Source of the DNA: a bacterium
GTDB taxonomy: Bacteria; Electryoneota; Electryoneia; Electryoneales; Electryoneaceae
Assembly (NCBI GenBank): GCA_963675295.2
Contig: CAXXKJ010000002.1
Coordinates: 4,224,001-4,288,000 of the forward strand
Direction: 5' to 3'
DNA length: 64,000 nt
The translations under genes and the position numbers were made by a program. The first letter of the stretch is position 1, and the number at the start of each line of letters is the position of its first letter. The notes below the pieces were generated by a model, which was not told where the DNA came from, ran no database searches, and saw only the letters and a program-made list of their open reading frames with translations. Positions 1 to 64,000 of this stretch are shown here, piece after piece.

Positions 1-18
1 CAGGATGATACGTTTCAT
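1..18 (-). CDS. 5' end of a CDS running off the left edge (MKRIIL...), probably a signal peptide
   Basis: ATG at 18 on minus strand, MKRIIL reads like a signal-peptide start; same orientation as the upstream ROK gene; only 6 codons visible. Confidence 0.4.
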
Positions 19-103
19 CACTGCTATCCCCACAGTTTCGTTGCATCTACACTGGAATATGGACCGCTTGATCGAACTCCGCAACCGGTCTCTCGTTGAT
101 GGT

Positions 104-1057
104 TCAGGTTCGGGCCGTGGTTTCGACCCCGGCGGCATCGAACGCCATCGCCGCCGCGCCCAGCATGCCGGACTTGTCCTGCAGTTTCGCCCGGCTGAAT
201 GTACAATCATTCCAATTCGGCGCAAAGCAGCGTGACTGGGCGACCAACCGTGCCGGCTTCAGCAGGTGTTCACCGGCGCCGGAGATTCCGCCGCCGATCA
301 GCACCGCTTCCGGATTGAAGATGTTAATGTACGCCGCGACACCCGCGCCAAGGTACTGACCCACACGTCGCCAGACCTCGAGCGCTCGCTCGTCACCCTC
401 GGATGCCGCTTTCGCCAGCAGATCCGGCGTCGCTGGCGGAGTTTCCGGCAAATAGACCTCATTTGCCTCGCGTAGCACGCCGGTAATGCTGCAGTAGCTC
501 TCGAAGCTGCCCTTGACCTTGGTGCCACACTCCGGCCCGTTGATATCCAGCGGGATGTGGCCCAGTTCGCCCGCGCCGCCGTTGAAGCCACGCAGCAGCT
601 TGCCGTCCACCATCACGCCGCCACCGACGCCGGTACCCAAAGTGAGCACGACAACGTGCTTCATCCCGACCGCGCCACCCCAGCGGCTCTCGGAATAAAC
701 GAGCACGTTCGCGTCGTTCTCCAGCACCAGGGGCAGGTCGGTTCCGACCTTTTCACGAACCTTCTCCGCCAAGGACACATCATGCCACTCGGGGAAGTTC
801 GGGGACAGACGCACGACAGTCCGTGTCGCGTCAATCAGTCCCGGCGACCCGATACCGATCCCGGCAACCGGAAGTTCGCTCCGGTTGAGTCCGTCCTGCA
901 CCAGGCTGGCAATGGTTTCGACCACGTGCTCCACCGAACGGGACTTCAACGGCACGGTTTCTTCATGGCCGACCGACCCATCGGTGCGGATTAATCCCCA
1001 CTTGATGGACGATCCCCCGAGGTCAACGCCAATGGCAACAGTCTGGTCAAACGGCAT
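104..1057 (-). CDS. ROK family sugar kinase (glucokinase-like)
   Basis: GVDLGGS phosphate loop, ENDAN, LTLGTGVGGG, GAGELGH motifs. Confidence 0.93.
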   Translation of the reverse strand: MPFDQTVAIGVDLGGSSIKWGLIRTDGSVGHEETVPLKSRSVEHVVETIASLVQDGLNRSELPVAGIGIGSPGLIDATRTVVRLSPNFPEWHDVSLAEKVREKVGTDLPLVLENDANVLVYSESRWGGAVGMKHVVVLTLGTGVGGGVMVDGKLLRGFNGGAGELGHIPLDINGPECGTKVKGSFESYCSITGVLREANEVYLPETPPATPDLLAKAASEGDERALEVWRRVGQYLGAGVAAYINIFNPEAVLIGGGISGAGEHLLKPARLVAQSRCFAPNWNDCTFSRAKLQDKSGMLGAAAMAFDAAGVETTART

Positions 1058-1343
1058 ACAAAAGGTTCCGGTTCAATGTGCCCGATACTCGCCGGACGGG
1101 TTCCAGGTTCCCCCCGGTCTCGCGGTAGATTCCGGGGAACAGCTTGCACCCGGCGAATATAGGCTCGTCGTGGCGTTCACGCAGCCCCTCCACCGAAGAT
1201 TGAGAGATTGGCCACGCGGAGGTGCTCTGGACGCCCAACAATCAGGCTGATGTGCTCGATCCATTCCCAGCGTTGGCGGGGACGGTGTCTGGTTGTACCT
1301 TGCGGACGTCGTAAACGGTTCACCCCCCACCGGTGAGGTCTAG

Positions 1344-2243
1344 ATGAAACGTGCATGGTTGCTGGTTGTTGTGCTGCTCGTCGCGTTCGTGAACGGAGCG
1401 TTCGCGGACAGCTGGGCGGATTCGTTACGCGCCGAACGAGCCGAAGCGGACGAGTACCTCGCAAACAGTCCGCTGAGCCCGTTCGCGGCGATCGGGCAGA
1501 CCGTTCTGCGTCCCGGCCAGGCGCTGCGTGTGGTGTTGCCGGTGGATACCCTGCTGCTCGGCTATCCGACCGCTGACCCCGGCCTGCCACAGTTGGAGTT
1601 AACCTATCAGCCGGACGTGCCGGTGGTATATGTCCGCAGTCCGCACGGCGGCGACTTTCACCTCAACCGGCAGAAGATCGGCCCGATCCCGTTGGCGGTG
1701 AGCAGCGCGGACACGGTTCACGCCGAGATCTTTCTGCTCAAGGCGTACGCCAGCAACAGCTCGGCACGGCTGCGTGCGTTCAAGCCGGGCGGGTACGGCC
1801 AGACGCAGTTCCACGGCCTCAACTGGTACCCGCCAAACCCAGACCTGCGGCTGACCGCGACGATCACACCGGCCGCGCGTGACACCGTCATCATGCCGAC
1901 CTCCGCCGGGCTGGAGAAGTCGTACATCCGGCACAGCACGTTGCGATTTACCGTTGACGGGTTCGACCAAACCCTTACCCTGTTCGCTCCGGCGAGTGAT
2001 CCGGATGCCTACGGCTTTATCCCGTTCACCGACGCCGGCGCGGGCGAAGCGACGTACGGCGGCGGGCGCTACATCGACCTCGACCTGCCCGCGGACGGCC
2101 AAACCGAGCTGACGCTCGATTTTAACGATGCTTACAATCCGTTGTGCGCCTACGTTCCGCACTACAACTGCCCGATTCCGCCGCCGGAAAACGCGCTCGA
2201 CATCGCGATCGAAGCGGGCGAGATGATCTACGAGAAGCACTGA
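1344..2243 (+). CDS. DUF1684 family protein with signal peptide
   Basis: PFTD...TYGGGRY, LDFN.AYNP.CAY...YNCP.PP.EN.L...IEAGE signature; RBS gagg upstream. Confidence 0.88.
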   Translation: MKRAWLLVVVLLVAFVNGAFADSWADSLRAERAEADEYLANSPLSPFAAIGQTVLRPGQALRVVLPVDTLLLGYPTADPGLPQLELTYQPDVPVVYVRSPHGGDFHLNRQKIGPIPLAVSSADTVHAEIFLLKAYASNSSARLRAFKPGGYGQTQFHGLNWYPPNPDLRLTATITPAARDTVIMPTSAGLEKSYIRHSTLRFTVDGFDQTLTLFAPASDPDAYGFIPFTDAGAGEATYGGGRYIDLDLPADGQTELTLDFNDAYNPLCAYVPHYNCPIPPPENALDIAIEAGEMIYEKH

Positions 2244-2845
2244 TGACAACGGGTAAACGTGGCATGCTGATCGCCTTCGAGGGCATTGACGGGTCGGGCA
2301 AATCGACGCAGTGGAAACGTCTCGGTGCGTGGCTGAAAGAACTGGGCCGGGACGTCGTACTGTCATTCGAGCCGACGAAACGTGCGCACGGCCAATGGTT
2401 GCGGGACGCGTGGGCGACGGGTGTCCGGCTACCTGTGGACGAAGAGAAAGCCCTGTTCGACGCCGACCGCCGCGAACACATCGACGAAGTGATCAACCCG
2501 GCGCTCGAACGTGGTGCGATTGTCCTGCTCGACCGCTACTACTACTCCTCTGCGGTGTACCAGGGCACGCGTGAGGGGGAAACACCGGAAGCGGTGTTGC
2601 GGCATTATGAAGCCTTCTGCCCGCGTCCGGATGTGGTGCTGCTGTTCGATTTGCCGGTGGAGGCGGCGTTGCAACGGATGCAGTCCTCCCGGTCCAACCT
2701 CGACGCGATGGAAGTCCGAGACAATCTGGAAACGGTACGGACGGCGTACCTCAACCTGAACCGTCCCGAGATTGTCGTCGTGGACGCTTCCGGCTCACCG
2801 GACGAGGTGTGGGATAGCGTCTTGCGGCACGCGCGGGAGTGGTGA
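2243..2845 (+). CDS. tmk: Thymidylate (dTMP) kinase
   Basis: IAFEGIDGSGKST P-loop, LDRYYYSS.VYQG; start chosen at TGATG overlap with previous stop. Confidence 0.93.
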   Translation: MTTGKRGMLIAFEGIDGSGKSTQWKRLGAWLKELGRDVVLSFEPTKRAHGQWLRDAWATGVRLPVDEEKALFDADRREHIDEVINPALERGAIVLLDRYYYSSAVYQGTREGETPEAVLRHYEAFCPRPDVVLLFDLPVEAALQRMQSSRSNLDAMEVRDNLETVRTAYLNLNRPEIVVVDASGSPDEVWDSVLRHAREW

Positions 2846-2927
2846 CCGGAACGGGAGTAGTGAAAGCGTGTGAACAGGGCGGCTGACCTTCTGGAATGGG
2901 CAGACAGCGAGACTGGGATTACCGCTA

Positions 2928-2964
2928 GTCATTCTGAAGCCGCGTCTTTTACGGCTGAAGAAGA
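2928..2964. repeat. REP-like GTCATTCTGAAG... element (half copy)
   Basis: gtcattctgaagccgcgtcttttacggctgaagaaga; near-identical copy on minus strand at 20257-20294. Confidence 0.75.
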
Positions 2965-3034
2965 TCCCGATTTGATCACGCCCGCTCATCGTGTTGCCTG
3001 AGCTGTTGAAATTCTGAGCTGGAGAGTTGACCTG

Positions 3035-3880
3035 ATGCCGATGTTGAAACACAATCGTGCCGCGATCCTCTACGATTTCGACGGCACGTTGACCCCGAAA
3101 TACATGCACGACTACGACTTCTTCCCGGAGCTGCAGATCGACGCCGACTCGTTCTGGCAGGAGGTCCGCGCGAAGGCCCGGGAGATGGACGGCGACCAGA
3201 CCCTCGCCTACATGTACCTGATGGTGAAGTATGCCCGGGAGAAGGCAAATGTTGGCCTGACGGCGGATCGATTCCGTGAGTTCGGCCGCAAGGTGGAGTT
3301 CTTCCCAGGCGTCGAGGGCTGGTTTGATCGGATGAACCGTTTCGCGGAGTCCCTCGGCCTGACATTGGAGCATTACATCGTCAGCTCCGGCGTCAAGGAG
3401 ATGATCGAAGGCACAACCATCGCGGACACATTCAAGCGCATTTACGCCTGCGCCTTCCATTACGATCCGGACACCGGCCACGCCGACTGGCCGATCCTGA
3501 ACGTCAATTACACCACCAAGACGCAGTACATCTACCGCATCAGCAAGGGTGTGCTCGACAACTGGGACGGTCCCGGGTTGAACCGTCGCATGGCGGCAGG
3601 CGAGGAGTTCGCGGTACCGATCCGCAACATGCTGTACCTCGGGGATGGCGAGACCGATGTGCCGGGCATGAAGGCGGTACGTCAATACGGCGGGCATGCG
3701 GTCGCGGTGTACGATCACGAAAACATCCGCAAGGTGCAGGAATCGCAGCAGTTGGTGCAGGATGACCGTGTCGATGCCGCCAAGCACGCCGACTATTCCG
3801 AGGGGTCGCTGCTCGATGAGTACGTGAAGGCTGTCCTCCGCGAGATTCAGGCCCATGAGCAGAAGCTGGCGTTGGAATAG
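3035..3880 (+). CDS. HAD-superfamily hydrolase
   Basis: YDFDGTL motif I, IVSSG motif II, YLGDGETD motif IV. Confidence 0.9.
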   Translation: MPMLKHNRAAILYDFDGTLTPKYMHDYDFFPELQIDADSFWQEVRAKAREMDGDQTLAYMYLMVKYAREKANVGLTADRFREFGRKVEFFPGVEGWFDRMNRFAESLGLTLEHYIVSSGVKEMIEGTTIADTFKRIYACAFHYDPDTGHADWPILNVNYTTKTQYIYRISKGVLDNWDGPGLNRRMAAGEEFAVPIRNMLYLGDGETDVPGMKAVRQYGGHAVAVYDHENIRKVQESQQLVQDDRVDAAKHADYSEGSLLDEYVKAVLREIQAHEQKLALE

Positions 3881-4031
3881 TCCTTTCAAGGAAAAACTGG
3901 CCAATCCGCAGGTACTCCCGGAGTCCGGAATTCGTTTACAAATCTCAAGTTATCACTGCTATTGGATCTGAAAACTCGACAAATTCCCTATCATGGTTTG
4001 GACCATGACTGGTTTTCTAAAGGGGGTAAAA

Positions 4032-5885
4032 ATGAAACACACAATCCTCATCCTCACGACGCTTTTCCTTCCGTTGCTTGCCGTGGCCGAGATCCAGTGG
4101 TTGGAACAACCGATTCGTGACAACGTGACCGGCGCGAGCGGGATCGTTTCCATTGATATGGACGGGGACGGTGACCTCGACGTATTGGTTACCAGCAAGG
4201 GAGAAAGCCCGGACTACATTGGGGAACTCTGCTGGTACGAGAACCTTGCCGGTTCGGGCACGATCTGGGAAACCCATCTCATCAGCGACACCGTTCATCG
4301 GGCTTCAAGTCCACAAGCCGTCGACATCGACGGTGACGGTGACTTCGACGCGGTGTGCCTGTTGGAAGACCACGCCATCGGCTGGTGGGAGAATCTGGAC
4401 GGGAACGGAACCAGTTGGAGTGCCACTCCGATCGAACTGCCGAGCAGCGAATCGGCAAACGTTGTAGCTGCCGACATTGACGGCGACGGTGACATGGACC
4501 TTGCGGGATCCAGCGAATCGGGCCAGCCATTTGAAGCGATCAAGTGGTGGGAGAACACGGCTGGCGACGGGACCGCCTGGTCGTCGCACACGGTTGACAG
4601 CAGCTGGGAAGCAATTCATTACGTCACTCTGGATGATGTCAACGGGGACGGCGACATCGACCTGATCACCGTGGATCGCATGTACGGTGATGTGATCTGG
4701 TTTGATAACATGAACGGCGATGGGTCCAGCTGGAGCGATCACACGATCGCCAGCGGTTTCCAGGACGGTCGGATGGCCCGTCTTGATGACATGGACGGCG
4801 ATGGCGACATGGATGTCGTTGCTGCCAGCACCTCCGGTGACGAAATCGTCTGGTGGGACAATCTCGATGGTCTTGGCACCAGCTGGCTGGAACAGTCGGT
4901 GGACAGCGACTTCAACAGCGCGTACGCCGTCTACCCGTTGGACCTGGACGCGGACGGCGACATGGACCTCGCCGGTACGGCGGCGTCCGGATTTCCCAGC
5001 TACGATGGTCAGGTGGTGTGGTGGGAGAATACCGACGGTTCCGGGACAAGCTGGACCCGCTACATCATTGAGTCGGATTTCAGTTCCGCGTACGGCCTGG
5101 CGGTCGGGGACATGAACGGGGACGCTGCCCTCGATATCATCGCGACCTCTTCCGAGTATGATGCCGTCACCTGGTGGGAACAGCGCGGAGGTGGCCCGGT
5201 CGAAGTCATCCTGACACCGTTTGGATCCACCGACCTTCCGGCGAACGGCGGCACATTGTCCTATGAGGCACGTGTCATCAGCTACCTGCCGGGCACGTAC
5301 GAGAATGTGAGTTTCTGGACCAAGGTGAAGCTGCCGAACGGCAATTTCTATCCGCCGGTGCTGTCCTATGTCACCTTCACTCTCGCGCCGTACATCGACC
5401 TCAGCGCTCCCGTCACCCAGCAGATTCCCGCAATGGCTCCGGCGGGGAACTATGAACTCTGGGGCTGGCTCGGTTATCACCCGAATTACGGACCCAGTTT
5501 CAGCGATTTCTTCACGTTCACCAAGAGCGCGGTGACGGGTTCTGGCACGCCGGTCGAGGGATGGAATTCGCACGGCTCGTTCGTGACAGACCAGGACACC
5601 GAACCGGTGACGCAAGCTTCTGCGTTCGCCCTGCGTGCGGTGTATCCGAACCCGCTCAACGCAATGGCTACGGTTTCTGTCGAAGTGCCGGAACGGGCGG
5701 ACTTGTCGGTGCGAGTCGTGAACATCACCGGCCAGCAGGTGGCGGAGTTGGCACATGGATCGTACCAGTCCGGCGTGCACGAGTTCGCGTTCGACGCGAC
5801 CGATTTGGCCAGCGGGATCTACTTCGTCCACGCGAAGGTTCCGGGTCAGCTCGACGCGGTGCAAAAGGTGATGTTGGTACGCTGA
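4032..5885 (+). CDS. Secreted FG-GAP/VCBS repeat beta-propeller protein with T9SS type A-like CTD
   Basis: Signal peptide, seven D.DGDGD.D repeats followed by WWEN, C-terminal PNPLN...SGIYF...KVMLVR; start at ATG after aggggg RBS. Confidence 0.88.
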   Translation: MKHTILILTTLFLPLLAVAEIQWLEQPIRDNVTGASGIVSIDMDGDGDLDVLVTSKGESPDYIGELCWYENLAGSGTIWETHLISDTVHRASSPQAVDIDGDGDFDAVCLLEDHAIGWWENLDGNGTSWSATPIELPSSESANVVAADIDGDGDMDLAGSSESGQPFEAIKWWENTAGDGTAWSSHTVDSSWEAIHYVTLDDVNGDGDIDLITVDRMYGDVIWFDNMNGDGSSWSDHTIASGFQDGRMARLDDMDGDGDMDVVAASTSGDEIVWWDNLDGLGTSWLEQSVDSDFNSAYAVYPLDLDADGDMDLAGTAASGFPSYDGQVVWWENTDGSGTSWTRYIIESDFSSAYGLAVGDMNGDAALDIIATSSEYDAVTWWEQRGGGPVEVILTPFGSTDLPANGGTLSYEARVISYLPGTYENVSFWTKVKLPNGNFYPPVLSYVTFTLAPYIDLSAPVTQQIPAMAPAGNYELWGWLGYHPNYGPSFSDFFTFTKSAVTGSGTPVEGWNSHGSFVTDQDTEPVTQASAFALRAVYPNPLNAMATVSVEVPERADLSVRVVNITGQQVAELAHGSYQSGVHEFAFDATDLASGIYFVHAKVPGQLDAVQKVMLVR

Positions 5886-6021
5886 GCACATGGAAGTTCG
5901 TTACAATTCAAGTATATCATTCCCGTTGTGGTGGCCGTACTTTCCTCCACGGTGGGTAATGTATTACGTTCCAGCTATCACAATTGTCCACCTGTGAATG
6001 GCAGTTTGAAAGGAGTCTGTC

Positions 6022-7446
6022 ATGCGTGCATCTCCACTATTTGCCCTTGTTCTTTTGCTTCCTTCGTTTGCAACTGCACAGCACTGGTCCGCCCACCGGG
6101 TCACATTCGATTTTGACGGTGCATGGAGCGTTTTCGCCGCCGATATCGACGGTGATTCCGACATGGACGTGATCGGAGCAGCAAACCGCGCGGAAAAAAT
6201 CGCTTGGTGGGAAAACGAAGACGGCACAGGTCTGAGTTGGATCGAACACCCGATTGACGAAGACTTTGACTATGCCGAAGGTCTGTTCGTTGCTGATGTC
6301 GACGGCGACGGCGACATGGATGTGATCGGCGCGGCTGCTCAAGGCGATCTCATTCAGTGGTGGGAAAACTACGAAGGCACGGGACTGGTCTGGATCGAGC
6401 ACACCGTCGATACCCAGTTCGACGGCGCGTTGAGCGTCTACGCGACCGATCTGGACGGTGATGGAGATATTGACATCCTCGGGGCCGCTTTCCACGCCAA
6501 TACAATATCGTGGTGGGAAAACTTGACTGGATCTGGAACGGTTTGGTCCCAACACGAGGTGGATGACAGTTTTCGTGGCGTGACCTGTGTGTGTGCCGGT
6601 GACGTTGATGGCGACGGCGATTTGGATGTATTAGGGTCTGCTAGTGATGCAAACGAAATCGCTTGGTGGGGAAATGAAGACGGAACCGGTACAAGCTGGT
6701 TTAAACACCGCATCGTATCACGATTCATGCACGCGAGAAGTGTCCACTCAGCCGATATCAATTCGGATGGATACCTAGATGTGATTGGCGCTGCCCGCGA
6801 TGCAAATGACATTGTCTGGTGGCAGAATGTTCGTGGTGATGGGCTGCGCTGGAAAGCGAACAAGCTCGACAACAACTTTGTCGACGCAATCAATGTTTAC
6901 GCGGCCGACGTGGATAATGACGGTGACGTGGACATCCTCGGCGCAGCGGCAGAATCGCATAAGATCGCCTGGTGGGAGAATCGCAGTTTTACGTGTCCAT
7001 ACTGGGGTGAAATGACGCTGGATAACACCTTCGAAGGCGCTGTCAGTGTTTATGCCGCCGATGTCGACGGCGATGGTGACACGGACATCCTTGGTGCCGC
7101 GACCTATATCGACCAGATCACTTGGTGGGAAAACCCGCTCATCACCACTCAGGAATCAGTCGCGTATGAACAGACTGAAAGGCTTCCGCTGCTTGTCGGA
7201 AACAGCCCGAACCCGTTCAACGCGATGACGACAGTGACCGTCGCACTGCCGGAAGTATCTGACCTGACCGTGCGTATCGTGAACATCACCGGCCAGCAGG
7301 TGGCGGAGTTGGCACATGGATCGTACCAGTCCGGCGTGCACGAGTTCGCGTTCGACGCGACCGGTTTGGCCAGCGGGATCTACTTCGTCCACGCGACGGT
7401 GCCGGGTCAGCTCGACGCCGTGCAGAAGGTGATGCTGGTCAGGTGA
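6022..7446 (+). CDS. Secreted FG-GAP/VCBS repeat protein with T9SS type A-like CTD
   Basis: Signal peptide, seven AAD.DGDGD.D...WWEN repeats, PNPFN...KVMLVR; aggag RBS. Confidence 0.88.
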   Translation: MRASPLFALVLLLPSFATAQHWSAHRVTFDFDGAWSVFAADIDGDSDMDVIGAANRAEKIAWWENEDGTGLSWIEHPIDEDFDYAEGLFVADVDGDGDMDVIGAAAQGDLIQWWENYEGTGLVWIEHTVDTQFDGALSVYATDLDGDGDIDILGAAFHANTISWWENLTGSGTVWSQHEVDDSFRGVTCVCAGDVDGDGDLDVLGSASDANEIAWWGNEDGTGTSWFKHRIVSRFMHARSVHSADINSDGYLDVIGAARDANDIVWWQNVRGDGLRWKANKLDNNFVDAINVYAADVDNDGDVDILGAAAESHKIAWWENRSFTCPYWGEMTLDNTFEGAVSVYAADVDGDGDTDILGAATYIDQITWWENPLITTQESVAYEQTERLPLLVGNSPNPFNAMTTVTVALPEVSDLTVRIVNITGQQVAELAHGSYQSGVHEFAFDATGLASGIYFVHATVPGQLDAVQKVMLVR

Positions 7447-7486
7447 GGCAGTGGTGAGTTGTGTGTGATGAGTTGTGAGTAAAAAG

Positions 7487-7522
7487 AACCGGGGACACTT
7501 GCTCCGTCAAGTGTCCCCGGTT
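7487..7522. repeat. GGGGACAC-family palindrome (REP-like or bidirectional terminator), copy 1
   Basis: aaccggggacacttg-ctccgt-caagtgtccccggtt, 15-bp perfect stem between convergent genes. Confidence 0.8.
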
Positions 7523-7614
7523 TGCTATCTACCACTCCTACGGTCTGCTATCTACAACTCTGGCAATCTCAGTCCGCAGCACTCAGGCCACATCCCGCCG
7601 ACCGCCGCCGTTGT

Positions 7615-7653
7615 CACTGACCACTGACTACTGATCACTGACCACTGACTACT
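7615..7653. repeat. 7-bp tandem repeat (cactgac variants, about 5 units)
   Basis: cactgaccactgactactgatcactgaccactgactactg directly after crotonase stop. Confidence 0.8.
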
Positions 7654-7657
7654 GTCC

Positions 7658-8434
7658 TTATTTCCCCTTGAAATCGGCCGCGCGCTTGTTGAGGAACGCG
7701 TCGGTACCTTCCTTGGCATCCTCGGTGGCGAAGCACATCCCGAACAGGTCGGCTTCCATGCGCATCGATTCTGTGTAGGCCATGCCCATGCCACGGTAGG
7801 CTGCGTCCTTGGCGAACTTCATCGCCACCGGTCCGACCGCTGCGATCTTGTTCGCGACCTTTTTCGCTTCGTCCATCAGATCGTCCGGGGTGACCACACG
7901 GTTGACCAGGCCGAGCCGGTACGCTTCTTCCGCGGAGATCATGTCACCGGTGAGGAGGTAGTACAACGCCGGGCCGAGGCCGACGAGTTTCGGCAGCCGC
8001 TGTGTGCCACCGAAGCCCGGGATCAGGCCGAGCTTGACTTCCGGCTGGCCGAAGACGGCTTTGTCTGAGGCGATGCGCAACGTGCACGCCATCGAGATCT
8101 CGCAGCCGCCGCCGAGCGCGTATCCGTTGACCGCCGCGATGACCGGCTTGTTCAGGCTCTCGATCCGGGTCATCAGGTGCTGGCCGGCACGCGCGTATTC
8201 GACCGCGCCAAGCGCATCGAGCTGGTTCAGTTCGCCGATGTCTGCGCCAGCGACAAACATCTTGCCCGCGCCGGTGAGAATCACGGCTTTGACGAGGTCA
8301 TTCTTCTTCACCTCGGCGAACGCCTTGTCCAGTTCCTTCACCACCTGCACCGCGAGGGTGTTCGCCTTCGGGTTGTCGATGGTGATGGTTGCGATCGCAC
8401 CGTCCACGTCGATATGCAGTTTTTCGTAGGCCAT
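7658..8434 (-). CDS. crt: Enoyl-CoA hydratase (crotonase)
   Basis: FVAGADI, AVNGYALGGGCE, FGQPEVKLGLIPGFGGTQRL; start at MAYEK after ggag RBS. Confidence 0.92.
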   Translation of the reverse strand: MAYEKLHIDVDGAIATITIDNPKANTLAVQVVKELDKAFAEVKKNDLVKAVILTGAGKMFVAGADIGELNQLDALGAVEYARAGQHLMTRIESLNKPVIAAVNGYALGGGCEISMACTLRIASDKAVFGQPEVKLGLIPGFGGTQRLPKLVGLGPALYYLLTGDMISAEEAYRLGLVNRVVTPDDLMDEAKKVANKIAAVGPVAMKFAKDAAYRGMGMAYTESMRMEADLFGMCFATEDAKEGTDAFLNKRAADFKGK

Positions 8435-8557
8435 GTCTCTACTCCCCCTCTCGCTATGTGATGTTCGGATATGGCAGGACTTGAATATCGGGAGCGGAAC
8501 CGCCGCTCGCCACTCGCACGGCTCACGAAGATTTCTCAACCACGGAAAGGACTCGCA

Positions 8558-8936
8558 ACCACGGAATACACGGAATACTCGGAAAAACAACAGAACGTCC
8601 ACGAAAAACACGAAAGAAAAACGAAAGAAATATTAAATGATTAATGATAAAGATTAAAAGCAAGTACCTTATAGATTTACCCTGTACAATCATATATAAC
8701 ATATTAAAATATATTTCTGAATCATTTTTCATCTCTTGTCTCTTATTCCTCATCCCTTGTCTTTTATCTTTTATCTTTTATCTTTTATCTAATTTATATC
8801 CTTGCTATTAATTTAAAATATATCTTCTCTTTTTCTTTTAGCCAATAAGTATTTCTTTCATCTTTTTTTTGCTCTTTTCGCGCTTTTCGCGGTCATCCGT
8901 TGTCTTTTCTTCCGTTTATTCCGTGTATTCCGTGGT
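8558..8936. repeat. AT-rich island bounded by a perfect 20-bp inverted repeat
   Basis: accacggaatacacggaata (8558-8577) and its reverse complement (8917-8936); interior very AT-rich with (ttttatc)x4. Confidence 0.75.
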
Positions 8937-10122
8937 CGAGAGCGGTTTTGATTTCCGTCCGTACGTCAGCATCAGTCTCGTGGTGGTATGCCTGGTCCAG
9001 CCCCTCCCGCGCGGCCCGGAACTCGCTGAGCTGCCCCAGCGCCCAGGCTGCGTGCGCACGGATCAGGGGTTCCGGTTCCGTTTCCATCACTTGTTTCAGC
9101 GCCGGAATGGCTTCATCACTGCCCCAGTTGCCCAGGGCGACGGCGACATTTCTCAGCAGTCCACCCCGCTTGGTACGTTTGACCGGCGACCCTTTGAACA
9201 TCTCGCGGAACTGTTCGTCGTTCAGCGCGATCAGCTCGAGCAATTTTGGCGCGCCCCAGTCGGGAATGCGAGGTTCGAACCACGGTTCACGGGTTGGCAG
9301 CAGGCCGCGTGTATTGTAGGGGCACGCTTGCTGGCAGATATCGCAGCCGAAAACCCAATTTCTCAACTCGGAGCGTAAATTGCGGGGGAGGATACCGCGG
9401 TGTTCGATTGTGAGGTAGCTGATACAACGGTTTGCGCGGTTCAGGTACGGTGTATCCAGCGCCCCGGTCGGGCATGAATTGCCGCAGGAGTGACAATCGC
9501 GGCAGCCGAACAGTGGTTCACGTGCCGGATCGGGTGGCAGCTCGAGGTCGAGCAGCAGTTCACCGAGCAGGAAGTACGATCCGTGCTTCCAGTGGATCAG
9601 CAGGGTGTGCTTGCCGATGAACCCGGCCCCGCCGGCGGCGGCGAGCGGACGTTCGAGGATCGGCCCGGTGTCAACGTAGGCACGTGAGTTGACCACACGG
9701 CCCGCGAGGTAGTCGATCGCCTTGCCGAGCGCTTTCAGGCGTGGCAGAATGAGGTCGTGGTAGTCGTAGCCCCAGGCGTAACTGGCAAATCGCCCCCGGG
9801 ATGGGTCAGACGCGTCGGGTGCGTCCATTGGACGCGGCTGATGGTAGGACATACCAACACTGAGCACCGACTTTCCGGACGGCCACTGCACCCGGGGGTC
9901 CATGCGACGGTCGGGGTGTTTCGCCAGCCACGACATGGTACCGTGGTAGTCGTTGGCGATCCACTCGGGGAACGTGTCGGCGTGTGGAGGCGGTTCGTAC
10001 GGCGCGACGCTGGAAAAATCAAACCCGAGGTGCCTCGCGGCCTGCTTGATCAGCTCGGCAAGCTCGGACGGGTTCTGTGACAGAGAAGATGTGGATGAAG
10101 CTGGCTGCGTGGCGTCAGGCAC
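8893..10122 (-). CDS. queG: tRNA epoxyqueuosine(34) reductase QueG
   Basis: YAWG.DYH, VDTGPILER, CxxCxxCxxxCP, CISYLTIE, GCDICQ.ACP, C-terminal HEAT repeats. Confidence 0.95.
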   Translation of the reverse strand: MPDATQPASSTSSLSQNPSELAELIKQAARHLGFDFSSVAPYEPPPHADTFPEWIANDYHGTMSWLAKHPDRRMDPRVQWPSGKSVLSVGMSYHQPRPMDAPDASDPSRGRFASYAWGYDYHDLILPRLKALGKAIDYLAGRVVNSRAYVDTGPILERPLAAAGGAGFIGKHTLLIHWKHGSYFLLGELLLDLELPPDPAREPLFGCRDCHSCGNSCPTGALDTPYLNRANRCISYLTIEHRGILPRNLRSELRNWVFGCDICQQACPYNTRGLLPTREPWFEPRIPDWGAPKLLELIALNDEQFREMFKGSPVKRTKRGGLLRNVAVALGNWGSDEAIPALKQVMETEPEPLIRAHAAWALGQLSEFRAAREGLDQAYHHETDADVRTEIKTALDHGIHGINGRKDNG

Positions 10123-10135
10123 GAGAGCGTCCGTC

Positions 10136-10609
10136 TCAGGTTGACGCTGCCGGCGAGTCGATCACCTGGCCGATGGTTGGCCGCAGTGAGGCGCTGGCTT
10201 TGGCGAACCGGTTGACGAAGCGTACGACGAACATGCCGACGAACAGACCAGCGAGTCCACCGGCGACGCCGCCCTGCATGTCCTGGCCGGACGCATTAGT
10301 GCCGACGATGATCCCGAGGGTCAACATGATCACCGGAATGCCGAACACAAGCAGTGCGGCAACGATGCGTGGCGCTTCATCGCGTTTCAGCTCGACCAGG
10401 TCGCCAATCTTGACACTCTGACCGGCCAATGTCGCTTCGATGATCGGTGCCGGTTTTTCGTCGGGAAAGCAGACTGTGCTCGACCCGCAACTGCTGCAGG
10501 CGCTGTGCTTATGCGGTTGGACACGAGCGATAGTGTCCGTAACTTCAACGACCACGCCCATTTCAACGGGCGGTTCGGTAGGCTGTTCAGATTTATGGTA
10601 GACGATCAC
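10136..10609 (-). CDS. RseC/MucC family (SoxR reducing system) membrane protein
   Basis: E.GVV.E...SACSSC....C motif plus two C-terminal TM helices. Confidence 0.8.
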   Translation of the reverse strand: MIVYHKSEQPTEPPVEMGVVVEVTDTIARVQPHKHSACSSCGSSTVCFPDEKPAPIIEATLAGQSVKIGDLVELKRDEAPRIVAALLVFGIPVIMLTLGIIVGTNASGQDMQGGVAGGLAGLFVGMFVVRFVNRFAKASASLRPTIGQVIDSPAAST

Positions 10610-10978
10610 AAGAGCTGCCGAATGTGGTTGAACTCAACAAATGGTATGGTAATCTACATAATTTCACATCTGAGGAGAGCACTCTCGGAATCTCTCCAAG
10701 TCCTCTCTATGACCTCTGAAGACAATGATAACAACATACTACGAGAGCATTTTGTGAGACCGTTGAAAACCGGTCAAGATGGCGACAACGCTCACTTTTA
10801 GGGACTCTTTGGTTCTTTCGAGATCCAGAAATCGGTAACAGGTTCTTGTATTCTTCGGAATTTTTCAGTAAGGTACGGTCATCTGAGATGACATTGCCAG
10901 CCCGATGAGTCTTGCGGGTCCTGGCTCCGCGTAACCTTAGTCCTTTTCATTAGTTACACTACGGTTCGGAGCGAAACG

Positions 10979-12160
10979 TTGCGGCGGATTTCTCTCGACG
11001 AGTTGAAACCCGGAATGGTATTGGGCAGGTCGATTTACTCCGGCCTGAACGCTATCCTTCTCGCTGCCGGCCAAACCCTCGATGACCGTTACATCACCCT
11101 TCTGCATAAGCACGGATTCGGCTACATTTACGTCGAAGAGAACGGGTTCGAAGACGTTAACCCGCAGGATGTTCTCTCGGATGTTTCCCGCCGGATTGCG
11201 GAAGCGACGGTTCGTGACAGCTTCGACCAGCTCCGTGACGTGGTCCGTCTCGAATCGGAAGCTGGCAAGATCACGCGTGAATTCCTCGAAGAACACGCCG
11301 ACATCCTGAACGTGCCACAGATCGACGAAATGTCGATGGCGGTGTCGACGATCATCCGTGACATCGTCAACCGCAGCGTCGGCCTGGTGGATGTGTTCGC
11401 GCAGGTGACCGGCGGAACGTACATGTACCGCCACGCGGTTAACGTTGTCTCGTTGTCGGTGTTGCTCGCGCGGCAGTTTGGCTATACCAACCGTCAGCTG
11501 CGCGAACTGGGCATGGCGGCGTTGCTGCACGAGGTCGGCAAGATCACTCTCGGCGACGATTACCTCATTCCCGAACACATGATCCCGGACGACGAAGCCG
11601 ATTTCTACCGTGAGTATCCAACGTACGGCTTCATTCTGATGCACAATACCAACCCGGCGTTGAAGGCGGAGCGACTGGCGATCCTGCATCACCGTGAATG
11701 GCAGGATGGCGGCGGATGGCCGCAGGGGTTGCACGGCGACAATCAGCCGCCGACCCGTATCGACAGCCATGAGCAGGGCCTGATTCACCGCTACGCCGAA
11801 ATCATCGCCGTCGCCAGCGCGTACGACAACCTCGTCAACGGCACCGGCGAACTTCCGCAACGGTTGCAGCCGGCGGACGCGCTCGCGTTGATCATGGCGC
11901 TGAGCCGCAAATGTTTCAACCAGGCGGTGTGCCAGGTGTTCAGCCGGATTGTCTGCCTATACCCCACCGGCGCGATGGTGCAGATTCAGGAGAGCTCATC
12001 GTTCGGATTTGAAGGCTATTACGGTGTGGTGAAAGATCAGAGCCACGACCCGGCGCGGCCGGTGTTGATCCTGTATGCGGATCCCCGCGGACGGCGTGTC
12101 CGTCCCAAGACCCTCGATTTCTCGCATGATCCCGATCTGCGGCTGCGGATCATGTCCTGA
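10979..12160 (+). CDS. HD-GYP-like domain protein, degenerate active site
   Basis: N-terminal L.PGM.L..., YRHAVNV, LLHEVGK, HHREWQDGGGWPQGL, IIAVASAYD; TTG start. Confidence 0.85.
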   Translation: MRRISLDELKPGMVLGRSIYSGLNAILLAAGQTLDDRYITLLHKHGFGYIYVEENGFEDVNPQDVLSDVSRRIAEATVRDSFDQLRDVVRLESEAGKITREFLEEHADILNVPQIDEMSMAVSTIIRDIVNRSVGLVDVFAQVTGGTYMYRHAVNVVSLSVLLARQFGYTNRQLRELGMAALLHEVGKITLGDDYLIPEHMIPDDEADFYREYPTYGFILMHNTNPALKAERLAILHHREWQDGGGWPQGLHGDNQPPTRIDSHEQGLIHRYAEIIAVASAYDNLVNGTGELPQRLQPADALALIMALSRKCFNQAVCQVFSRIVCLYPTGAMVQIQESSSFGFEGYYGVVKDQSHDPARPVLILYADPRGRRVRPKTLDFSHDPDLRLRIMS

Positions 12161-12168
12161 GACGTGTC

Positions 12169-14964
12169 CTACTCTGCTGGTGAGTTCACTGTGACGGCTG
12201 GGAAGTAGACGGAATAGACCGATCCCTTACCGGGTGCGCTCTGGACGTGAACCTGCCCATTGTTCTGCTTGATATGGCTGTAGACAGATGCCATGCCAAG
12301 CCCCGAACCGTGGGAATCGTCCGGTTTCTGGTAGAATGGTTCGAACACGTGCGCCAGATTGTCCTCCGACATCCCGACTCCTGTATCCTCGACCTCGAAG
12401 CAGACATACTCCCGACCGTCCAGATTGAACGGCGCATCCACCGGATCCACCGCCGGTTTCAGCACACGGGTGCGCAGCGTAATTGAGCCGTGGCCGTTTG
12501 CCATTGAATCGCGCGACTGGATCAGCAGGTTGATGATCATCTGCTCTATCTGGTTCGGATCAGCGTCAATCGCCGTGCTATCCCCGGTCATATCGATTTG
12601 CAGCTTGATTTCGGTTCCAACGAGGCGCTGTAACGTTTTCTCGAGATAGTGGAACAGATCGTTCAGCTCCATCTGCTTCGGCTCATGCTCGCCTTCACGG
12701 CTCAAGTCAAACAACTGATGCGTGAGATCGACCGCGGACTGCGTGGTCGCCTGGATGGTGTCCAGATCCTGCTGGAGAATATCGTCCGGCTTCAGTTTGG
12801 CGCGTGTGCGTTCGATCTGCCCGGCAATGGTTTCGATCATGCGTTCGAAGTCGTGAGCAATCCCACCAGCCATCCGTCCGATGGAGTCCTGACGCTGCAT
12901 CTGCTGTACACGGCGAACCAGCTTGCGCTGCATGGTCACGTCCCGGATAAACCCCAGCACGGCTGGTTTTCCATCCCACTCGATCATGCTGCTGGTCAGC
13001 TGCAGGGACAAGGTTTTTCCGCTGCGATGCAGTCCGGTAAAATCGAGAATGTTGTCGGTGTCTTCGCCCCGTGAAATGGCACGAATCCGCTTCACGACAT
13101 GGTCTCTGTCCGGCGGCGCGATCAGCTTCATCTCGTCAAAATCTTCCGAGATCAGTTCCTCGTGCGAATAGCCGAACAGGTGCGTAAAGCTGGGACTGAC
13201 CAGCACAAATCCCGTCGCGGTACGCACATAAACTGCATCCACCGACTGTTCGAACAAGTGCTTGAAACGTGCCTGCATGCGATCGATTTCAGCTTGCGCA
13301 CGCTTTCGATCCGTGATATCGACAGCGTTGACCACGGTTTGCGGATTTCCCTCCGGACCGGTGGCCAGGAAGATGCTGGCAAGGATGGTGCTAACGGTTC
13401 CATCCGAGGCGACAACATCGATTTCGTACTGCTTCGGCACATCTTCCCCACGCCGGCGGGCTTTGTACCGTTCTGCGATCATCTCCCGCTGTGCGTCGGT
13501 CAGGAACTCCCTGAAATCGGATCCGATCACATTCCGGTAGGCGCGCTTCAGGATCTGGCAAAAGCCCTGGCTGGCGAACGCGATGCAGAATTTTTCATCA
13601 ACCACCATCACCACGGACAGAGGGTTTTCGACAATCATCCGGTATCGCTGTTCGCTCTGCGCCAGCTTGATCTCCGCGCGCATGCGCTGTGAAATGTCGA
13701 TCAGCGCGGCTCGAATCTGCGTTTCCCCTTCCGGCGTTTCCCGTGTCGCGGATTCGAAGCGGACAAACTTGCGGTCCTTGCTCTCCTGCTTCAGCTCGAC
13801 CTCGCAGGAGGCCGATCGCTGGTTCTGAATGACGGTCTGGAAGTGATCCGCGAGCGTCGTCATGTGCCGGCTGACAACCTGTTGCAGCAGCGACCGCCGC
13901 ATCAACGAATCATAGTCGATGCCCAGGATCGCGCATGCTGTCTGATTCGCGCGAAGCACCACCCCTCGTTCGGAGATCGTCAGGTACCCTACCGGCGCAT
14001 GTTCGTACAGGTCGGTGTATCGTACCAGGGAGCGGTTGATTCGTTCTTCGGCCTGCTGCAACTCGGAGTTCTGCTTCTCCAGCTCGGTCTTGACCTGCTG
14101 CAGTTCACCCAGCAGCAACCGGATCGCCTGCTCTGACTCTTTGCGTTCGGTAATGTCTGAGGTGATGATGACGCCGGCAATCACGTTCCCCACCTCATCA
14201 CGCACCGCCTCCGCATGTGCCAGCACCCAGTTCTGCTTGCCATCGGGTTGTTCGATGATCACTTCTTCGTTTTGTACGGATTGTCCGGTTTGCATCGCCC
14301 GGAACAGTGGGTAGCTATCGTCGGTGTGCTGGCTCCCATCCGGCTGCAGGAAACGGCAGCGGCTGGCGAACTTATGCACCGGCTGGCCGACCGGATCTTC
14401 GTCAATATCATGCCCGCGCAGCCGGATCGCAGCCTTGTTGGCACTACGGATGATCAGATCGGGATAGTCGACGATCATGATTCCGGCGGGACTCTGTGCG
14501 ATCGCGGCGTTCAGAAACGCCTGCAGCTTCTCCCGTTGACGATCCGCCTCCTTGCGCTGGCTGATGTCCGTCATCGACAACACGATGGCTGGCGGATCTG
14601 TATCCGGAACGACAGAGGGATTGCATTCCACCCACAGCCACGTTTCGTCCTTTTGCCGCAGGCGTAGATCGATCATCGACTTGTCACTTGTACTGCGGAG
14701 CAGCCGTGTACACATGTCATCGATCTGTTCTGTGTCGTCCGGATGGAACAGGTCGAAGAGGCTGATGCCAGTCAACTCCCCGGGATCCTGCTTTGTGAAG
14801 TTGTAGGTAGCGGGATTGGCGTAGTGAACCTTCTTGTCGCGGAGATAGAGCACGGCGGACGCTGTATGTTCAAGTAGAATCTCGAATACTCTGGCGAGAT
14901 TCTCGGAACGCGGTCCGGGACTGGAAGGATCAGCGTTGCCTTCGGGTTTCGGTATGTTGTCCAT
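12169..14964 (-). CDS. Cytoplasmic multi-PAS sensor histidine kinase (no receiver), atypical H and N boxes
   Basis: About five PAS/PAC units ending in DI(T/S).RK-like motifs, GGIAHDF, DTGVGM, FEPFY, GSGLGM; start taken at MDNIP. Confidence 0.88.
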   Translation of the reverse strand: MDNIPKPEGNADPSSPGPRSENLARVFEILLEHTASAVLYLRDKKVHYANPATYNFTKQDPGELTGISLFDLFHPDDTEQIDDMCTRLLRSTSDKSMIDLRLRQKDETWLWVECNPSVVPDTDPPAIVLSMTDISQRKEADRQREKLQAFLNAAIAQSPAGIMIVDYPDLIIRSANKAAIRLRGHDIDEDPVGQPVHKFASRCRFLQPDGSQHTDDSYPLFRAMQTGQSVQNEEVIIEQPDGKQNWVLAHAEAVRDEVGNVIAGVIITSDITERKESEQAIRLLLGELQQVKTELEKQNSELQQAEERINRSLVRYTDLYEHAPVGYLTISERGVVLRANQTACAILGIDYDSLMRRSLLQQVVSRHMTTLADHFQTVIQNQRSASCEVELKQESKDRKFVRFESATRETPEGETQIRAALIDISQRMRAEIKLAQSEQRYRMIVENPLSVVMVVDEKFCIAFASQGFCQILKRAYRNVIGSDFREFLTDAQREMIAERYKARRRGEDVPKQYEIDVVASDGTVSTILASIFLATGPEGNPQTVVNAVDITDRKRAQAEIDRMQARFKHLFEQSVDAVYVRTATGFVLVSPSFTHLFGYSHEELISEDFDEMKLIAPPDRDHVVKRIRAISRGEDTDNILDFTGLHRSGKTLSLQLTSSMIEWDGKPAVLGFIRDVTMQRKLVRRVQQMQRQDSIGRMAGGIAHDFERMIETIAGQIERTRAKLKPDDILQQDLDTIQATTQSAVDLTHQLFDLSREGEHEPKQMELNDLFHYLEKTLQRLVGTEIKLQIDMTGDSTAIDADPNQIEQMIINLLIQSRDSMANGHGSITLRTRVLKPAVDPVDAPFNLDGREYVCFEVEDTGVGMSEDNLAHVFEPFYQKPDDSHGSGLGMASVYSHIKQNNGQVHVQSAPGKGSVYSVYFPAVTVNSPAE

Positions 14965-15252
14965 GTTCGCAGTGTCGTCCGAATATCCGGAAAATGCGAG
15001 ACTCGTACTTCTATTCCATTTGCGCACTAATAAAAGTAATAACACAAGAGGCCGTGGAACAAGAAAAACCGCAATCTTGAGGAAGGAAATCGGGTCTCCG
15101 AGACAGTCTGCCCGAACGGCATGATGTTCGGGTTGGGTTTTGTTTTCCCCGATTGCGTCTTAGATTAATAGATTAAACAAAGCCACGTGGGTCCGCCTTA
15201 CTACTACACAATGACGGTTCACTTTGCTGCCTCACCATTCAGGAGTTCGACC

Positions 15253-18200
15253 ATGACAAGACGCGCACGGGGTGCCTTGTTTCTCCTTGCCATGCTGTTC
15301 CTGCTTCCCGTCAGTTCACTGGCGCGCGACGGTGTTCAAACGCCATCGCCGGATCCGTTCTTCGATGTCGAACGGTTGCCCAACGGACTGCGTGCCAAGG
15401 TTTCTCTTGCAACTTTGACGGACAGCACAACCATCAGCGCGATGATCGCCGCGCCTCCGGGACGTGGAGTCACGGCTCAGCTCAAAGCGGGCTCCGGAAT
15501 CGAAGCAGCAGTTGCCGAGCCGATCAACTTCCGCGGGATCACATTATACCCGTTGCAGGTGCGTCCGCTCGCGGGACAGGGTTGGTCCGGCAACGATATC
15601 GCGGAGGTGGAGGCTCGGTTTACGCAAGACGGGCTGGACAACGTTGGCGAGCCGATCCGTGTCAGCGAACAGATGGCGCGATGGATCGAACGCTCGGTGC
15701 TTAACAGCGAAGAGCTGGATCTCGAAACCGTCTCCCCCGTCGGCCGGATCCTGATCATCGTTCAGGATGACGCGCAGATTGTAGGCGCGCTCGAACCGTA
15801 CATCGAGTGGAAGCGGCAGCAGGGCTATCGCATCACCGTCTCTCACCCGACGGACAATACCGATCCGTACGCAATCAAGAACGAAGTCACCGCCGAGTAT
15901 TTCAGCGACAACCCGATCCCGCTGGAATATGTGCTGATGATTGGTGATCACGACTCCAATTCAGCAGTCCGGATGGTCGGCTATCGTTACGACCACAACT
16001 TCAACAGCAATCATACGGACAACTGGTATGTCACCATGGATGGGCGCCTTCCGGTGCCGGATGTCGCCATCGGACGTTTCAGCGTCCGTGAGTTGAACCA
16101 GTTGCGCATCGGCGTCAATAAAACGTTGACCTACGAACGTGACGGCGCGCTCGACGACGAGTCCTGGATTCGTCACGCCGCGTTAACTGCGGGTTCGAAT
16201 TCGGGCATCAGCGTGCTGCAGACCAACCAGTCGATCCGCTGGATGTTTGACGAACAGGACTTCGCGGTTGACACGTTGTGGTGGACCATGCCCAATGGCG
16301 GCATGATTCCGACCTTCATCCACAACCAGATTGAGGAAGGTGTCGGCTACGTCAACTACCGCGGTTATTACGGCATGAGCGGTTGGGACAACAACGATCT
16401 GATCGGACTGAACAACGTTGGCAAGCTTCCCGTCGTGGTCACCATCACCTGCGGCACTGGTCTCTGGGGCACCGAGGACGAAGCGATCAGCGAAGGCTTT
16501 TTCCGTGCGGGCTCGGTCAATGAACCGGTTGGCGCGGTCGCCTGCATCGGCACCGGCACCACCGACACGCACACCCGTTTCAACAATGTAATTGACGCCG
16601 GCGTGTTCGAGGCGTTGCTGTCCTACAACATGCGCTCGCTTGGCTGGGCACTGGTCAACGGCAAGATGCGGCTGGCGGAGGCGTACAACGGGACCAGCGA
16701 TTCCGGCTGGATCATCCGTTTCGTCAACTGGAACAACCTGATGGGCGATCCGGCGCTACGCATGTGGCTGAATGTGCCCGTCGAACCGACTGTGACTCAC
16801 ACCCCGTCCCTGCGTCCCGGCAGTAATTTTGTCGATGTCCAGGTCGTCCTGCCGAATGAGTGGCCCGACATGATCTGGGCGACCGTCGCCAATCAGGACA
16901 CCGTGCTCGATTCGCGCAGCTTTGTCAACGACGGCCGCGTCCGCTTGCAACTTCCAAACCTCGATCCGGATGACACGATTACGTTGACCGTCGTCGGTGA
17001 CGATGTTCTACCCTACCAGGCGGTGCTCCCCATCGTCGCGGAGGCCAATGACGTCGAGGTTACGGGAGTTACGGTTGATGACGGCGCTGACGGCATTCCG
17101 AACGCTGGCGAGACGGTCACCCTCGACCTGGAGCTGACAAACCAGGGCAGCGCCACGATCAGCGCCGGACAGGCCTCAGTCAGCTCGATCGACCCGCGTG
17201 TGGAATCGATCGGCACAACAGTCTTCAATTTCCCCGCGATTGGTGCTGGCCAGACGGTTACCGTGCAGGATGCGGTCACGTTGACCATTTCCGGTTGGGC
17301 GCCAGACGGCTGCTACCCGGCAGTGACGGCAACCTTCCCCGGCGATGTTGAAAGCTCGATCCCGTTCGAGGTGATCGCGTGGGAGTTGGACGCCGAATCA
17401 ACTTTCGCGTGGACAGACAGCACCAGCGACCGGCGCATTTTCCCCGGTGAATCCGGCGAAGTCGCGTTCCCGGTCAAAAATTTCGGTCGCGCGGACGCGA
17501 CCGGCCTGCAGGCCTCACTGTACTTCGACGACGACCGTTTCACCGTGCTCAACAACCCGGTAACGTTCTCCGATGTCGGTGCGGACTCAAGCCGTAACAA
17601 CCTCACGGCCCCCTTTATGGTGCAGTTGTCAGATGAAGCCCGGGTGGGTGAACTGGTTCCGGTGGTCGTGCATTTCGAGGATGCAGCCGGCGCGGTCGAC
17701 AGTGTCGAAGCAACCTTCATCCCAGCCGACCCACGAGCCGCCGGCGCAACCGGCCCCGACCTGAACTACGGGTACTGGGCGGTGGATGATCAGGATGTTG
17801 AACTGATCCGGCCTGAGTTCGACTGGTACGACAACGTCCTGCCGATCAACAATGTCGGCCTCGAGGATAACTACAGTGGCGGCGCCTACCAATACGGTGA
17901 AGAAGACGCCAGCATGGTGATGGATCTGCCGTTCCCGTTTGTTTACTACGGCGAGGTGTATGACGAAGTTACGATCAACACCAACGGCTGGATCGCACTT
18001 GGCAACAAGTCGACCATTATCCTATTCCGTAACTGGCCGATCCCGAATCCGATGGGCCCGCCGGCGATGATCGCGCCTTTCTGGGATGACCTGCACACCG
18101 GCACCAGCGGCGTGTACGCCAGCTATGATGCATTGACCGACCGCTTCATCGTCACCTGGGACTGCCTGGCAGCCTCGGATCACACTCCGGAGATATTCCA

Positions 18201-20046
18201 GGTTATTCTCTACGGTCCGACCATGCACCCGACCCAGAGCGGCAACGGGCGCATCCTGTTCCAGTACCAGGACGTCACCCCGGTGACCAGCAACAGCACC
18301 GACAATGACTACATCACGGTCGGCATCGAAAGTCCTGACCAGCTAAGTGGTATCGAGTACGTCTACTGGGATTTCTACCGCGCCGGGTCGGAAGCGATTG
18401 AGCCGGAACGGGCGATTCTGCTGACCGACGACCTGACCTCCTCAGCGACCTATTCGGAAGGCAACATCACGCCGGATGAAGTCGACATCACCCTGCAGGG
18501 TGTGGATGAGACCGAGGTTCCGATCTACATCGAAAATGTCGGCGACGAGAACCTGATCTGGGTGCTTAGCACCGGCTATGGTTCCGCACCGGGCAACGTG
18601 ACCCGCAACAACCGCTTGCCGGTCGAATCGGACTGGAACCTGATCGATGCGATCTCGCCGAAGGACAGCTGGGGCTACTATTGGCTGAGCCAGGACGAGC
18701 AAGGCGCGGAATATGATTGGATTGATCCGCCCGCGGACGCGCTGGTCATGACCGAGGACGACCTTCGCATCGGTGACTTGGACGACGGGTATTTCCGTGG
18801 TGTCGCGATGCCGTTCCCATTCGAATTCTACGATAGCTATTACGATTCGGTGTACGTGAACCCGAACGGTTTCCTCGCGTTCCAGGGGGATCTCAACTTG
18901 GATTACGGCACCAACCAGAACCGGATCATCCCCAGCACCTGGGCACCGAACCGGTACAACCCCGCCGCGCTGGTGATGGCCTGGTGGGATGATCTCAACA
19001 TGGATCTTGGTGGCGAGGTCAGCGTCTGGACCGGCGTCGAGGATTCGGTACTGGTCACGTGGGACGGCGTTTACGCCGACAACGGCACCGGCCCGTACAC
19101 ATTCCAGGCATTGATCTTCAAGCACGGCTGGATCAAGCTGCAATACCAGGACATGGACGAAGCCAACCTGCTCAGCGCGACCATCGGCATCCAGAACCAT
19201 AACGCCGAACACGGACTGGAAATCTGCATGCAGGAACCGTTCATGGAAGATCAACTCAGCCTGCTGATTGCTTACGACCTGACCTGGCTCGACACCGGCA
19301 CTGATTTCGGTGTCCTCGCTCCAGGTGAAACCGATACCGCCATCGTGCTCGCGTTCTCGGATGATCTTCGAATGGGAACCTTCGAAGGCCACGCCATCGT
19401 GCGCATGAACGACGGTGACACGCCGGTAGCCTATGTGCCGCTGCATGTCAATGTCGAAGGTGTTGGCGCAGTGCCGGAAGTGGCGGAGATTGACGACTTG
19501 CACGTGCCGTTCGGATTCCCGTTCGAACCGTTCCCGCTGGATGATTACGTCACCGACGACGTCTGGGGCTCGGATCGTATCCGCTGGTCAGTCAGCGGAA
19601 ACGTGGATCTGAACATCAACGTCTTCGAACGCACGCTGTACATCGAGAAACCGAACATTTTCTGGGAAGGGGCGGAACAGGTTACCTTGACCGCCACCAA
19701 CCCCGAGGAGAACTCGGATTCGGAAACGATTACCATTTCGGTCGGGTCGGTCAGTGTGGACGAAGTTGACGATGGCCTCCCGCGTGAATTCGCGGTCGGT
19801 CCGCTGTATCCGAACCCGTTCAACCCGTCCGTGACGATGGAAGTCGCGTTGCCGGAACCGTCCGGGATCACTGTCGCGGTATATGACGTCCTTGGCCGTC
19901 TCGTGCAAACGATCTCGATGCCGTCTCAGGCACCAGGCTATCATCGTGTGGTCTGGGACGCCGGTTCGCGTCCGTCCGGCGTGTACTTCCTGCATGTGCA
20001 GGCGGCGGGCAAGCAGCAGGTGCGCAAGGCCGTGTTAATGAAGTGA
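15253..20046 (+). CDS. Large secreted peptidase C25 (gingipain-like) family protein with NIDO-like/Ig domains and T9SS CTD
   Basis: WKRQQG, YVLMIGD, PDVAIGRFS, NYRG, TITCGTG, NLMGDPA, two LPFPF.(Y/F)Y...NG modules, PNPFN...KAVLMK. Confidence 0.88.
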   Translation: MTRRARGALFLLAMLFLLPVSSLARDGVQTPSPDPFFDVERLPNGLRAKVSLATLTDSTTISAMIAAPPGRGVTAQLKAGSGIEAAVAEPINFRGITLYPLQVRPLAGQGWSGNDIAEVEARFTQDGLDNVGEPIRVSEQMARWIERSVLNSEELDLETVSPVGRILIIVQDDAQIVGALEPYIEWKRQQGYRITVSHPTDNTDPYAIKNEVTAEYFSDNPIPLEYVLMIGDHDSNSAVRMVGYRYDHNFNSNHTDNWYVTMDGRLPVPDVAIGRFSVRELNQLRIGVNKTLTYERDGALDDESWIRHAALTAGSNSGISVLQTNQSIRWMFDEQDFAVDTLWWTMPNGGMIPTFIHNQIEEGVGYVNYRGYYGMSGWDNNDLIGLNNVGKLPVVVTITCGTGLWGTEDEAISEGFFRAGSVNEPVGAVACIGTGTTDTHTRFNNVIDAGVFEALLSYNMRSLGWALVNGKMRLAEAYNGTSDSGWIIRFVNWNNLMGDPALRMWLNVPVEPTVTHTPSLRPGSNFVDVQVVLPNEWPDMIWATVANQDTVLDSRSFVNDGRVRLQLPNLDPDDTITLTVVGDDVLPYQAVLPIVAEANDVEVTGVTVDDGADGIPNAGETVTLDLELTNQGSATISAGQASVSSIDPRVESIGTTVFNFPAIGAGQTVTVQDAVTLTISGWAPDGCYPAVTATFPGDVESSIPFEVIAWELDAESTFAWTDSTSDRRIFPGESGEVAFPVKNFGRADATGLQASLYFDDDRFTVLNNPVTFSDVGADSSRNNLTAPFMVQLSDEARVGELVPVVVHFEDAAGAVDSVEATFIPADPRAAGATGPDLNYGYWAVDDQDVELIRPEFDWYDNVLPINNVGLEDNYSGGAYQYGEEDASMVMDLPFPFVYYGEVYDEVTINTNGWIALGNKSTIILFRNWPIPNPMGPPAMIAPFWDDLHTGTSGVYASYDALTDRFIVTWDCLAASDHTPEIFQVILYGPTMHPTQSGNGRILFQYQDVTPVTSNSTDNDYITVGIESPDQLSGIEYVYWDFYRAGSEAIEPERAILLTDDLTSSATYSEGNITPDEVDITLQGVDETEVPIYIENVGDENLIWVLSTGYGSAPGNVTRNNRLPVESDWNLIDAISPKDSWGYYWLSQDEQGAEYDWIDPPADALVMTEDDLRIGDLDDGYFRGVAMPFPFEFYDSYYDSVYVNPNGFLAFQGDLNLDYGTNQNRIIPSTWAPNRYNPAALVMAWWDDLNMDLGGEVSVWTGVEDSVLVTWDGVYADNGTGPYTFQALIFKHGWIKLQYQDMDEANLLSATIGIQNHNAEHGLEICMQEPFMEDQLSLLIAYDLTWLDTGTDFGVLAPGETDTAIVLAFSDDLRMGTFEGHAIVRMNDGDTPVAYVPLHVNVEGVGAVPEVAEIDDLHVPFGFPFEPFPLDDYVTDDVWGSDRIRWSVSGNVDLNINVFERTLYIEKPNIFWEGAEQVTLTATNPEENSDSETITISVGSVSVDEVDDGLPREFAVGPLYPNPFNPSVTMEVALPEPSGITVAVYDVLGRLVQTISMPSQAPGYHRVVWDAGSRPSGVYFLHVQAAGKQQVRKAVLMK

Positions 20047-20080
20047 CGCCATCCCGAACCGTCATCAGATCTAACAACAA

Positions 20081-20109
20081 CGGGGCCACATCGTGAGGAT
20101 GTGGCCCCG
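20081..20109. repeat. GGGG(A/C)CAC-family palindrome, copy 2 (variant)
   Basis: cggggccacatc-gtgag-gatgtggccccg between convergent genes. Confidence 0.7.
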
Positions 20110-20172
20110 ATTTGTATCCGGTAATGTGATCCGTGCGGTTCAGTTCGTGGGCAATCGCCAATCGGCCAGTGC

Positions 20173-20294
20173 GTCATTCCGAACGGAACGAAGAGAAGTG
20201 TGGAAGATCCAGCTTCGAGAGGATCGAAGTGTTGTGGTTTTCTCTGCTACTCTGGCTCTTCTTCAGCCGCAAACAGACGCGGCTTCAGAATGAC
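20173..20294. repeat. REP/MITE-like element with GTCATTC...GAATGAC termini
   Basis: gtcattccga at left end, tcagaatgac at right end; right arm matches 2928-2964. Confidence 0.7.
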
Positions 20295-20347
20295 ATCCTC
20301 TCGGCATCGAGCTGAATTTGTCTGTCTGCGTCACGATGCCGCTGAGA

Positions 20348-21277
20348 TCAGTCGTCCTTTTTCTCCCGCCCCTTTGGCACAATCACCTTCAGCGCCTTTG
20401 GCTTTACCTCGATCACCACATCTTTGCCGGCTTCCAGCAACTCTCCGTCCACCTGCACCTTGCCCGCCTTCTCGCGTTGCACCGTCATCTTCTCGAACTG
20501 CCACGTTTTCAACTCGGGAATCTTGCTGATCGATCCGTCAAACAGGCGCCGGATCTGCGGCAGCAGTTCGTGCGGCTCCATCCGCGGCACGGCGACGAGG
20601 GTCAGCAGACCATCATCCGCACGCGCTTCCGGCGCGATCTTCGCGCCGCCGCCGTACTGCGTCAGGTTGGCCGCCGTCAGTAGCAGCGGCTTCTCAATGT
20701 GGATTTCTTCACCGTCCAGGTTGAGTTGGTAATCCTGCGGTTCGTAGGTGAAATACTTGTAGATTCCGGCGAAAACGTACGGCGCGATTCCACGGATCGG
20801 CATCTTCTCGAAATCCGCCACCAGCTCGGCGTCCCAGGCGAGGCTGGCGGTTACGAAGAACGGATGATCGTTGACGAACCCGACGTCGATTTCCATCACT
20901 TCGCCGTTAATCAGTGCCTTCGCCGCCTTCTCGGCGCTGTTTGGAATGTCGAAATGTCGCGCGAACCCGTTCCCGCTGCCCGCCGGCAATACGGCCAGCT
21001 TGACATCGGTGCCAACCAGTTGCGCGCCGAGCGTGTTGACCATACCATCCCCACCGATCACGATGACCGTATCAACACCGCAGTCCATCGCATGTCGAAT
21101 CTTGCCGACGCCGTCCTCGACATTCCGGCTTTCCTGGTACGTCAGGTTGATACCGGGGAACTGATCCCACGTGTCGCGCAGCGCGTTCAGAATGTCGCTG
21201 GGACGAAACCCAGTGCCCGATTGCGGGTTAAAGATTGCGAGCACATTGCGCGTCGCCTGGCTGTTTGTCTCGGTCAT
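20348..21277 (-). CDS. Diacylglycerol/lipid kinase family protein (YegS/DAGK)
   Basis: NPQSG, GGDG, LPAGSGNGFAR, YGGG, QVDGE. Confidence 0.92.
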   Translation of the reverse strand: MTETNSQATRNVLAIFNPQSGTGFRPSDILNALRDTWDQFPGINLTYQESRNVEDGVGKIRHAMDCGVDTVIVIGGDGMVNTLGAQLVGTDVKLAVLPAGSGNGFARHFDIPNSAEKAAKALINGEVMEIDVGFVNDHPFFVTASLAWDAELVADFEKMPIRGIAPYVFAGIYKYFTYEPQDYQLNLDGEEIHIEKPLLLTAANLTQYGGGAKIAPEARADDGLLTLVAVPRMEPHELLPQIRRLFDGSISKIPELKTWQFEKMTVQREKAGKVQVDGELLEAGKDVVIEVKPKALKVIVPKGREKKDD

Positions 21278-21517
21278 GGTGACTGTACCTGATGTGAACT
21301 GTGGGGGATGTTCGCGATACTGTTGTCTTTAAAGATACGCGGACAGCGTGAACGGGTTGCAGATTATTCTGAGCCCGATGCACGCACCCGGGAGCCGGAC
21401 AGGCTGAATCCGATCGCGATGACGGTCCGGGTCCATGAGGCCACCGCAAACGCCGGAGCCGTGGTTGACTCCCCGCATGCATCCGTTTAGTTTCCGTGGT
21501 TGCTGCAGGATTGAAAT

Positions 21518-21591
21518 GCCCGCGTAGCTCAGTTGGATAGAGCGTCTGCCTCCGGAGCAGAAGGCCGTGAGTTCGAATCTCGCCGCGGGTA
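21518..21591 (+). tRNA. tRNA-Arg(CCG)
   Basis: Acceptor gcccgcg/cgcgggt, D-arm gctcagttggatagagc, anticodon arm tctgc-ctCCGga-gcaga, T-loop gttcgaat; CCA not encoded. Confidence 0.96.
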
Positions 21592-21600
21592 CTGTCATGC

Positions 21601-21637
21601 AAACCGGTCTTGCCACAATGGCAAGACCGGTTTTTCT
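21601..21637 (+). terminator. Intrinsic terminator after tRNA
   Basis: aaaccggtcttgcca-caa-tggcaagaccggttt followed by T tract. Confidence 0.8.
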
Positions 21638-22003
21638 CCACCTTACCGTCGCACTCTCTCCGCTACCAACCCCAGTTTCGATGGAGCTGTTCAGACACCG
21701 TTCGCGACAGGAAGACGTGACCATCCTGCCAGACCGCCGTCCTGCCTCTAGGTAGGGCGTTCTACCCTTTGTTTATCAAAAACTTAGCCTCCTCAAGCTA
21801 GCCTCTGTCAAGTTTGATTTTAAGTTTGGCGATCCTAACACAGCGGGCTTCGGGGAAATATTTTGCAAAGGTACACCACGCCCTGATCCTCGGTATGCAA
21901 TCGCGTCACATTGAAAACGTTGAATCAAATCGTGAGTGTATCGCGGCTGCCTGCCTGCGAAACGTGGATTCAGGAACGTCCTTAACCTGGGAGAGAGAGT
22001 ATC

Positions 22004-23233
22004 ATGAGACAATTTCGAAGCGCTGTCTTCATCCTGCTGTTCGTCGTATCGTCCGCCGGGATTGCGCACGCCTTATCCAGCGGTCCGTCACAAGGATTCG
22101 CCGGCGATCCGCCTCCTGGCAACACCTGCCATAACTGTCACAACAGTTTCCCGTTGAATTCCGGGGATGGACAACTGGACCTGTCCGGCATCACCTCGTA
22201 CGTACCCGGCGAGACCTACACCTTGTCCGTACACATTGAAGATCCGGATCAATCGCGCTGGGGATTTCAGCTGACGGCCAAGGACAATGCGAACAACGGC
22301 TTTCAGGGAGTGTTCACGATAACCGATGTGGAGAATACCGAGCGCAACGGCGGCTATGTCAATCATACCACCGCCGGAACGTACAACGGTGCGGGAGAGG
22401 GCAACTGGTCATTCCAGTGGACGGCGCCGTCGGAGGACGTTGGTCCGATCACGTTCTACTATTGCGGCAATGCGGCCAATGGCAATTTCAACAATCAGGG
22501 GGACTACATCTATCGCGAATCGCTGACCGTCGAGGCAAATGTGCTGCCGTATGATTTCACTGTGCTTCCCGAGGACGATTTCGTGCCCGCGGAGGGCGGC
22601 TCGATTGACTACACCATCACGCTGACCACCAGCATTCCGCAGTCCTTCCCCGGTGTGGATTACTGGTCTAAGGTCATTCTGCCCAATGGCAGTGAGTATG
22701 GCCCGATCCTCCAGGTCAACAATCAGACCATTCCGCCGAACGCGAACGTTTCCGCGACATTCACGCTGGACGTTCCCAGCTTTGCCCCGTCCGGAGAGTA
22801 CCTGCATCATAGCAACCTCGGCTATTTCCCCAACGATGTCGCGGTGGCGACGTGGAACTTCTCAAAATCAGCGTCTGCGAACGGAACGGAGGGTGCATCC
22901 GTCTGGAGCGATCGGGGCGGGTTGTTTGAGTTGACGGCAAACGAAAACGGTGCGTCTGCGGCGATTGATACCTACAGCCTTGCGGACGTATATCCGAACC
23001 CGTTCAACGCGATGACCTCGATCCGGGTCTCCTTGCCCGATGCCGCGACGTTGACCGTAACGGTTCACAACGTCCTGGGGCAAACAGTCGCCACCCTCGC
23101 GGACGGCCGATATGCTCCCGGCCTGCAAACGTTCACCCTGGACGCATCGAACCTGAGCTCGGGTGTGTACTTCGTGCAGGCGGTCGTCCCGGGCCACCTG
23201 AACCAGATTCAGAAGGTGATGCTCGTCCGCTAA
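22004..23233 (+). CDS. Secreted Reeler-like (choice-of-anchor V-type) domain protein with CxxCH and T9SS CTD
   Basis: Signal peptide, G.AG.PP...TCHNCH, WGFQLTA, F.WTAP, GNAANG, PNPFN...KVMLVR. Confidence 0.8.
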   Translation: MRQFRSAVFILLFVVSSAGIAHALSSGPSQGFAGDPPPGNTCHNCHNSFPLNSGDGQLDLSGITSYVPGETYTLSVHIEDPDQSRWGFQLTAKDNANNGFQGVFTITDVENTERNGGYVNHTTAGTYNGAGEGNWSFQWTAPSEDVGPITFYYCGNAANGNFNNQGDYIYRESLTVEANVLPYDFTVLPEDDFVPAEGGSIDYTITLTTSIPQSFPGVDYWSKVILPNGSEYGPILQVNNQTIPPNANVSATFTLDVPSFAPSGEYLHHSNLGYFPNDVAVATWNFSKSASANGTEGASVWSDRGGLFELTANENGASAAIDTYSLADVYPNPFNAMTSIRVSLPDAATLTVTVHNVLGQTVATLADGRYAPGLQTFTLDASNLSSGVYFVQAVVPGHLNQIQKVMLVR

Positions 23234-23280
23234 GCTGGCACGATCTCAAGGGCGTCCGTCCCGAGGCGTACTGATCATTG

Positions 23281-23316
23281 CACACGCCATGAATCCAGCT
23301 GGATTTATGGCGTGTG
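23281..23316. repeat. Near-perfect loopless palindrome
   Basis: cacacgccatgaatccag|ctggatttatggcgtgtg, one mismatch. Confidence 0.65.
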
Positions 23317-23430
23317 TGCTCCAGCCTCGCGGGATGATTCTACCGCCAAGTACAATTCGCGGACTTTAGAGGCTACAATGGAATCCGCATCGGTGCAGCT
23401 ACACAGGTTCGGTTTGTTACCAGCGTTCAA

Positions 23431-24711
23431 ATGGGTATGGCAGCAAACGTTCAATCAGCAGGCGTGAAAACCGTTTCAAGGCTGGTTTCAGCCTTCCTGG
23501 CCGTTCTCTGTCTTGCGCTGGGGATGGCCGCCCATGCCGGCCCGATTCCTGAGATCATCAGGGTTTATGGCGGCCGCGACGACGAGTTGAGCAAGGATCT
23601 CGTCCTGACTCATGATGGCCGCCTCCTCACCACTGGCTGGACGGAATCTCACGGCGACACACTGGGCGACCTGCAGGTGATGGCCTTCGGCCTGGCCTGC
23701 GATTCGATGTGGTCAATGACCGTGGGCGGATCGGCCGGACTTGACAAGGGCAAGGAAATCGTGCTGCTGCCAGGCGAAGGTTTTCTGGTTGCCGGCTATT
23801 CGGAATCCGTGCCAAGTGATCCGCGGCAGGGGTCGATACTCCGGATTGATCTTGCTGGTACTCTGGCTTGGTCACAGCAGCTGGGCGGACCCGGCCGTGA
23901 CGGATTCTTCGACCTGGTTCCGCTTGCCGATGGCACCTTCCTCGCCGTAGGCGACTATCAAAACGGTACCTACCGCGATGGATGGTTGTACTGCTATACG
24001 GCGTCCGGCGATTTCGTCTGGGAACGCTTTGTCGGCACAGACCGCGACACTCGCCTGTTCACCGCCTGCCAGTTGGTTGATGGCACCATCGTCTGTGCGG
24101 GTTGGAGCCGCCCGGCATTGCCCGGAACCATCCCCGACATTCACATATTCGCGTTGACGGATTCCGGCGATCCACTGTGGGACCGTATATTCGGCACGAA
24201 TGAACAGGACATCGCCCGCCGGGTTCGTCCACTGGCAACCGGCGGATTCGTCATGACCGGCGATTCTGAACTGCCGGCAGACCAGGGCTCGGAACAGATT
24301 GTAATCGCCCGATTCCAAGCCGATGGCACGCTGGTCTGGGGGCTGGCCTGCGGAAATGTCTGGCTGGATCACGCGAGCGACCTCGCGGTCGATCAAGACA
24401 ACGCCGTGTACGTTACCGGTACCTCTGAGGTCAACGCCGAACACGCGACGGACGTCGCATTGATCCGTGTAACACTTGCCGGCGAGTTGACCTGGTTCAG
24501 CACCCACGGCAGCGACGCGGATGATCTTGGCCGCGGGATTGAGATCGATCCGCTCGGCCGCTTGTTTGTCACCGGGCAGACCTTCCATCGGTTCGCCACT
24601 CACCGCACCGACATGTTTATTGCGCGTGTGCTCGACTCCAACCTGCCGGGTTCGCAACCGGCTTACCTCCTCACATTCGACGAAGCTGGTATCGAATTCC
24701 GGCGGCGTTAA
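23431..24711 (+). CDS. Secreted beta-propeller repeat protein, no CTD
   Basis: Repeated G...W....GG...D blades; signal peptide; real start may be GTG 23464. Confidence 0.75.
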   Translation: MGMAANVQSAGVKTVSRLVSAFLAVLCLALGMAAHAGPIPEIIRVYGGRDDELSKDLVLTHDGRLLTTGWTESHGDTLGDLQVMAFGLACDSMWSMTVGGSAGLDKGKEIVLLPGEGFLVAGYSESVPSDPRQGSILRIDLAGTLAWSQQLGGPGRDGFFDLVPLADGTFLAVGDYQNGTYRDGWLYCYTASGDFVWERFVGTDRDTRLFTACQLVDGTIVCAGWSRPALPGTIPDIHIFALTDSGDPLWDRIFGTNEQDIARRVRPLATGGFVMTGDSELPADQGSEQIVIARFQADGTLVWGLACGNVWLDHASDLAVDQDNAVYVTGTSEVNAEHATDVALIRVTLAGELTWFSTHGSDADDLGRGIEIDPLGRLFVTGQTFHRFATHRTDMFIARVLDSNLPGSQPAYLLTFDEAGIEFRRR

Positions 24712-24740
24712 TCTGCTAATCGGGAAGCGGGGCAGATAAA

Positions 24741-24776
24741 AACCGGGGACACGTTCTTGCGAACATGTCCCCGGTT
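24741..24776. repeat. GGGGACAC-family palindrome, copy 3
   Basis: aaccggggacacgttc-ttgc-gaacatgtccccggtt between convergent genes. Confidence 0.8.
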
Positions 24777-24816
24777 GGTTTTGCTCACGACTGGTGTCAC
24801 GTGGACACCGTCCAGC

Positions 24817-26826
24817 TTACTTCATCAGCATCATCTTACGGGTAGCGGAGAATTCACCGGCGTTCAGCTGGTAGAAATACAGACCGCTGGCGAGGTTCGC
24901 CCCGTCAAAGGTGAGGCTCTGGTGACCGGCAGCCATCTGGCCGTTCTTCAGCGTCATGACCTGCTGGCCGGCGACGTTGTAGACGGTCAGGGTGACATCC
25001 GCCGCGTGCGGCAGCGTGAAGTCAATCTGCGTGGTCGGGTTGAACGGGTTCGGATAGTTCTGATCGAGGCTGAACTCGAGCGGCTGCGTCGCGGTCGGTT
25101 CACCAACCGTGGTCGCGCCGAACCAGTTGATCACGTTGCCCATCAGGGTGCCAAACTGCGGCGTGATGAACGGCCAGTCCGGGTTGGTCCAGTCAAGGGT
25201 ATACTCGATGTCGAAGCCGAGGAAAATAGTCTTGCCGTCCCAGGCGTTCACATATCGAAGACCATTGACATAACCGAGGTCCGCACCTTCAAAGATGGTT
25301 TCGGTTTCGGACACGCCGGTCATCGCTTCCGGGTAGCTCTGATCCGTGGTCTCAAACAGGATCTGGTACGGATCGTCAGCAAAATCGTTGCTGATCGGAT
25401 CATCCGGGATGCCATAGAACAGGGTGTCACCCGGAATGTCGATATCGTTGCGGCCTTCCTGGATACCGAACACATCGTACGCGAAATCACCAGCCGAGAA
25501 GCTGGGTTCTTCCGGTTCGTCATTCGCGAAGAAGTAGTCCTGGTCGGCGTAGAACATGTTGCCGCCGGCCATCAGGTACGGGACATATGCGTTGCCGGTG
25601 TAGTCACGGGTCGGGACAGAGCCCGCGCCCCAGCCAACGACGATCAAGGCGTTCCAGTCCGACTCAGCGATCAGGTACTCATCAATGCCCTTGTTGTCGT
25701 CGACATCGTAGAACGCGTAGTAAATACCGGCGTTCACGAGCGCATGACGCATCTCGTACGTGAAGTTCGACTGGTGGTCGATGAACAGGATGTCAGCATC
25801 CAGACCCGCCAACTCGATGATGTCGAAATTCATCTGGCTGTCTTCGTTGCTGTTTTCCTGGCCTTCATCGTCGACGGCCCAGATCCAATAGCTGATCATG
25901 TCACCGACTTCATTGTCAAGCGTGAAGGTGGCGTCGAAAATGCCGTCCTCATCCGGGTCGGTCATTTCGTACTGAGTCGGAGCGCCACCGTTCACCGAGA
26001 CATTCAGCATCGCCTGGTGATCATCGGTCCAGCCGGCATCGTCGAAGATGTCGCACGTGACGGTGCATTCCTTCGAACCGTTGACCGTGTTCGGCAGCTG
26101 GTTCATGTTGCCAATGATCGGCGGGGCGCCGAGCGGGTAGGATACACCGACACGCATGGCGAGGTCGACGACCGGGGAGCTGGAACCGTACGCACCCCAG
26201 GTTTCATCATAGGTGTCCATCCACGGACCACCGAACCAGGTGTAGGTAAAGCCACGGGAGGAAATGTTGTCCGCGAGCGGCTGCGGCATGCCGTCATCCT
26301 GGGTCTTGACCCAGCCGACGATGAACGCGCGGCCGTCGTCAATCCAGATCGCTTCGCCGTTGAACAGCTCTTCCTGTTCAAACAGGTACTCACCCCAGTC
26401 GCCCTCACCGTTGCTCAACTTGTTGAACGGGCCGAACAGGGCTTCACCCAACGGGCTGACCGGCGAGGTACCACGCAGCGGAGCGCGGCCATCCGCATAC
26501 ATCGCGGCGCAATCCGGGTTGTATTCCCAGACGAACGACTGGAAGTTACCCGCAGTGTACCACTGCTGTTCCGCGAAGTGCACCGAGCACGGAGCGAGCG
26601 GCTGGAAGTGCACGCACATGGTGTCACCCAGCGAGCCGGAGCTGAGGTAGTAGTCGGTCGTACCATCGCTCATGCGATTCAGGAACAAACCTTCCCACTC
26701 ATCCAACTCGGGGCCGTTCAGGCCCTTCGTTACTTTCGTTGGCTCGAGCAGGTGGATGTCAGTTGCCCACGCCGCCCCAACGGCGATCAGCAGCGCCATG
26801 CTCACCAATACCAAACGTTTCAACAT
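24817..26826 (-). CDS. Secreted T9SS-CTD protein of unknown function, last gene of TBDR operon
   Basis: Signal peptide, LDQNYPNPFNP...SGLYFY...RKMMLMK; paralog of 39934-42288. Confidence 0.85.
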   Translation of the reverse strand: MLKRLVLVSMALLIAVGAAWATDIHLLEPTKVTKGLNGPELDEWEGLFLNRMSDGTTDYYLSSGSLGDTMCVHFQPLAPCSVHFAEQQWYTAGNFQSFVWEYNPDCAAMYADGRAPLRGTSPVSPLGEALFGPFNKLSNGEGDWGEYLFEQEELFNGEAIWIDDGRAFIVGWVKTQDDGMPQPLADNISSRGFTYTWFGGPWMDTYDETWGAYGSSSPVVDLAMRVGVSYPLGAPPIIGNMNQLPNTVNGSKECTVTCDIFDDAGWTDDHQAMLNVSVNGGAPTQYEMTDPDEDGIFDATFTLDNEVGDMISYWIWAVDDEGQENSNEDSQMNFDIIELAGLDADILFIDHQSNFTYEMRHALVNAGIYYAFYDVDDNKGIDEYLIAESDWNALIVVGWGAGSVPTRDYTGNAYVPYLMAGGNMFYADQDYFFANDEPEEPSFSAGDFAYDVFGIQEGRNDIDIPGDTLFYGIPDDPISNDFADDPYQILFETTDQSYPEAMTGVSETETIFEGADLGYVNGLRYVNAWDGKTIFLGFDIEYTLDWTNPDWPFITPQFGTLMGNVINWFGATTVGEPTATQPLEFSLDQNYPNPFNPTTQIDFTLPHAADVTLTVYNVAGQQVMTLKNGQMAAGHQSLTFDGANLASGLYFYQLNAGEFSATRKMMLMK

Positions 26827-26894
26827 ACTTCACCCCTTTCGTTGTACGACGTGATGTTACCATCACGACTTCCGAAAACTACTTCCGTTGCTTG

Positions 26895-27824
26895 TTACTG
26901 TAACTCGTTCAACTTTTCCTGCAGTTGGATCAGGAATTCCCCGAAGTTCACCGCGTAGTAGTAGGTGACAACGTACGAATCCCCTTCTGCAGGAATTGGA
27001 TTTCCTTTGAAACGAACAGCGTCTCCAGTGACATCGTATCCAGTGATCTCGAAAGTAATGTCATCCTGCATGACAGAAACAGGATAAACAAGATTTACGT
27101 TCGAGAGATCGAGTTGTGCGATACCGTCAAGGTGCGTTTTCTGCAGCAATGTGACTTCAACCGCCTCATCGGGAACTTCGACGATCGCCCCCGAATTCTC
27201 CAGGGACGGGATAAACGCGTTGTCGTCAACATCATCCAGCACCACCATCACCTCGCCGTACTCACCCTGGCCGTACCAGGCCATCGCCTCCAGCAACTTG
27301 ACCGTGTCCATGTCAAAATTCGGCAGCCAGCGATGGGTCGGGTTGGCCATGTCCGCCCAATACTCCTGCGCATTTTGTGCTTCTTCGACGGCCATCTCGT
27401 AGTCCTGAGTGCTCAGGGCCACGCTCGCCTTGCCTGCGCAGGCTTCCGCAAACAGAGCGTCCACGTCCCCGGCTTCCACCTCGCCGGTTTCGATCAGCAC
27501 CGCGCCCAACGTCAGCACGTTGGACAGGTTTCGTTGCGCGCTGATCGGTTCCCGTGAATCGGCGAACGCATACCCGAGCCCGAGATACGCCTCGAGGTTG
27601 CTGGATTCGGCGTTTGCGGCATCCGCGAACATGTTGAGGGCCTCGTCCACCTCACCATCGTTCAAATACTCCCAACCCCGTTCGATCATCAGATCGACGG
27701 TCACGGCCGGGCCGGTCGGGATATCGTCGCTTTCGGTTGAACAACCTACCACCATGAACAGGGCGGTCAACAGGAGCCCGGCGGTCAGGATGCGCAAGGT
27801 CAGCCGATGAAAATTGGTCTGCAT
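26895..27824 (-). CDS. TPR-containing lipoprotein
   Basis: Lipobox VVGC, TPR-like helices (GWEYL, AYLGLGYA); ggagg RBS before MQTNF. Confidence 0.8.
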   Translation of the reverse strand: MQTNFHRLTLRILTAGLLLTALFMVVGCSTESDDIPTGPAVTVDLMIERGWEYLNDGEVDEALNMFADAANAESSNLEAYLGLGYAFADSREPISAQRNLSNVLTLGAVLIETGEVEAGDVDALFAEACAGKASVALSTQDYEMAVEEAQNAQEYWADMANPTHRWLPNFDMDTVKLLEAMAWYGQGEYGEVMVVLDDVDDNAFIPSLENSGAIVEVPDEAVEVTLLQKTHLDGIAQLDLSNVNLVYPVSVMQDDITFEITGYDVTGDAVRFKGNPIPAEGDSYVVTYYYAVNFGEFLIQLQEKLNELQ

Positions 27825-27849
27825 TGTATGATCCTCCATCCGGGGCTGG

Positions 27850-30800
27850 TTACTTCACCAACACCATTTTACGGGTCTTGTTGAATCCCGGCGCATCCAT
27901 GCGCACGAAGTAGACGCCCGACGCGATCGGCGTGCCAGCCGCACTCTGTCCATTGAAATGGAACTTGTGCGTACCATACGCCAGGTCACCGTCGAACAGA
28001 CGCGTCACTTCGCGGCCCAACACGTCGTACACCGCCAGCGTCACCGGACCGGTTTGCGGCAGCGCGATCTTGATCGTAGTGCTCGGGTTGAACGGGTTCG
28101 GATAGTTCTGCCCCAGCTCGAAGCTGTTCGGAACCATCAGGTCGTCCGGGACGTCACCCAGCGGACCAGCCATCACGGCATACGTGCCGGTCTGGCCAAC
28201 ACGCACCGTGATCAGGCCAACTGCCGGGTTGGCTTCGCCACCGACATACACCCACTCATCGTTGCGCATCAGGTACACACCGGCGTCCTGTTCACCGGCG
28301 GCGTCCACGTCATACGGAATCCGCAAGGTCAGCGGATCACCGACCTTCTCGATGTGGTTGCCGATGCTGTAGCGGCTGCTGACCGGCGTCCGTCCATCCG
28401 TATTCTGGATGAACTTGCCCAGGCCGACCGACGCCACGTCCGGCGAGCGGACAAGCATCAGGTCCTTGTCGCGATCGAAGCTGCGTGCGGTCGAACTCAC
28501 CTGGAATCCATCGCTCAGTTTCACCATCGACGGGCCACCGCCTTCGAAGGTGGACATCACGATGATTGTCGGATCGGATTCCACAACCGGGACACCGTTC
28601 GAATAATACCCTTCAAGCGCCCAGTGCATTTCGCCGACATCCGTCATCGTGACATGTGCGACGTACTGATCGAAGCGACCAGTTGCGTTCTCGACCGAAG
28701 TCATCTCGAAATCATCAGGTGAATCGTACGTGGCGATCACTTCCGTCATGTCCGCATCGGCATACACGTTCACCGTCGGTGCAGAAACTCCGTCAGAACG
28801 GTACAGCGGCTGTTCGGTAATCACGTACACATCGAGCATCGTTTCGATCACCGGGTTCTGCACCACGAACAGGCGGCTGAATTCCGCGGCATTCTGCTGA
28901 TGATGCACGAGGAAGTCACCACCCGCACCCGCCGCGATCAGGAAGAAGGTCGGGAAGGTAGCTTCCGGATCGTCAGCGCCACCCAGCACCCATCCATCGC
29001 CGGGGCTGATCGGCACGACACCGACGTTCAGATCGCCCTCGAGTTCGATTTCCTGGGTCAGAATCGGCAACGCGCTGAGGTTGTTGTCAACCTCGGTCGC
29101 CTGCATGTTGACTTTCCGGAATGCGATATCGGTCGCGCCCTCACCAGCAAAGACAACCAGATTGTCGTTGACCGGATCCAACGCATTGTTCAACGTGGTT
29201 GCGGTGTAGCCGGTGAAGAAGTAGTCGAAGCCCCATTCCGTGTTGGTCCGCTGATACGGCGCACGGTCGGGACCGGCCGACGTCTTCCAGCGCATTGGAC
29301 CACCGCGAATCGCGGCTTGCGTGTTGATGTTCTCGAACATGAACCGGTTGTGATCGTCTTCGGAGTACGATGTGTCAATCAGGTTCGCGGTTGCGAAGTC
29401 GAGGAACACATCGACCACATCCAGATCCTTCTGCCAAGCCTCAAGCTGTTCGTTGCGGTCGGACAACGCATCCGCGACGCCATAAATATCAATGTGCGGA
29501 GACATCGAAATGGCAGTCAGCATATCGTCGCCACCATACTTCTCCCACAGGTACAGCATGTACATGAAGACATGCTTGTAATCCACGCGGGAAGACAGGT
29601 CGGACCCGATGAAGGTCAGGATGTTGCCGCCCGTCAGACCCCGGGTTTCGGAATCACCGTAGTACCGCGGATGACGGAAGGTGTAGAACTCAGTGAAATA
29701 CGCCAGGCCGTACTTGACCCAGTTGACCTCAAACTTGTCGACCTTGTAGCTGACGTACTGAGTGTACACATTGGCAATGGCGGACAAACCGGCTTCATCC
29801 AGTTCGTCCATGTCGTCCTCTTCCCAGACCTCGTCGTTATCGTTCCAGATCCAGGCATCATCCCCCGTGTTGTAGCTCTGCGGGTAACTGTCAAGAACGA
29901 TCAGCTCCGCTTCGTTGGAGTACTCATCGGTGCTGTTGCCCGGAAGGTCACTCGGCAAGAAATAGCCGTGCTTCCAGAAGCCTGCGTCACCGTCGTTACG
30001 TCCGACACCGTATTCATCCCAGATATCCGTCAACAGGATGATGATCTGCTCCGGAATCTTGTCCGCACGTTCGCCGCCAATCAGGTCGTCAATGGCAGCC
30101 TTGGCACCCATGTCCGGGAGTTTCGGTGTCCGCGTCTCAAAGAACGTTACTGCGCTGTCAAGCTCGGACTTGCGCAGCGGGGTCACCAGCGGATGTTCAA
30201 CCGACTTGCCTTCCCGCAGGTAGAACGGATCGTACGGCAGGCCCCACTGATCGTTGGCGACATACCACAACGCCCCTGGACTGACCTCGCGCAGTGATGC
30301 CTGCACGATGCGCGGCAGCGTCGGGAACGCTTCATGGCTGCGGATGTAGAATTCGCGACCAAAACCGAGGACCAGCACCGATTCGTACAGTTCGTTCGCG
30401 GTGGTATCGCCGTCCATCAAACCTGTTTGTTCAACACACGGAATGCCATCGGCCGTGGTGATAAATCCTTCGCTGAAGTCAAGTATCAGGTCTGTCCGGT
30501 CGGCCTGATCAATATCCTTGATCGCCGAAACATCCGTATCGCTCAAGTACAGCGAGATGCGATTCGGTTCGCTGGCTTCGAACGATTCCGGCGCACCGAT
30601 CGCGATACCGTTCAGCTGCATTTTGGTCAGGTCGACGTTTTCCGCCGGAACGGTTCCGTTTGTGCCGATCACAAACCGTCCGTGGACCTCATCAAACCAG
30701 ACATACTCAATCAGCGGCGGGTTCGGGTCGGCAATGTAGTTGAAGTCTTCGACTTCGATGTAGCGGTTGCCGTTCAGCTTGGAGGACTGTTTAACCGTGT

Positions 30801-32436
30801 ACGGTTCGATCACCATGCGTAGCGTGCTGGTGTCGATGGTGTTCTCCAGCGCGTACTGGTCTTCTTCGCTGATGGTGATCGAGAATCCCTTGTTGCCGCC
30901 TACGCGCTCCAGTTCGCCATCGGTCAGAGTGACGGTATCGTCATCAGCCGAGATGAAGTGAATTCCCTCGAACACGACTTCCGCGTCCAGGCGAACGTCG
31001 AACAGGAGGTATAGCTCGTTGGCATCAGCGTCGTAGTACGGCAGGTCCTCTTCATCAAGTTCCGGACCCTTGTTGCGGTCCTCGGCAATGATGGTCAGCG
31101 GAACACCGTCCGCCATATTGCCGTTACCGCCGGCGCTCAGCACGGTCGCGGAACGGACATACACCTGGAACTCGAGATTGGCTCCGGTATCACCAGCACC
31201 GTCACCATTCTGGTCAATCAGGTCTTCGGTGGCATGCGCGGTGCCAACACCCATCAGAACCGTCAGGCTGGAATCGGAATCCGCCAGGCCGGCGAGGCCG
31301 GACTCCAGCGCGTACGAATAGGTGGAATCGGGTTCGATGCGCTGAATCGACAGTTTCGGGACAACCGCGTAGTCCTTGACATTGGAAGCGAGCTTCTGGT
31401 TGAACTTCACCTTCAGCTCGTTGGACCCCATGTCATATTCGGCCCACTGCGGAAACAGCGTCGCCGGGTCCTGCGTAAACTCAACAGCAAAATCTTCGAC
31501 CGGCACCGCCGGGTTGTAGTCCACATCCACGAATGTATAGTCCGTGAACCGGATCATCATCGTCCCGGTGTCCAACGCTTCCACGGTCGCGCGTTCGGCC
31601 GGCAGCAACTGCAGCTGCAGCACGTCGGAATCCATCCTGGTCAGGTCCGCTGCGCTTGAAAGGGTCACGAGGGTGTTGTTCGCGTCGTACAGGGTGATCT
31701 GCGGAACAACAACATTGGCTTCAAAGTCAAGCACGCCGTTGCCGTTGCGGTCTTCGTTCTCACCACCGGTCAGCACACCGTCCCCCGGCGCCGGCCAGTT
31801 CTTGTTGTAAGGGTCCTGCGTGGCCACATCTTCCGGAATCTGGTCGAACTGCATCACCTTGTTGAAGCTCAGGGTCAGCGTGTTCGACGCGGCATCGTAT
31901 TCGGCGTCTGTGAGGTTAACCTCATCGTTGGAAGGAACTTCCACATATGTGAGGTCGATCCAGGTACCTTCCGACAGATTGCCCTGCGGATCGCTGGCCA
32001 TCCCGGCCGGGCACCACATCCGCATGTGATCGAAGGTCATGTGGTCCAGCTCTTCCTCGATCACCATCAGGTCATCGTAGTCCAGACCCCAGAGCTGGCG
32101 ATCTTCGCTGGATGTGCCGTCATCGTAGACGTATTCACCGATGACGCCTTCGAAGTAAGGGTGGAATCTGACTTCCCTGGGCGTGCTTCCGTCCATCACG
32201 ATCCCGCCGCGCAACTCAAAATCGCTCAGCGGTCCGCCCATATCGTCGTCGATCGTGATCCCGGTGACGACAAATGCATCGGGGTCGACGTCCACAGTGG
32301 AGCTGAACGTCACGGAAAATGAATTTGTCAACTCGTCGTAGGTTGCGGCGGTTGGCACAGGTTGCGCCAAGAGCAGCGGCGCGGCCAACAGCAGCAGGAC
32401 CGGAACCCACACGAGTGCATGTCTCAGTCGTAGCAT
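27850..32436 (-). CDS. Very large secreted protein: about five Ig-like repeats, degenerate zincin-like domain, T9SS CTD
   Basis: Repeats A.YD...N.L...F; GYF...D...YSN......D; ANVYTQY where HExxH expected; LGQNYPNPFNP...RKMVLVK. Confidence 0.8.
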   Translation of the reverse strand: MLRLRHALVWVPVLLLLAAPLLLAQPVPTAATYDELTNSFSVTFSSTVDVDPDAFVVTGITIDDDMGGPLSDFELRGGIVMDGSTPREVRFHPYFEGVIGEYVYDDGTSSEDRQLWGLDYDDLMVIEEELDHMTFDHMRMWCPAGMASDPQGNLSEGTWIDLTYVEVPSNDEVNLTDAEYDAASNTLTLSFNKVMQFDQIPEDVATQDPYNKNWPAPGDGVLTGGENEDRNGNGVLDFEANVVVPQITLYDANNTLVTLSSAADLTRMDSDVLQLQLLPAERATVEALDTGTMMIRFTDYTFVDVDYNPAVPVEDFAVEFTQDPATLFPQWAEYDMGSNELKVKFNQKLASNVKDYAVVPKLSIQRIEPDSTYSYALESGLAGLADSDSSLTVLMGVGTAHATEDLIDQNGDGAGDTGANLEFQVYVRSATVLSAGGNGNMADGVPLTIIAEDRNKGPELDEEDLPYYDADANELYLLFDVRLDAEVVFEGIHFISADDDTVTLTDGELERVGGNKGFSITISEEDQYALENTIDTSTLRMVIEPYTVKQSSKLNGNRYIEVEDFNYIADPNPPLIEYVWFDEVHGRFVIGTNGTVPAENVDLTKMQLNGIAIGAPESFEASEPNRISLYLSDTDVSAIKDIDQADRTDLILDFSEGFITTADGIPCVEQTGLMDGDTTANELYESVLVLGFGREFYIRSHEAFPTLPRIVQASLREVSPGALWYVANDQWGLPYDPFYLREGKSVEHPLVTPLRKSELDSAVTFFETRTPKLPDMGAKAAIDDLIGGERADKIPEQIIILLTDIWDEYGVGRNDGDAGFWKHGYFLPSDLPGNSTDEYSNEAELIVLDSYPQSYNTGDDAWIWNDNDEVWEEDDMDELDEAGLSAIANVYTQYVSYKVDKFEVNWVKYGLAYFTEFYTFRHPRYYGDSETRGLTGGNILTFIGSDLSSRVDYKHVFMYMLYLWEKYGGDDMLTAISMSPHIDIYGVADALSDRNEQLEAWQKDLDVVDVFLDFATANLIDTSYSEDDHNRFMFENINTQAAIRGGPMRWKTSAGPDRAPYQRTNTEWGFDYFFTGYTATTLNNALDPVNDNLVVFAGEGATDIAFRKVNMQATEVDNNLSALPILTQEIELEGDLNVGVVPISPGDGWVLGGADDPEATFPTFFLIAAGAGGDFLVHHQQNAAEFSRLFVVQNPVIETMLDVYVITEQPLYRSDGVSAPTVNVYADADMTEVIATYDSPDDFEMTSVENATGRFDQYVAHVTMTDVGEMHWALEGYYSNGVPVVESDPTIIVMSTFEGGGPSMVKLSDGFQVSSTARSFDRDKDLMLVRSPDVASVGLGKFIQNTDGRTPVSSRYSIGNHIEKVGDPLTLRIPYDVDAAGEQDAGVYLMRNDEWVYVGGEANPAVGLITVRVGQTGTYAVMAGPLGDVPDDLMVPNSFELGQNYPNPFNPSTTIKIALPQTGPVTLAVYDVLGREVTRLFDGDLAYGTHKFHFNGQSAAGTPIASGVYFVRMDAPGFNKTRKMVLVK

Positions 32437-32480
32437 CGAAAATCCTCCTGACTCTGTCTCATCCTCCATCGGGGATGGGA

Positions 32481-33461
32481 TCAGAACGAGAACGAGATGT
32501 TGAACCGGTGCACATCCTCGAGAATACCGTACTCACTGAACGCGTAGTCAATTCCGATCCGCTGCCACAGGAAGCCGACACCCGCGGACATGCCGAGGGT
32601 ATCGTGGCGGAACGTGTAGCCGCCGCGGAGGAAGAACAGTTCCTGGAAGCCGTATTCGGCGCCCAGGTTCACGCGTTCAACGTTGTCGTTCGGATGCTCG
32701 AGGTCACCCGCGAGGGTCAGCCGGTGCTGATCAGTGTTCAATGGGTCCATCGCGACACCAAGGCGGAAGACCATCGGGAAATGGTAGGGCAGAAACTCCG
32801 TTGCTTCCGTCGCCTGGGAACCGTTGTCGAAGTCGTAGTAGCCGCCATCCAGCTGCATTTCCGGACCGAAATTGCGCACCGCCATGGCGAGCCGGACCGA
32901 GTTCCACTGGGTGTCGTACATGACGCCGACGTCAATCGCGAAGTTCGACGCGACTTCGGTGTCGAGATCTTCGCGTACGTACTTCAGGTTCGTTCCGAAG
33001 GAGAATTTGTCGGTCAGCTTCATACCGAGTGATACGCCGCCGACGATGTTGGTTACGTTGAAGGTTTCACCGGTACCCATCGGTTGCTGCACCGTGGTCA
33101 CCTCCATGTCGCCCGAGCCCATCGCGAGGGCAAAGGCGCCGATGGTGAAGGTGTCGTTGAGCCTGTGGGCGCCGCCGATCGCGTCATAGCTGATCTCGGC
33201 GAAATACTCCACATGCTCGAACATCACCGATGAACCGCCGAGCTGTGTTATGCCCGCCGGGTTCCAGAACATGGCGGACTGGTCGTTACTGATGGCGGAG
33301 AATGCGCCACCCATGCCGACCCCTCGCGCGCCGATAGGCAGCTTGAGGAAGTCAGCCCCGGTGGTGCCGACTTTTGCAAATTCAGCGTGGGCGCCGCCAG
33401 CAGCGACGAGCAGGGCGATCAGCACCGCCAAGCCCAGCTGATATACCGTTCGTCTATTCAT
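32481..33461 (-). CDS. PorV/PorQ-like (UPF0164) outer-membrane beta-barrel
   Basis: GTTGADFLK...GARG.GMGGAF, FWNPAG, LRGGY, DYAF, terminal F. Confidence 0.88.
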   Translation of the reverse strand: MNRRTVYQLGLAVLIALLVAAGGAHAEFAKVGTTGADFLKLPIGARGVGMGGAFSAISNDQSAMFWNPAGITQLGGSSVMFEHVEYFAEISYDAIGGAHRLNDTFTIGAFALAMGSGDMEVTTVQQPMGTGETFNVTNIVGGVSLGMKLTDKFSFGTNLKYVREDLDTEVASNFAIDVGVMYDTQWNSVRLAMAVRNFGPEMQLDGGYYDFDNGSQATEATEFLPYHFPMVFRLGVAMDPLNTDQHRLTLAGDLEHPNDNVERVNLGAEYGFQELFFLRGGYTFRHDTLGMSAGVGFLWQRIGIDYAFSEYGILEDVHRFNISFSF

Positions 33462-33483
33462 GATCGAACTCCTTGTGCCGAGG

Positions 33484-36018
33484 TCAGCGGATGATCAGAA
33501 ACTTCCCGACTTTCTTCTCGTAACTGGGCGACTCCGTCTCAACGACGTAGATGTACAGCCCCGATACGACTTTCTGGTTGTTCCTGCTGATCAAATCCCA
33601 GTAGACCGCACCGATCGTTCCGTCATCCTTGTAGATCTCCTTGATCAGATCGCCATTCAACGTGAAAATGCTGATCTTGCACAGGGAAGGCAGGTTGATG
33701 AAACTGATCTGGTCTTCGTACCGCGCTTCAAACGAAGCGGTACCCTTGTAGGGATTCGGGACGACCTTGATGTCGTCCATCGTCAGGTCGCTGTCCGGCT
33801 CGTTGGGATCGTCCGCCGGTGTGTCAATCGGCAGTACCCCGGGGATCACCGCCTGCGGTGCACCGTCCAGATCCTTGCGGTAGTTCGACTTTGCGGATTC
33901 AATCGACGGCAGCCCGAACGTGTCCATCTTGTCCGGATCGTACGCGACAACAGTGTAGTAGTACTTCAGTCCGTTGACCGGCCGTTCGATGTCCTTGAAG
34001 ATGATCGTGCCGTTCTTATCGGCAAAATCGCCGCCATAATCCTCATACGTATATGTCAGGTCCGGCAGGTCGACCGGGATGTAGTTCCAGTCCGTACCCT
34101 GCACGTTGTTCTCGTCCCCGACGATCTCAGCGTATTCGGGTTCGTTGTAGGCGTACTGGGAACCGTCGAATTCGATCGGGTTGAGCGTGTCACCTTCCGT
34201 GTTCATCAGGTAGGTGTCACCCTCACTGGGCATATCGAATGCCGCGATCATGTCCCAGGTCTGCGGGTTGTACTTCGAGCGGTAGATCTTGTACCCGAGA
34301 AAGTCGGTGGTACCGAGGAAGCTGTCGATGGCATCTTCCGCGCTGTCATCCCAGACCAGCTTCACGCCGGCGTCCAGCGCACTGTAGTGCAGGTCCGGAA
34401 TCGCGGGCGGAATCGGCAGCAGGAAGTGCCGGTCCGTGCGAATCATTGCGTCGCTGGTGCCGGTGAATCCTGTCTGGTTGGCGAATGCGTCGCTCGGCGG
34501 AATTTCCGGGTCACCGATTTCGGCCAACTCACCCTGGTAGTAGGCGACGAGAGCGTTGTCGATGTTCTCGCGCAAGCCCTGGATACCCCAGCCAACACCT
34601 GTCACCGCGACGAACTTCTTTGTTTCGCCGTCCGCGAAGCTGTGCGGACCGCTGGAGATGATGTAACGATAGTCGAACACCGGTGCGCCGGCGCCGTAGT
34701 CGAACGGATGCGGCATGAAGCGCTGACCGGCGGACAGTGTGTGCGTACCGGTCATGTACTCATACTTTTCCCGGTCTGAACCCGGGTCGGATTCCCAGTT
34801 CCACCACTGATGGGAATAGGGACGATGTGGCGGATCCCACTCGTCTTCCGGCACACGGTTCTTACTCGCCAGGTAGGGTTCGTCCGGGATGTAGAGGAAT
34901 TTGGTCCCGATGAAGCCGGCCACCGGCGGGTTCATGCTACGTTCACCAACGTCAATCTCGCCGGATTGCGGGTAGTCGCCGTCGTACATGTAGCTCATGT
35001 CACGCGGGATCAGGTACCCGCGCAGGGAATCTCCAGCCGCCGTAACCACAGGCTCTCCGGCGACATAACCTTTGTCGGGAACGCTGACCTGGTAACGGAT
35101 GTAGTCCGGAATGTCGTAGCCGGCTTCAACGTACACCGCCGGATCCACGACGTAAATCTGGTATTCATCCCAGATGCCGTCCGGTTCCGGATTGTCGTCC
35201 GCCGGAGCTTCTTCACCGGCTGCCGGTGAATAACCGTTCCAGAACGGGTTGCGTGGGTCGGCCTTCGCCCAGCCCCAGTAGTCGTAGCCGGTTTCTTCGT
35301 TGCCGTCCAGATCCAGCGGGTCAACCCAGTCATATTGGTACGCGTTCTGGCCTTGCGGCGCCCAGCCGTCATAGTCGACAAGGTCGTCGATCGCAGGTTG
35401 ATCTGGATCGTAGTGCGCGCCCACGTCATTATCGTAGACGAACGACACGAACACATTATTCAGCTGGCCACCGCTGACGTTTTCGACTTCGATCAGTTTG
35501 ATGAAGAAGTCGTCGTAGTCAGTCAACGACCAGGCGAGTGTGCGTTGGTGGATTTTCAGGCCGATCGGGGTGTGGCCACCGATTTCGGCATTGAGGTCGT
35601 CGAAGTGGGACAACCCGTCCTGAATCGACTTCGGGCCGGTTCCGAAATAGAAGCTGGACCCATCAGTCGGATCGAGCTCGTAGTTGCCGTAGTCGGCGTG
35701 GCTGACGAGCGGTTCGCCACCAACCAGCGCTCCGACCCAGAAACGGCCTTCCCAGATGTAGTAGACGCCGGACCCGCCGGGCCACTCACCCGAAGGCAGC
35801 AGCTCGTTGGGTTCGCCGTAGTTACCGAAGTTGGAAACAGCGGTCCAGAAGTTGCCGACATCATGCACCTTGTATTCTGTCGGCGGACGGGCAGCGGTTC
35901 TCCGCGGACCCTTCTTCGGACCGGTCATGTCAATGCGCGCGGCAAAGCTGGAGCTCGCGGCCAGCAGGCAGGCGAGTAGCACCAGCAACACCGTCGTCAG
36001 GATGTGGTTTCTTCTCAC
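33484..36018 (-). CDS. Secreted TBDR/PorV-partner protein with FN3-like region and variant CTD
   Basis: Signal peptide, SGEWPGGSG..Y, V.L.WD..AE, F.GYKIYRS, NG..YYY.V.AYD, IKVVPNPY...F.NLP...WDL...SGLYIY...GKF.IIR. Confidence 0.8.
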   Translation of the reverse strand: MRRNHILTTVLLVLLACLLAASSSFAARIDMTGPKKGPRRTAARPPTEYKVHDVGNFWTAVSNFGNYGEPNELLPSGEWPGGSGVYYIWEGRFWVGALVGGEPLVSHADYGNYELDPTDGSSFYFGTGPKSIQDGLSHFDDLNAEIGGHTPIGLKIHQRTLAWSLTDYDDFFIKLIEVENVSGGQLNNVFVSFVYDNDVGAHYDPDQPAIDDLVDYDGWAPQGQNAYQYDWVDPLDLDGNEETGYDYWGWAKADPRNPFWNGYSPAAGEEAPADDNPEPDGIWDEYQIYVVDPAVYVEAGYDIPDYIRYQVSVPDKGYVAGEPVVTAAGDSLRGYLIPRDMSYMYDGDYPQSGEIDVGERSMNPPVAGFIGTKFLYIPDEPYLASKNRVPEDEWDPPHRPYSHQWWNWESDPGSDREKYEYMTGTHTLSAGQRFMPHPFDYGAGAPVFDYRYIISSGPHSFADGETKKFVAVTGVGWGIQGLRENIDNALVAYYQGELAEIGDPEIPPSDAFANQTGFTGTSDAMIRTDRHFLLPIPPAIPDLHYSALDAGVKLVWDDSAEDAIDSFLGTTDFLGYKIYRSKYNPQTWDMIAAFDMPSEGDTYLMNTEGDTLNPIEFDGSQYAYNEPEYAEIVGDENNVQGTDWNYIPVDLPDLTYTYEDYGGDFADKNGTIIFKDIERPVNGLKYYYTVVAYDPDKMDTFGLPSIESAKSNYRKDLDGAPQAVIPGVLPIDTPADDPNEPDSDLTMDDIKVVPNPYKGTASFEARYEDQISFINLPSLCKISIFTLNGDLIKEIYKDDGTIGAVYWDLISRNNQKVVSGLYIYVVETESPSYEKKVGKFLIIR

Positions 36019-36041
36019 GGTGATGTATCCTCCTGCCTCGT

Positions 36042-39000
36042 TTAAAACTCGATTCCCGCGCCAACCTGCAGCATGCGACCGCGCTGGTAATACCGCGGAT
36101 CGTTATACTTCCCGTCGACGTCGTTGAACTGTTCGTACCAACCGGTGTCAGCATTCGCCTGGAAGAACCGCTGGTCGATGTTTTCACGATCGAGCAGGTT
36201 GTAGACCTGCACAAACGCGTACACGTTCAACGACTTCCAGATGCCCCACTCCTTCTGCACACGTGCGTCGAAGGTGAGCGTGTAGGGCAGGCGCTGATCG
36301 TTGATCGGCGGATCCAGCGAGCGGGCCGGGCTCGAATAGGGCAGGCCGCTGCCGTACTTCCCGATCAGGTTGATCGACAGACCATCGAAGTAGGACACAC
36401 CGAGGATGTCGGAATCCTGCGGTACAAAGAACTGGATGTTGCCGTAAATCGTGTGGCGCTGATCCCAGTCAAGGTAGGATTCCGTGGTCCGGATCAAGTT
36501 CCCGGCCCAGGCGTTTTCGTAGTTCTGGCGCGCTTCGGACGCCTTACCCTTGGCCACCGAGTAGGTGTACGACAGGCTACCGCTGGTGAAGTTGCTGAAG
36601 CGCTTGCTGAGGCTCATCTCGAAACCACGGACGTTTCCGTAGTCCTGGTTGATGTACAGACCGTACCAGTTGCGCGCGGTGAAGAACACCTGCCGCGTGT
36701 CAACCAGGCCGCTGATGTCCTTGTAGAAACCGGTGGCGACAAACACGACGTCATCGGTAAACTGGTGACGCAGCGTCAACTCGTACGAGGTCGTCCGTTC
36801 CGGTTCGAGGTTCGGGTTACCGACAATCGGGAACGCACCGGAGAAGTCCCAGTTGACGTTGGTGAACGCATAGCGCAGCAGCGGCACCTGGAAGTTCCGG
36901 CTGTAGTTGAAGCTCAACTGATCCCGTTCCGTGATCGGGAAGGCAACACCGAGACGCGGGCCCCAGTAAGTCTTTCCTTCAACCTTTGTCGGGTCTGCAA
37001 CCTCACCGCCGAGCGACGGGTCGGTCACCGGGTTGGTGATGTCGGACGGATAATCATCCCAGTTCACGTCGAAGTAGTCCGCACGCAAACCGAGGTTCAG
37101 TACCATCCCCTCGAACTCCATCTTGTCTTCCACGAACGCACCGTACAGGCGCGGCGACGCCGTGAAGTTCTGGCCGTACACGTTACCACCGGAGGCCATG
37201 TCCACATCGTGGTCGAACAGTTCGTAGAACGTCAGCTCGAAACCGGCCTTCACTTCGTGGAACTGGTGCATCTGGCTCGTGATGTGTCCCTTGAACGTGT
37301 AGGTTTCCTTGCTGTCGTTGTTCCAGCGGGACCGGTTGTAGGTCGTGCCGGTGCCGTAGGTGTAGAAGTCGTTGTCGTCCTTGCTGTTACCGAACGGCAT
37401 ATCTTCCCACCCCAGCCACGTGTCCCGCGGACCGGACTGGGACGCGTCGACGTAGCCGTCGTCATCTTCATCCGTCATCAGGTCGTGGGTCGGACCGTAC
37501 ACATCCCAGTCCCAGATCTCGTTGCCGTTGATGTCCTCGTACTCCCAGACACCATTCTGGTTGTAGTCGAACCAGTACTGGGTACCGTCGGCGTTCGATT
37601 CAAGCACGTCACGATACGTGTTCAACAGATCGTCGGGAATCTCCTCGATTGAACTGTAGGCCTGTTCCAGGTCGAGCTGGCCATTGCCGTTCGCATCTTC
37701 GTTGATGTATTCCCGCGTGTTGTAGTGCATCTCCGTCTTGTAGTAGGAGAAGCCCAGTTCGAAGTAGGTCCGTTCACTGATCGTCTGGTCCCACTTGGCG
37801 CTGAACTGGTTGATGTGCTGTTCGAAGTACGGCAGGTGATCAAGCATGCTGAAGCTGCTCAGGCTGCCGTCGCGGTTGAGGTCCTCGCTGTCGATGACAC
37901 CGTCACCGTCCAGATCCTCGCCGGCGTCCAGGACACCATTGCCGTTCAGGTCTTCGGTGTCCAGCTGGCCGTTGTTGTACCACGGCGAGTTGCTCGGATC
38001 GTAGTAGACGTAATCACTGGCAATCGTACCGTCGTCATTGTAGGACGGTGCGTAGCCATCGAGCCTGTCTTCATAATCCGTGCGGGACCACAGGTGGGTG
38101 TAGTTGGTCCAGTTGGAGTTGGTAACGTTTCCGCTAAGCGTGAACTTCTGCTTCGGCGTGGGGCTGTAGGTCAGCTTGCCGAACGCGCTGGTCATCGTGC
38201 TGTCATCGTTCACGAACCGGCCGCGCGTATCGTACCACTGTCCGGCGGCAAAGAAGTTCAGGTCACCAATGCGGTTGTCGAGCAACGGAATCGGACCGGA
38301 CAGCGCGAACTGCAGGTCTTTCATCTCGTCATCTTCGATACCGCCGTCATTGGTGCGGCCGAGGAACGACCCGGAGTAGCGTTCGCCACCTTCCTTCGTC
38401 ACCTGGCTGACAACACCGGAGAGGTTGTTACCGTACTGGGCCGACATACCGCCGGTAACGACGTTGACTTCCTCAAACGCCACCTGCGGGATGTAGCCTT
38501 CATAGTCACCCGTCATCGGGTCAACCATCGACGCGCCGTCCACGAGGTACAGCACTTCCTCCTCACGGCCGCCGCGGAAGTTGCCACCGACAGCGCCCGG
38601 CGTCAGACGGATCACCTCACGCACGTTCTCGACCGGCATCGCCTTGATGTCTTCCGAGGTACGCGTGGTGCGGCTGTCCGTCATGTCTGGCTGGATCAGG
38701 GGCTTTTCGGCAACGAAGACGACCTCTTCCCCGATCAGGGCTTCCGGGGTCATCTCGATGTCAATGGTGGTTGTCCGGCCTTCCGTGACGCGAACCTCGC
38801 GCACCGTCACCGGGCGGTAGCCGATGATCGAGGCCTTGATCTCGTAGGTTCCGGGCGGGACGTTCAGAATAACATAGCGGCCATCCAGATCGGTAGCCGC
38901 GCCGTGCCGCGTTCCATCGATGATGATGTTCACACCGATCAGCGGCTCACTGCTCTCGGTCCCGACAACCGTCCCGACAATCTTGCCCGGGGCGGCTTGT

Positions 39001-39071
39001 ACCACACCGGCCAACATGACCAGGAGTAGCAGGGTTGCGAGAACACTCCACAAACTGCGAGCATGGTTCAT
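36042..39071 (-). CDS. TonB-dependent receptor with N-terminal carboxypeptidase-regulatory-like domain
   Basis: GKI.G.V...EPL.G.N...GAATDLDG.Y, plug RGGR..E..Y.VDG, GG.SAQYG..SGVV, GNP.L.PE.T..YE, C-terminal IEF; start at MNHAR. Confidence 0.92.
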   Translation of the reverse strand: MNHARSLWSVLATLLLLVMLAGVVQAAPGKIVGTVVGTESSEPLIGVNIIIDGTRHGAATDLDGRYVILNVPPGTYEIKASIIGYRPVTVREVRVTEGRTTTIDIEMTPEALIGEEVVFVAEKPLIQPDMTDSRTTRTSEDIKAMPVENVREVIRLTPGAVGGNFRGGREEEVLYLVDGASMVDPMTGDYEGYIPQVAFEEVNVVTGGMSAQYGNNLSGVVSQVTKEGGERYSGSFLGRTNDGGIEDDEMKDLQFALSGPIPLLDNRIGDLNFFAAGQWYDTRGRFVNDDSTMTSAFGKLTYSPTPKQKFTLSGNVTNSNWTNYTHLWSRTDYEDRLDGYAPSYNDDGTIASDYVYYDPSNSPWYNNGQLDTEDLNGNGVLDAGEDLDGDGVIDSEDLNRDGSLSSFSMLDHLPYFEQHINQFSAKWDQTISERTYFELGFSYYKTEMHYNTREYINEDANGNGQLDLEQAYSSIEEIPDDLLNTYRDVLESNADGTQYWFDYNQNGVWEYEDINGNEIWDWDVYGPTHDLMTDEDDDGYVDASQSGPRDTWLGWEDMPFGNSKDDNDFYTYGTGTTYNRSRWNNDSKETYTFKGHITSQMHQFHEVKAGFELTFYELFDHDVDMASGGNVYGQNFTASPRLYGAFVEDKMEFEGMVLNLGLRADYFDVNWDDYPSDITNPVTDPSLGGEVADPTKVEGKTYWGPRLGVAFPITERDQLSFNYSRNFQVPLLRYAFTNVNWDFSGAFPIVGNPNLEPERTTSYELTLRHQFTDDVVFVATGFYKDISGLVDTRQVFFTARNWYGLYINQDYGNVRGFEMSLSKRFSNFTSGSLSYTYSVAKGKASEARQNYENAWAGNLIRTTESYLDWDQRHTIYGNIQFFVPQDSDILGVSYFDGLSINLIGKYGSGLPYSSPARSLDPPINDQRLPYTLTFDARVQKEWGIWKSLNVYAFVQVYNLLDRENIDQRFFQANADTGWYEQFNDVDGKYNDPRYYQRGRMLQVGAGIEF

Positions 39072-39880
39072 GGCAGTCCCCATCTTAATCCGACAGTTCT
39101 CACGGCCGACGAAATCATCGACCGCTATCCACACAAAGATGTTTCTGTTTCGACGGATACCGCGAAATTCTGCGAAAGGGATGGTTCGGAACTGCCAGAG
39201 AACTGGAGCGTTCCCGGTGAAGGACACCAATGGGAGGGAAAAACATCAATCCGGCGAGTGTAATGGAGACTCACTCACTCACCGTTACAACGAGTACTGC
39301 AACATGTGGCCGACCGCTGTACAACTGATGAGTCTCCCCAGCCTCATCGGTACATCGATCAATAGCGGGCGATGGACCTAACGCCCCGATACCGTAGTCT
39401 TGCGCAGTGCTTGCATCGGAGACGACGTCCACCCCCGTGATCGACGTCCCGCACCCCACAAATCCGACCTGAACCCTCTCGTTTCGTTCCGCGCGCCTAA
39501 CGTATTCCTAATAGATAACGTTACGCAGGTAAAAGCTTGCAGGTCAACAACCTGGCAACGTTCCTCTCGACTCGTCTCGGATCCGCTCTCCGAGTGGAGC
39601 AAACCCACATTGTCCACGAATAATCTGAAAAAGATACAAATTCTTCCAACAAAAAACACTCCTTGGAAGCATTTTACAGAAAAAGGGAGCTCTGGGTGTT
39701 TTGGGAGCACTGCGTTCCAAATGTCGCAAGGGTTAGATTTGTACGTTTTCACCTTTGCAAAACCACGTTTATAATCCGTAGTTCTGACAATCGACCCGGC
39801 TTCGCTTTTGGGGTTTCCCCGTCCTCCAGGTCTTGCGACGAGCGTCTCTGGAGACAGGGTATTCAGCGTCCGAAAACAAC

Positions 39881-39908
39881 GCGTCCGGGGTAAAAATGCC
39901 CCGGACGC
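39881..39908 (-). terminator. Hairpin after stop of 39934 gene
   Basis: gcgtccggggta-aaaa-tgccccggacgc. Confidence 0.55.
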
Positions 39909-39933
39909 TGAAAATTGGCGTGGAATATCCCAT

Positions 39934-42288
39934 CTAGCGGATCAGCATCACCTTGCGCAGATGGTCCAGCTCTCCAGGTACCTGTGCCCGCACGAAATAC
40001 ACTCCGCTGGCCAGGTGTTGCGCGTCGAAGGTGAGCGAGTGAGTGCCTGCCGGCAACTCACCATCCGTCACTGTCGCCACTTGTTGACCGGCGACGTTAT
40101 ACGCCGTGACCGAAACTTGCGCCGCCCGTGGCAGGCTCAGAGTGAACGACGTGCTTGCGTTGAACGGATTCGGGAACGCCGCACTCATCCCGTAGTTCGT
40201 CGGCAGATCATTCGAGGCAACGGTTTCGTCCGGTCCATCAAACGCGGCTGTACCGTTCAGATCTTCCAGCCGCAGCGGACGCGAACCCTCCGCCGCGCCA
40301 TAGTGTTCCTTGAAGAACGTGAATTTGTCACCAAACTCCGGTGTGTAGAATTCACCGGCACGCATGGAGAAGGTGTAGTCCCCCTCGGGCGCATACCACG
40401 GGATCGCCTGCACCCGGTCGTTGCTGATCATCTCCATCCACGGCATGATGGTGAACGTGTCCTCCCACAAAGGTTCCCACACCGTCTGGTTCGGCGTCAG
40501 CAGGCGCGTCCAGAAATCCACGTCCGCGAATTCGGTGTCGGAAAGGTTCACCAATACGACGTCATACTTGACCAATCCGCCATTGCCGACGACATACGTG
40601 TCCCGCGGAATCAGATTCAGCCACACCGGCCCGATGAAGTCGATCACACCATCAATCAGCGTCGCGAGCTGCTGGTCGTCACCGCCGCCGAAAACCGCCG
40701 TTGCGTCGAACGCGAGGTACATCGTCTTGCCACGGTTCGGGATGTTGTAGCTGATCGCGTGTGGCAAGCCATGCGACGCCCCTTCAAAGAGGACGTGCGC
40801 ATCCGGACGTGGTACCAGCACATCTTCCCGCAGATTACCGAGGTCCGGGATGGTGTACGGTGACGTTTCGAACGGTTCAGTGAGCGTTCCGGCCATGCCG
40901 TAGAATTGCGTTTCTTCGTGCATCGGGTCGTTGCTGGCACCTGCCAGCCCGAGGAAATCGAAAGCAAAATCGCCCGATCCGAACGCTGTCTGCGCCGGTT
41001 CATCATTGGCCGCGAGGTAATCCTGGTCGATCAGCAGCAGGTTACCGCCCTGGATCAGGTAGCTGGAAAACGGATCATCCCCGGCAGTCCACTCACGGGT
41101 CGGGATGCTGTCGCCACCGTTTCCACTGACAATCACCAGGTGCCAGTCCATCTCCATCAGCCACGAATCGTAGCCCTTGTTCGCCTCGGCGTCCCACACG
41201 GTGGTGTTGTCCAGGCCCATCGACGCCAATAACGTGGTCAGGTTCGGGACATACTCGCCGCCGTCGTCAATGATCAGGATCGGGTTCAGCGGTACGTGGA
41301 CGATCTCGAACGATTTCCGGCGGTTGACGTTCCTGGTGGTGTTGCCCTCGACATCTTCCGCGACGATCCAGTAGATGAAGTTGTCGCCAATCTCGCCCCA
41401 GATGGTGTGCGTGCCTTCCCAGACGTGGTCTTCGTCCGGATCCGACAGCTCAACCGTCACCGGCAACGAACCGTTCTTGACCAGTTTCGCCCACACACGA
41501 TTGACGCCGTTGTTGTCGACCACGCGCGCGCGGAAGGTGCATGGCTTTCGTGGATTGGTCGTGTTCGGCAGCTGCTGCATGCCGAGGATCTGCGGGGGTT
41601 CAACGCCGAAATAATTCACCCCAACGCGTTGCATGATATCGACCACGGGTGCGCTGCTTCCATAGCCGCCCCATGGATGGTCATAATCATTCATCCATGG
41701 ACCGCCGAACCAGGTGAAGGTCGTACCGCGAGCAGAGATGTCATCGGCAAGCGGTTGCGGGTTGCCACCCTGCGATGATTTCACATACCCGACCATGAAA
41801 TCGTCAGCGTCCGGGTTCCAGATGCCGCCGCCCGGCAAGTCGCTCTGCTCAAAAAGGGGTTCCCAGACACCCAGTCCTTCGACGGTGCGAGAGATTGGTC
41901 CGGCGAGAACCTCGCCGATTGGGCTGACAGGGCTGGTGCCTCGTAACGGCGCGTTTCCGTTGGGATACATCGCTTCCGCTTCGGCACTGTAGTCCCAGAT
42001 GAAAATGTCGATACTGCCACCGGTGTTGAACATCGCTTCGGCGTACAGGATCGAACAGGCTGTCGCGGGGTTGTAGTGCACAGCGAACGTGTCATTGAGA
42101 TCGCCGGACGCCAGGTAGTAGTCAGCGTCCAAATCCGACATTCGCCACAGTTCGACGATCTCGTCAAGTTCGTCGAGACGCTGGTCCGCCGTCGTTTTCA
42201 GGTGGTTTGGCAACGGGATCAGATCCGTCGCCGAGGCAGGTGCGATCACCAGCATTGCCAACAACAGACACATCAGGTTCCGATTCAT
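39934..42288 (-). CDS. Secreted T9SS-CTD protein, paralog of 24817-26826
   Basis: Signal peptide, shared RGTSPVSP/PQPLAD/TWFGGPWM domain, PNPFN...RKVMLIR; aggag RBS before MNRNL. Confidence 0.85.
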   Translation of the reverse strand: MNRNLMCLLLAMLVIAPASATDLIPLPNHLKTTADQRLDELDEIVELWRMSDLDADYYLASGDLNDTFAVHYNPATACSILYAEAMFNTGGSIDIFIWDYSAEAEAMYPNGNAPLRGTSPVSPIGEVLAGPISRTVEGLGVWEPLFEQSDLPGGGIWNPDADDFMVGYVKSSQGGNPQPLADDISARGTTFTWFGGPWMNDYDHPWGGYGSSAPVVDIMQRVGVNYFGVEPPQILGMQQLPNTTNPRKPCTFRARVVDNNGVNRVWAKLVKNGSLPVTVELSDPDEDHVWEGTHTIWGEIGDNFIYWIVAEDVEGNTTRNVNRRKSFEIVHVPLNPILIIDDGGEYVPNLTTLLASMGLDNTTVWDAEANKGYDSWLMEMDWHLVIVSGNGGDSIPTREWTAGDDPFSSYLIQGGNLLLIDQDYLAANDEPAQTAFGSGDFAFDFLGLAGASNDPMHEETQFYGMAGTLTEPFETSPYTIPDLGNLREDVLVPRPDAHVLFEGASHGLPHAISYNIPNRGKTMYLAFDATAVFGGGDDQQLATLIDGVIDFIGPVWLNLIPRDTYVVGNGGLVKYDVVLVNLSDTEFADVDFWTRLLTPNQTVWEPLWEDTFTIMPWMEMISNDRVQAIPWYAPEGDYTFSMRAGEFYTPEFGDKFTFFKEHYGAAEGSRPLRLEDLNGTAAFDGPDETVASNDLPTNYGMSAAFPNPFNASTSFTLSLPRAAQVSVTAYNVAGQQVATVTDGELPAGTHSLTFDAQHLASGVYFVRAQVPGELDHLRKVMLIR

Positions 42289-42621
42289 GCTCCTCTCCCC
42301 GGTCAACCGTTTTGTTTCATCCATACCCAGCAGAAATATACGTATTAGAAGTTTAACATAGCGGTCCCCCGGTGCCGGAGCAACAAGATTTTCGGGGTCC
42401 CGGGGGCAGGTTGACGAGCCCACTGGACAAACACAAACCAGCCGTCAAAAAGTGGCTGGAGGCAGGAGAGAACAGGGACGTGTATTGGCATACACGCCCC
42501 CGAAATTCAAGTACCCGCCGCTAGATACCAGTTCCCAGGTACCGACTACCGATGATCGATGACTGCTAACCGGCCATCGAGTACCAACACCCTTTTCCAG
42601 CAGAAACGGGTACCAGCGGAA

Positions 42622-42653
42622 ACGGGGACACATTGTCCTCAATGTGTCCCCGT
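42622..42653. repeat. GGGGACAC-family palindrome, copy 4, flanked by 7-bp periodic sequence
   Basis: acggggacacattg-tcct-caatgtgtccccgt; catcactcacaactcatcactca adjacent. Confidence 0.8.
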
Positions 42654-42698
42654 CGAATCAGTTGCTCATCACTCACAACTCATCACTCATCGCTGTCC

Positions 42699-45005
42699 TC
42701 ACTGCACCAGCATCACTTTGCGCAACTCGCTGAGCTGGCCCGGAATCTCGGCATGAATGAAGTACACGCCGCTGGCGAGTTCGTGCGCATCGAAGGTCAG
42801 CGTATGCACCCCGGCGTTCATCCGGCCGGAAGCCAGCGTCGCGACACTCTGCCCCATCACGTTGAACGCAGTCACATTCACCTCCGCCGCGTCCGGCAGG
42901 CTCAGGGTGACTGAGGTGCTTGGGTTGAACGGGTTCGGGTACGCCTGCCCCAGTGCATACTCCGACGGCATCTCAATGCTCACCGCCTCCCGCGCAGTCT
43001 GCGGATTCAACACACTCGCCATGGTTTGATCCGACCAGTTTCCTCCGCCGTTGGGATCGTTCCCGGCCTTGAAAAACTGGAAGCTGTCGGTCGCGCCGAT
43101 CACATTCGGGAACTGCCCTATCCAAGCGTGGTAGGTGTACACACCGCCTGGCGCCATTGACGGCACCGACTGCGGTAAATCGGTGAAGGTTGTGGAACCC
43201 GGCGCGAGATAAAGCGCCGTGTTGACCAGCGGGCCGTACATCGTGCCGCCGGGCAGTGTCACCGCTGACCACGCATCGATCAGCACCGTGTTCGGCAGGG
43301 CACTGAGCATTGTGGCGTCGAAGTAAATCGTGCCACCGCTTGGCGGAACCGTGGTCGACGTGCCGGTCAATTCAAGGTTGACACCGGATGGTGGCCGGCC
43401 AACGTTGATCTCGAGATCGTCGATGGTGACACCGGAATAGACGTTGAAATCGTCATCGGTGGTGTGCCGGAACGCGAGCCAGATCTGCCGGCCAACATAG
43501 GCGCTGAGATCGAACGTAACCTCATGCCATCCACCGGACCCACCACCGTTGTTGTTGAAACAGGGCTGGTAGCCGTTCACGGGGATACCGTCTGGATCGG
43601 AATACCCCGTCTCCGGCTCGAGCACTTCCCATGTCTGCATCCCGTCGAGTGAAATCTGGACGTTGTACCCGTCCGCTCCGGCTTCGTAGTTGTACCAGTG
43701 CCAGTAGCTCAGGAACGCCGACTCGTTTTCGATCAGGAAGGTTTCGGTGACCAACAGCCAGTCATCCCGGCTGTTGTTGTACGACCCAGCGAGGATCGTA
43801 CTCCACGCGTTGTCTCCGCTGCGCGCGCCAACCGGCCAGAACGTGGGAGTACCGAATTCCCAATCATCATAGTCACCTGAACTGAACGGACCTTCGCCGA
43901 TTTCGAAGTCGGTCGCGTACGACCCGTTGAATGGCACAGGGAACGGCATCAGCTCGATATCGAACGAGTTGTCGCCCGGCACAATATCGATCGTCGTTTC
44001 GAAGTCGTAATGGTTCAACGCCTCGACGTACACGTCATACGTGAACCCGCTGTACAACGTATCCAACTGGTATTCGCCGAACTGGTTCGTGGTGGTCGAT
44101 CGCTGCCCGACGTGAACCAACGCGTCTGCCAGCGGATCGCCGGAAAGTGAATCGATCACAAAGCCGGACAACGTCGCGTCGATATCGGCAACGTGGATGC
44201 TGACCGCAAGCTCGTCCTCGAGGTACGCGCTGTTGTATACCACCTGCAGGTAGTCGCTGAGGTCGCTGTTCTGGATGCCGACAGTGCAACTGGTGGTGGT
44301 GTAATCGTCGGACAGGTCATCGTACTGGATCAGGATCTCGCCGTCCTCGAACAGGATCACCTGCGCGGTGATGGTTCCCATCGCGATGTGTTCGACATCG
44401 ATGTACGACAGAATCCACGCGTCCCGGTTTCCCAGTGTTGCCTGGGCGTAGTAGACATCCCCGTTCGCACCGTACACGACATACCAGTCATCCCAGAACC
44501 AGAAGATGCTGGAGTTGTCGGGCTGCCCGTGGTTGTACGGTAACGGCTGATTGAAGTAGTAGAAGTAGTAGTCGTCGAAGATCAGGCCACCGTTCGAGGC
44601 GACGTAGATCTGGCTGTAGGTGGTGTCGTAAAACGGGAAATCGAAGCCAAGATCGAAAGGTCCGAGCTCGATATCATCGTCCATCAGGCTATCGATCTGC
44701 GTTCCGACGGCAGTGATGTCGATCCAGCCGTAGTCCGGACCGTCAGGCTCGTAGCTGTCCTTCCAGACGTGGCCGCTCAGGTCCGGCCCGCCAAGATCGT
44801 CAATCACCGGCTGATTGGCCAGTTCGGCGTCAAATCCAGCGGATGACAACAGATCCAACTGCTGCGGTGTCGCCACGCCTTCTTGCCAGGCCTGTTCTGC
44901 GAGGTTCAGCGTCGTCTTGTTCAGGTCAATTGCGTTCCCATACCCGGCCGCAAACGCAATCGTCACGACCAGGCATGTCAGGCCCGCCAGAAAGGCAGGT
45001 TTCAT
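42699..45005 (-). CDS. Secreted multidomain protein (NIDO-like, carboxypeptidase-regulatory-like, jelly-roll) with T9SS CTD
   Basis: GGPD..G..W.DS, GFDFPFY, G.V.D..SG.PL..A.V, DG.NVQIS.DG, PNPFNP...RKVMLVQ. Confidence 0.82.
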   Translation of the reverse strand: MKPAFLAGLTCLVVTIAFAAGYGNAIDLNKTTLNLAEQAWQEGVATPQQLDLLSSAGFDAELANQPVIDDLGGPDLSGHVWKDSYEPDGPDYGWIDITAVGTQIDSLMDDDIELGPFDLGFDFPFYDTTYSQIYVASNGGLIFDDYYFYYFNQPLPYNHGQPDNSSIFWFWDDWYVVYGANGDVYYAQATLGNRDAWILSYIDVEHIAMGTITAQVILFEDGEILIQYDDLSDDYTTTSCTVGIQNSDLSDYLQVVYNSAYLEDELAVSIHVADIDATLSGFVIDSLSGDPLADALVHVGQRSTTTNQFGEYQLDTLYSGFTYDVYVEALNHYDFETTIDIVPGDNSFDIELMPFPVPFNGSYATDFEIGEGPFSSGDYDDWEFGTPTFWPVGARSGDNAWSTILAGSYNNSRDDWLLVTETFLIENESAFLSYWHWYNYEAGADGYNVQISLDGMQTWEVLEPETGYSDPDGIPVNGYQPCFNNNGGGSGGWHEVTFDLSAYVGRQIWLAFRHTTDDDFNVYSGVTIDDLEINVGRPPSGVNLELTGTSTTVPPSGGTIYFDATMLSALPNTVLIDAWSAVTLPGGTMYGPLVNTALYLAPGSTTFTDLPQSVPSMAPGGVYTYHAWIGQFPNVIGATDSFQFFKAGNDPNGGGNWSDQTMASVLNPQTAREAVSIEMPSEYALGQAYPNPFNPSTSVTLSLPDAAEVNVTAFNVMGQSVATLASGRMNAGVHTLTFDAHELASGVYFIHAEIPGQLSELRKVMLVQ

Positions 45006-45393
45006 TTCAACATCCTCTATGCGAGTGGCACGGCTTTCCATGGTACCGGGATGGATACAACGCCATCCCAGCCTATGCAGTCAGTTCAGCGAGTCGTTTG
45101 CCGTGAACCCGGATCGCCAATCCTGGACCGGTAAGATACATGCGGTTGAAAAATAAGCTCAAGCGGCTCTCGAAATTTCCAAAAAAACTCAGAAGTGAGC
45201 GCAAACCGGAGGCAACTAACATAATCAACCGGTCTCCACCGCTGGTTCCAACACAAAAAGCTACCCCCGCCTCGGGAAAGACGGGGGTTCGGGAAAAAGG
45301 CTTGATGAAAGTCGCGCTTACCATCATCTGCCTGTTCGTGGTATGCGCGAACCCCGGAAAGGTTCCCGGGTTGGCTCCCTGAGAGCCTCTCGG

Positions 45394-46932
45394 TCACTTC
45401 ATCTCGATCTTGTCGATCTCATCCCACTCGAGGTAGGCGGGTTCCTTGTTCTCGCCGTCCACGAACACCAGGACACCGTCATTGGCCTCGCTGACATCCT
45501 GTCCGCCCTCGAGCCGGAGCGTCTCGCCCGACTTCAGCGTAATCTCGCTGGCGTTGCGGCTGCGCGGGGTGATGGTCTTGATGTTGGCGAACGGGATATC
45601 GAACTCGATGTCGAAGTAGTCACCGTTCAGCATTTCCCAGCTCTCGGACTCGTCGAGGTCGAAGACCATCCTGCCGCTGTAGGTGTTTCCGTCGATATCA
45701 GTGACGGTCGCCTCCAGCTTCTTCGGGGAATAATCATCGTACCCTTCGCCGCTGCCGGACCTGTCGTCGAAGACGACCTTATCGAAAGCGTCCCACGGAA
45801 TCTTCAGCCGGCCGTAACGCGGATCCTCGACCATGACGCCACGGATCGACTGGTCGACATCGTTGCTGCCTTCCAGGTGGATGCGGCGGCCGTCCCTGGT
45901 TTCGACCCAGGCGCTGCCACGGCTGCGGCGTTCGATCGACCGCAGGTTGCCCATCGGGATAGACATGCTGCCGTCCTCGGAATCGCCGTCCAGTTCATCG
46001 ATGCTCAAGCATTCCTGGCTGTCCCACTGGATGAAGCCGCGATACTCGCCACCATCCGCGGTCACCGTTCCGTGCAACCGGTAGAAATCCGGGTCGACGC
46101 TTGAGGGAACCTCCATGAATTCGATGGTGTCGATTTTCTTCCATGGTAGTTCGACCGTGCCGAACGTGTTGTCACGCACGACCAGGGTCGTTCCGACGTC
46201 GTTTGAGTAGCCGCTGACGATATACTTGCTGCCGGTGCGCATGGTCAGCTTGGCATCTTCGCTGCCAATGATCTCGATCTTCTTGATATCGCCGAAGCGG
46301 GCGATGAAAATGCGGGTGCCGCCGGACCAGCTGTCGTTCCAGTTGATGTTCAGCGCACCGCCGAGAATGCTGATCGACTCGTCGTCCCCGAAGCTCCAGA
46401 TCCGGCTGCGCTTGCTTTCCAGCTCAGCTTCTTCGATCGCAAGTTGGGCACGTTTTTGCGCCAGCTCGGACAGCTCTTCGGCCATCTGCGTCTGCTCCCG
46501 GATCAACTCTTCCAGCCGGTCCGTGTCGTTCGTGCCTTCGCGCTCTTCCGCCAGCCGTTCGATGCGATCGCTGAGCCGGTCCATTTCCCGTTCCAGCTTC
46601 TCGCCGTCACGTTCCATGTCGCGCAGATTACTCTCGACCTCTTTCACTTCGGCCTTGCCACGGTGGCCGTGTTCTTCGAGGTAATCTTCGTAGGGACGGC
46701 TTTCCTTGTACGAGTGGAACAGATCGTCCCAGAACGCCTCTTCATCGTCCCAGCGAATGATACCCTCGTACTGGTTTCCGCTGCGGGTCGTAACCTTCCC
46801 GTAGATGAAGCCCTCGTTTTCGTGAGCAACCGCGCTTTGGGTGACCGCGGCGGACATCAGGAATCCCATCGCGAACAGCAGGACAGCCGACATCAGAAAT
46901 GTTGCGGACCGCTTTTGCACGTTGCGTTTCAT
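45394..46932 (-). CDS. Secreted protein with three tandem beta-rich repeats and a coiled-coil insert
   Basis: Signal peptide; three G.VT...G..Y.G...(W/F)D..E units; heptad E/R/L segment; aggag RBS. Confidence 0.78.
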   Translation of the reverse strand: MKRNVQKRSATFLMSAVLLFAMGFLMSAAVTQSAVAHENEGFIYGKVTTRSGNQYEGIIRWDDEEAFWDDLFHSYKESRPYEDYLEEHGHRGKAEVKEVESNLRDMERDGEKLEREMDRLSDRIERLAEEREGTNDTDRLEELIREQTQMAEELSELAQKRAQLAIEEAELESKRSRIWSFGDDESISILGGALNINWNDSWSGGTRIFIARFGDIKKIEIIGSEDAKLTMRTGSKYIVSGYSNDVGTTLVVRDNTFGTVELPWKKIDTIEFMEVPSSVDPDFYRLHGTVTADGGEYRGFIQWDSQECLSIDELDGDSEDGSMSIPMGNLRSIERRSRGSAWVETRDGRRIHLEGSNDVDQSIRGVMVEDPRYGRLKIPWDAFDKVVFDDRSGSGEGYDDYSPKKLEATVTDIDGNTYSGRMVFDLDESESWEMLNGDYFDIEFDIPFANIKTITPRSRNASEITLKSGETLRLEGGQDVSEANDGVLVFVDGENKEPAYLEWDEIDKIEMK

Positions 46933-46969
46933 GGGTCAACTCCTATCTGAAAGTTCCTTCATGTACTCA

Positions 46970-46994
46970 GACAATCGATACAGCAAATGGTTAC
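46970..46994 (-). promoter_or_regulatory. Putative ECF sigma promoter GTAACC-N15-TGTC
   Basis: gtaacc atttgctgtatcgat tgtc upstream of 46932; same motif and spacing as upstream of the sigma gene. Confidence 0.6.
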
Positions 46995-47692
46995 CACAGG
47001 TTGAACCGGACCGGCGCTTCATCTCCGTCGGAGGTCGTCCGCCGCGGTTCTTCGATTTCCTCACGCTGATCCGCATCACGGAGATCAGGCGGCACCGATG
47101 CTGGATTCCGCAGTTCCTGTTCAGAGTCGCGATGTTCCGACCGTGGCGCGCCTTCATCGCTGCGCACATCACCGGTAAGGCCATACACATCCCGGTTCAC
47201 CATCTGCATGACTTCGAGCATCTTCCGGTGATAGCGGGGATCGGCCTGCAACAGCTCGGAGGTCAACTCGAGGAACCGATCCTCGGTCATCCTACCTTCG
47301 TTCTGCCCGAGCTGAATTGTCCGCGCGTTGGCCTGTTCCGGCATGATGCCGTTGAACAGTCCGGCAAGCGTGAGCGAGAAAATCAGCACGATACTCGCGG
47401 CGGCTGCCCACACCTGGGGCGACACCTCTCGGATCGAAATGATTTTCGCCTTCCGCTTCGACTTGCCTGCGGAGAATTCAACATTGTCCCACACCGAACT
47501 CGGTGGCGTTTCCACCAGTTCAGACTGCGGGCGGGCGAGCGCTTTCTGCAGCGATCGTGAATCCCGCCAGAACTCCCGCAGCTCACCGTCCTCGACCAAC
47601 GCGTCGATGCTTTCCAGCAATTCCTCGCCGGAAAGTTCGCCGTCCATGATCGCGGACAGGTTTTCTTCGAATGGCTGCATCTGGTCGTTCAT
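46991..47692 (-). CDS. Anti-sigma factor (RseA-like N-terminus, single TM)
   Basis: ENLSAIMDGEL N-terminus, one TM helix, downstream of ECF sigma. Confidence 0.78.
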   Translation of the reverse strand: MNDQMQPFEENLSAIMDGELSGEELLESIDALVEDGELREFWRDSRSLQKALARPQSELVETPPSSVWDNVEFSAGKSKRKAKIISIREVSPQVWAAAASIVLIFSLTLAGLFNGIMPEQANARTIQLGQNEGRMTEDRFLELTSELLQADPRYHRKMLEVMQMVNRDVYGLTGDVRSDEGAPRSEHRDSEQELRNPASVPPDLRDADQREEIEEPRRTTSDGDEAPVRFNLW

Positions 47693-47909
47693 CGTTTACT
47701 CTCCATGCACGTTTTCCGCCGCGCCTTCTCCCCAGTCGGCGCCGATGGATCGCTCGTGCGTCTTACGCCGGTGAACGGTACCGGCAATCCACTTCTCTAT
47801 TCCGTTTCCCATCCCCACGATGGGCAGTGCTTTCTCAACGTCTCTCGTCTCTAGTCTCTCGTCTTTCGGGATTCAACAATCACGCCATCACGAGTCGTGC
47901 GTATTCATT

Positions 47910-47953
47910 CTCACATCTCATATCTCGTATCTCGTATCTCACATCTCATATCT
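47910..47953. repeat. 7-bp tandem repeat (tctcaca/tctcata/tctcgta, about 6 units)
   Basis: tctcacatctcatatctcgtatctcgtatctcacatctcatatc immediately after sigma stop. Confidence 0.8.
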
Positions 47954-47959
47954 GCCTGT

Positions 47960-48520
47960 TCACCACTGGTTCTCTTCCAGCACTCCGCGATCACGCAGAT
48001 CCTTGATGATTGCCTTGCGAGCGCGGTGAACGTTGACTTTGACCTGCGCGTCGGTCCAACCGGTCATCCGGGCGATTTCGTTGTACGCCCGTCCTTCGAG
48101 CACTCCGAACTGGAACGCGGTTTTGTAGCGTTCGTTCAGGGCTTCCATCGAGGTCAGTACGTGTTCGTTCAAGTCCATCCACTCGGCCTCATGGTCCGGT
48201 TGCAGACGATGCACGTCGGGCACCTGTTCGAACGGGTCGACGTTCGGGTCATCCCCGTTCGAGGGCAGGTCGTCGAATTTCCGACGGCGGAAGTAATTGA
48301 TTGTCAGGTTGTACGCCGTGCTGAACAGGTATGACTTAACACGGGACGGCTCGCGCAGTTCGGTATCCGTCTTGATCACCCGGATGAAAACATCCTGCAG
48401 CAGATCTTCCGCGTCCTGCCGGTTCTTCACCCGGTGGCGCAGGAACGCGAACAGGGCAGCGCCGTGTTCATCGTACGCTTCACGCCAGAATTCCAAATGT
48501 TGTCCTGACTGCTCGGCCAC
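47960..48520 (-). CDS. ECF RNA polymerase sigma factor
   Basis: DAEDLLQDVF region 2, YNEIA...G....VK...HRAR region 4; GTG start with ggagg RBS. Confidence 0.92.
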   Translation of the reverse strand: MAEQSGQHLEFWREAYDEHGAALFAFLRHRVKNRQDAEDLLQDVFIRVIKTDTELREPSRVKSYLFSTAYNLTINYFRRRKFDDLPSNGDDPNVDPFEQVPDVHRLQPDHEAEWMDLNEHVLTSMEALNERYKTAFQFGVLEGRAYNEIARMTGWTDAQVKVNVHRARKAIIKDLRDRGVLEENQW

Positions 48521-48599
48521 AGCCGCCGTCCCTCCGCCGGGCGTCCGTTGCTCTGTCTGTCCAGCAACCCCATTTCGTGTTTCCGGGGTTCACTGGTTG

Positions 48600-48625
48600 G
48601 ACACAGACGCGGGTTCAGGGTTACA
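48600..48625 (-). promoter_or_regulatory. Putative autoregulatory ECF promoter GTAACC-N15-TGTC
   Basis: tgtaacc ctgaacccgcgtctg tgtc about 80 bp upstream of sigma start. Confidence 0.62.
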
Positions 48626-48706
48626 CTTGCATCGTTCTCAGGTGGAGCCTCAGTCTCCACAGGAGCTTACGTATGATACGTTGAAAAAGTTGGGAAAGGG
48701 TAACAA

Positions 48707-49261
48707 ATGCCGTGGATACAGGCGATTCCGGAAGCTGAGGCGGACGACTCATTGCGAGCCGCCTACGAGCGCATCGCCGGCAAGCGCGGGCGTGTCGCCA
48801 ACGTGTTCAAGATCCAGAGCCTGCATCTCGAGTCGATGTCCGCACACCTCGAGCTGTACACCTCCCTGATGTACGGGAAGGGCGGCCTCACCCGTGAACA
48901 GTGCGAGCTGATCGGGGTAGCGGTATCGGCGACGAACAAATGCCCGTATTGCGTGCGGCATCACACCGAGGCGTTGAACCGCTATTGGCGTGATCACAAC
49001 CGCGCGGCGCTGTTTGCTCTCGATGTGGTGCAGTACCCGCTGCCGCCGAAGGAGCGGGCGATGCTGGATTATGCGATCAAGATTACCCGGACACCGAGCG
49101 AGATGCGTGAAGCGGATGTCACGGCGTTGCGGGAGGCGGGATTTGACGACCGGCAGGTCCTGTTGATCAACCAGATCGCGTCGTATTTCAACTATGTCAA
49201 CCGGCTGGTTCTCGGGCTGGGCGTTGAGATCGAGGACGACACGGACGGTTTTGCGTATTGA
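48707..49261 (+). CDS. AhpD/CMD family peroxidase-related enzyme
   Basis: E.I..AVS..N.CPYC..HH, YFNYVNRL..GLG. Confidence 0.9.
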   Translation: MPWIQAIPEAEADDSLRAAYERIAGKRGRVANVFKIQSLHLESMSAHLELYTSLMYGKGGLTREQCELIGVAVSATNKCPYCVRHHTEALNRYWRDHNRAALFALDVVQYPLPPKERAMLDYAIKITRTPSEMREADVTALREAGFDDRQVLLINQIASYFNYVNRLVLGLGVEIEDDTDGFAY

Positions 49262-49379
49262 TACTAACCAGTTTGACGCAATCGCGTTGATGCTTTCACG
49301 CTGACTGCAGTTTGCCCCGACGAGCTCGCTCGTCGGGATAACCCATCGTTTCGACAAAACCGGGGAGATGTAGACTGAA

Positions 49380-49411
49380 CCGGGGACACTTTGTCCCCAA
49401 AGTGTCCCCGG
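49380..49411. repeat. GGGGACAC-family palindrome, copy 5, followed by 9-bp tandem repeats
   Basis: ccggggacactttg-tccc-caaagtgtccccgg then (ttgcgtctg)-like 9-mers at about 49416-49475. Confidence 0.8.
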
Positions 49412-49472
49412 CTCTTTGCATCTTTTGCGTCTGTTGCGTCAGTTGCTTCTTTGGCGTCCGTTGCGTCTGTTG

Positions 49473-50276
49473 CTAGCGTTGCTTCTCCCACTCCCGCAGT
49501 TTCCGGCTCGCTTCCTCGAGACGTTTCTTGTCGGCAGCCGACAGCGCGTCCAGCCCTTCCTTGTTGATCTTGTCGAGCAGGTCGTCCACTTCCTTCTGCA
49601 GCTTGCGGACTTCATCCTCCTGCCGGTAGACCACTTTGAGGTGCTGTTTGCGTGCCTGTTCGCCGCGGTAGTTGCGCATCTTCATTCGCCATTTCGGCCA
49701 CTGCAGGTAGACGAAGCCGAAGAGCATGCCGCCGAGGTGGGCGAAGTGCGCGACCGGGCTTGCGGGATTGAAGCCGCTGATGAACTCGATCACCACCAGG
49801 CCGATGACGAAGTACTTCGCCTTGACCGGGAACAGGAAATACAGGTAGATCGGCTGATTCGGAAAGAGGACACCGAACGCCAGTAAAAGGCCGTAAATCG
49901 CCCCGGAGGCACCGACAATCGGGATGGGGCTGCCGGGTGTGATCACGGCGTTCAGCAGACCGGCCCCGATTCCGCAGATGAAGTAGTATTTCAGAAAACG
50001 GCTTGGTCCCCAGATGGTTTCCAGCGTCCTCCCGAACATCCACAGCACGAACATGTTGAAGAAGATGTGGAAAAAGCCGCCGTGCAGGAACATGTACGAC
50101 ACCGGCTGCCAGATATAGCCGCTCCAGAACAGGGCGGGGATCAGGCCGAAGTAGTACGTGATCACCCGGTCAAACACTTGCTGCAAGAGGAACACGGCCA
50201 CGTTGATGATCAGCAGCAGGCGAACCGTATTTGGAATCATCGATGTGCTGTATGTGCCGAAGCTTCGGGGTGCCAT
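49473..50276 (-). CDS. Rhomboid intramembrane serine protease with C-terminal soluble helical extension
   Basis: YMFLH, H..FNM, GASG catalytic Ser, AH.AHLGG, C-terminal VD.LLDKI...G...L. Confidence 0.93.
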   Translation of the reverse strand: MAPRSFGTYSTSMIPNTVRLLLIINVAVFLLQQVFDRVITYYFGLIPALFWSGYIWQPVSYMFLHGGFFHIFFNMFVLWMFGRTLETIWGPSRFLKYYFICGIGAGLLNAVITPGSPIPIVGASGAIYGLLLAFGVLFPNQPIYLYFLFPVKAKYFVIGLVVIEFISGFNPASPVAHFAHLGGMLFGFVYLQWPKWRMKMRNYRGEQARKQHLKVVYRQEDEVRKLQKEVDDLLDKINKEGLDALSAADKKRLEEASRKLREWEKQR

Positions 50277-50762
50277 ATGGCTTGCTTTCCCAGCTTGATG
50301 TATGTATCAGGTTCGACTCGTATCAGCCGGACCTGGTTACTGCCGCCGAAAGATACGTTGAACGCAAGACGAAACGCGCGTGCAATGGAGCGAGCGGACG
50401 TATGTCGAGCTCGCCGAAACACGAAAAAAGATGTTTTCGATTGTGAGTATGCTTCCACCGGTCGGCAAGGAATTTTTAACCCCCGGAAAATGTAGACTAC
50501 TCCCGGAGACAGGTGCGTCGATTTCAACCTGCTGAACCCCCGCTAAACCCGCACAATCTCGGTGTTTTTTGGACTAGCTTGCTCAGTGAAGATAATTGCC
50601 GTGGTTGGGTCTCATCCATTGTGTCACTCTCCGGTATCCTGTATACTACCCGCGGAACTGCTTGTTTCATGGGGCGGACCCTGAATTTTGCCTTCCAAAC
50701 TGACCACTCCGCCGCCCTACGCTCGCTCGTGAGCCTATTGACCAATCCTGGGGTTCAACCGC

Positions 50763-52265
50763 ATGCGTGTACTCTCATTCACGCTGCTGCTATCACTGAT
50801 TCTGACTCTGCCACTGTTTGCGAGCAACAGTGTTTCGGGAACGTGGACGGTCGATGACAGCCCTGTTGTCATCGAAGAAGATTCGTACGTCCCCGTGGGT
50901 GATCAGTTAACCGTCGAGGCCGGCGTCCTGGTGTGGTTCATGGAAGGCACGCGACTCGAGGTTTATGGACAGATTGAAGTTATCGGTGAACCCAAGAATC
51001 CGGTTGTCTTTACGGGCTATGAAGACGGTACGGTCTGGGATGGGCTGTTCCTCTACGGCACGGACGAAGGCCTGCCTAACTCGTTCACTTATGCCCACAT
51101 TTTAAACTGTGTGTACGGTCTGTCGGTGGATGCCGGCATCGCGTACCTCGACCAGGTCACGGTCAAGGCTGACTATTACGGCATGTTGATGATGCACAAC
51201 GCGTATGCTCGCGTTACGGACAGCATCATGAACGTGACCACCACCAATCCTGACGCAATTACCGTCTTTGCGCTCGAGTCGCAGTTCGATGCTCTTCGGT
51301 CAACGTTCGAACTGAATATCCAACAGACGACAAGCAATCCACCAACAGCGGCAATAAAACTGCGGTTGGCACAGGAAACAACGATTGATTCCTGCCATGT
51401 TCGAGCCACCAGCCGTTCAGGCGCGCACGGTATAAATCTCTTGGCGTGCTATGATAACGTTGATATCCAGCACTCTTCAATCCACGTAGTTCATAGTGGC
51501 GGTTTGGCAGAACAGAGTTGCGCTGCGATCTTTGCCAGTGATTCGGATCTTTATGTACTGGATCACATGAGCATTCATCTCGAAGCGGATGCCGGTTCGA
51601 TCTACGGGATTTATGCAAAGTTCTCTTCTCGCATCAATTTAATCAACTCAATAATTTCCGCCACGAACGTTGTTTCTGGAACGCAACGCTACGCATCCTA
51701 CATTGATCCAAATGGTTTCCACGGATCCGTGAACTTCTCCTACTCTCTGGTCCATCAGGTTACGCTGCATAACGAAACCGAGTACTTTACATACGATGAA
51801 TTTTCCTTGCTGACTGACCAGGACCCGCTTTGGGTCGATGCTGATCAGGAAGATTACCACCTGCGAGCGGAATCGCCCTGCATCGACGCCGGTTCGCCAG
51901 CAACGGAACCGGATCCGGACGACACGGTCGCAGACCTTGGCCGCAACTTCTTTTATATTGTCGACGTAGTCGAACCGTCCACGCCGGTGGTTCGCGAGTT
52001 TACACTGGGTTCAGCCTACCCGAATCCGTTCAACGCCAGCACGCGGTTCAGCGTTGAGTTGGCGGTAACTTCGCAGCTTGACGTGCGTGTGCAAAATGTG
52101 CTCGGTCAGACGGTAGCGACCCTGGCCGATGGTAGCTACCACGCAGGCCGTCATGAGTTCACCTGGCAAACGGCACAAAGCGGAAATCTCGCGTCCGGGA
52201 TTTATCTGCTCCATGTCAGAGCAAATGGCAACGTCCAGACACAGCGTCTGGTGCTGCTGAAGTAA
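50763..52265 (+). CDS. Secreted parallel beta-helix protein with T9SS CTD
   Basis: VSGTWT...SP, DP.W.D...DYHL...SPCIDAG.P...DPD...D.G, PNPFN...RLVLLK. Confidence 0.82.
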   Translation: MRVLSFTLLLSLILTLPLFASNSVSGTWTVDDSPVVIEEDSYVPVGDQLTVEAGVLVWFMEGTRLEVYGQIEVIGEPKNPVVFTGYEDGTVWDGLFLYGTDEGLPNSFTYAHILNCVYGLSVDAGIAYLDQVTVKADYYGMLMMHNAYARVTDSIMNVTTTNPDAITVFALESQFDALRSTFELNIQQTTSNPPTAAIKLRLAQETTIDSCHVRATSRSGAHGINLLACYDNVDIQHSSIHVVHSGGLAEQSCAAIFASDSDLYVLDHMSIHLEADAGSIYGIYAKFSSRINLINSIISATNVVSGTQRYASYIDPNGFHGSVNFSYSLVHQVTLHNETEYFTYDEFSLLTDQDPLWVDADQEDYHLRAESPCIDAGSPATEPDPDDTVADLGRNFFYIVDVVEPSTPVVREFTLGSAYPNPFNASTRFSVELAVTSQLDVRVQNVLGQTVATLADGSYHAGRHEFTWQTAQSGNLASGIYLLHVRANGNVQTQRLVLLK

Positions 52266-52290
52266 TCGAGTTTCGTATATCATGCCTTGA

Positions 52291-52319
52291 AAATCCAACT
52301 CCGCTGAGGGGTTGGATTT
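52291..52319 (+). terminator. Intrinsic terminator-like hairpin
   Basis: aaatccaactcc-gctga-ggggttggattt. Confidence 0.65.
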
Positions 52320-52466
52320 CTTGCATTATGCACACTCCCCCCACACGGTAGTCCGGTTGCGGATACCGGGCTGCATAAATTGCGCTGCTCATGAGTGATT
52401 CGCTACCTTAGCTAGTTACGGGTGAAGACTGCTTGACGGGACACTCTTGGAATGGAGGGTATCAGG

Positions 52467-53537
52467 ATGAAACGAGCACGCCATATCTCCAGCCTTTTGG
52501 TTGCACGAAGTCCTAAGGTTCTCGCGGTTGCCACGGTAGTCGTATTTCTGGTTTCAACAGGCTGCTTGATGGAACCCGACCGGAACAATCCGTCCGACCC
52601 CAGTAGTCCAGAGTACAACGACGATGGCATGATTCGCTTCGCGGTGTATGACCGCGACAATGACGCGCTCGAGAACGCCATCGTGCGTCTGCTGGGATAT
52701 GATGACGCTCAGTTCACCGATGAAAACGGCATTGCGATGTTTGAGGTACCCGGTGATACGGTCTATTACACGGTGGAACGAGCGGGTTACGTCCCCAAGT
52801 CCAACCAGGTTTTTGTCCAGGCACGGACCACAACCACCGAGGTAATTCGGTTGAACGGCGAACCGTTTATTGATTCTGTCCGTGTGAATACGACGATGAG
52901 GGAAGATGTCCCTGGTACGTTTCAGTATGGCTACCAATGCAGAGTGTATGTGGGTGACAACGATTCAATCGAAGACCTGACGGAGCTTCGGTTTTACCCG
53001 CCGGGAGCAAATTCGCCAGAATCTGTGATCGCTGAGCCGGAAATCTTTATCGATGAAGTTGTCAGCGATACCAGCAAGGATCTGATCAACCTGATCGGCC
53101 AGGAGTTTCGTTTCGTGCTGTACGATGAGGAATCCGATACCGCGGAAGTTCGGGAAACTCTGAGCACTCACCTGTTTTACAAGTGGCTTTCTCAGGACAT
53201 GTTGCCGATCGGCCCGCATGAGTATGAAATCGGCAACATGGAATTTACCTGGGCGAACAACACCTCGCCCCGGCATTTGCTCTATGCTCCGAACAAGTAC
53301 CGTTTGCAGATCTTCAGACGTCAACAGGATACCGAGTCGTTTATCGACACGACCGTGGTGTTTGACTTCAGCTACGCCCAGAGCACCCCGGAGTTCACGA
53401 TACTGATTACTCAGGAGGAAGGGTTTACGGATGGGCAAACTCACTGGTGGCAATTGACGATGTATGACCTTTCCGGAAATCTGGTTCGCAGCCCACGTTT
53501 GGAGTTTATCCCAAGCCCGGACATCATTGGCGACTGA
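52467..53537 (+). CDS. Lipoprotein with carboxypeptidase-regulatory-like domain
   Basis: STGC lipobox, R.NP.DP.SP, TD.NG...F; start after ggagg RBS. Confidence 0.75.
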   Translation: MKRARHISSLLVARSPKVLAVATVVVFLVSTGCLMEPDRNNPSDPSSPEYNDDGMIRFAVYDRDNDALENAIVRLLGYDDAQFTDENGIAMFEVPGDTVYYTVERAGYVPKSNQVFVQARTTTTEVIRLNGEPFIDSVRVNTTMREDVPGTFQYGYQCRVYVGDNDSIEDLTELRFYPPGANSPESVIAEPEIFIDEVVSDTSKDLINLIGQEFRFVLYDEESDTAEVRETLSTHLFYKWLSQDMLPIGPHEYEIGNMEFTWANNTSPRHLLYAPNKYRLQIFRRQQDTESFIDTTVVFDFSYAQSTPEFTILITQEEGFTDGQTHWWQLTMYDLSGNLVRSPRLEFIPSPDIIGD

Positions 53538-53543
53538 GGAACG

Positions 53544-55088
53544 ATGAACAACAAGTCAGGCAAGGAATTTGAGAACGGTCCGGCGATGGATCAGAGCGAT
53601 CTGGCCCCCGGTCCGATGGACAACCCCAACACTCTTGAAGCGCTGCTGCGCATCAGCCAGGTGCTGAGCACGATTCTCGAGGGCCCGGCGCTGTTGCGCA
53701 AGGTGCTCGAGATGGCGATGGAAACAGTGCACGCGCAACGTGGGTTCGTCGTCGTCACCGGCGAGGATGGGGACGAATGGTCGATCCGCGCATCTGCAAA
53801 CTTGAGTGACGAGGAAGCGGGCCGGATCGCGCAGCCCTCCGCGAAGATCCTCAAGCGGGTTCAGGCGGAACGGGTGCCGTTGCTGGTTCATGACGCCCAG
53901 ACCGACCCACGTTTCGAGGGCTCGGAATCGGTGATCATGCAGCAGATCACCGCCGCAATCGCGGTGCCGATGATGGTTCGTGACGAACTGATCGGTATCA
54001 TCTACGTCGACAGCCGCCAGAACCGCTCGCGTTTCACCGAGGAAAACCTCGACTTCTTTCGTGTGTTCGCTGTCCAGGCGGGCTTGGCGTACGTTAACGC
54101 CGCCCGCTTCGACCGCTTGCAGGAAGACAAGTTGCGGTTGCAGACCGAGATGCAGAAGATGTACGGCTTCCCGTCCATCATCGGTGTGCACCCGAAGATG
54201 CAGCAGGTTTTCACCCTGATGCGGAAGATCTTAAACTCCGACATTTCAGTGTTGCTGCTCGGTGAGAGTGGTACCGGTAAGGAACTTGTCGCCCAGGCGC
54301 TCCATTACAACGGCCCCCGGCGTGAGAAACCGTTCATCGCGCAGTTCTGCGGCAACTTGAGCGAGAACCTGCTCGAGTCGGAGTTGTTCGGCCACAAGCG
54401 TGGCGCATTCACCGGCGCGCTGCACGATAAGCGCGGGTTGATGGAAGTCGCGGACGGCGGCACCTTCTTCCTCGATGAAATCGCCGACATCAGTCCGACC
54501 ATTCAGACCAAGCTGTTGCGTGTCGTGCAGGACGGTGTCATCCGCCGAGTCGGTGGCACCGACAGCCACAGCGTCGACCTGCGTTTGTTGTCCGCGACAA
54601 ACAAAGACCTGAAGGATGAGGTCGACGAGAAGCGGTTCCGTGAAGACCTGTACTATCGCCTCAACGTCATCACGATCCAGATTCCACCGTTGCGCGAACG
54701 CGGGGATGATGTCCAGTTGCTGTCGGATTATTTCCTTAAACGCGCTTCGGAACGCTCCGGAATGACGAAGAAGATCGTCAGCCGTGAAGCGGTCGAGATG
54801 ATGAAGGCATATGAGTGGCCCGGCAACGTGCGTGAGCTTGAGAATGCAGTGCAGCGCGCGGTTGTTTTAGCCGGCGAGCGCGAAGAAATTCTTCCGGACG
54901 ACCTGCTGATCACGATGGACGGCGACGAGCTTCCGCGCGAGAAGACGTTGCGTGAACACGAACGCGACATCGTGATGAGCACACTCGAGAAGTATGAGGA
55001 GAACAAAACCCGCACCGCCGACGCGCTGGGCGTCAGCCTTCGGTGGCTGCATTACCGGTTAAAAGAGTGGCAGAGCTCGAACGAATAG
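53544..55088 (+). CDS. GAF-domain sigma54-dependent Fis-family transcriptional activator
   Basis: GAF (AVPM...IG.IYVD), GESGTGKE, ESELFGH..GAFTGA, FLDEI, FREDLYYRL, WPGNVRELEN, HTH. Confidence 0.95.
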   Translation: MNNKSGKEFENGPAMDQSDLAPGPMDNPNTLEALLRISQVLSTILEGPALLRKVLEMAMETVHAQRGFVVVTGEDGDEWSIRASANLSDEEAGRIAQPSAKILKRVQAERVPLLVHDAQTDPRFEGSESVIMQQITAAIAVPMMVRDELIGIIYVDSRQNRSRFTEENLDFFRVFAVQAGLAYVNAARFDRLQEDKLRLQTEMQKMYGFPSIIGVHPKMQQVFTLMRKILNSDISVLLLGESGTGKELVAQALHYNGPRREKPFIAQFCGNLSENLLESELFGHKRGAFTGALHDKRGLMEVADGGTFFLDEIADISPTIQTKLLRVVQDGVIRRVGGTDSHSVDLRLLSATNKDLKDEVDEKRFREDLYYRLNVITIQIPPLRERGDDVQLLSDYFLKRASERSGMTKKIVSREAVEMMKAYEWPGNVRELENAVQRAVVLAGEREEILPDDLLITMDGDELPREKTLREHERDIVMSTLEKYEENKTRTADALGVSLRWLHYRLKEWQSSNE

Positions 55089-56878
55089 TCGGCTATCGCG
55101 TCGACCGTGAGATTTCCCGCTCGTCCATCGCCTCTGTTTACCAGGGATATCAGGAATCCCTGCAACGCAAGGTGCTGATCAAGCGTTTGCACCCCCAGTT
55201 CGTCGGAGATCCGGAAATCCGGGCCCGATTTGAACGGGAGGCGCACGCACTCGCCCGGATCAAGCACAAAAACATTGTTCACATTTACGATTACCGCGCC
55301 GACGATGAGCTGATGGTGCTGGTCCAGGAATGGATCGGCGGCGGCTCGGTCGCGGAGTTGATGCGCAACAACGGCCCACTCGAGGAACGGGAAGCCATCG
55401 CGCTGGCGATGGATGTCCTTGAAGGTTTGGAAATCGCGCACGAAGCCGGTGTCATCCACCGTGACATCAAGCCGTCCAACCTGATGCTTTCGCACACCGG
55501 TTCAATCAAGATCACCGACTTCGGCCTCGCCCACTTTGAAGGTTCGCCCACGCTCACCCAGCAGGGCGCGATCATGGGTACGCCGGCGTATATGGCGCCT
55601 GAGATGGTCAACGGCCAGCCCGGCAGTGCCAGCTGCGACCTCTACAGCTTCGGTGTCACCCTCTACGAAGTGCTCACCGGCGAGAATCCGTTCCAGGCGG
55701 AACACATTTCGCAAACCTTGCAGCGCGTGCTCAGCGTCAAGCCAGTGAAGCTGGAAGGGGTGCACGACGAAACCAACCGCATCCTGCTGTCGTTGATGGC
55801 GAAGGACCCGAACCAGCGGCCGAAAAGCGCGTCCGAGGTGCTCGCGCAATTGCGTCCGCTCGCGCGTGACCTCGGGTCAGAAGAGGGCTGGGAAACCGTT
55901 GAGATCCCGGTTCCGGACGCGTCCACGAACGGTGACGGATCGGTCGTGCCGTTGCGTTCCCCGGAGACGCACACCATTCGCCCGGTCAAGCGCGCGGCCC
56001 CCTCCAAGCGGCTGGTGATTGCCGCGTGGGCATTGATGGTGCTGGTCACCGCCGCCGTGATCACGTTTACCATGACCAGCTGGTTCGCGGGTGAGGAGGC
56101 GGGTGACGTTCCGCCCGTCGACACAACCCTCGCCCTGCTCGACACCGATCCCGGCTTTGACGAAGGCCTCGAACCGGAACAACCGGGCGGCGTCAACGAT
56201 CAGGGAAACGAGGGCGAGACGGCCGGGAATGATGGTGAGACAGGCATTTCCCCGGGCAACGAAGGTGAAACGGAACCGGACCAGCCCCCCGCCGAAACCG
56301 AGCAGCCACCAGCCAGCACTCAGCCGGGAAACCCGGCCGGCGAGGGTAAGTCATCCAATGACGGCCAATCGGACGCGGAAGGATCTGACAACGAAGCGTC
56401 ACTGCCGCTCGACCTCGAGCCACCTTCCACCGATCCGGTCTTCTTCAACGATTCCGGGTACGTCCAGATCAGCGTGCAGCCCTGGGCGCATGTGTATTAC
56501 AACGATCGTCTGATCGGGACCACGCCGCTGACCGGCGCGGTCAAGCTGCCGTCCGGCCGTGCGCAGCTGGCGTTGGTCAATCCGCAGTTCCCGCGTGTAA
56601 CACGTGACTTCCGTGTTCCCACCACAGGCGACACTGCGAGTTATTCCGTCGATCTGTACGGCGAAGTGGGTGTCATCGAATTCATCAACGCGACCCCGTG
56701 GGCCGAGATCATCCTCGACGGCGAATACATCGGGGATACGCCGCTCGGCCGTCCGATTCTGCTGCTGCCGGGCGATCATGTCCTGGTCTTCCACCATCCG
56801 GACCTGAAAGACGAGGAACAGCGTTTCTCGATCGGTGCCGGCGAACGTCTCAGCTTCCGCGCCAACCTCTACGATTGA
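55043..56878 (+). CDS. Membrane Ser/Thr protein kinase with extracytoplasmic PEGA-like domains
   Basis: VLIK, RFEREA, HRDIKPSN, DFG, GTPAYMAPE, TM helix, acidic linker, two PWA.(V/I)..(D/N)....G.TPL units; start may be GTG 55067. Confidence 0.92.
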   Translation: MAALPVKRVAELERIVGYRVDREISRSSIASVYQGYQESLQRKVLIKRLHPQFVGDPEIRARFEREAHALARIKHKNIVHIYDYRADDELMVLVQEWIGGGSVAELMRNNGPLEEREAIALAMDVLEGLEIAHEAGVIHRDIKPSNLMLSHTGSIKITDFGLAHFEGSPTLTQQGAIMGTPAYMAPEMVNGQPGSASCDLYSFGVTLYEVLTGENPFQAEHISQTLQRVLSVKPVKLEGVHDETNRILLSLMAKDPNQRPKSASEVLAQLRPLARDLGSEEGWETVEIPVPDASTNGDGSVVPLRSPETHTIRPVKRAAPSKRLVIAAWALMVLVTAAVITFTMTSWFAGEEAGDVPPVDTTLALLDTDPGFDEGLEPEQPGGVNDQGNEGETAGNDGETGISPGNEGETEPDQPPAETEQPPASTQPGNPAGEGKSSNDGQSDAEGSDNEASLPLDLEPPSTDPVFFNDSGYVQISVQPWAHVYYNDRLIGTTPLTGAVKLPSGRAQLALVNPQFPRVTRDFRVPTTGDTASYSVDLYGEVGVIEFINATPWAEIILDGEYIGDTPLGRPILLLPGDHVLVFHHPDLKDEEQRFSIGAGERLSFRANLYD

Positions 56879-57138
56879 TCCGTCCCACACATCCCAGCCT
56901 TGTCGAGCCTCGAAAATCCCAGAAAACATAGATAGTGTCGCAGTTTTCACAGTTTTGTTGACATATTTTAGGATCTCCTATCTCTCACATCTCCCTTCCA
57001 TGATGTGAGATCTATCTTCACCGCTTTGACGTTCTTTCCGCGGCTGCTACCTTTTGCCAAACCTGTGAAGCGCTTCTACCCGCCCACCTGCCGCGCTTGC
57101 TTCACGTTAACGAAACACCACAGTGAAAGGGGATCGCC

Positions 57139-58650
57139 ATGAGAATGGGGATGGTTGTGGTATGCTCACTCCTGATTGCGTTCGGGGCGTTCGCAAATCA
57201 GGACGACACCAGCTTGATCGGGCAGTCGCAGCTTGATCAGAACATTGTACCCGTGCCACACAAGGCTGTTGATCGCAGCATTGACGAGTTCGGCCCGTTG
57301 CATGAGCCGGAACTCATGTTCGAGTTTGGAGAGGGCCCGCAGAATCACATGTTCGGCATCGCATGGGACGGTACGTACTACTGGACAATCAACGGTGGCA
57401 ACACCAGCGGTCTGCTGAATTACTACGACGAAAACGGGTCCTTTGTCGGAACGACGAATGTCGCTATCGACGGTCGCGGCCTTGTGTTCAACCCGGTTGA
57501 TGAGCTGCTGTACATCTCCAGCTACCAGGGAAACATCTACCGCATCGACGACCCGTTCACCGGTTCCTATTCCATGGTTGGATCTGGCGTCATGCAGAAC
57601 GGTCAGGCCAGCCTTGGCATGAGCTGGGACGGCAACCTGCTGTATGACTACTCGGAGGGCGTGCTCGAGGTCCACGACTTCTGGACATATGACTTGTTGG
57701 ACGTCATTACCGGCATCAACAGCGGGACGGGCAACTACGGCGGCGGCTGCGCGGTCATCGTCGACACCGATTATTTCTACACCATCAATACCGACACCAA
57801 CACGTTGTATGTCTACACCTTGGCCGGATCGTATGTGACGGAGTACTACCTGCCGTCCGGTGACAATGGCATGTCGTTGTCCATGGCGAACTATATGGTA
57901 TTCTACAGCACCGACAGCAGCTATGACTACGGCACCTGGCATGGCTATTCGTTGCGCGACTGGACCGAAGGTCCGGTGCAGTTCAACCTGATACCGCAGA
58001 TCACCGTTGTCCCATCTGGTGGCGGCGATGTGTATTACGACGCGTCGCTGGTCAGCGAGTTGCCGGGCACCTACAACAACCTGTTCTATCGCAGCTACAT
58101 CACCCTTCCGAACGGTCAGGTGGTCGGACCGCAGGCGAACATCTCGTTTGTCCACACACCGTTCATGAACGTCTTGATCCAGGGACTGACGCAGTACGTG
58201 CCGCCGCTCGCGCCGGGCGGACAGTACAATTTCGAAGGCCGGATCTACTACATGGGGTCGGTGCGGCTTGTAGACGACTTCTACTTCACCAAGGAAGGTG
58301 CCGGCTCGGATGACTTCGTGTTCAATCCCGACGATTGGACCGCTAGCGGCTTCAGCGTGGCGGGCAACACCGAGGCGATTCCGTCCGAGTATGCGCTCAG
58401 CGAAGCCTACCCGAACCCGTTCAACCCGACCACGCAGCTCAATGTGACCTTGCCGCAAGCGGCGGAGCTGACGGTTCAGGTGTACAACCTCGCCGGGCAG
58501 CGTGTCGCAACGTTGGCAGAGGGTCAGATGTCCGCAGGCGAACACTCGCTGACGTTTGATGGCGCCCACCTGTCCAGCGGCCTGTATTTCGTGCACGCGA
58601 GCATATCGGGCCAGCTGAATCAGATCCGCAAGGTGACGTTGCTCAAGTAA
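57139..58650 (+). CDS. Secreted beta-propeller-like protein with T9SS CTD (tandem paralog A)
   Basis: Signal peptide, GIAWDG.YYW blades, PNPFNP...RKVTLLK. Confidence 0.85.
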   Translation: MRMGMVVVCSLLIAFGAFANQDDTSLIGQSQLDQNIVPVPHKAVDRSIDEFGPLHEPELMFEFGEGPQNHMFGIAWDGTYYWTINGGNTSGLLNYYDENGSFVGTTNVAIDGRGLVFNPVDELLYISSYQGNIYRIDDPFTGSYSMVGSGVMQNGQASLGMSWDGNLLYDYSEGVLEVHDFWTYDLLDVITGINSGTGNYGGGCAVIVDTDYFYTINTDTNTLYVYTLAGSYVTEYYLPSGDNGMSLSMANYMVFYSTDSSYDYGTWHGYSLRDWTEGPVQFNLIPQITVVPSGGGDVYYDASLVSELPGTYNNLFYRSYITLPNGQVVGPQANISFVHTPFMNVLIQGLTQYVPPLAPGGQYNFEGRIYYMGSVRLVDDFYFTKEGAGSDDFVFNPDDWTASGFSVAGNTEAIPSEYALSEAYPNPFNPTTQLNVTLPQAAELTVQVYNLAGQRVATLAEGQMSAGEHSLTFDGAHLSSGLYFVHASISGQLNQIRKVTLLK

Positions 58651-58675
58651 TACAAGCTTATTGCCTGTTCCGAAT

Positions 58676-58715
58676 GCATTGCCACGTGCCGAACGGTCCG
58701 TGGCAATGCCGTTTT
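58676..58715 (+). terminator. Hairpin plus T tract between tandem paralogs
   Basis: gcattgccacg...cgtggcaatgc followed by cgtttt. Confidence 0.65.
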
Positions 58716-58761
58716 CCAGCATTGACCGCTCTGCTAAAACAACCGGCAAGGGGGCCCGACC

Positions 58762-60273
58762 ATGAAACAATTGTCGATTCTCATTCTGCTATTTCTGCTG
58801 GTCGCGATTGCGTCCGCCTCGGACGATACGATCGTTACCGGCCAACAACGTGTGGATGAATCCATTGCGCCCGTGCCGCACAAAGCTGCCGATCGCAGCA
58901 TTGACGATTTCGGCCCGCTGCACGATCCTGAAATGATCCTTCAATTCAACGAAGGACCACAGAATCACACCATGGGAATCGCGTGGGATGGTACGTACTA
59001 CTGGACGATCAACGGTGGAAATTCGACCGGCCTATTGAACTATTACGACGAGAACGGTGTGTATGTTGGGACAACCAATGTGACTCTCAGTGGCCGTGGG
59101 ATCGTTTACAACCCTGTGGACGGCCTGCTTTACATCTCGGCACTGAACGGTGACATTTTCCGTGTTGACGATCCATTCACCGACTATGCAACCACCGTAG
59201 TTGCGACCGGTCTCATGCAGAACGGTCAGGCTAGTCTCGGCATGAGCTGGGACGGCAACCTGCTGTATGACTACTCGGAAGGCGTGCTCGAGGTCCATGA
59301 CTTCTGGACATATGACCTGTTGGACGTCATGACCGGAATCAGCAGCGGGACCGGCAATTACGGCGGTGGCTGCGCGATTATTGTCGATACCGATTATTTC
59401 TACACTATCGACACCAGCAGCAACACGTTGTTTGTCTACACGCTGGCAGGTACGTTTGTGACTGAGTATTCCCTCCCGTCTGGTGACAACGGCATGTCGC
59501 TGTCCATGGCAAACTACATGGTGTGGTATGCTGCTGACAGCAACTATGATATTGGCACCTGGTATGGTTATTCGCTGCGTGATTGGACCGAAGGTCCGGT
59601 GCAGTTTGACCTGATTCCGCAGATCACCGTCGTACCTGAGGGTGGCGGCGACGTGTATTACGACGCCTCGCTGGTCAGCGAGCTGCCAGGCACCTACAAC
59701 AACCTGTTCTATCGCAGCTACATCACCCTTCCGAACGGTCAGGTGGTCGGACCGCAGGCGAACATTCCGTTTGTCCACACGCCGTTCATGAATGTCCTGA
59801 TCCAGGGGCTGACGCAATACGTGCCACCGCTCGCACCGGGCGGACAGTACAATTTCGAAGGCCGGATCTACTACATGGGGTCGGTGCGGCTTGTAGACGA
59901 CTTCTACTTCACCAAGGAAGGTGCCGGGTCGGATGACTTCGTGTTCAATCCCGACGATTGGACCTCCAGCGGCTTCAGCGTGGCGGGCAACACCGAGGCG
60001 ATACCGTCCGAGTATGCGCTCAGCGAAGCCTACCCGAACCCGTTCAACCCGGCGACGCAGCTCAATGTGACGTTGCCACAGGCGGCGGAGCTGACGGTTC
60101 AGGTGTACAACCTCGCCGGGCAGCGACTTGCGACATTGGCGCATGGTCAAATGGCTGCGGGCGAACACTCGCTGACGTTTGATGGCGCCAACCTCTCCAG
60201 CGGCCTGTATTTCGTGCACGCGAACGTGCCGGGCCAGCTGAACCAGATCCGCAAGGTGACGTTGCTGAAGTAG
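58762..60273 (+). CDS. Secreted beta-propeller-like protein with T9SS CTD (tandem paralog B)
   Basis: Also 503 aa and near-identical to 57139-58650 over its C-terminal two thirds. Confidence 0.85.
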   Translation: MKQLSILILLFLLVAIASASDDTIVTGQQRVDESIAPVPHKAADRSIDDFGPLHDPEMILQFNEGPQNHTMGIAWDGTYYWTINGGNSTGLLNYYDENGVYVGTTNVTLSGRGIVYNPVDGLLYISALNGDIFRVDDPFTDYATTVVATGLMQNGQASLGMSWDGNLLYDYSEGVLEVHDFWTYDLLDVMTGISSGTGNYGGGCAIIVDTDYFYTIDTSSNTLFVYTLAGTFVTEYSLPSGDNGMSLSMANYMVWYAADSNYDIGTWYGYSLRDWTEGPVQFDLIPQITVVPEGGGDVYYDASLVSELPGTYNNLFYRSYITLPNGQVVGPQANIPFVHTPFMNVLIQGLTQYVPPLAPGGQYNFEGRIYYMGSVRLVDDFYFTKEGAGSDDFVFNPDDWTSSGFSVAGNTEAIPSEYALSEAYPNPFNPATQLNVTLPQAAELTVQVYNLAGQRLATLAHGQMAAGEHSLTFDGANLSSGLYFVHANVPGQLNQIRKVTLLK

Positions 60274-60300
60274 CCGATCACTGGCGTTTTCCGACCTCAT

Positions 60301-60333
60301 CCCGCGGCGCTCCGGTGCCGCGGGTTTCTCTTT
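60301..60333 (+). terminator. Intrinsic terminator
   Basis: cccgcggcgc-tccg-gtgccgcggg followed by tttctcttt. Confidence 0.75.
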
Positions 60334-60422
60334 GCATCCGCTTCGCACCTGTCGCTGGACGCACCCTCACCGTATGTTTGCGATACGTATGATCCCGTTC
60401 ACCAAACCATGAACCCGCACCC

Positions 60423-61610
60423 ATGTGTGTCGATGTGCTCAAACTCGCGCGTGAGCTGCCACTCTCCGACGAACGCTACTGGCATGGCGACCTGACCCTG
60501 GCCGCCCGTCCCGCCGCGGCGGTATTGAACAGCCGGCAGGGACGGCACCCGCATGGCGGGGAAGCGTGGGTGCGCGCGACAATCCGTGCCGCCGCCGGGT
60601 TGATCGACGATGAAAAGGTGATCGTCAGCTCGACGGGCATGGCGACGTGGGAGCTGGCCGCGTGGGCGGCGTCCGAGGCGCTGGGCAATGTGGTGATGGT
60701 CGTGCCGGTGCCGGAGGGAATCATTCCCGAAGACGCGCAACTCGTCGCGGCGAAAGTGCTCGCGGATTTCGGCCTCTCCAATTCCGATTCGCTGGTGATG
60801 CCGTTTTTCGTGCCGCCGCGTGGTAGTGAGAAGCTGTTATGGAAAGCGCGGGACGGACTCATCCTGCGCAACGCCGACCGTCTCGCGCCGGTCTCAATCT
60901 GCGAGGGCGGCTTCCTCGCCAGTTGCCTGCGCGACCCACGGATCGTCGACAAAATCAGCGGCGACTGGTGGGTGGATCACAAGCCGTCGGTGCTTGACCA
61001 GGCCGCGATTCCAGACCCGGCGGACGTGCAACGCAAGCTGTCCGGACTGGGGTGGGACCATGTCGCACACTGGACACGGATGAGTGACGGACCGTGGCCC
61101 AGTGAATCCCGCGCCGACTATTTTACCGCGCTGGCGGGGTCGCGGGATGGGCATTTCCGTTCCGCCGAGGCGACGCTTCGACGTATCCTTAACGAGAACC
61201 GCATCCGTGCGACTGGTTGGCGGATGCCGATGAATGTCGAGATGGTGTCGTTCAGCGCGCTGCCGCCGTGGGCGATGGTCGAGCGGATGACGTGGCGGAA
61301 ACGCTATGTCCGGCTGAATTACGAACCGTGGGGGATCGCGGTCCGGCGTGGTGTGTTAACCGAACTCGGCGGACGTGAGGTCATCTACGGCGATCTCGCG
61401 AAACGCAAGCAGTTGTCCGCCACGGACCGCATGTTTTTCCAGAAAGTATCGGACCATTCCGACTGGGAGAATGAACTCGAGTGGCGTCTGCGTGGCGATC
61501 TCGAGCTGGAACCGTTGTCCGCCGGGGACGTGCTGGTGTTGGTTCCGGACGAGGCCGTGCGGGAACGGCTGCAACCGCACTGCCGGTTCGAGGTGATAGC
61601 GTTGACGTAA
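60423..61610 (+). CDS. Hypothetical protein, putative SLOG/DprA-like N-domain fused to ART/AbiGi-like C-domain
   Basis: AVLNSR, VIVSS.G, RD.LI....D.L..V....GG; C-half HWTR, VSFS, WGIAV...L...GG..V.YG, W..E.EWR. Confidence 0.6.
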   Translation: MCVDVLKLARELPLSDERYWHGDLTLAARPAAAVLNSRQGRHPHGGEAWVRATIRAAAGLIDDEKVIVSSTGMATWELAAWAASEALGNVVMVVPVPEGIIPEDAQLVAAKVLADFGLSNSDSLVMPFFVPPRGSEKLLWKARDGLILRNADRLAPVSICEGGFLASCLRDPRIVDKISGDWWVDHKPSVLDQAAIPDPADVQRKLSGLGWDHVAHWTRMSDGPWPSESRADYFTALAGSRDGHFRSAEATLRRILNENRIRATGWRMPMNVEMVSFSALPPWAMVERMTWRKRYVRLNYEPWGIAVRRGVLTELGGREVIYGDLAKRKQLSATDRMFFQKVSDHSDWENELEWRLRGDLELEPLSAGDVLVLVPDEAVRERLQPHCRFEVIALT

Positions 61611-61622
61611 GGGGGGGTTCGT

Positions 61623-64000
61623 ATGCGTATGCTGCGATGGATGTTGGCCATGATGCTCGGCGGCACGCTGCTGCTGGGCTGCGCAAAGCACGACACGATC
61701 ACCGTCACCTACCTCACCCCCGACACCACCGCCGCACCTCTCGGCATCCGTGCGTTTTTCGCCGAACACGACTTCGCCGAGCTGCAAGTCATGCAAGCCA
61801 AAGATTTTTCCGCAACCGGCGCTGGATCACAGGTACTCTGGGTCAACGCCCCCGACACGTCGTCGTGGATCCTGTTTCAGGCCCAATCCAGCCATCTCTA
61901 CCCAGCCCTGCAACGTGCCGCCGACAACGGTGCTGATGTCCTCTTCACGGGCTATGCCGCGTTGTTGCCGCACGAACTCGGCTGGGAATCGGCGGCGCCT
62001 GAGGTGCGGTCCAACCGTGTTGAGAACAACTGGTTCTTCGCGCGTATGCGTGGCCTGCAATCCCTGCTCGGGCATCCGGTTTTCGCGGACGGCTTGTTTG
62101 GCGGGGCATACATCTGGGACCCGGGCGACTCGACCGTGGTCTCGACCGTCGGCTTTTACGGTGACACCTGGCCGGTCGAGGGCAAAGTCGTCGGCGTGCA
62201 GAAACGCTACGTCAACCAGGACAGCAAGGCGAAGCAGCTGCTCGAATATGACCTGCCGGGTGGTGGGACAGCGTTAAGCCTCGGCGGCTGGTTCGATCTC
62301 GAACGTGACAACCGGATGCGGTTCCGCGCCGACCGTTTCCTCAGCAACAGCCTGCGCTACCTCGACGGCGACACGCTCGGCGTTTCACCCACCTGGTGGA
62401 CCCGGGCCGATTCACTGATCCGTGAGCTGCCCCCGCCGGAGTTCGTCGACTTCGCCGCACGGGAGCTGCCATCACCCGCTGATGTCCGTTTCGACAGCCT
62501 CGCGGCGCCTGCGTTGACCATCGAGCAGGACGATCCGGGCGAGAACTGGTTCAGCCTCGGCGGACGCCAGACCCTGGTCATGGGCGACGAACAGGGTGGA
62601 ATCAGCGAGGCGTGGGCGTTCCCCTTCCGGCTGTTCCAGAATCTGCGTACTACGGTGCTGATTGATGATCGCGAGATCGATCTGTCGCAACGAACCTGCG
62701 ACGATCTGCTGATCCATCCGGAGTCGATCCGGCGCACGTGGCAGTTTCCCGAAGGTACCCTGACCGAACAGATTTTCCCGTCGCTGGACAAGTCGGGCGT
62801 GGTGCTGCACTACCAGTGGGACGGCAAAAAACGGCCGGGCGAGCACGCAACGACATACTACGGCGCGAAGGTGAACGTCGATTTCGAAACCGATCTGCGC
62901 TGGATGTGGCCGTACGATGCTGACGCCCTCGGTGCACTGCGCTACCGTACCCTCGCCGAAACCCCGGCCGTCCATGTCACTGACGAACGCGGCCAGCTGC
63001 ATCTCGTCGCCGGCTGCGACCGTACGCCGAACGAGTTCGGCATCACCGAACTCGACCATCGCATCGTCGGGCCGTACGAGTCCATCAACCACGGCTATGA
63101 GGAATCACACGGTGTCGGCGAAAACCAGCAACGCGTGTTGATCAGCCTCGGCCGCAACCTCGCTCTGCCGAACCGGGCAACATTCGTCATCGCCGGATCG
63201 AACAAGAGTCTGCGTGACGCCTACGCGACATACTTCGACCTCGTCAGCGACCCTCGGGCGGCGTATGACCAGGCCGCCAACCACTACACCACCCTACTCG
63301 ATTCGATGACCTCGTTCGACACGCCGGACGATGAATTCGACCGGCTGTGGAAGTGGACGCTGGTCGGGATTGACCGGTTCCGCATTACCACGCCCGGTCT
63401 CGGCACCGCGCTAATGGCCGGATTCGGCACACGGGAGAAAGGCTGGGACGGCAACCAGATCAGCAACGGACGCCCCGGTTACGGGTGGTACTTCGGCCGC
63501 GACGCGGTCTGGTCAGCGTTCGCGATAGACGACTACGGCGATTTCGCAACGGTCCGCGAGCAACTCGAGTTCCTCCGCCGCTACCAGGATCTCGACGGCA
63601 AGATCTTTCATGAGCTGACGGCGTCCGGCGCGATCCACTACGACGCCGCCGATTCGACACCACTTTACATCCTGCTCGCTGCGCACTACCTGCAGCATTC
63701 CGGGGACGTTGAGTACCTCCGTGACCTCTACCCGAGCCTTCTCGCGGCGGTGGATTTCCTTAATGCGACCGACTCCGACGGCGACCTGCTGATCGAGAAC
63801 GAAAACGTTGGCCACGGCTGGGTCGAGGGCGGATCGTTGTGGGGATCGCAGACCAGCATCTATCTCGCCGGGTTGTGGGCGCGCGCGCTCGAGGACATGG
63901 CGTACATTGCCGACCGCATCGGCGAGGAACCGCGCGCGAAAATGCTGCGGTTGGACGCGCTGGACGTGTTCAACCAGATCGACGCTGAGTTCTGGTCGAA
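61623..64000 (+). CDS. Lipoprotein glycoside hydrolase, amylo-alpha-1,6-glucosidase/(alpha/alpha)6 type; runs off window
   Basis: Not in ORF track (no stop in window). MRMLRW...LLLGC lipobox; in-frame GRPGYGWYFGRD, GKIFHEL, HYDAADSTPLY. Confidence 0.85.
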   Translation, partial: MRMLRWMLAMMLGGTLLLGCAKHDTITVTYLTPDTTAAPLGIRAFFAEHDFAELQVMQAKDFSATGAGSQVLWVNAPDTSSWILFQAQSSHLYPALQRAADNGADVLFTGYAALLPHELGWESAAPEVRSNRVENNWFFARMRGLQSLLGHPVFADGLFGGAYIWDPGDSTVVSTVGFYGDTWPVEGKVVGVQKRYVNQDSKAKQLLEYDLPGGGTALSLGGWFDLERDNRMRFRADRFLSNSLRYLDGDTLGVSPTWWTRADSLIRELPPPEFVDFAARELPSPADVRFDSLAAPALTIEQDDPGENWFSLGGRQTLVMGDEQGGISEAWAFPFRLFQNLRTTVLIDDREIDLSQRTCDDLLIHPESIRRTWQFPEGTLTEQIFPSLDKSGVVLHYQWDGKKRPGEHATTYYGAKVNVDFETDLRWMWPYDADALGALRYRTLAETPAVHVTDERGQLHLVAGCDRTPNEFGITELDHRIVGPYESINHGYEESHGVGENQQRVLISLGRNLALPNRATFVIAGSNKSLRDAYATYFDLVSDPRAAYDQAANHYTTLLDSMTSFDTPDDEFDRLWKWTLVGIDRFRITTPGLGTALMAGFGTREKGWDGNQISNGRPGYGWYFGRDAVWSAFAIDDYGDFATVREQLEFLRRYQDLDGKIFHELTASGAIHYDAADSTPLYILLAAHYLQHSGDVEYLRDLYPSLLAAVDFLNATDSDGDLLIENENVGHGWVEGGSLWGSQTSIYLAGLWARALEDMAYIADRIGEEPRAKMLRLDALDVFNQIDAEFWS

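Follow-up and report, generated by a model that had tools for sequence, protein, structure and literature searches.

Several described systems resemble parts of the locus reported here. In SusC/SusD (RagA/RagB) systems, the gene for a TonB transporter that begins with a CarboxypepD_reg domain stands beside that of a dedicated partner, SusD, a helical TPR-like lipoprotein. These units occur several times per genome, set among substrate-specific enzymes and CBM proteins, with SusE/F/G as accessory surface proteins. In Porphyromonas gingivalis, barrels of the PorV/PorQ family pair with T9SS substrates (PorQ with PorZ, PorV with PorU). The accessible part of one report describes the PorZ C-terminal domain (CTD) as retained and bound to PorQ, and proposes that cognate PorV-like barrels shield CTDs from cleavage (PMC10202324). 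In the carrier-protein model, as outlined in an excerpt of PMC10994853, the CTD binds extracellular loops of the carrier. Type B CTD proteins such as SprB (Flavobacterium) are co-encoded with a private PorP/SprF barrel, and a carrier of the SprB-SprF kind both exports and anchors its CTD protein. The BamG-BamH pair of the Bacteroidota BAM complex consists of a 14-strand FadL/PorV-like barrel and a surface protein that the barrel grips with its extracellular loops (excerpt of PMC12578637). In BtuB-BtuG, a surface partner other than SusD is stably bound to a TonB transporter (excerpt of PMC10404256).

The locus shares with SusC/SusD the pairing of receptor and dedicated partner, the presence of several units per genome (seven here) among enzyme and CBM genes, and accessory surface proteins in the role of SusE/F/G. 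Unlike SusD, the partner is beta-rich, 800 to 1200 aa long and carries a T9SS tail, and its surface exposure would come via the T9SS rather than lipoprotein export. A third obligatory gene encodes a barrel, and the receptor lies outside the SusC/RagA model. As in PorQ-PorZ and PorV-PorU, a PorV/PorQ-family barrel accompanies a T9SS substrate, whose tail is here presumed to be retained; however, the partner body has neither the propellers nor the C25 peptidase of PorZ and PorU, and, in contrast to both of those pairs, the one here is multiplied, always joined to a TonB receptor and found inside nutrient loci. As in type B systems, a distinctive class of CTD comes with its own carrier barrel in the same locus, but this barrel belongs to the PorV/PorQ and not the PorP/SprF family, and the proposed role is nutrient uptake, in contrast to the SprB-SprF motility adhesins. 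BamH and BtuG are lipoproteins without T9SS tails, unlike the partner here, and the likeness to them is architectural and not drawn from sequence comparison. No published description of a receptor/variant-CTD/PorV-family trio was found in the full-text literature outside subscription journals.

The window (the whole stretch of DNA analysed, 64,000 nucleotides) carries the locus on its minus strand. The earlier note had reported six tightly spaced co-oriented genes, and the ORF check found all of them at the positions first described, with gaps, in gene order, of 23, 22, 11, 10 and 68 nt. They form a single operon with a terminator at each boundary. A terminator-like hairpin at 39881..39908 (minus strand) ends the upstream gene and sets the 5' limit of the transcription unit, and another (24741..24776, minus strand; 16-bp stem and T run) follows the last gene. 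Contigs from RNA libraries of a relative (~91% identical) gave weak evidence of transcription, covering most of the operon and bridging four gene junctions; one RNA run, X10, was left out as it covered 6 of 30 bins, chiefly CTD repeats. The order of the six genes was kept in all seven relatives fetched, at identities down to 48%.

The first gene (36042..39071, minus strand) encodes a TonB-dependent receptor. Starting at the ATG at 39071 gives a protein of 1009 aa with a signal peptide, and the open frame extends to 39230. Besides CarboxypepD_reg, Pfam detected a plug (PF07715, E 8.7e-8) and a TonB barrel (PF00593, E 2.9e-24), and a TonB-box-like stretch (EEVVFVA) was read by eye ahead of the plug; on these three features (plug, barrel, TonB-box-like stretch) the protein is predicted to be a TonB-dependent transporter. 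It does not belong to the SusC/RagA family, as TIGR04056 gave 61.1 bits against a cut-off of 368.25, in a match limited to residues 30-153. Residues 374-542 form an insert with five DxNxNGxxD calcium-loop-like motifs. Profile searches placed exactly seven of the genome's receptors in this clade (1095-1324 bits), with 210 bits for the one that ranked next.

The secreted partner (p844; 33484..36018, minus strand), of 844 aa and without a Pfam family, ends in a variant CTD (vCTD; residues ~750-844, 33487..33771, minus strand), delimited by aligning the tails of seven partners. The consensus is VVPNPY...F.NLP..C.I.IFT..G....I......WDL.S......G.Y.Y.V.....GKF.VI[KR]. A profile of the seven tails scored its own members at 103-141 bits; type A tails, of which the genome has roughly 416, were either missed or scored no higher than about 24 bits (22 ORFs matched overall). 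The claim that this CTD differs from those of other cargo was thus borne out. Neither TIGR04183 nor PF18962 (type A models) matched p844 at E 0.01, nor did a type A profile built from the genome itself. The tail gave no match to type B CHU_C (PF13585) at E 0.01. Separately, a precomputed PF13585 label is present on one of 120 listed homologue clusters of the partner.

The closest relatives of the vCTD appear to be the tails that PorZ and PorU retain. The last ~100 residues of p844 matched no models other than those of PorZ (E 5e-8) and PorU (E 1e-6), each at its end; after the seven partners, the next matches of the vCTD profile in the genome were the PorZ homologue (37.7 bits) and PorU (24 bits); and the best matches among PDB sequences were the tails of PorZ (5m11, E 6e-4) and PorU (6za2, E 0.007). 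The partner itself is neither of these proteins. The PorZ model NF052228 matched residues 746-844 alone (31.8 bits, cut-off 260) and the structural model has no propeller, while the PorU sortase model NF033707 matched the tail only (26.8 bits, cut-off 420) and Peptidase_C25 did not match. From its likeness to PorZ and PorU, at modest scores of 24-38 bits, the vCTD is presumably left uncleaved in the mature partner.

The body of p844 was modelled with AF2 (pLDDT 84.7, pTM 0.81) and is predicted to consist of a galactose-mutarotase-like supersandwich followed by an FN3-like domain and the vCTD. The supersandwich (residues ~47-520, 34459..35880, minus strand), assigned by structure comparison, resembles the glucodextranase N-domain; its best match by VIA-align was 1ulv_A (Z 19.6, rmsd 2.8, 242 aligned), then 1lf6_A (Z 19.1), with Z 15-18 for the N-domains of GH94/GH65 phosphorylases and 12-13.5 for mutarotases. 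The predicted structure has no catalytic (alpha/alpha)6 domain after it. The FN3-like domain (residues ~540-700, 33919..34401, minus strand) has Foldseek matches to FN3 tandems and, by BLAST among paralogues, is the part common to all seven partners of the genome. Aligned with the larger partners of paralogous modules, p844 gave an hhalign probability of 100% (E 6e-50, 594 columns). All partners thus appear, by profile comparison, to be one family, as would be expected of a conserved structural partner. The p844 family profile had no match at E 1 among PDB sequences. The fold of p844 is of a carbohydrate-enzyme type, which by itself does not demonstrate sugar binding. That the partner is an enzyme was rejected for now, since there is no catalytic domain after the supersandwich and no peptidase motif. 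The idea of a lid, raised in the earlier note, found no support: the predicted partner is beta-rich and multidomain, unlike the helical SusD-like cap.

The third gene (32481..33461, minus strand) encodes an outer-membrane barrel of 326 aa, apparently private to the partner. At the family level the initial description of it as PorV-like holds, as it passed the PorV/PorQ-family model NF033709 (218.8 bits, cut-off 90, model positions 1-326) and its family profile matched Flavobacterium johnsoniae PorV (6h3i_F, E 1.4e-26). Within the family, however, it is nearer PorQ than PorV. It fell below both equivalog cut-offs, with 102.4 bits against 220 for PorQ (NF033711) and 81.4 against 250 for PorV (NF033710). 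Taken together with the tail, the vCTD/barrel pair seems to resemble PorQ/PorZ more than it does PorV and its type A cargo. The barrel clade has exactly seven members in the genome (439-511 bits), canonical PorV scoring 151.

The genome thus encodes exactly seven vCTD proteins, seven barrels and seven receptors, each from a separate subfamily. The three genes are close together at six of the seven loci; at the remaining one, ~5.9 kb separates the receptor from the partner upstream of it. Three paralogous modules lie in glycan loci: M2 with CBM20, GH13 and GDE (starch), M5 with GH53 and GH2 (galactan) and M6 with GH38, PNGase F and GH20 (N-glycan). The receptor had been described as lacking a neighbouring SusD-like lipoprotein, and the absence proved to extend further: the Pfam SusD families were not found in the six operon proteins, in the 31 other proteins of the window or, with PF07980 and PF14322, in the genome (92.8% complete). 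The control, Bacteroides thetaiotaomicron, was positive.

The operon is best explained as a SusD-independent outer-membrane uptake machine built by the T9SS, in which an exported partner sits on its private carrier barrel beside a TonB transporter (probability about 0.6). The partner would cross the outer membrane via SprA, and its vCTD would be recognized by its own barrel as T9SS carrier, with the general PorV not involved. PorU would not cut off the vCTD, which would stay on the outer loops of the barrel, as the PorZ tail does on PorQ; the partner would therefore be anchored to the cell surface by the barrel. In that position it could capture substrate and pass it to the adjacent transporter, a task that in Bacteroidia would correspond to that of SusD and the surface glycan-binding lipoproteins. 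The trio probably does the job of the SusC/SusD pair. The earlier proposal of an alternative to SusCD is strengthened by the paralogues found at loci for starch, galactan and N-glycan and by the partner's fold, which is of a sugar-binding type, but other module-carrying genomes also have SusD: SusD-family matches, one to five each, were found in five of five. The module as a strict replacement for SusD was therefore ruled out, and it is not merely a fallback for genomes that lack SusD.

The trio is inherited as a unit. Almost all genomes of the phylum carry it, as do many other FCB lineages. The vCTD was detected in 78 of the phylum's 79 genomes (51 of 51 of high quality), and GTDB species genomes gave at least 595 matching stretches, 574 of them confirmed by tblastn. 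Among the matches listed, 80 loci from other phyla were kept; the search query was a three-row tail alignment, which biases these loci to tails of the M2, M3 and M5 types. Within them, a barrel lay at most 1.5 kb downstream of the vCTD gene in 74 of 84 judgeable cases. Where both flanks were present (55 vCTD genes, again among the matches listed), the gene clustered with receptor and barrel in every case, in the order receptor, partner, barrel in 48 and receptor, barrel, partner in five; the remaining two lay in one locus with a receptor and barrel. The comparison with relatives called for at the outset thus upheld the gene order, both for the six genes and, across phyla, for the trio. Trio units frequently lie among genes for enzymes that degrade glycans or peptides. 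Of 17 loci in other phyla, seven had GH or CBM genes and four had peptidases or amidases.

This linkage also bears on a more modest role, in which the barrel is a private carrier that gets the partner across SprA and the partner, like other cargo, ends up released or LPS-linked. The partner would be an ordinary locus-encoded binding protein or enzyme, in no stable complex with either the barrel or the receptor. Such a role is fairly unlikely. Secretion alone would explain the strict partner-barrel linkage equally well, and carriers for special CTD classes are established, according to the excerpt of PMC10994853. Receptor, vCTD and barrel have diversified in step (Mantel r 0.80-0.87 across 66 triplets of related, non-independent sequences), which speaks for the uptake machine. 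The partial correlation of vCTD with barrel given receptor, 0.24 in the same non-independent set, is low, as secretion alone would allow; that of vCTD with receptor given barrel was 0.60. Against it, a receptor of a special clade is linked as tightly as the barrel, with all 55 of those listed vCTD genes and in the 7:7:7 ratio of the genome. The conserved scaffold common to all partners and the resemblance of the vCTD to two CTDs known to be retained likewise favour an anchored partner.

A core T9SS is encoded elsewhere in the genome. Its presence had been named as a check: SprA (830 bits), PorU (709 bits) with the gene of a PorV-family barrel after it, the canonical PorV candidate, and a PorZ homologue (C2:3025891-3028230, 211 bits) were found, but PorL/GldL, PorM/GldM and PorN/GldN were not found in the genome with the available models, and GldK only below cut-off, which weighs against the uptake reading. 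A rival view is that the operon serves export or attachment, with the receptor-like barrel working outwards in the manner of Oar, or with partner and barrel forming a PorU/PorZ-like station for type A cargo. The CarboxypepD_reg N-domain of the receptor is typical of Oar-like proteins, and Oar acts outwards for PopC in Myxococcus (excerpt of PMC6434023); type A CTD genes flank most modules, and vCTD and barrel resemble parts of the attachment complex. However, with a separate canonical PorU-PorV operon and a PorZ homologue present, with neither C25 peptidase nor propeller in the partner, and with glycosidases of the periplasm or cytoplasm (joined in other phyla by ABC sugar-binding proteins) in the same trio loci, which fit import, such a device is highly improbable. 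That the barrel is a FadL-type channel importing a small hydrophobic or amphipathic product alone, merely co-regulated with the receptor, is more improbable still, because its Toluene_X/FadL (E 1.3e-5) and UPF0164 Pfam matches are weak beside those to PorV/PorQ and because it both follows the vCTD gene closely (in the 74 of 84 listed cases) and equals the vCTD proteins in number.

The reading of the operon as an anchored, T9SS-built uptake machine may extend well beyond this genome. By record title, carriers of the module include Neomarinimicrobiota, KSB1/Zhuqueibacter, Calditrichota, Ignavibacteriales, Stahlbacteria and Rhodothermales. Tentatively, and at a little under even odds, T9SS sorting domains of a third class (PorZ-like and retained), with private PorV/PorQ-type carriers, could build lipoprotein-free 'utilisomes' on a separate TonB clade and provide the main route of polymer capture and import in the non-Bacteroidia FCB phyla (Marinimicrobia/Fidelibacterota, KSB1, Calditrichota, Ignavibacteria, Rhodothermia, Stahlbacteria and the phylum of the window). 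In that case PorQ-PorZ would represent a single specialised case within a far larger carrier-anchor family, the large expansion of PorV/PorQ paralogues would be assigned a function, and the idea of T9SS 'carrier proteins' would reach beyond secretion and motility to the way in which import machines are assembled. The retained-CTD module may be older than SusC/SusD or may be a parallel invention. As FCB uptake models and PUL prediction need SusC/SusD pairs, uptake loci of abundant uncultured lineages from marine, sediment and hot-spring settings would be missed. A three-gene marker (receptor clade, tailed partner family and barrel clade) would map these loci and predict substrates from the flanking enzymes. 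The isolate Rosettibacter primus (Ignavibacteriales) is among the carriers, so the idea is directly testable in culture. In the genome paper of Melioribacter roseus, as far as the excerpt extends (PMC3534657), Mros0761-0759 are named SusC, SusD and SusE; the excerpt of the Caldithrix paper (PMC5317091) does not mention the module.

The distal half of the operon includes two type A CTD proteins that would form an outer layer for capture or processing. The fourth gene (27850..32469, minus strand) is an ORF of 1539 aa (1528 aa in public gene calls, P0121) with Ig-like repeats, an M30-like domain, beta-sandwich domains and a type A CTD (TIGR04183, 37.4 bits). The Ig repeats reported earlier are visible as four N-terminal units of ~135-155 aa, opening YD..N.L...F, at residues 44, 191, 345 and 479; self-BLAST detected no repeats in the protein, so they stand as a motif. 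The M30-like domain (residues ~700-1121, 29107..30372, minus strand), assigned by structure comparison, has the hyicolysin/lugdulysin fold. In an AF2 model of residues 640-1300 (pLDDT 75.8), it matched lugdulysin 7bb8_A with Z 22.8 (rmsd 3.0, 307 of 360 residues aligned, 17% identity), the next row having Z 10.8. The HExxH zinc motif is absent from the protein and was found in none of 18 aligned family members, and the modelled domain looks like an inactive peptidase. Among PDB sequences the protein had only FlgD-like matches, on its CTD. A sub-threshold DUF6055/Big_5 lead from Atlas (0.84) was left out of the reading.

No recognizable glycoside hydrolase or other CAZyme was found among the operon's own proteins by Pfam and family scans; this and the apparently inactive peptidase speak against the uptake reading. 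As a guess, the substrate of this copy is a glycoprotein or a peptide-containing polymer, for which the M30-like pseudo-peptidase with its Ig repeats and the last protein of the operon could act as the outer layer. This last protein (24817..26826, minus strand; 669 aa) also has a type A CTD (TIGR04183, E 8e-12, 44.9 bits); for its body, Atlas gave unnamed CTD clusters only. Between the two lies the gene for a putative TPR lipoprotein of 314 aa (26895..27839, minus strand), with the lipobox VVGC and weak TPR matches. The 669-aa protein was kept in all seven orthologous operons, and the lipoprotein was at the same position in each of them.

The six genes at 24817..39071 on the minus strand lie as the earlier note had placed them, co-oriented and only 10 to 68 nt apart. 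Because terminator-like hairpins flank them on both sides (39908-39881 and 24776-24741), they look like one transcription unit. Family scans found CarboxypepD_reg, Plug and barrel domains in the TonB-dependent receptor, which scores 61 bits on the SusC/RagA model (cut-off 368) and so falls outside that family, and no Pfam family in the 844-aa secreted partner protein (p844). The 326-aa barrel belongs to the PorV/PorQ family (NF033709, 218.8 bits), as its description as PorV-like had implied, but the PorQ model (102 bits) outscores the PorV model (81 bits) and both fall under their equivalog cut-offs. The same scans recovered the TPR lipoprotein and assigned type A CTDs to the remaining two proteins, of 1539 aa (1528 aa in public gene calls) and 669 aa. 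The 669-aa protein and the lipoprotein were kept in 7/7 orthologous operons. The supposed lack of SusD beside the receptor extends further, as neither the window nor the genome (92.8% complete) encodes a SusD-family protein.

Receptor, p844 and barrel form a repeated unit, here called a module. Searches of the genome with each of the three led to the identical seven loci. Profiles matched exactly seven receptors of this type (1095-1324 bits; next receptor 210), exactly seven barrels (439-511 bits; the canonical PorV, encoded directly after PorU, 151) and exactly seven partners with the tail described below. The three genes are close together in six loci; in the seventh, the partner lies approximately 5.9 kb upstream of the receptor and the barrel directly after it.

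Over its final ~100 residues, p844 matches the PorZ (E 5e-8) and PorU (E 1e-6) models and no others, in each case at the model's C-terminal end, and the same variant tail recurs on six more proteins encoded in the genome. A profile built from all seven scored its own members at 103-141 bits, followed by the genome's PorZ homologue (37.7 bits; recognised through NF052228 at 211 bits) and PorU (24 bits). Type A tails, found on approximately 416 ORFs by a crude ORF list and profiles built, like those for the variant tail counts, for this analysis, were missed or gave no more than ~24 bits, which bears out the view that this CTD differs clearly from that of other cargo. Against PDB sequences, the profile found the tails of PorZ (5m11, E 6e-4) and PorU (6za2, E 0.007) and nothing further of note. 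Retention of the CTD is known for two T9SS substrates, PorZ and PorU. In one report, PorQ is the barrel to which the PorZ tail binds, and a role in shielding CTDs from cleavage is proposed for cognate PorV-like barrels (PMC10202324).

The AlphaFold2 model of p844, built with 47 relatives, was confident (pLDDT 84.7, pTM 0.81). Residues ~47-520 are predicted to form a galactose-mutarotase-like supersandwich, closest in structure searches to the N-domains of glucodextranase (1ulv; Z 19.6, rmsd 2.8, 242 aligned) and bacterial glucoamylase (1lf6; Z 19.1), followed by those of GH94/GH65 phosphorylases (Z 15-18). In the model, a short helical linker leads from it to an FN3-like domain and then to the tail, with no catalytic domain; in Foldseek, the C-terminal region grouped with FN3 tandems, PorU and PorZ. 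Small partners of the p844 type and large ones (~1100-1230 aa) are one family over nearly their full length in profile-profile comparison (probability 100%, E 6e-50, 594 columns). The partner, judged from these profiles, is thus one conserved scaffold into which variable inserts are set, as in SusD, rather than a collection of unrelated enzymes. Another three proteins, encoded at C2:1864061-1868991 and C2:3209241-3211040, resemble p844 over its N-terminal ~200 residues (phmmer E 1e-16 to 1e-43); since the variant-tail profile did not match them, the supersandwich scaffold exists outside the trio too.

The module loci of this genome are PUL-like uptake loci, alike in build to PULs but without SusD. 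Pfam domains of their neighbours reveal a starch type (CBM20, two GH13 amylases and a debranching-type enzyme), a galactan type (a SurA-like chaperone, two GH53 and one GH2), an N-glycan or glycoprotein type (GH38, PNGase F, GH20 and an S8 peptidase) and a locus with an alkaline phosphatase; type A CTD proteins are encoded beside all of them. Among 17 loci from other phyla, seven have GH or CBM neighbours (GH2; GH18 with NamZ; GH26 with CBM9 and CBM96; GH130 with ABC sugar-binding proteins; CBM20 with GH13), four have peptidases or amidases and six have no recognised flanking gene, in a survey that scanned 81 of 224 listed flank ORFs. SusD-family matches were present in 5/5 other module-bearing genomes; therefore, the module and a SusD system can co-exist.

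A gene for a SurA-like double-PPIase chaperone adjoins the receptor in one module of this genome (L012:1042-2817) and in 5/17 loci from other phyla (L045, L049, L054, L059 and L067), and may encode a dedicated periplasmic chaperone for the module. TPR proteins also recur beside modules (L049:15760-17865; L067:35-1891 and 14193-16379; the window, 26895-27839; own-genome locus L011:18708-19325). In KSB1-type loci a GDSL-lipase-like domain is fused to them; those in the window operon, where the protein is a lipoprotein, and in the paralogous module M4 are small.

The gene order is conserved, as the earlier note had expected: all six genes keep it in 7/7 relatives examined, down to 48% p844 identity. 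Within the phylum, p844 orthologues are found in 27/79 genomes and the variant tail in 78/79 (51/51 of high quality). Relatives of p844 number 201 at E ≤ 0.001; among the matches listed, each is either without a name or annotated 'T9SS type A sorting domain-containing protein', and a precomputed Pfam domain is lacking in 119 of the best 120. Scanning GTDB species genomes with the tail matched at least 595 stretches, of which at least 574 were confirmed. From these, 80 loci were kept for their likeness to one tail subtype and are not an unbiased sample; their record titles name Neomarinimicrobiota, KSB1/Zhuqueibacter, Calditrichota, Ignavibacteriales (including the isolate Rosettibacter primus), Stahlbacteria, Rhodothermales and unclassified FCB bacteria. 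In this single-subtype set, a module-type barrel lies within 1.5 kb downstream of 74/84 judgeable tail-bearing genes. Where both flanks were available (n = 55), the order was receptor, partner, barrel in 48 and receptor, barrel, partner in five; the other two share one Rhodothermales locus beside a receptor and a barrel. Divergence within the trio is correlated (Mantel r 0.80-0.87, 66 triplets), which shows inheritance as a unit, not contact. Partial correlations were positive for all pairs, and the lower value for tail and barrel (0.24) than for tail and receptor (0.60) is not safely interpretable, given the relatedness of the sequences.

Of the core T9SS expected elsewhere in the genome, SprA (830 bits; C2:2310196-2316711), PorU (709 bits; C2:892737-897098), followed by a PorV-family barrel, and the PorZ homologue are present, but the GldL, GldM (TIGR03517) and GldN models, which were silent in control genomes too, had no match in the genome, and GldK gave only sub-cut-off matches of the FGE-sulfatase type. 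The motor and hub thus appear to be either very divergent or different.

Linkage, census, tail affinities, partner fold, locus contexts and the presence of SprA, PorU-PorV and PorZ were observed here. The most probable reading, at about 0.6, is that the partner is a SusD-analogous, barrel-anchored binding protein. It would be exported through SprA with its tail bound to the loops of the private barrel, by analogy with the published carrier model (PMC10994853). If the tail stays uncleaved, as we propose, the barrel would thereby anchor the partner on the cell surface, where it could capture substrate together with the neighbouring TonB transporter. A full-text literature search found no description of a receptor, variant-CTD and PorV-family trio; the closest published concepts include SusCD utilisomes, the PorQ-PorZ and PorV-PorU pairs and type B CTD carriers. 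We regard the module as a variant among TonB uptake loci and T9SS carrier/anchor pairs.

In the 1539-aa protein, four Ig-like repeats precede a central part predicted to fold as the M30 zinc metallopeptidase lugdulysin does (7bb8; Z 22.8, rmsd 3.0, 307/360 residues; next row Z 10.8). As HExxH is missing from this protein and from all 18 aligned family members, the modelled domain is probably a non-catalytic, peptidase-derived binding module, or else an unusual enzyme. Contigs from two metatranscriptome runs of one study cover most of the operon of a ~91% identical relative and bridge four gene junctions; they hint at expression there, and DNA carry-over is possible.

The receptor carries a ~170-residue insert (residues 374-542; 37450-37960, minus strand) with five calcium-loop-like DxNxNGxxD motifs of thrombospondin-type-3 or dockerin-like character. 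Similar motifs recur at residues 240 and 419 of the 1539-aa protein, and related DGIDNDGDG runs appear in the consensus of the aligned large partners.

Directly upstream of the operon (39934-45041, minus strand) are two further type A CTD genes, encoding proteins of 829 aa and of 780 aa, the latter with an InhA-like MAM domain (M6-peptidase type) and CarboxypepD_reg; an ECF sigma factor is encoded at 47960-48520. A gingipain/PorU-type cysteine peptidase separate from the canonical PorU is encoded at 15187-20046 (plus strand); this 1619-aa protein combines Peptidase_C25 (E 1.5e-46) with a NIDO-like stretch and a type A CTD. Two adjoining FG-GAP repeat proteins with type A CTDs are encoded at 3993-7446 (plus strand), and FG-GAP/ASPIC CTD proteins also lie beside modules in other phyla (L045, L049 and L068).
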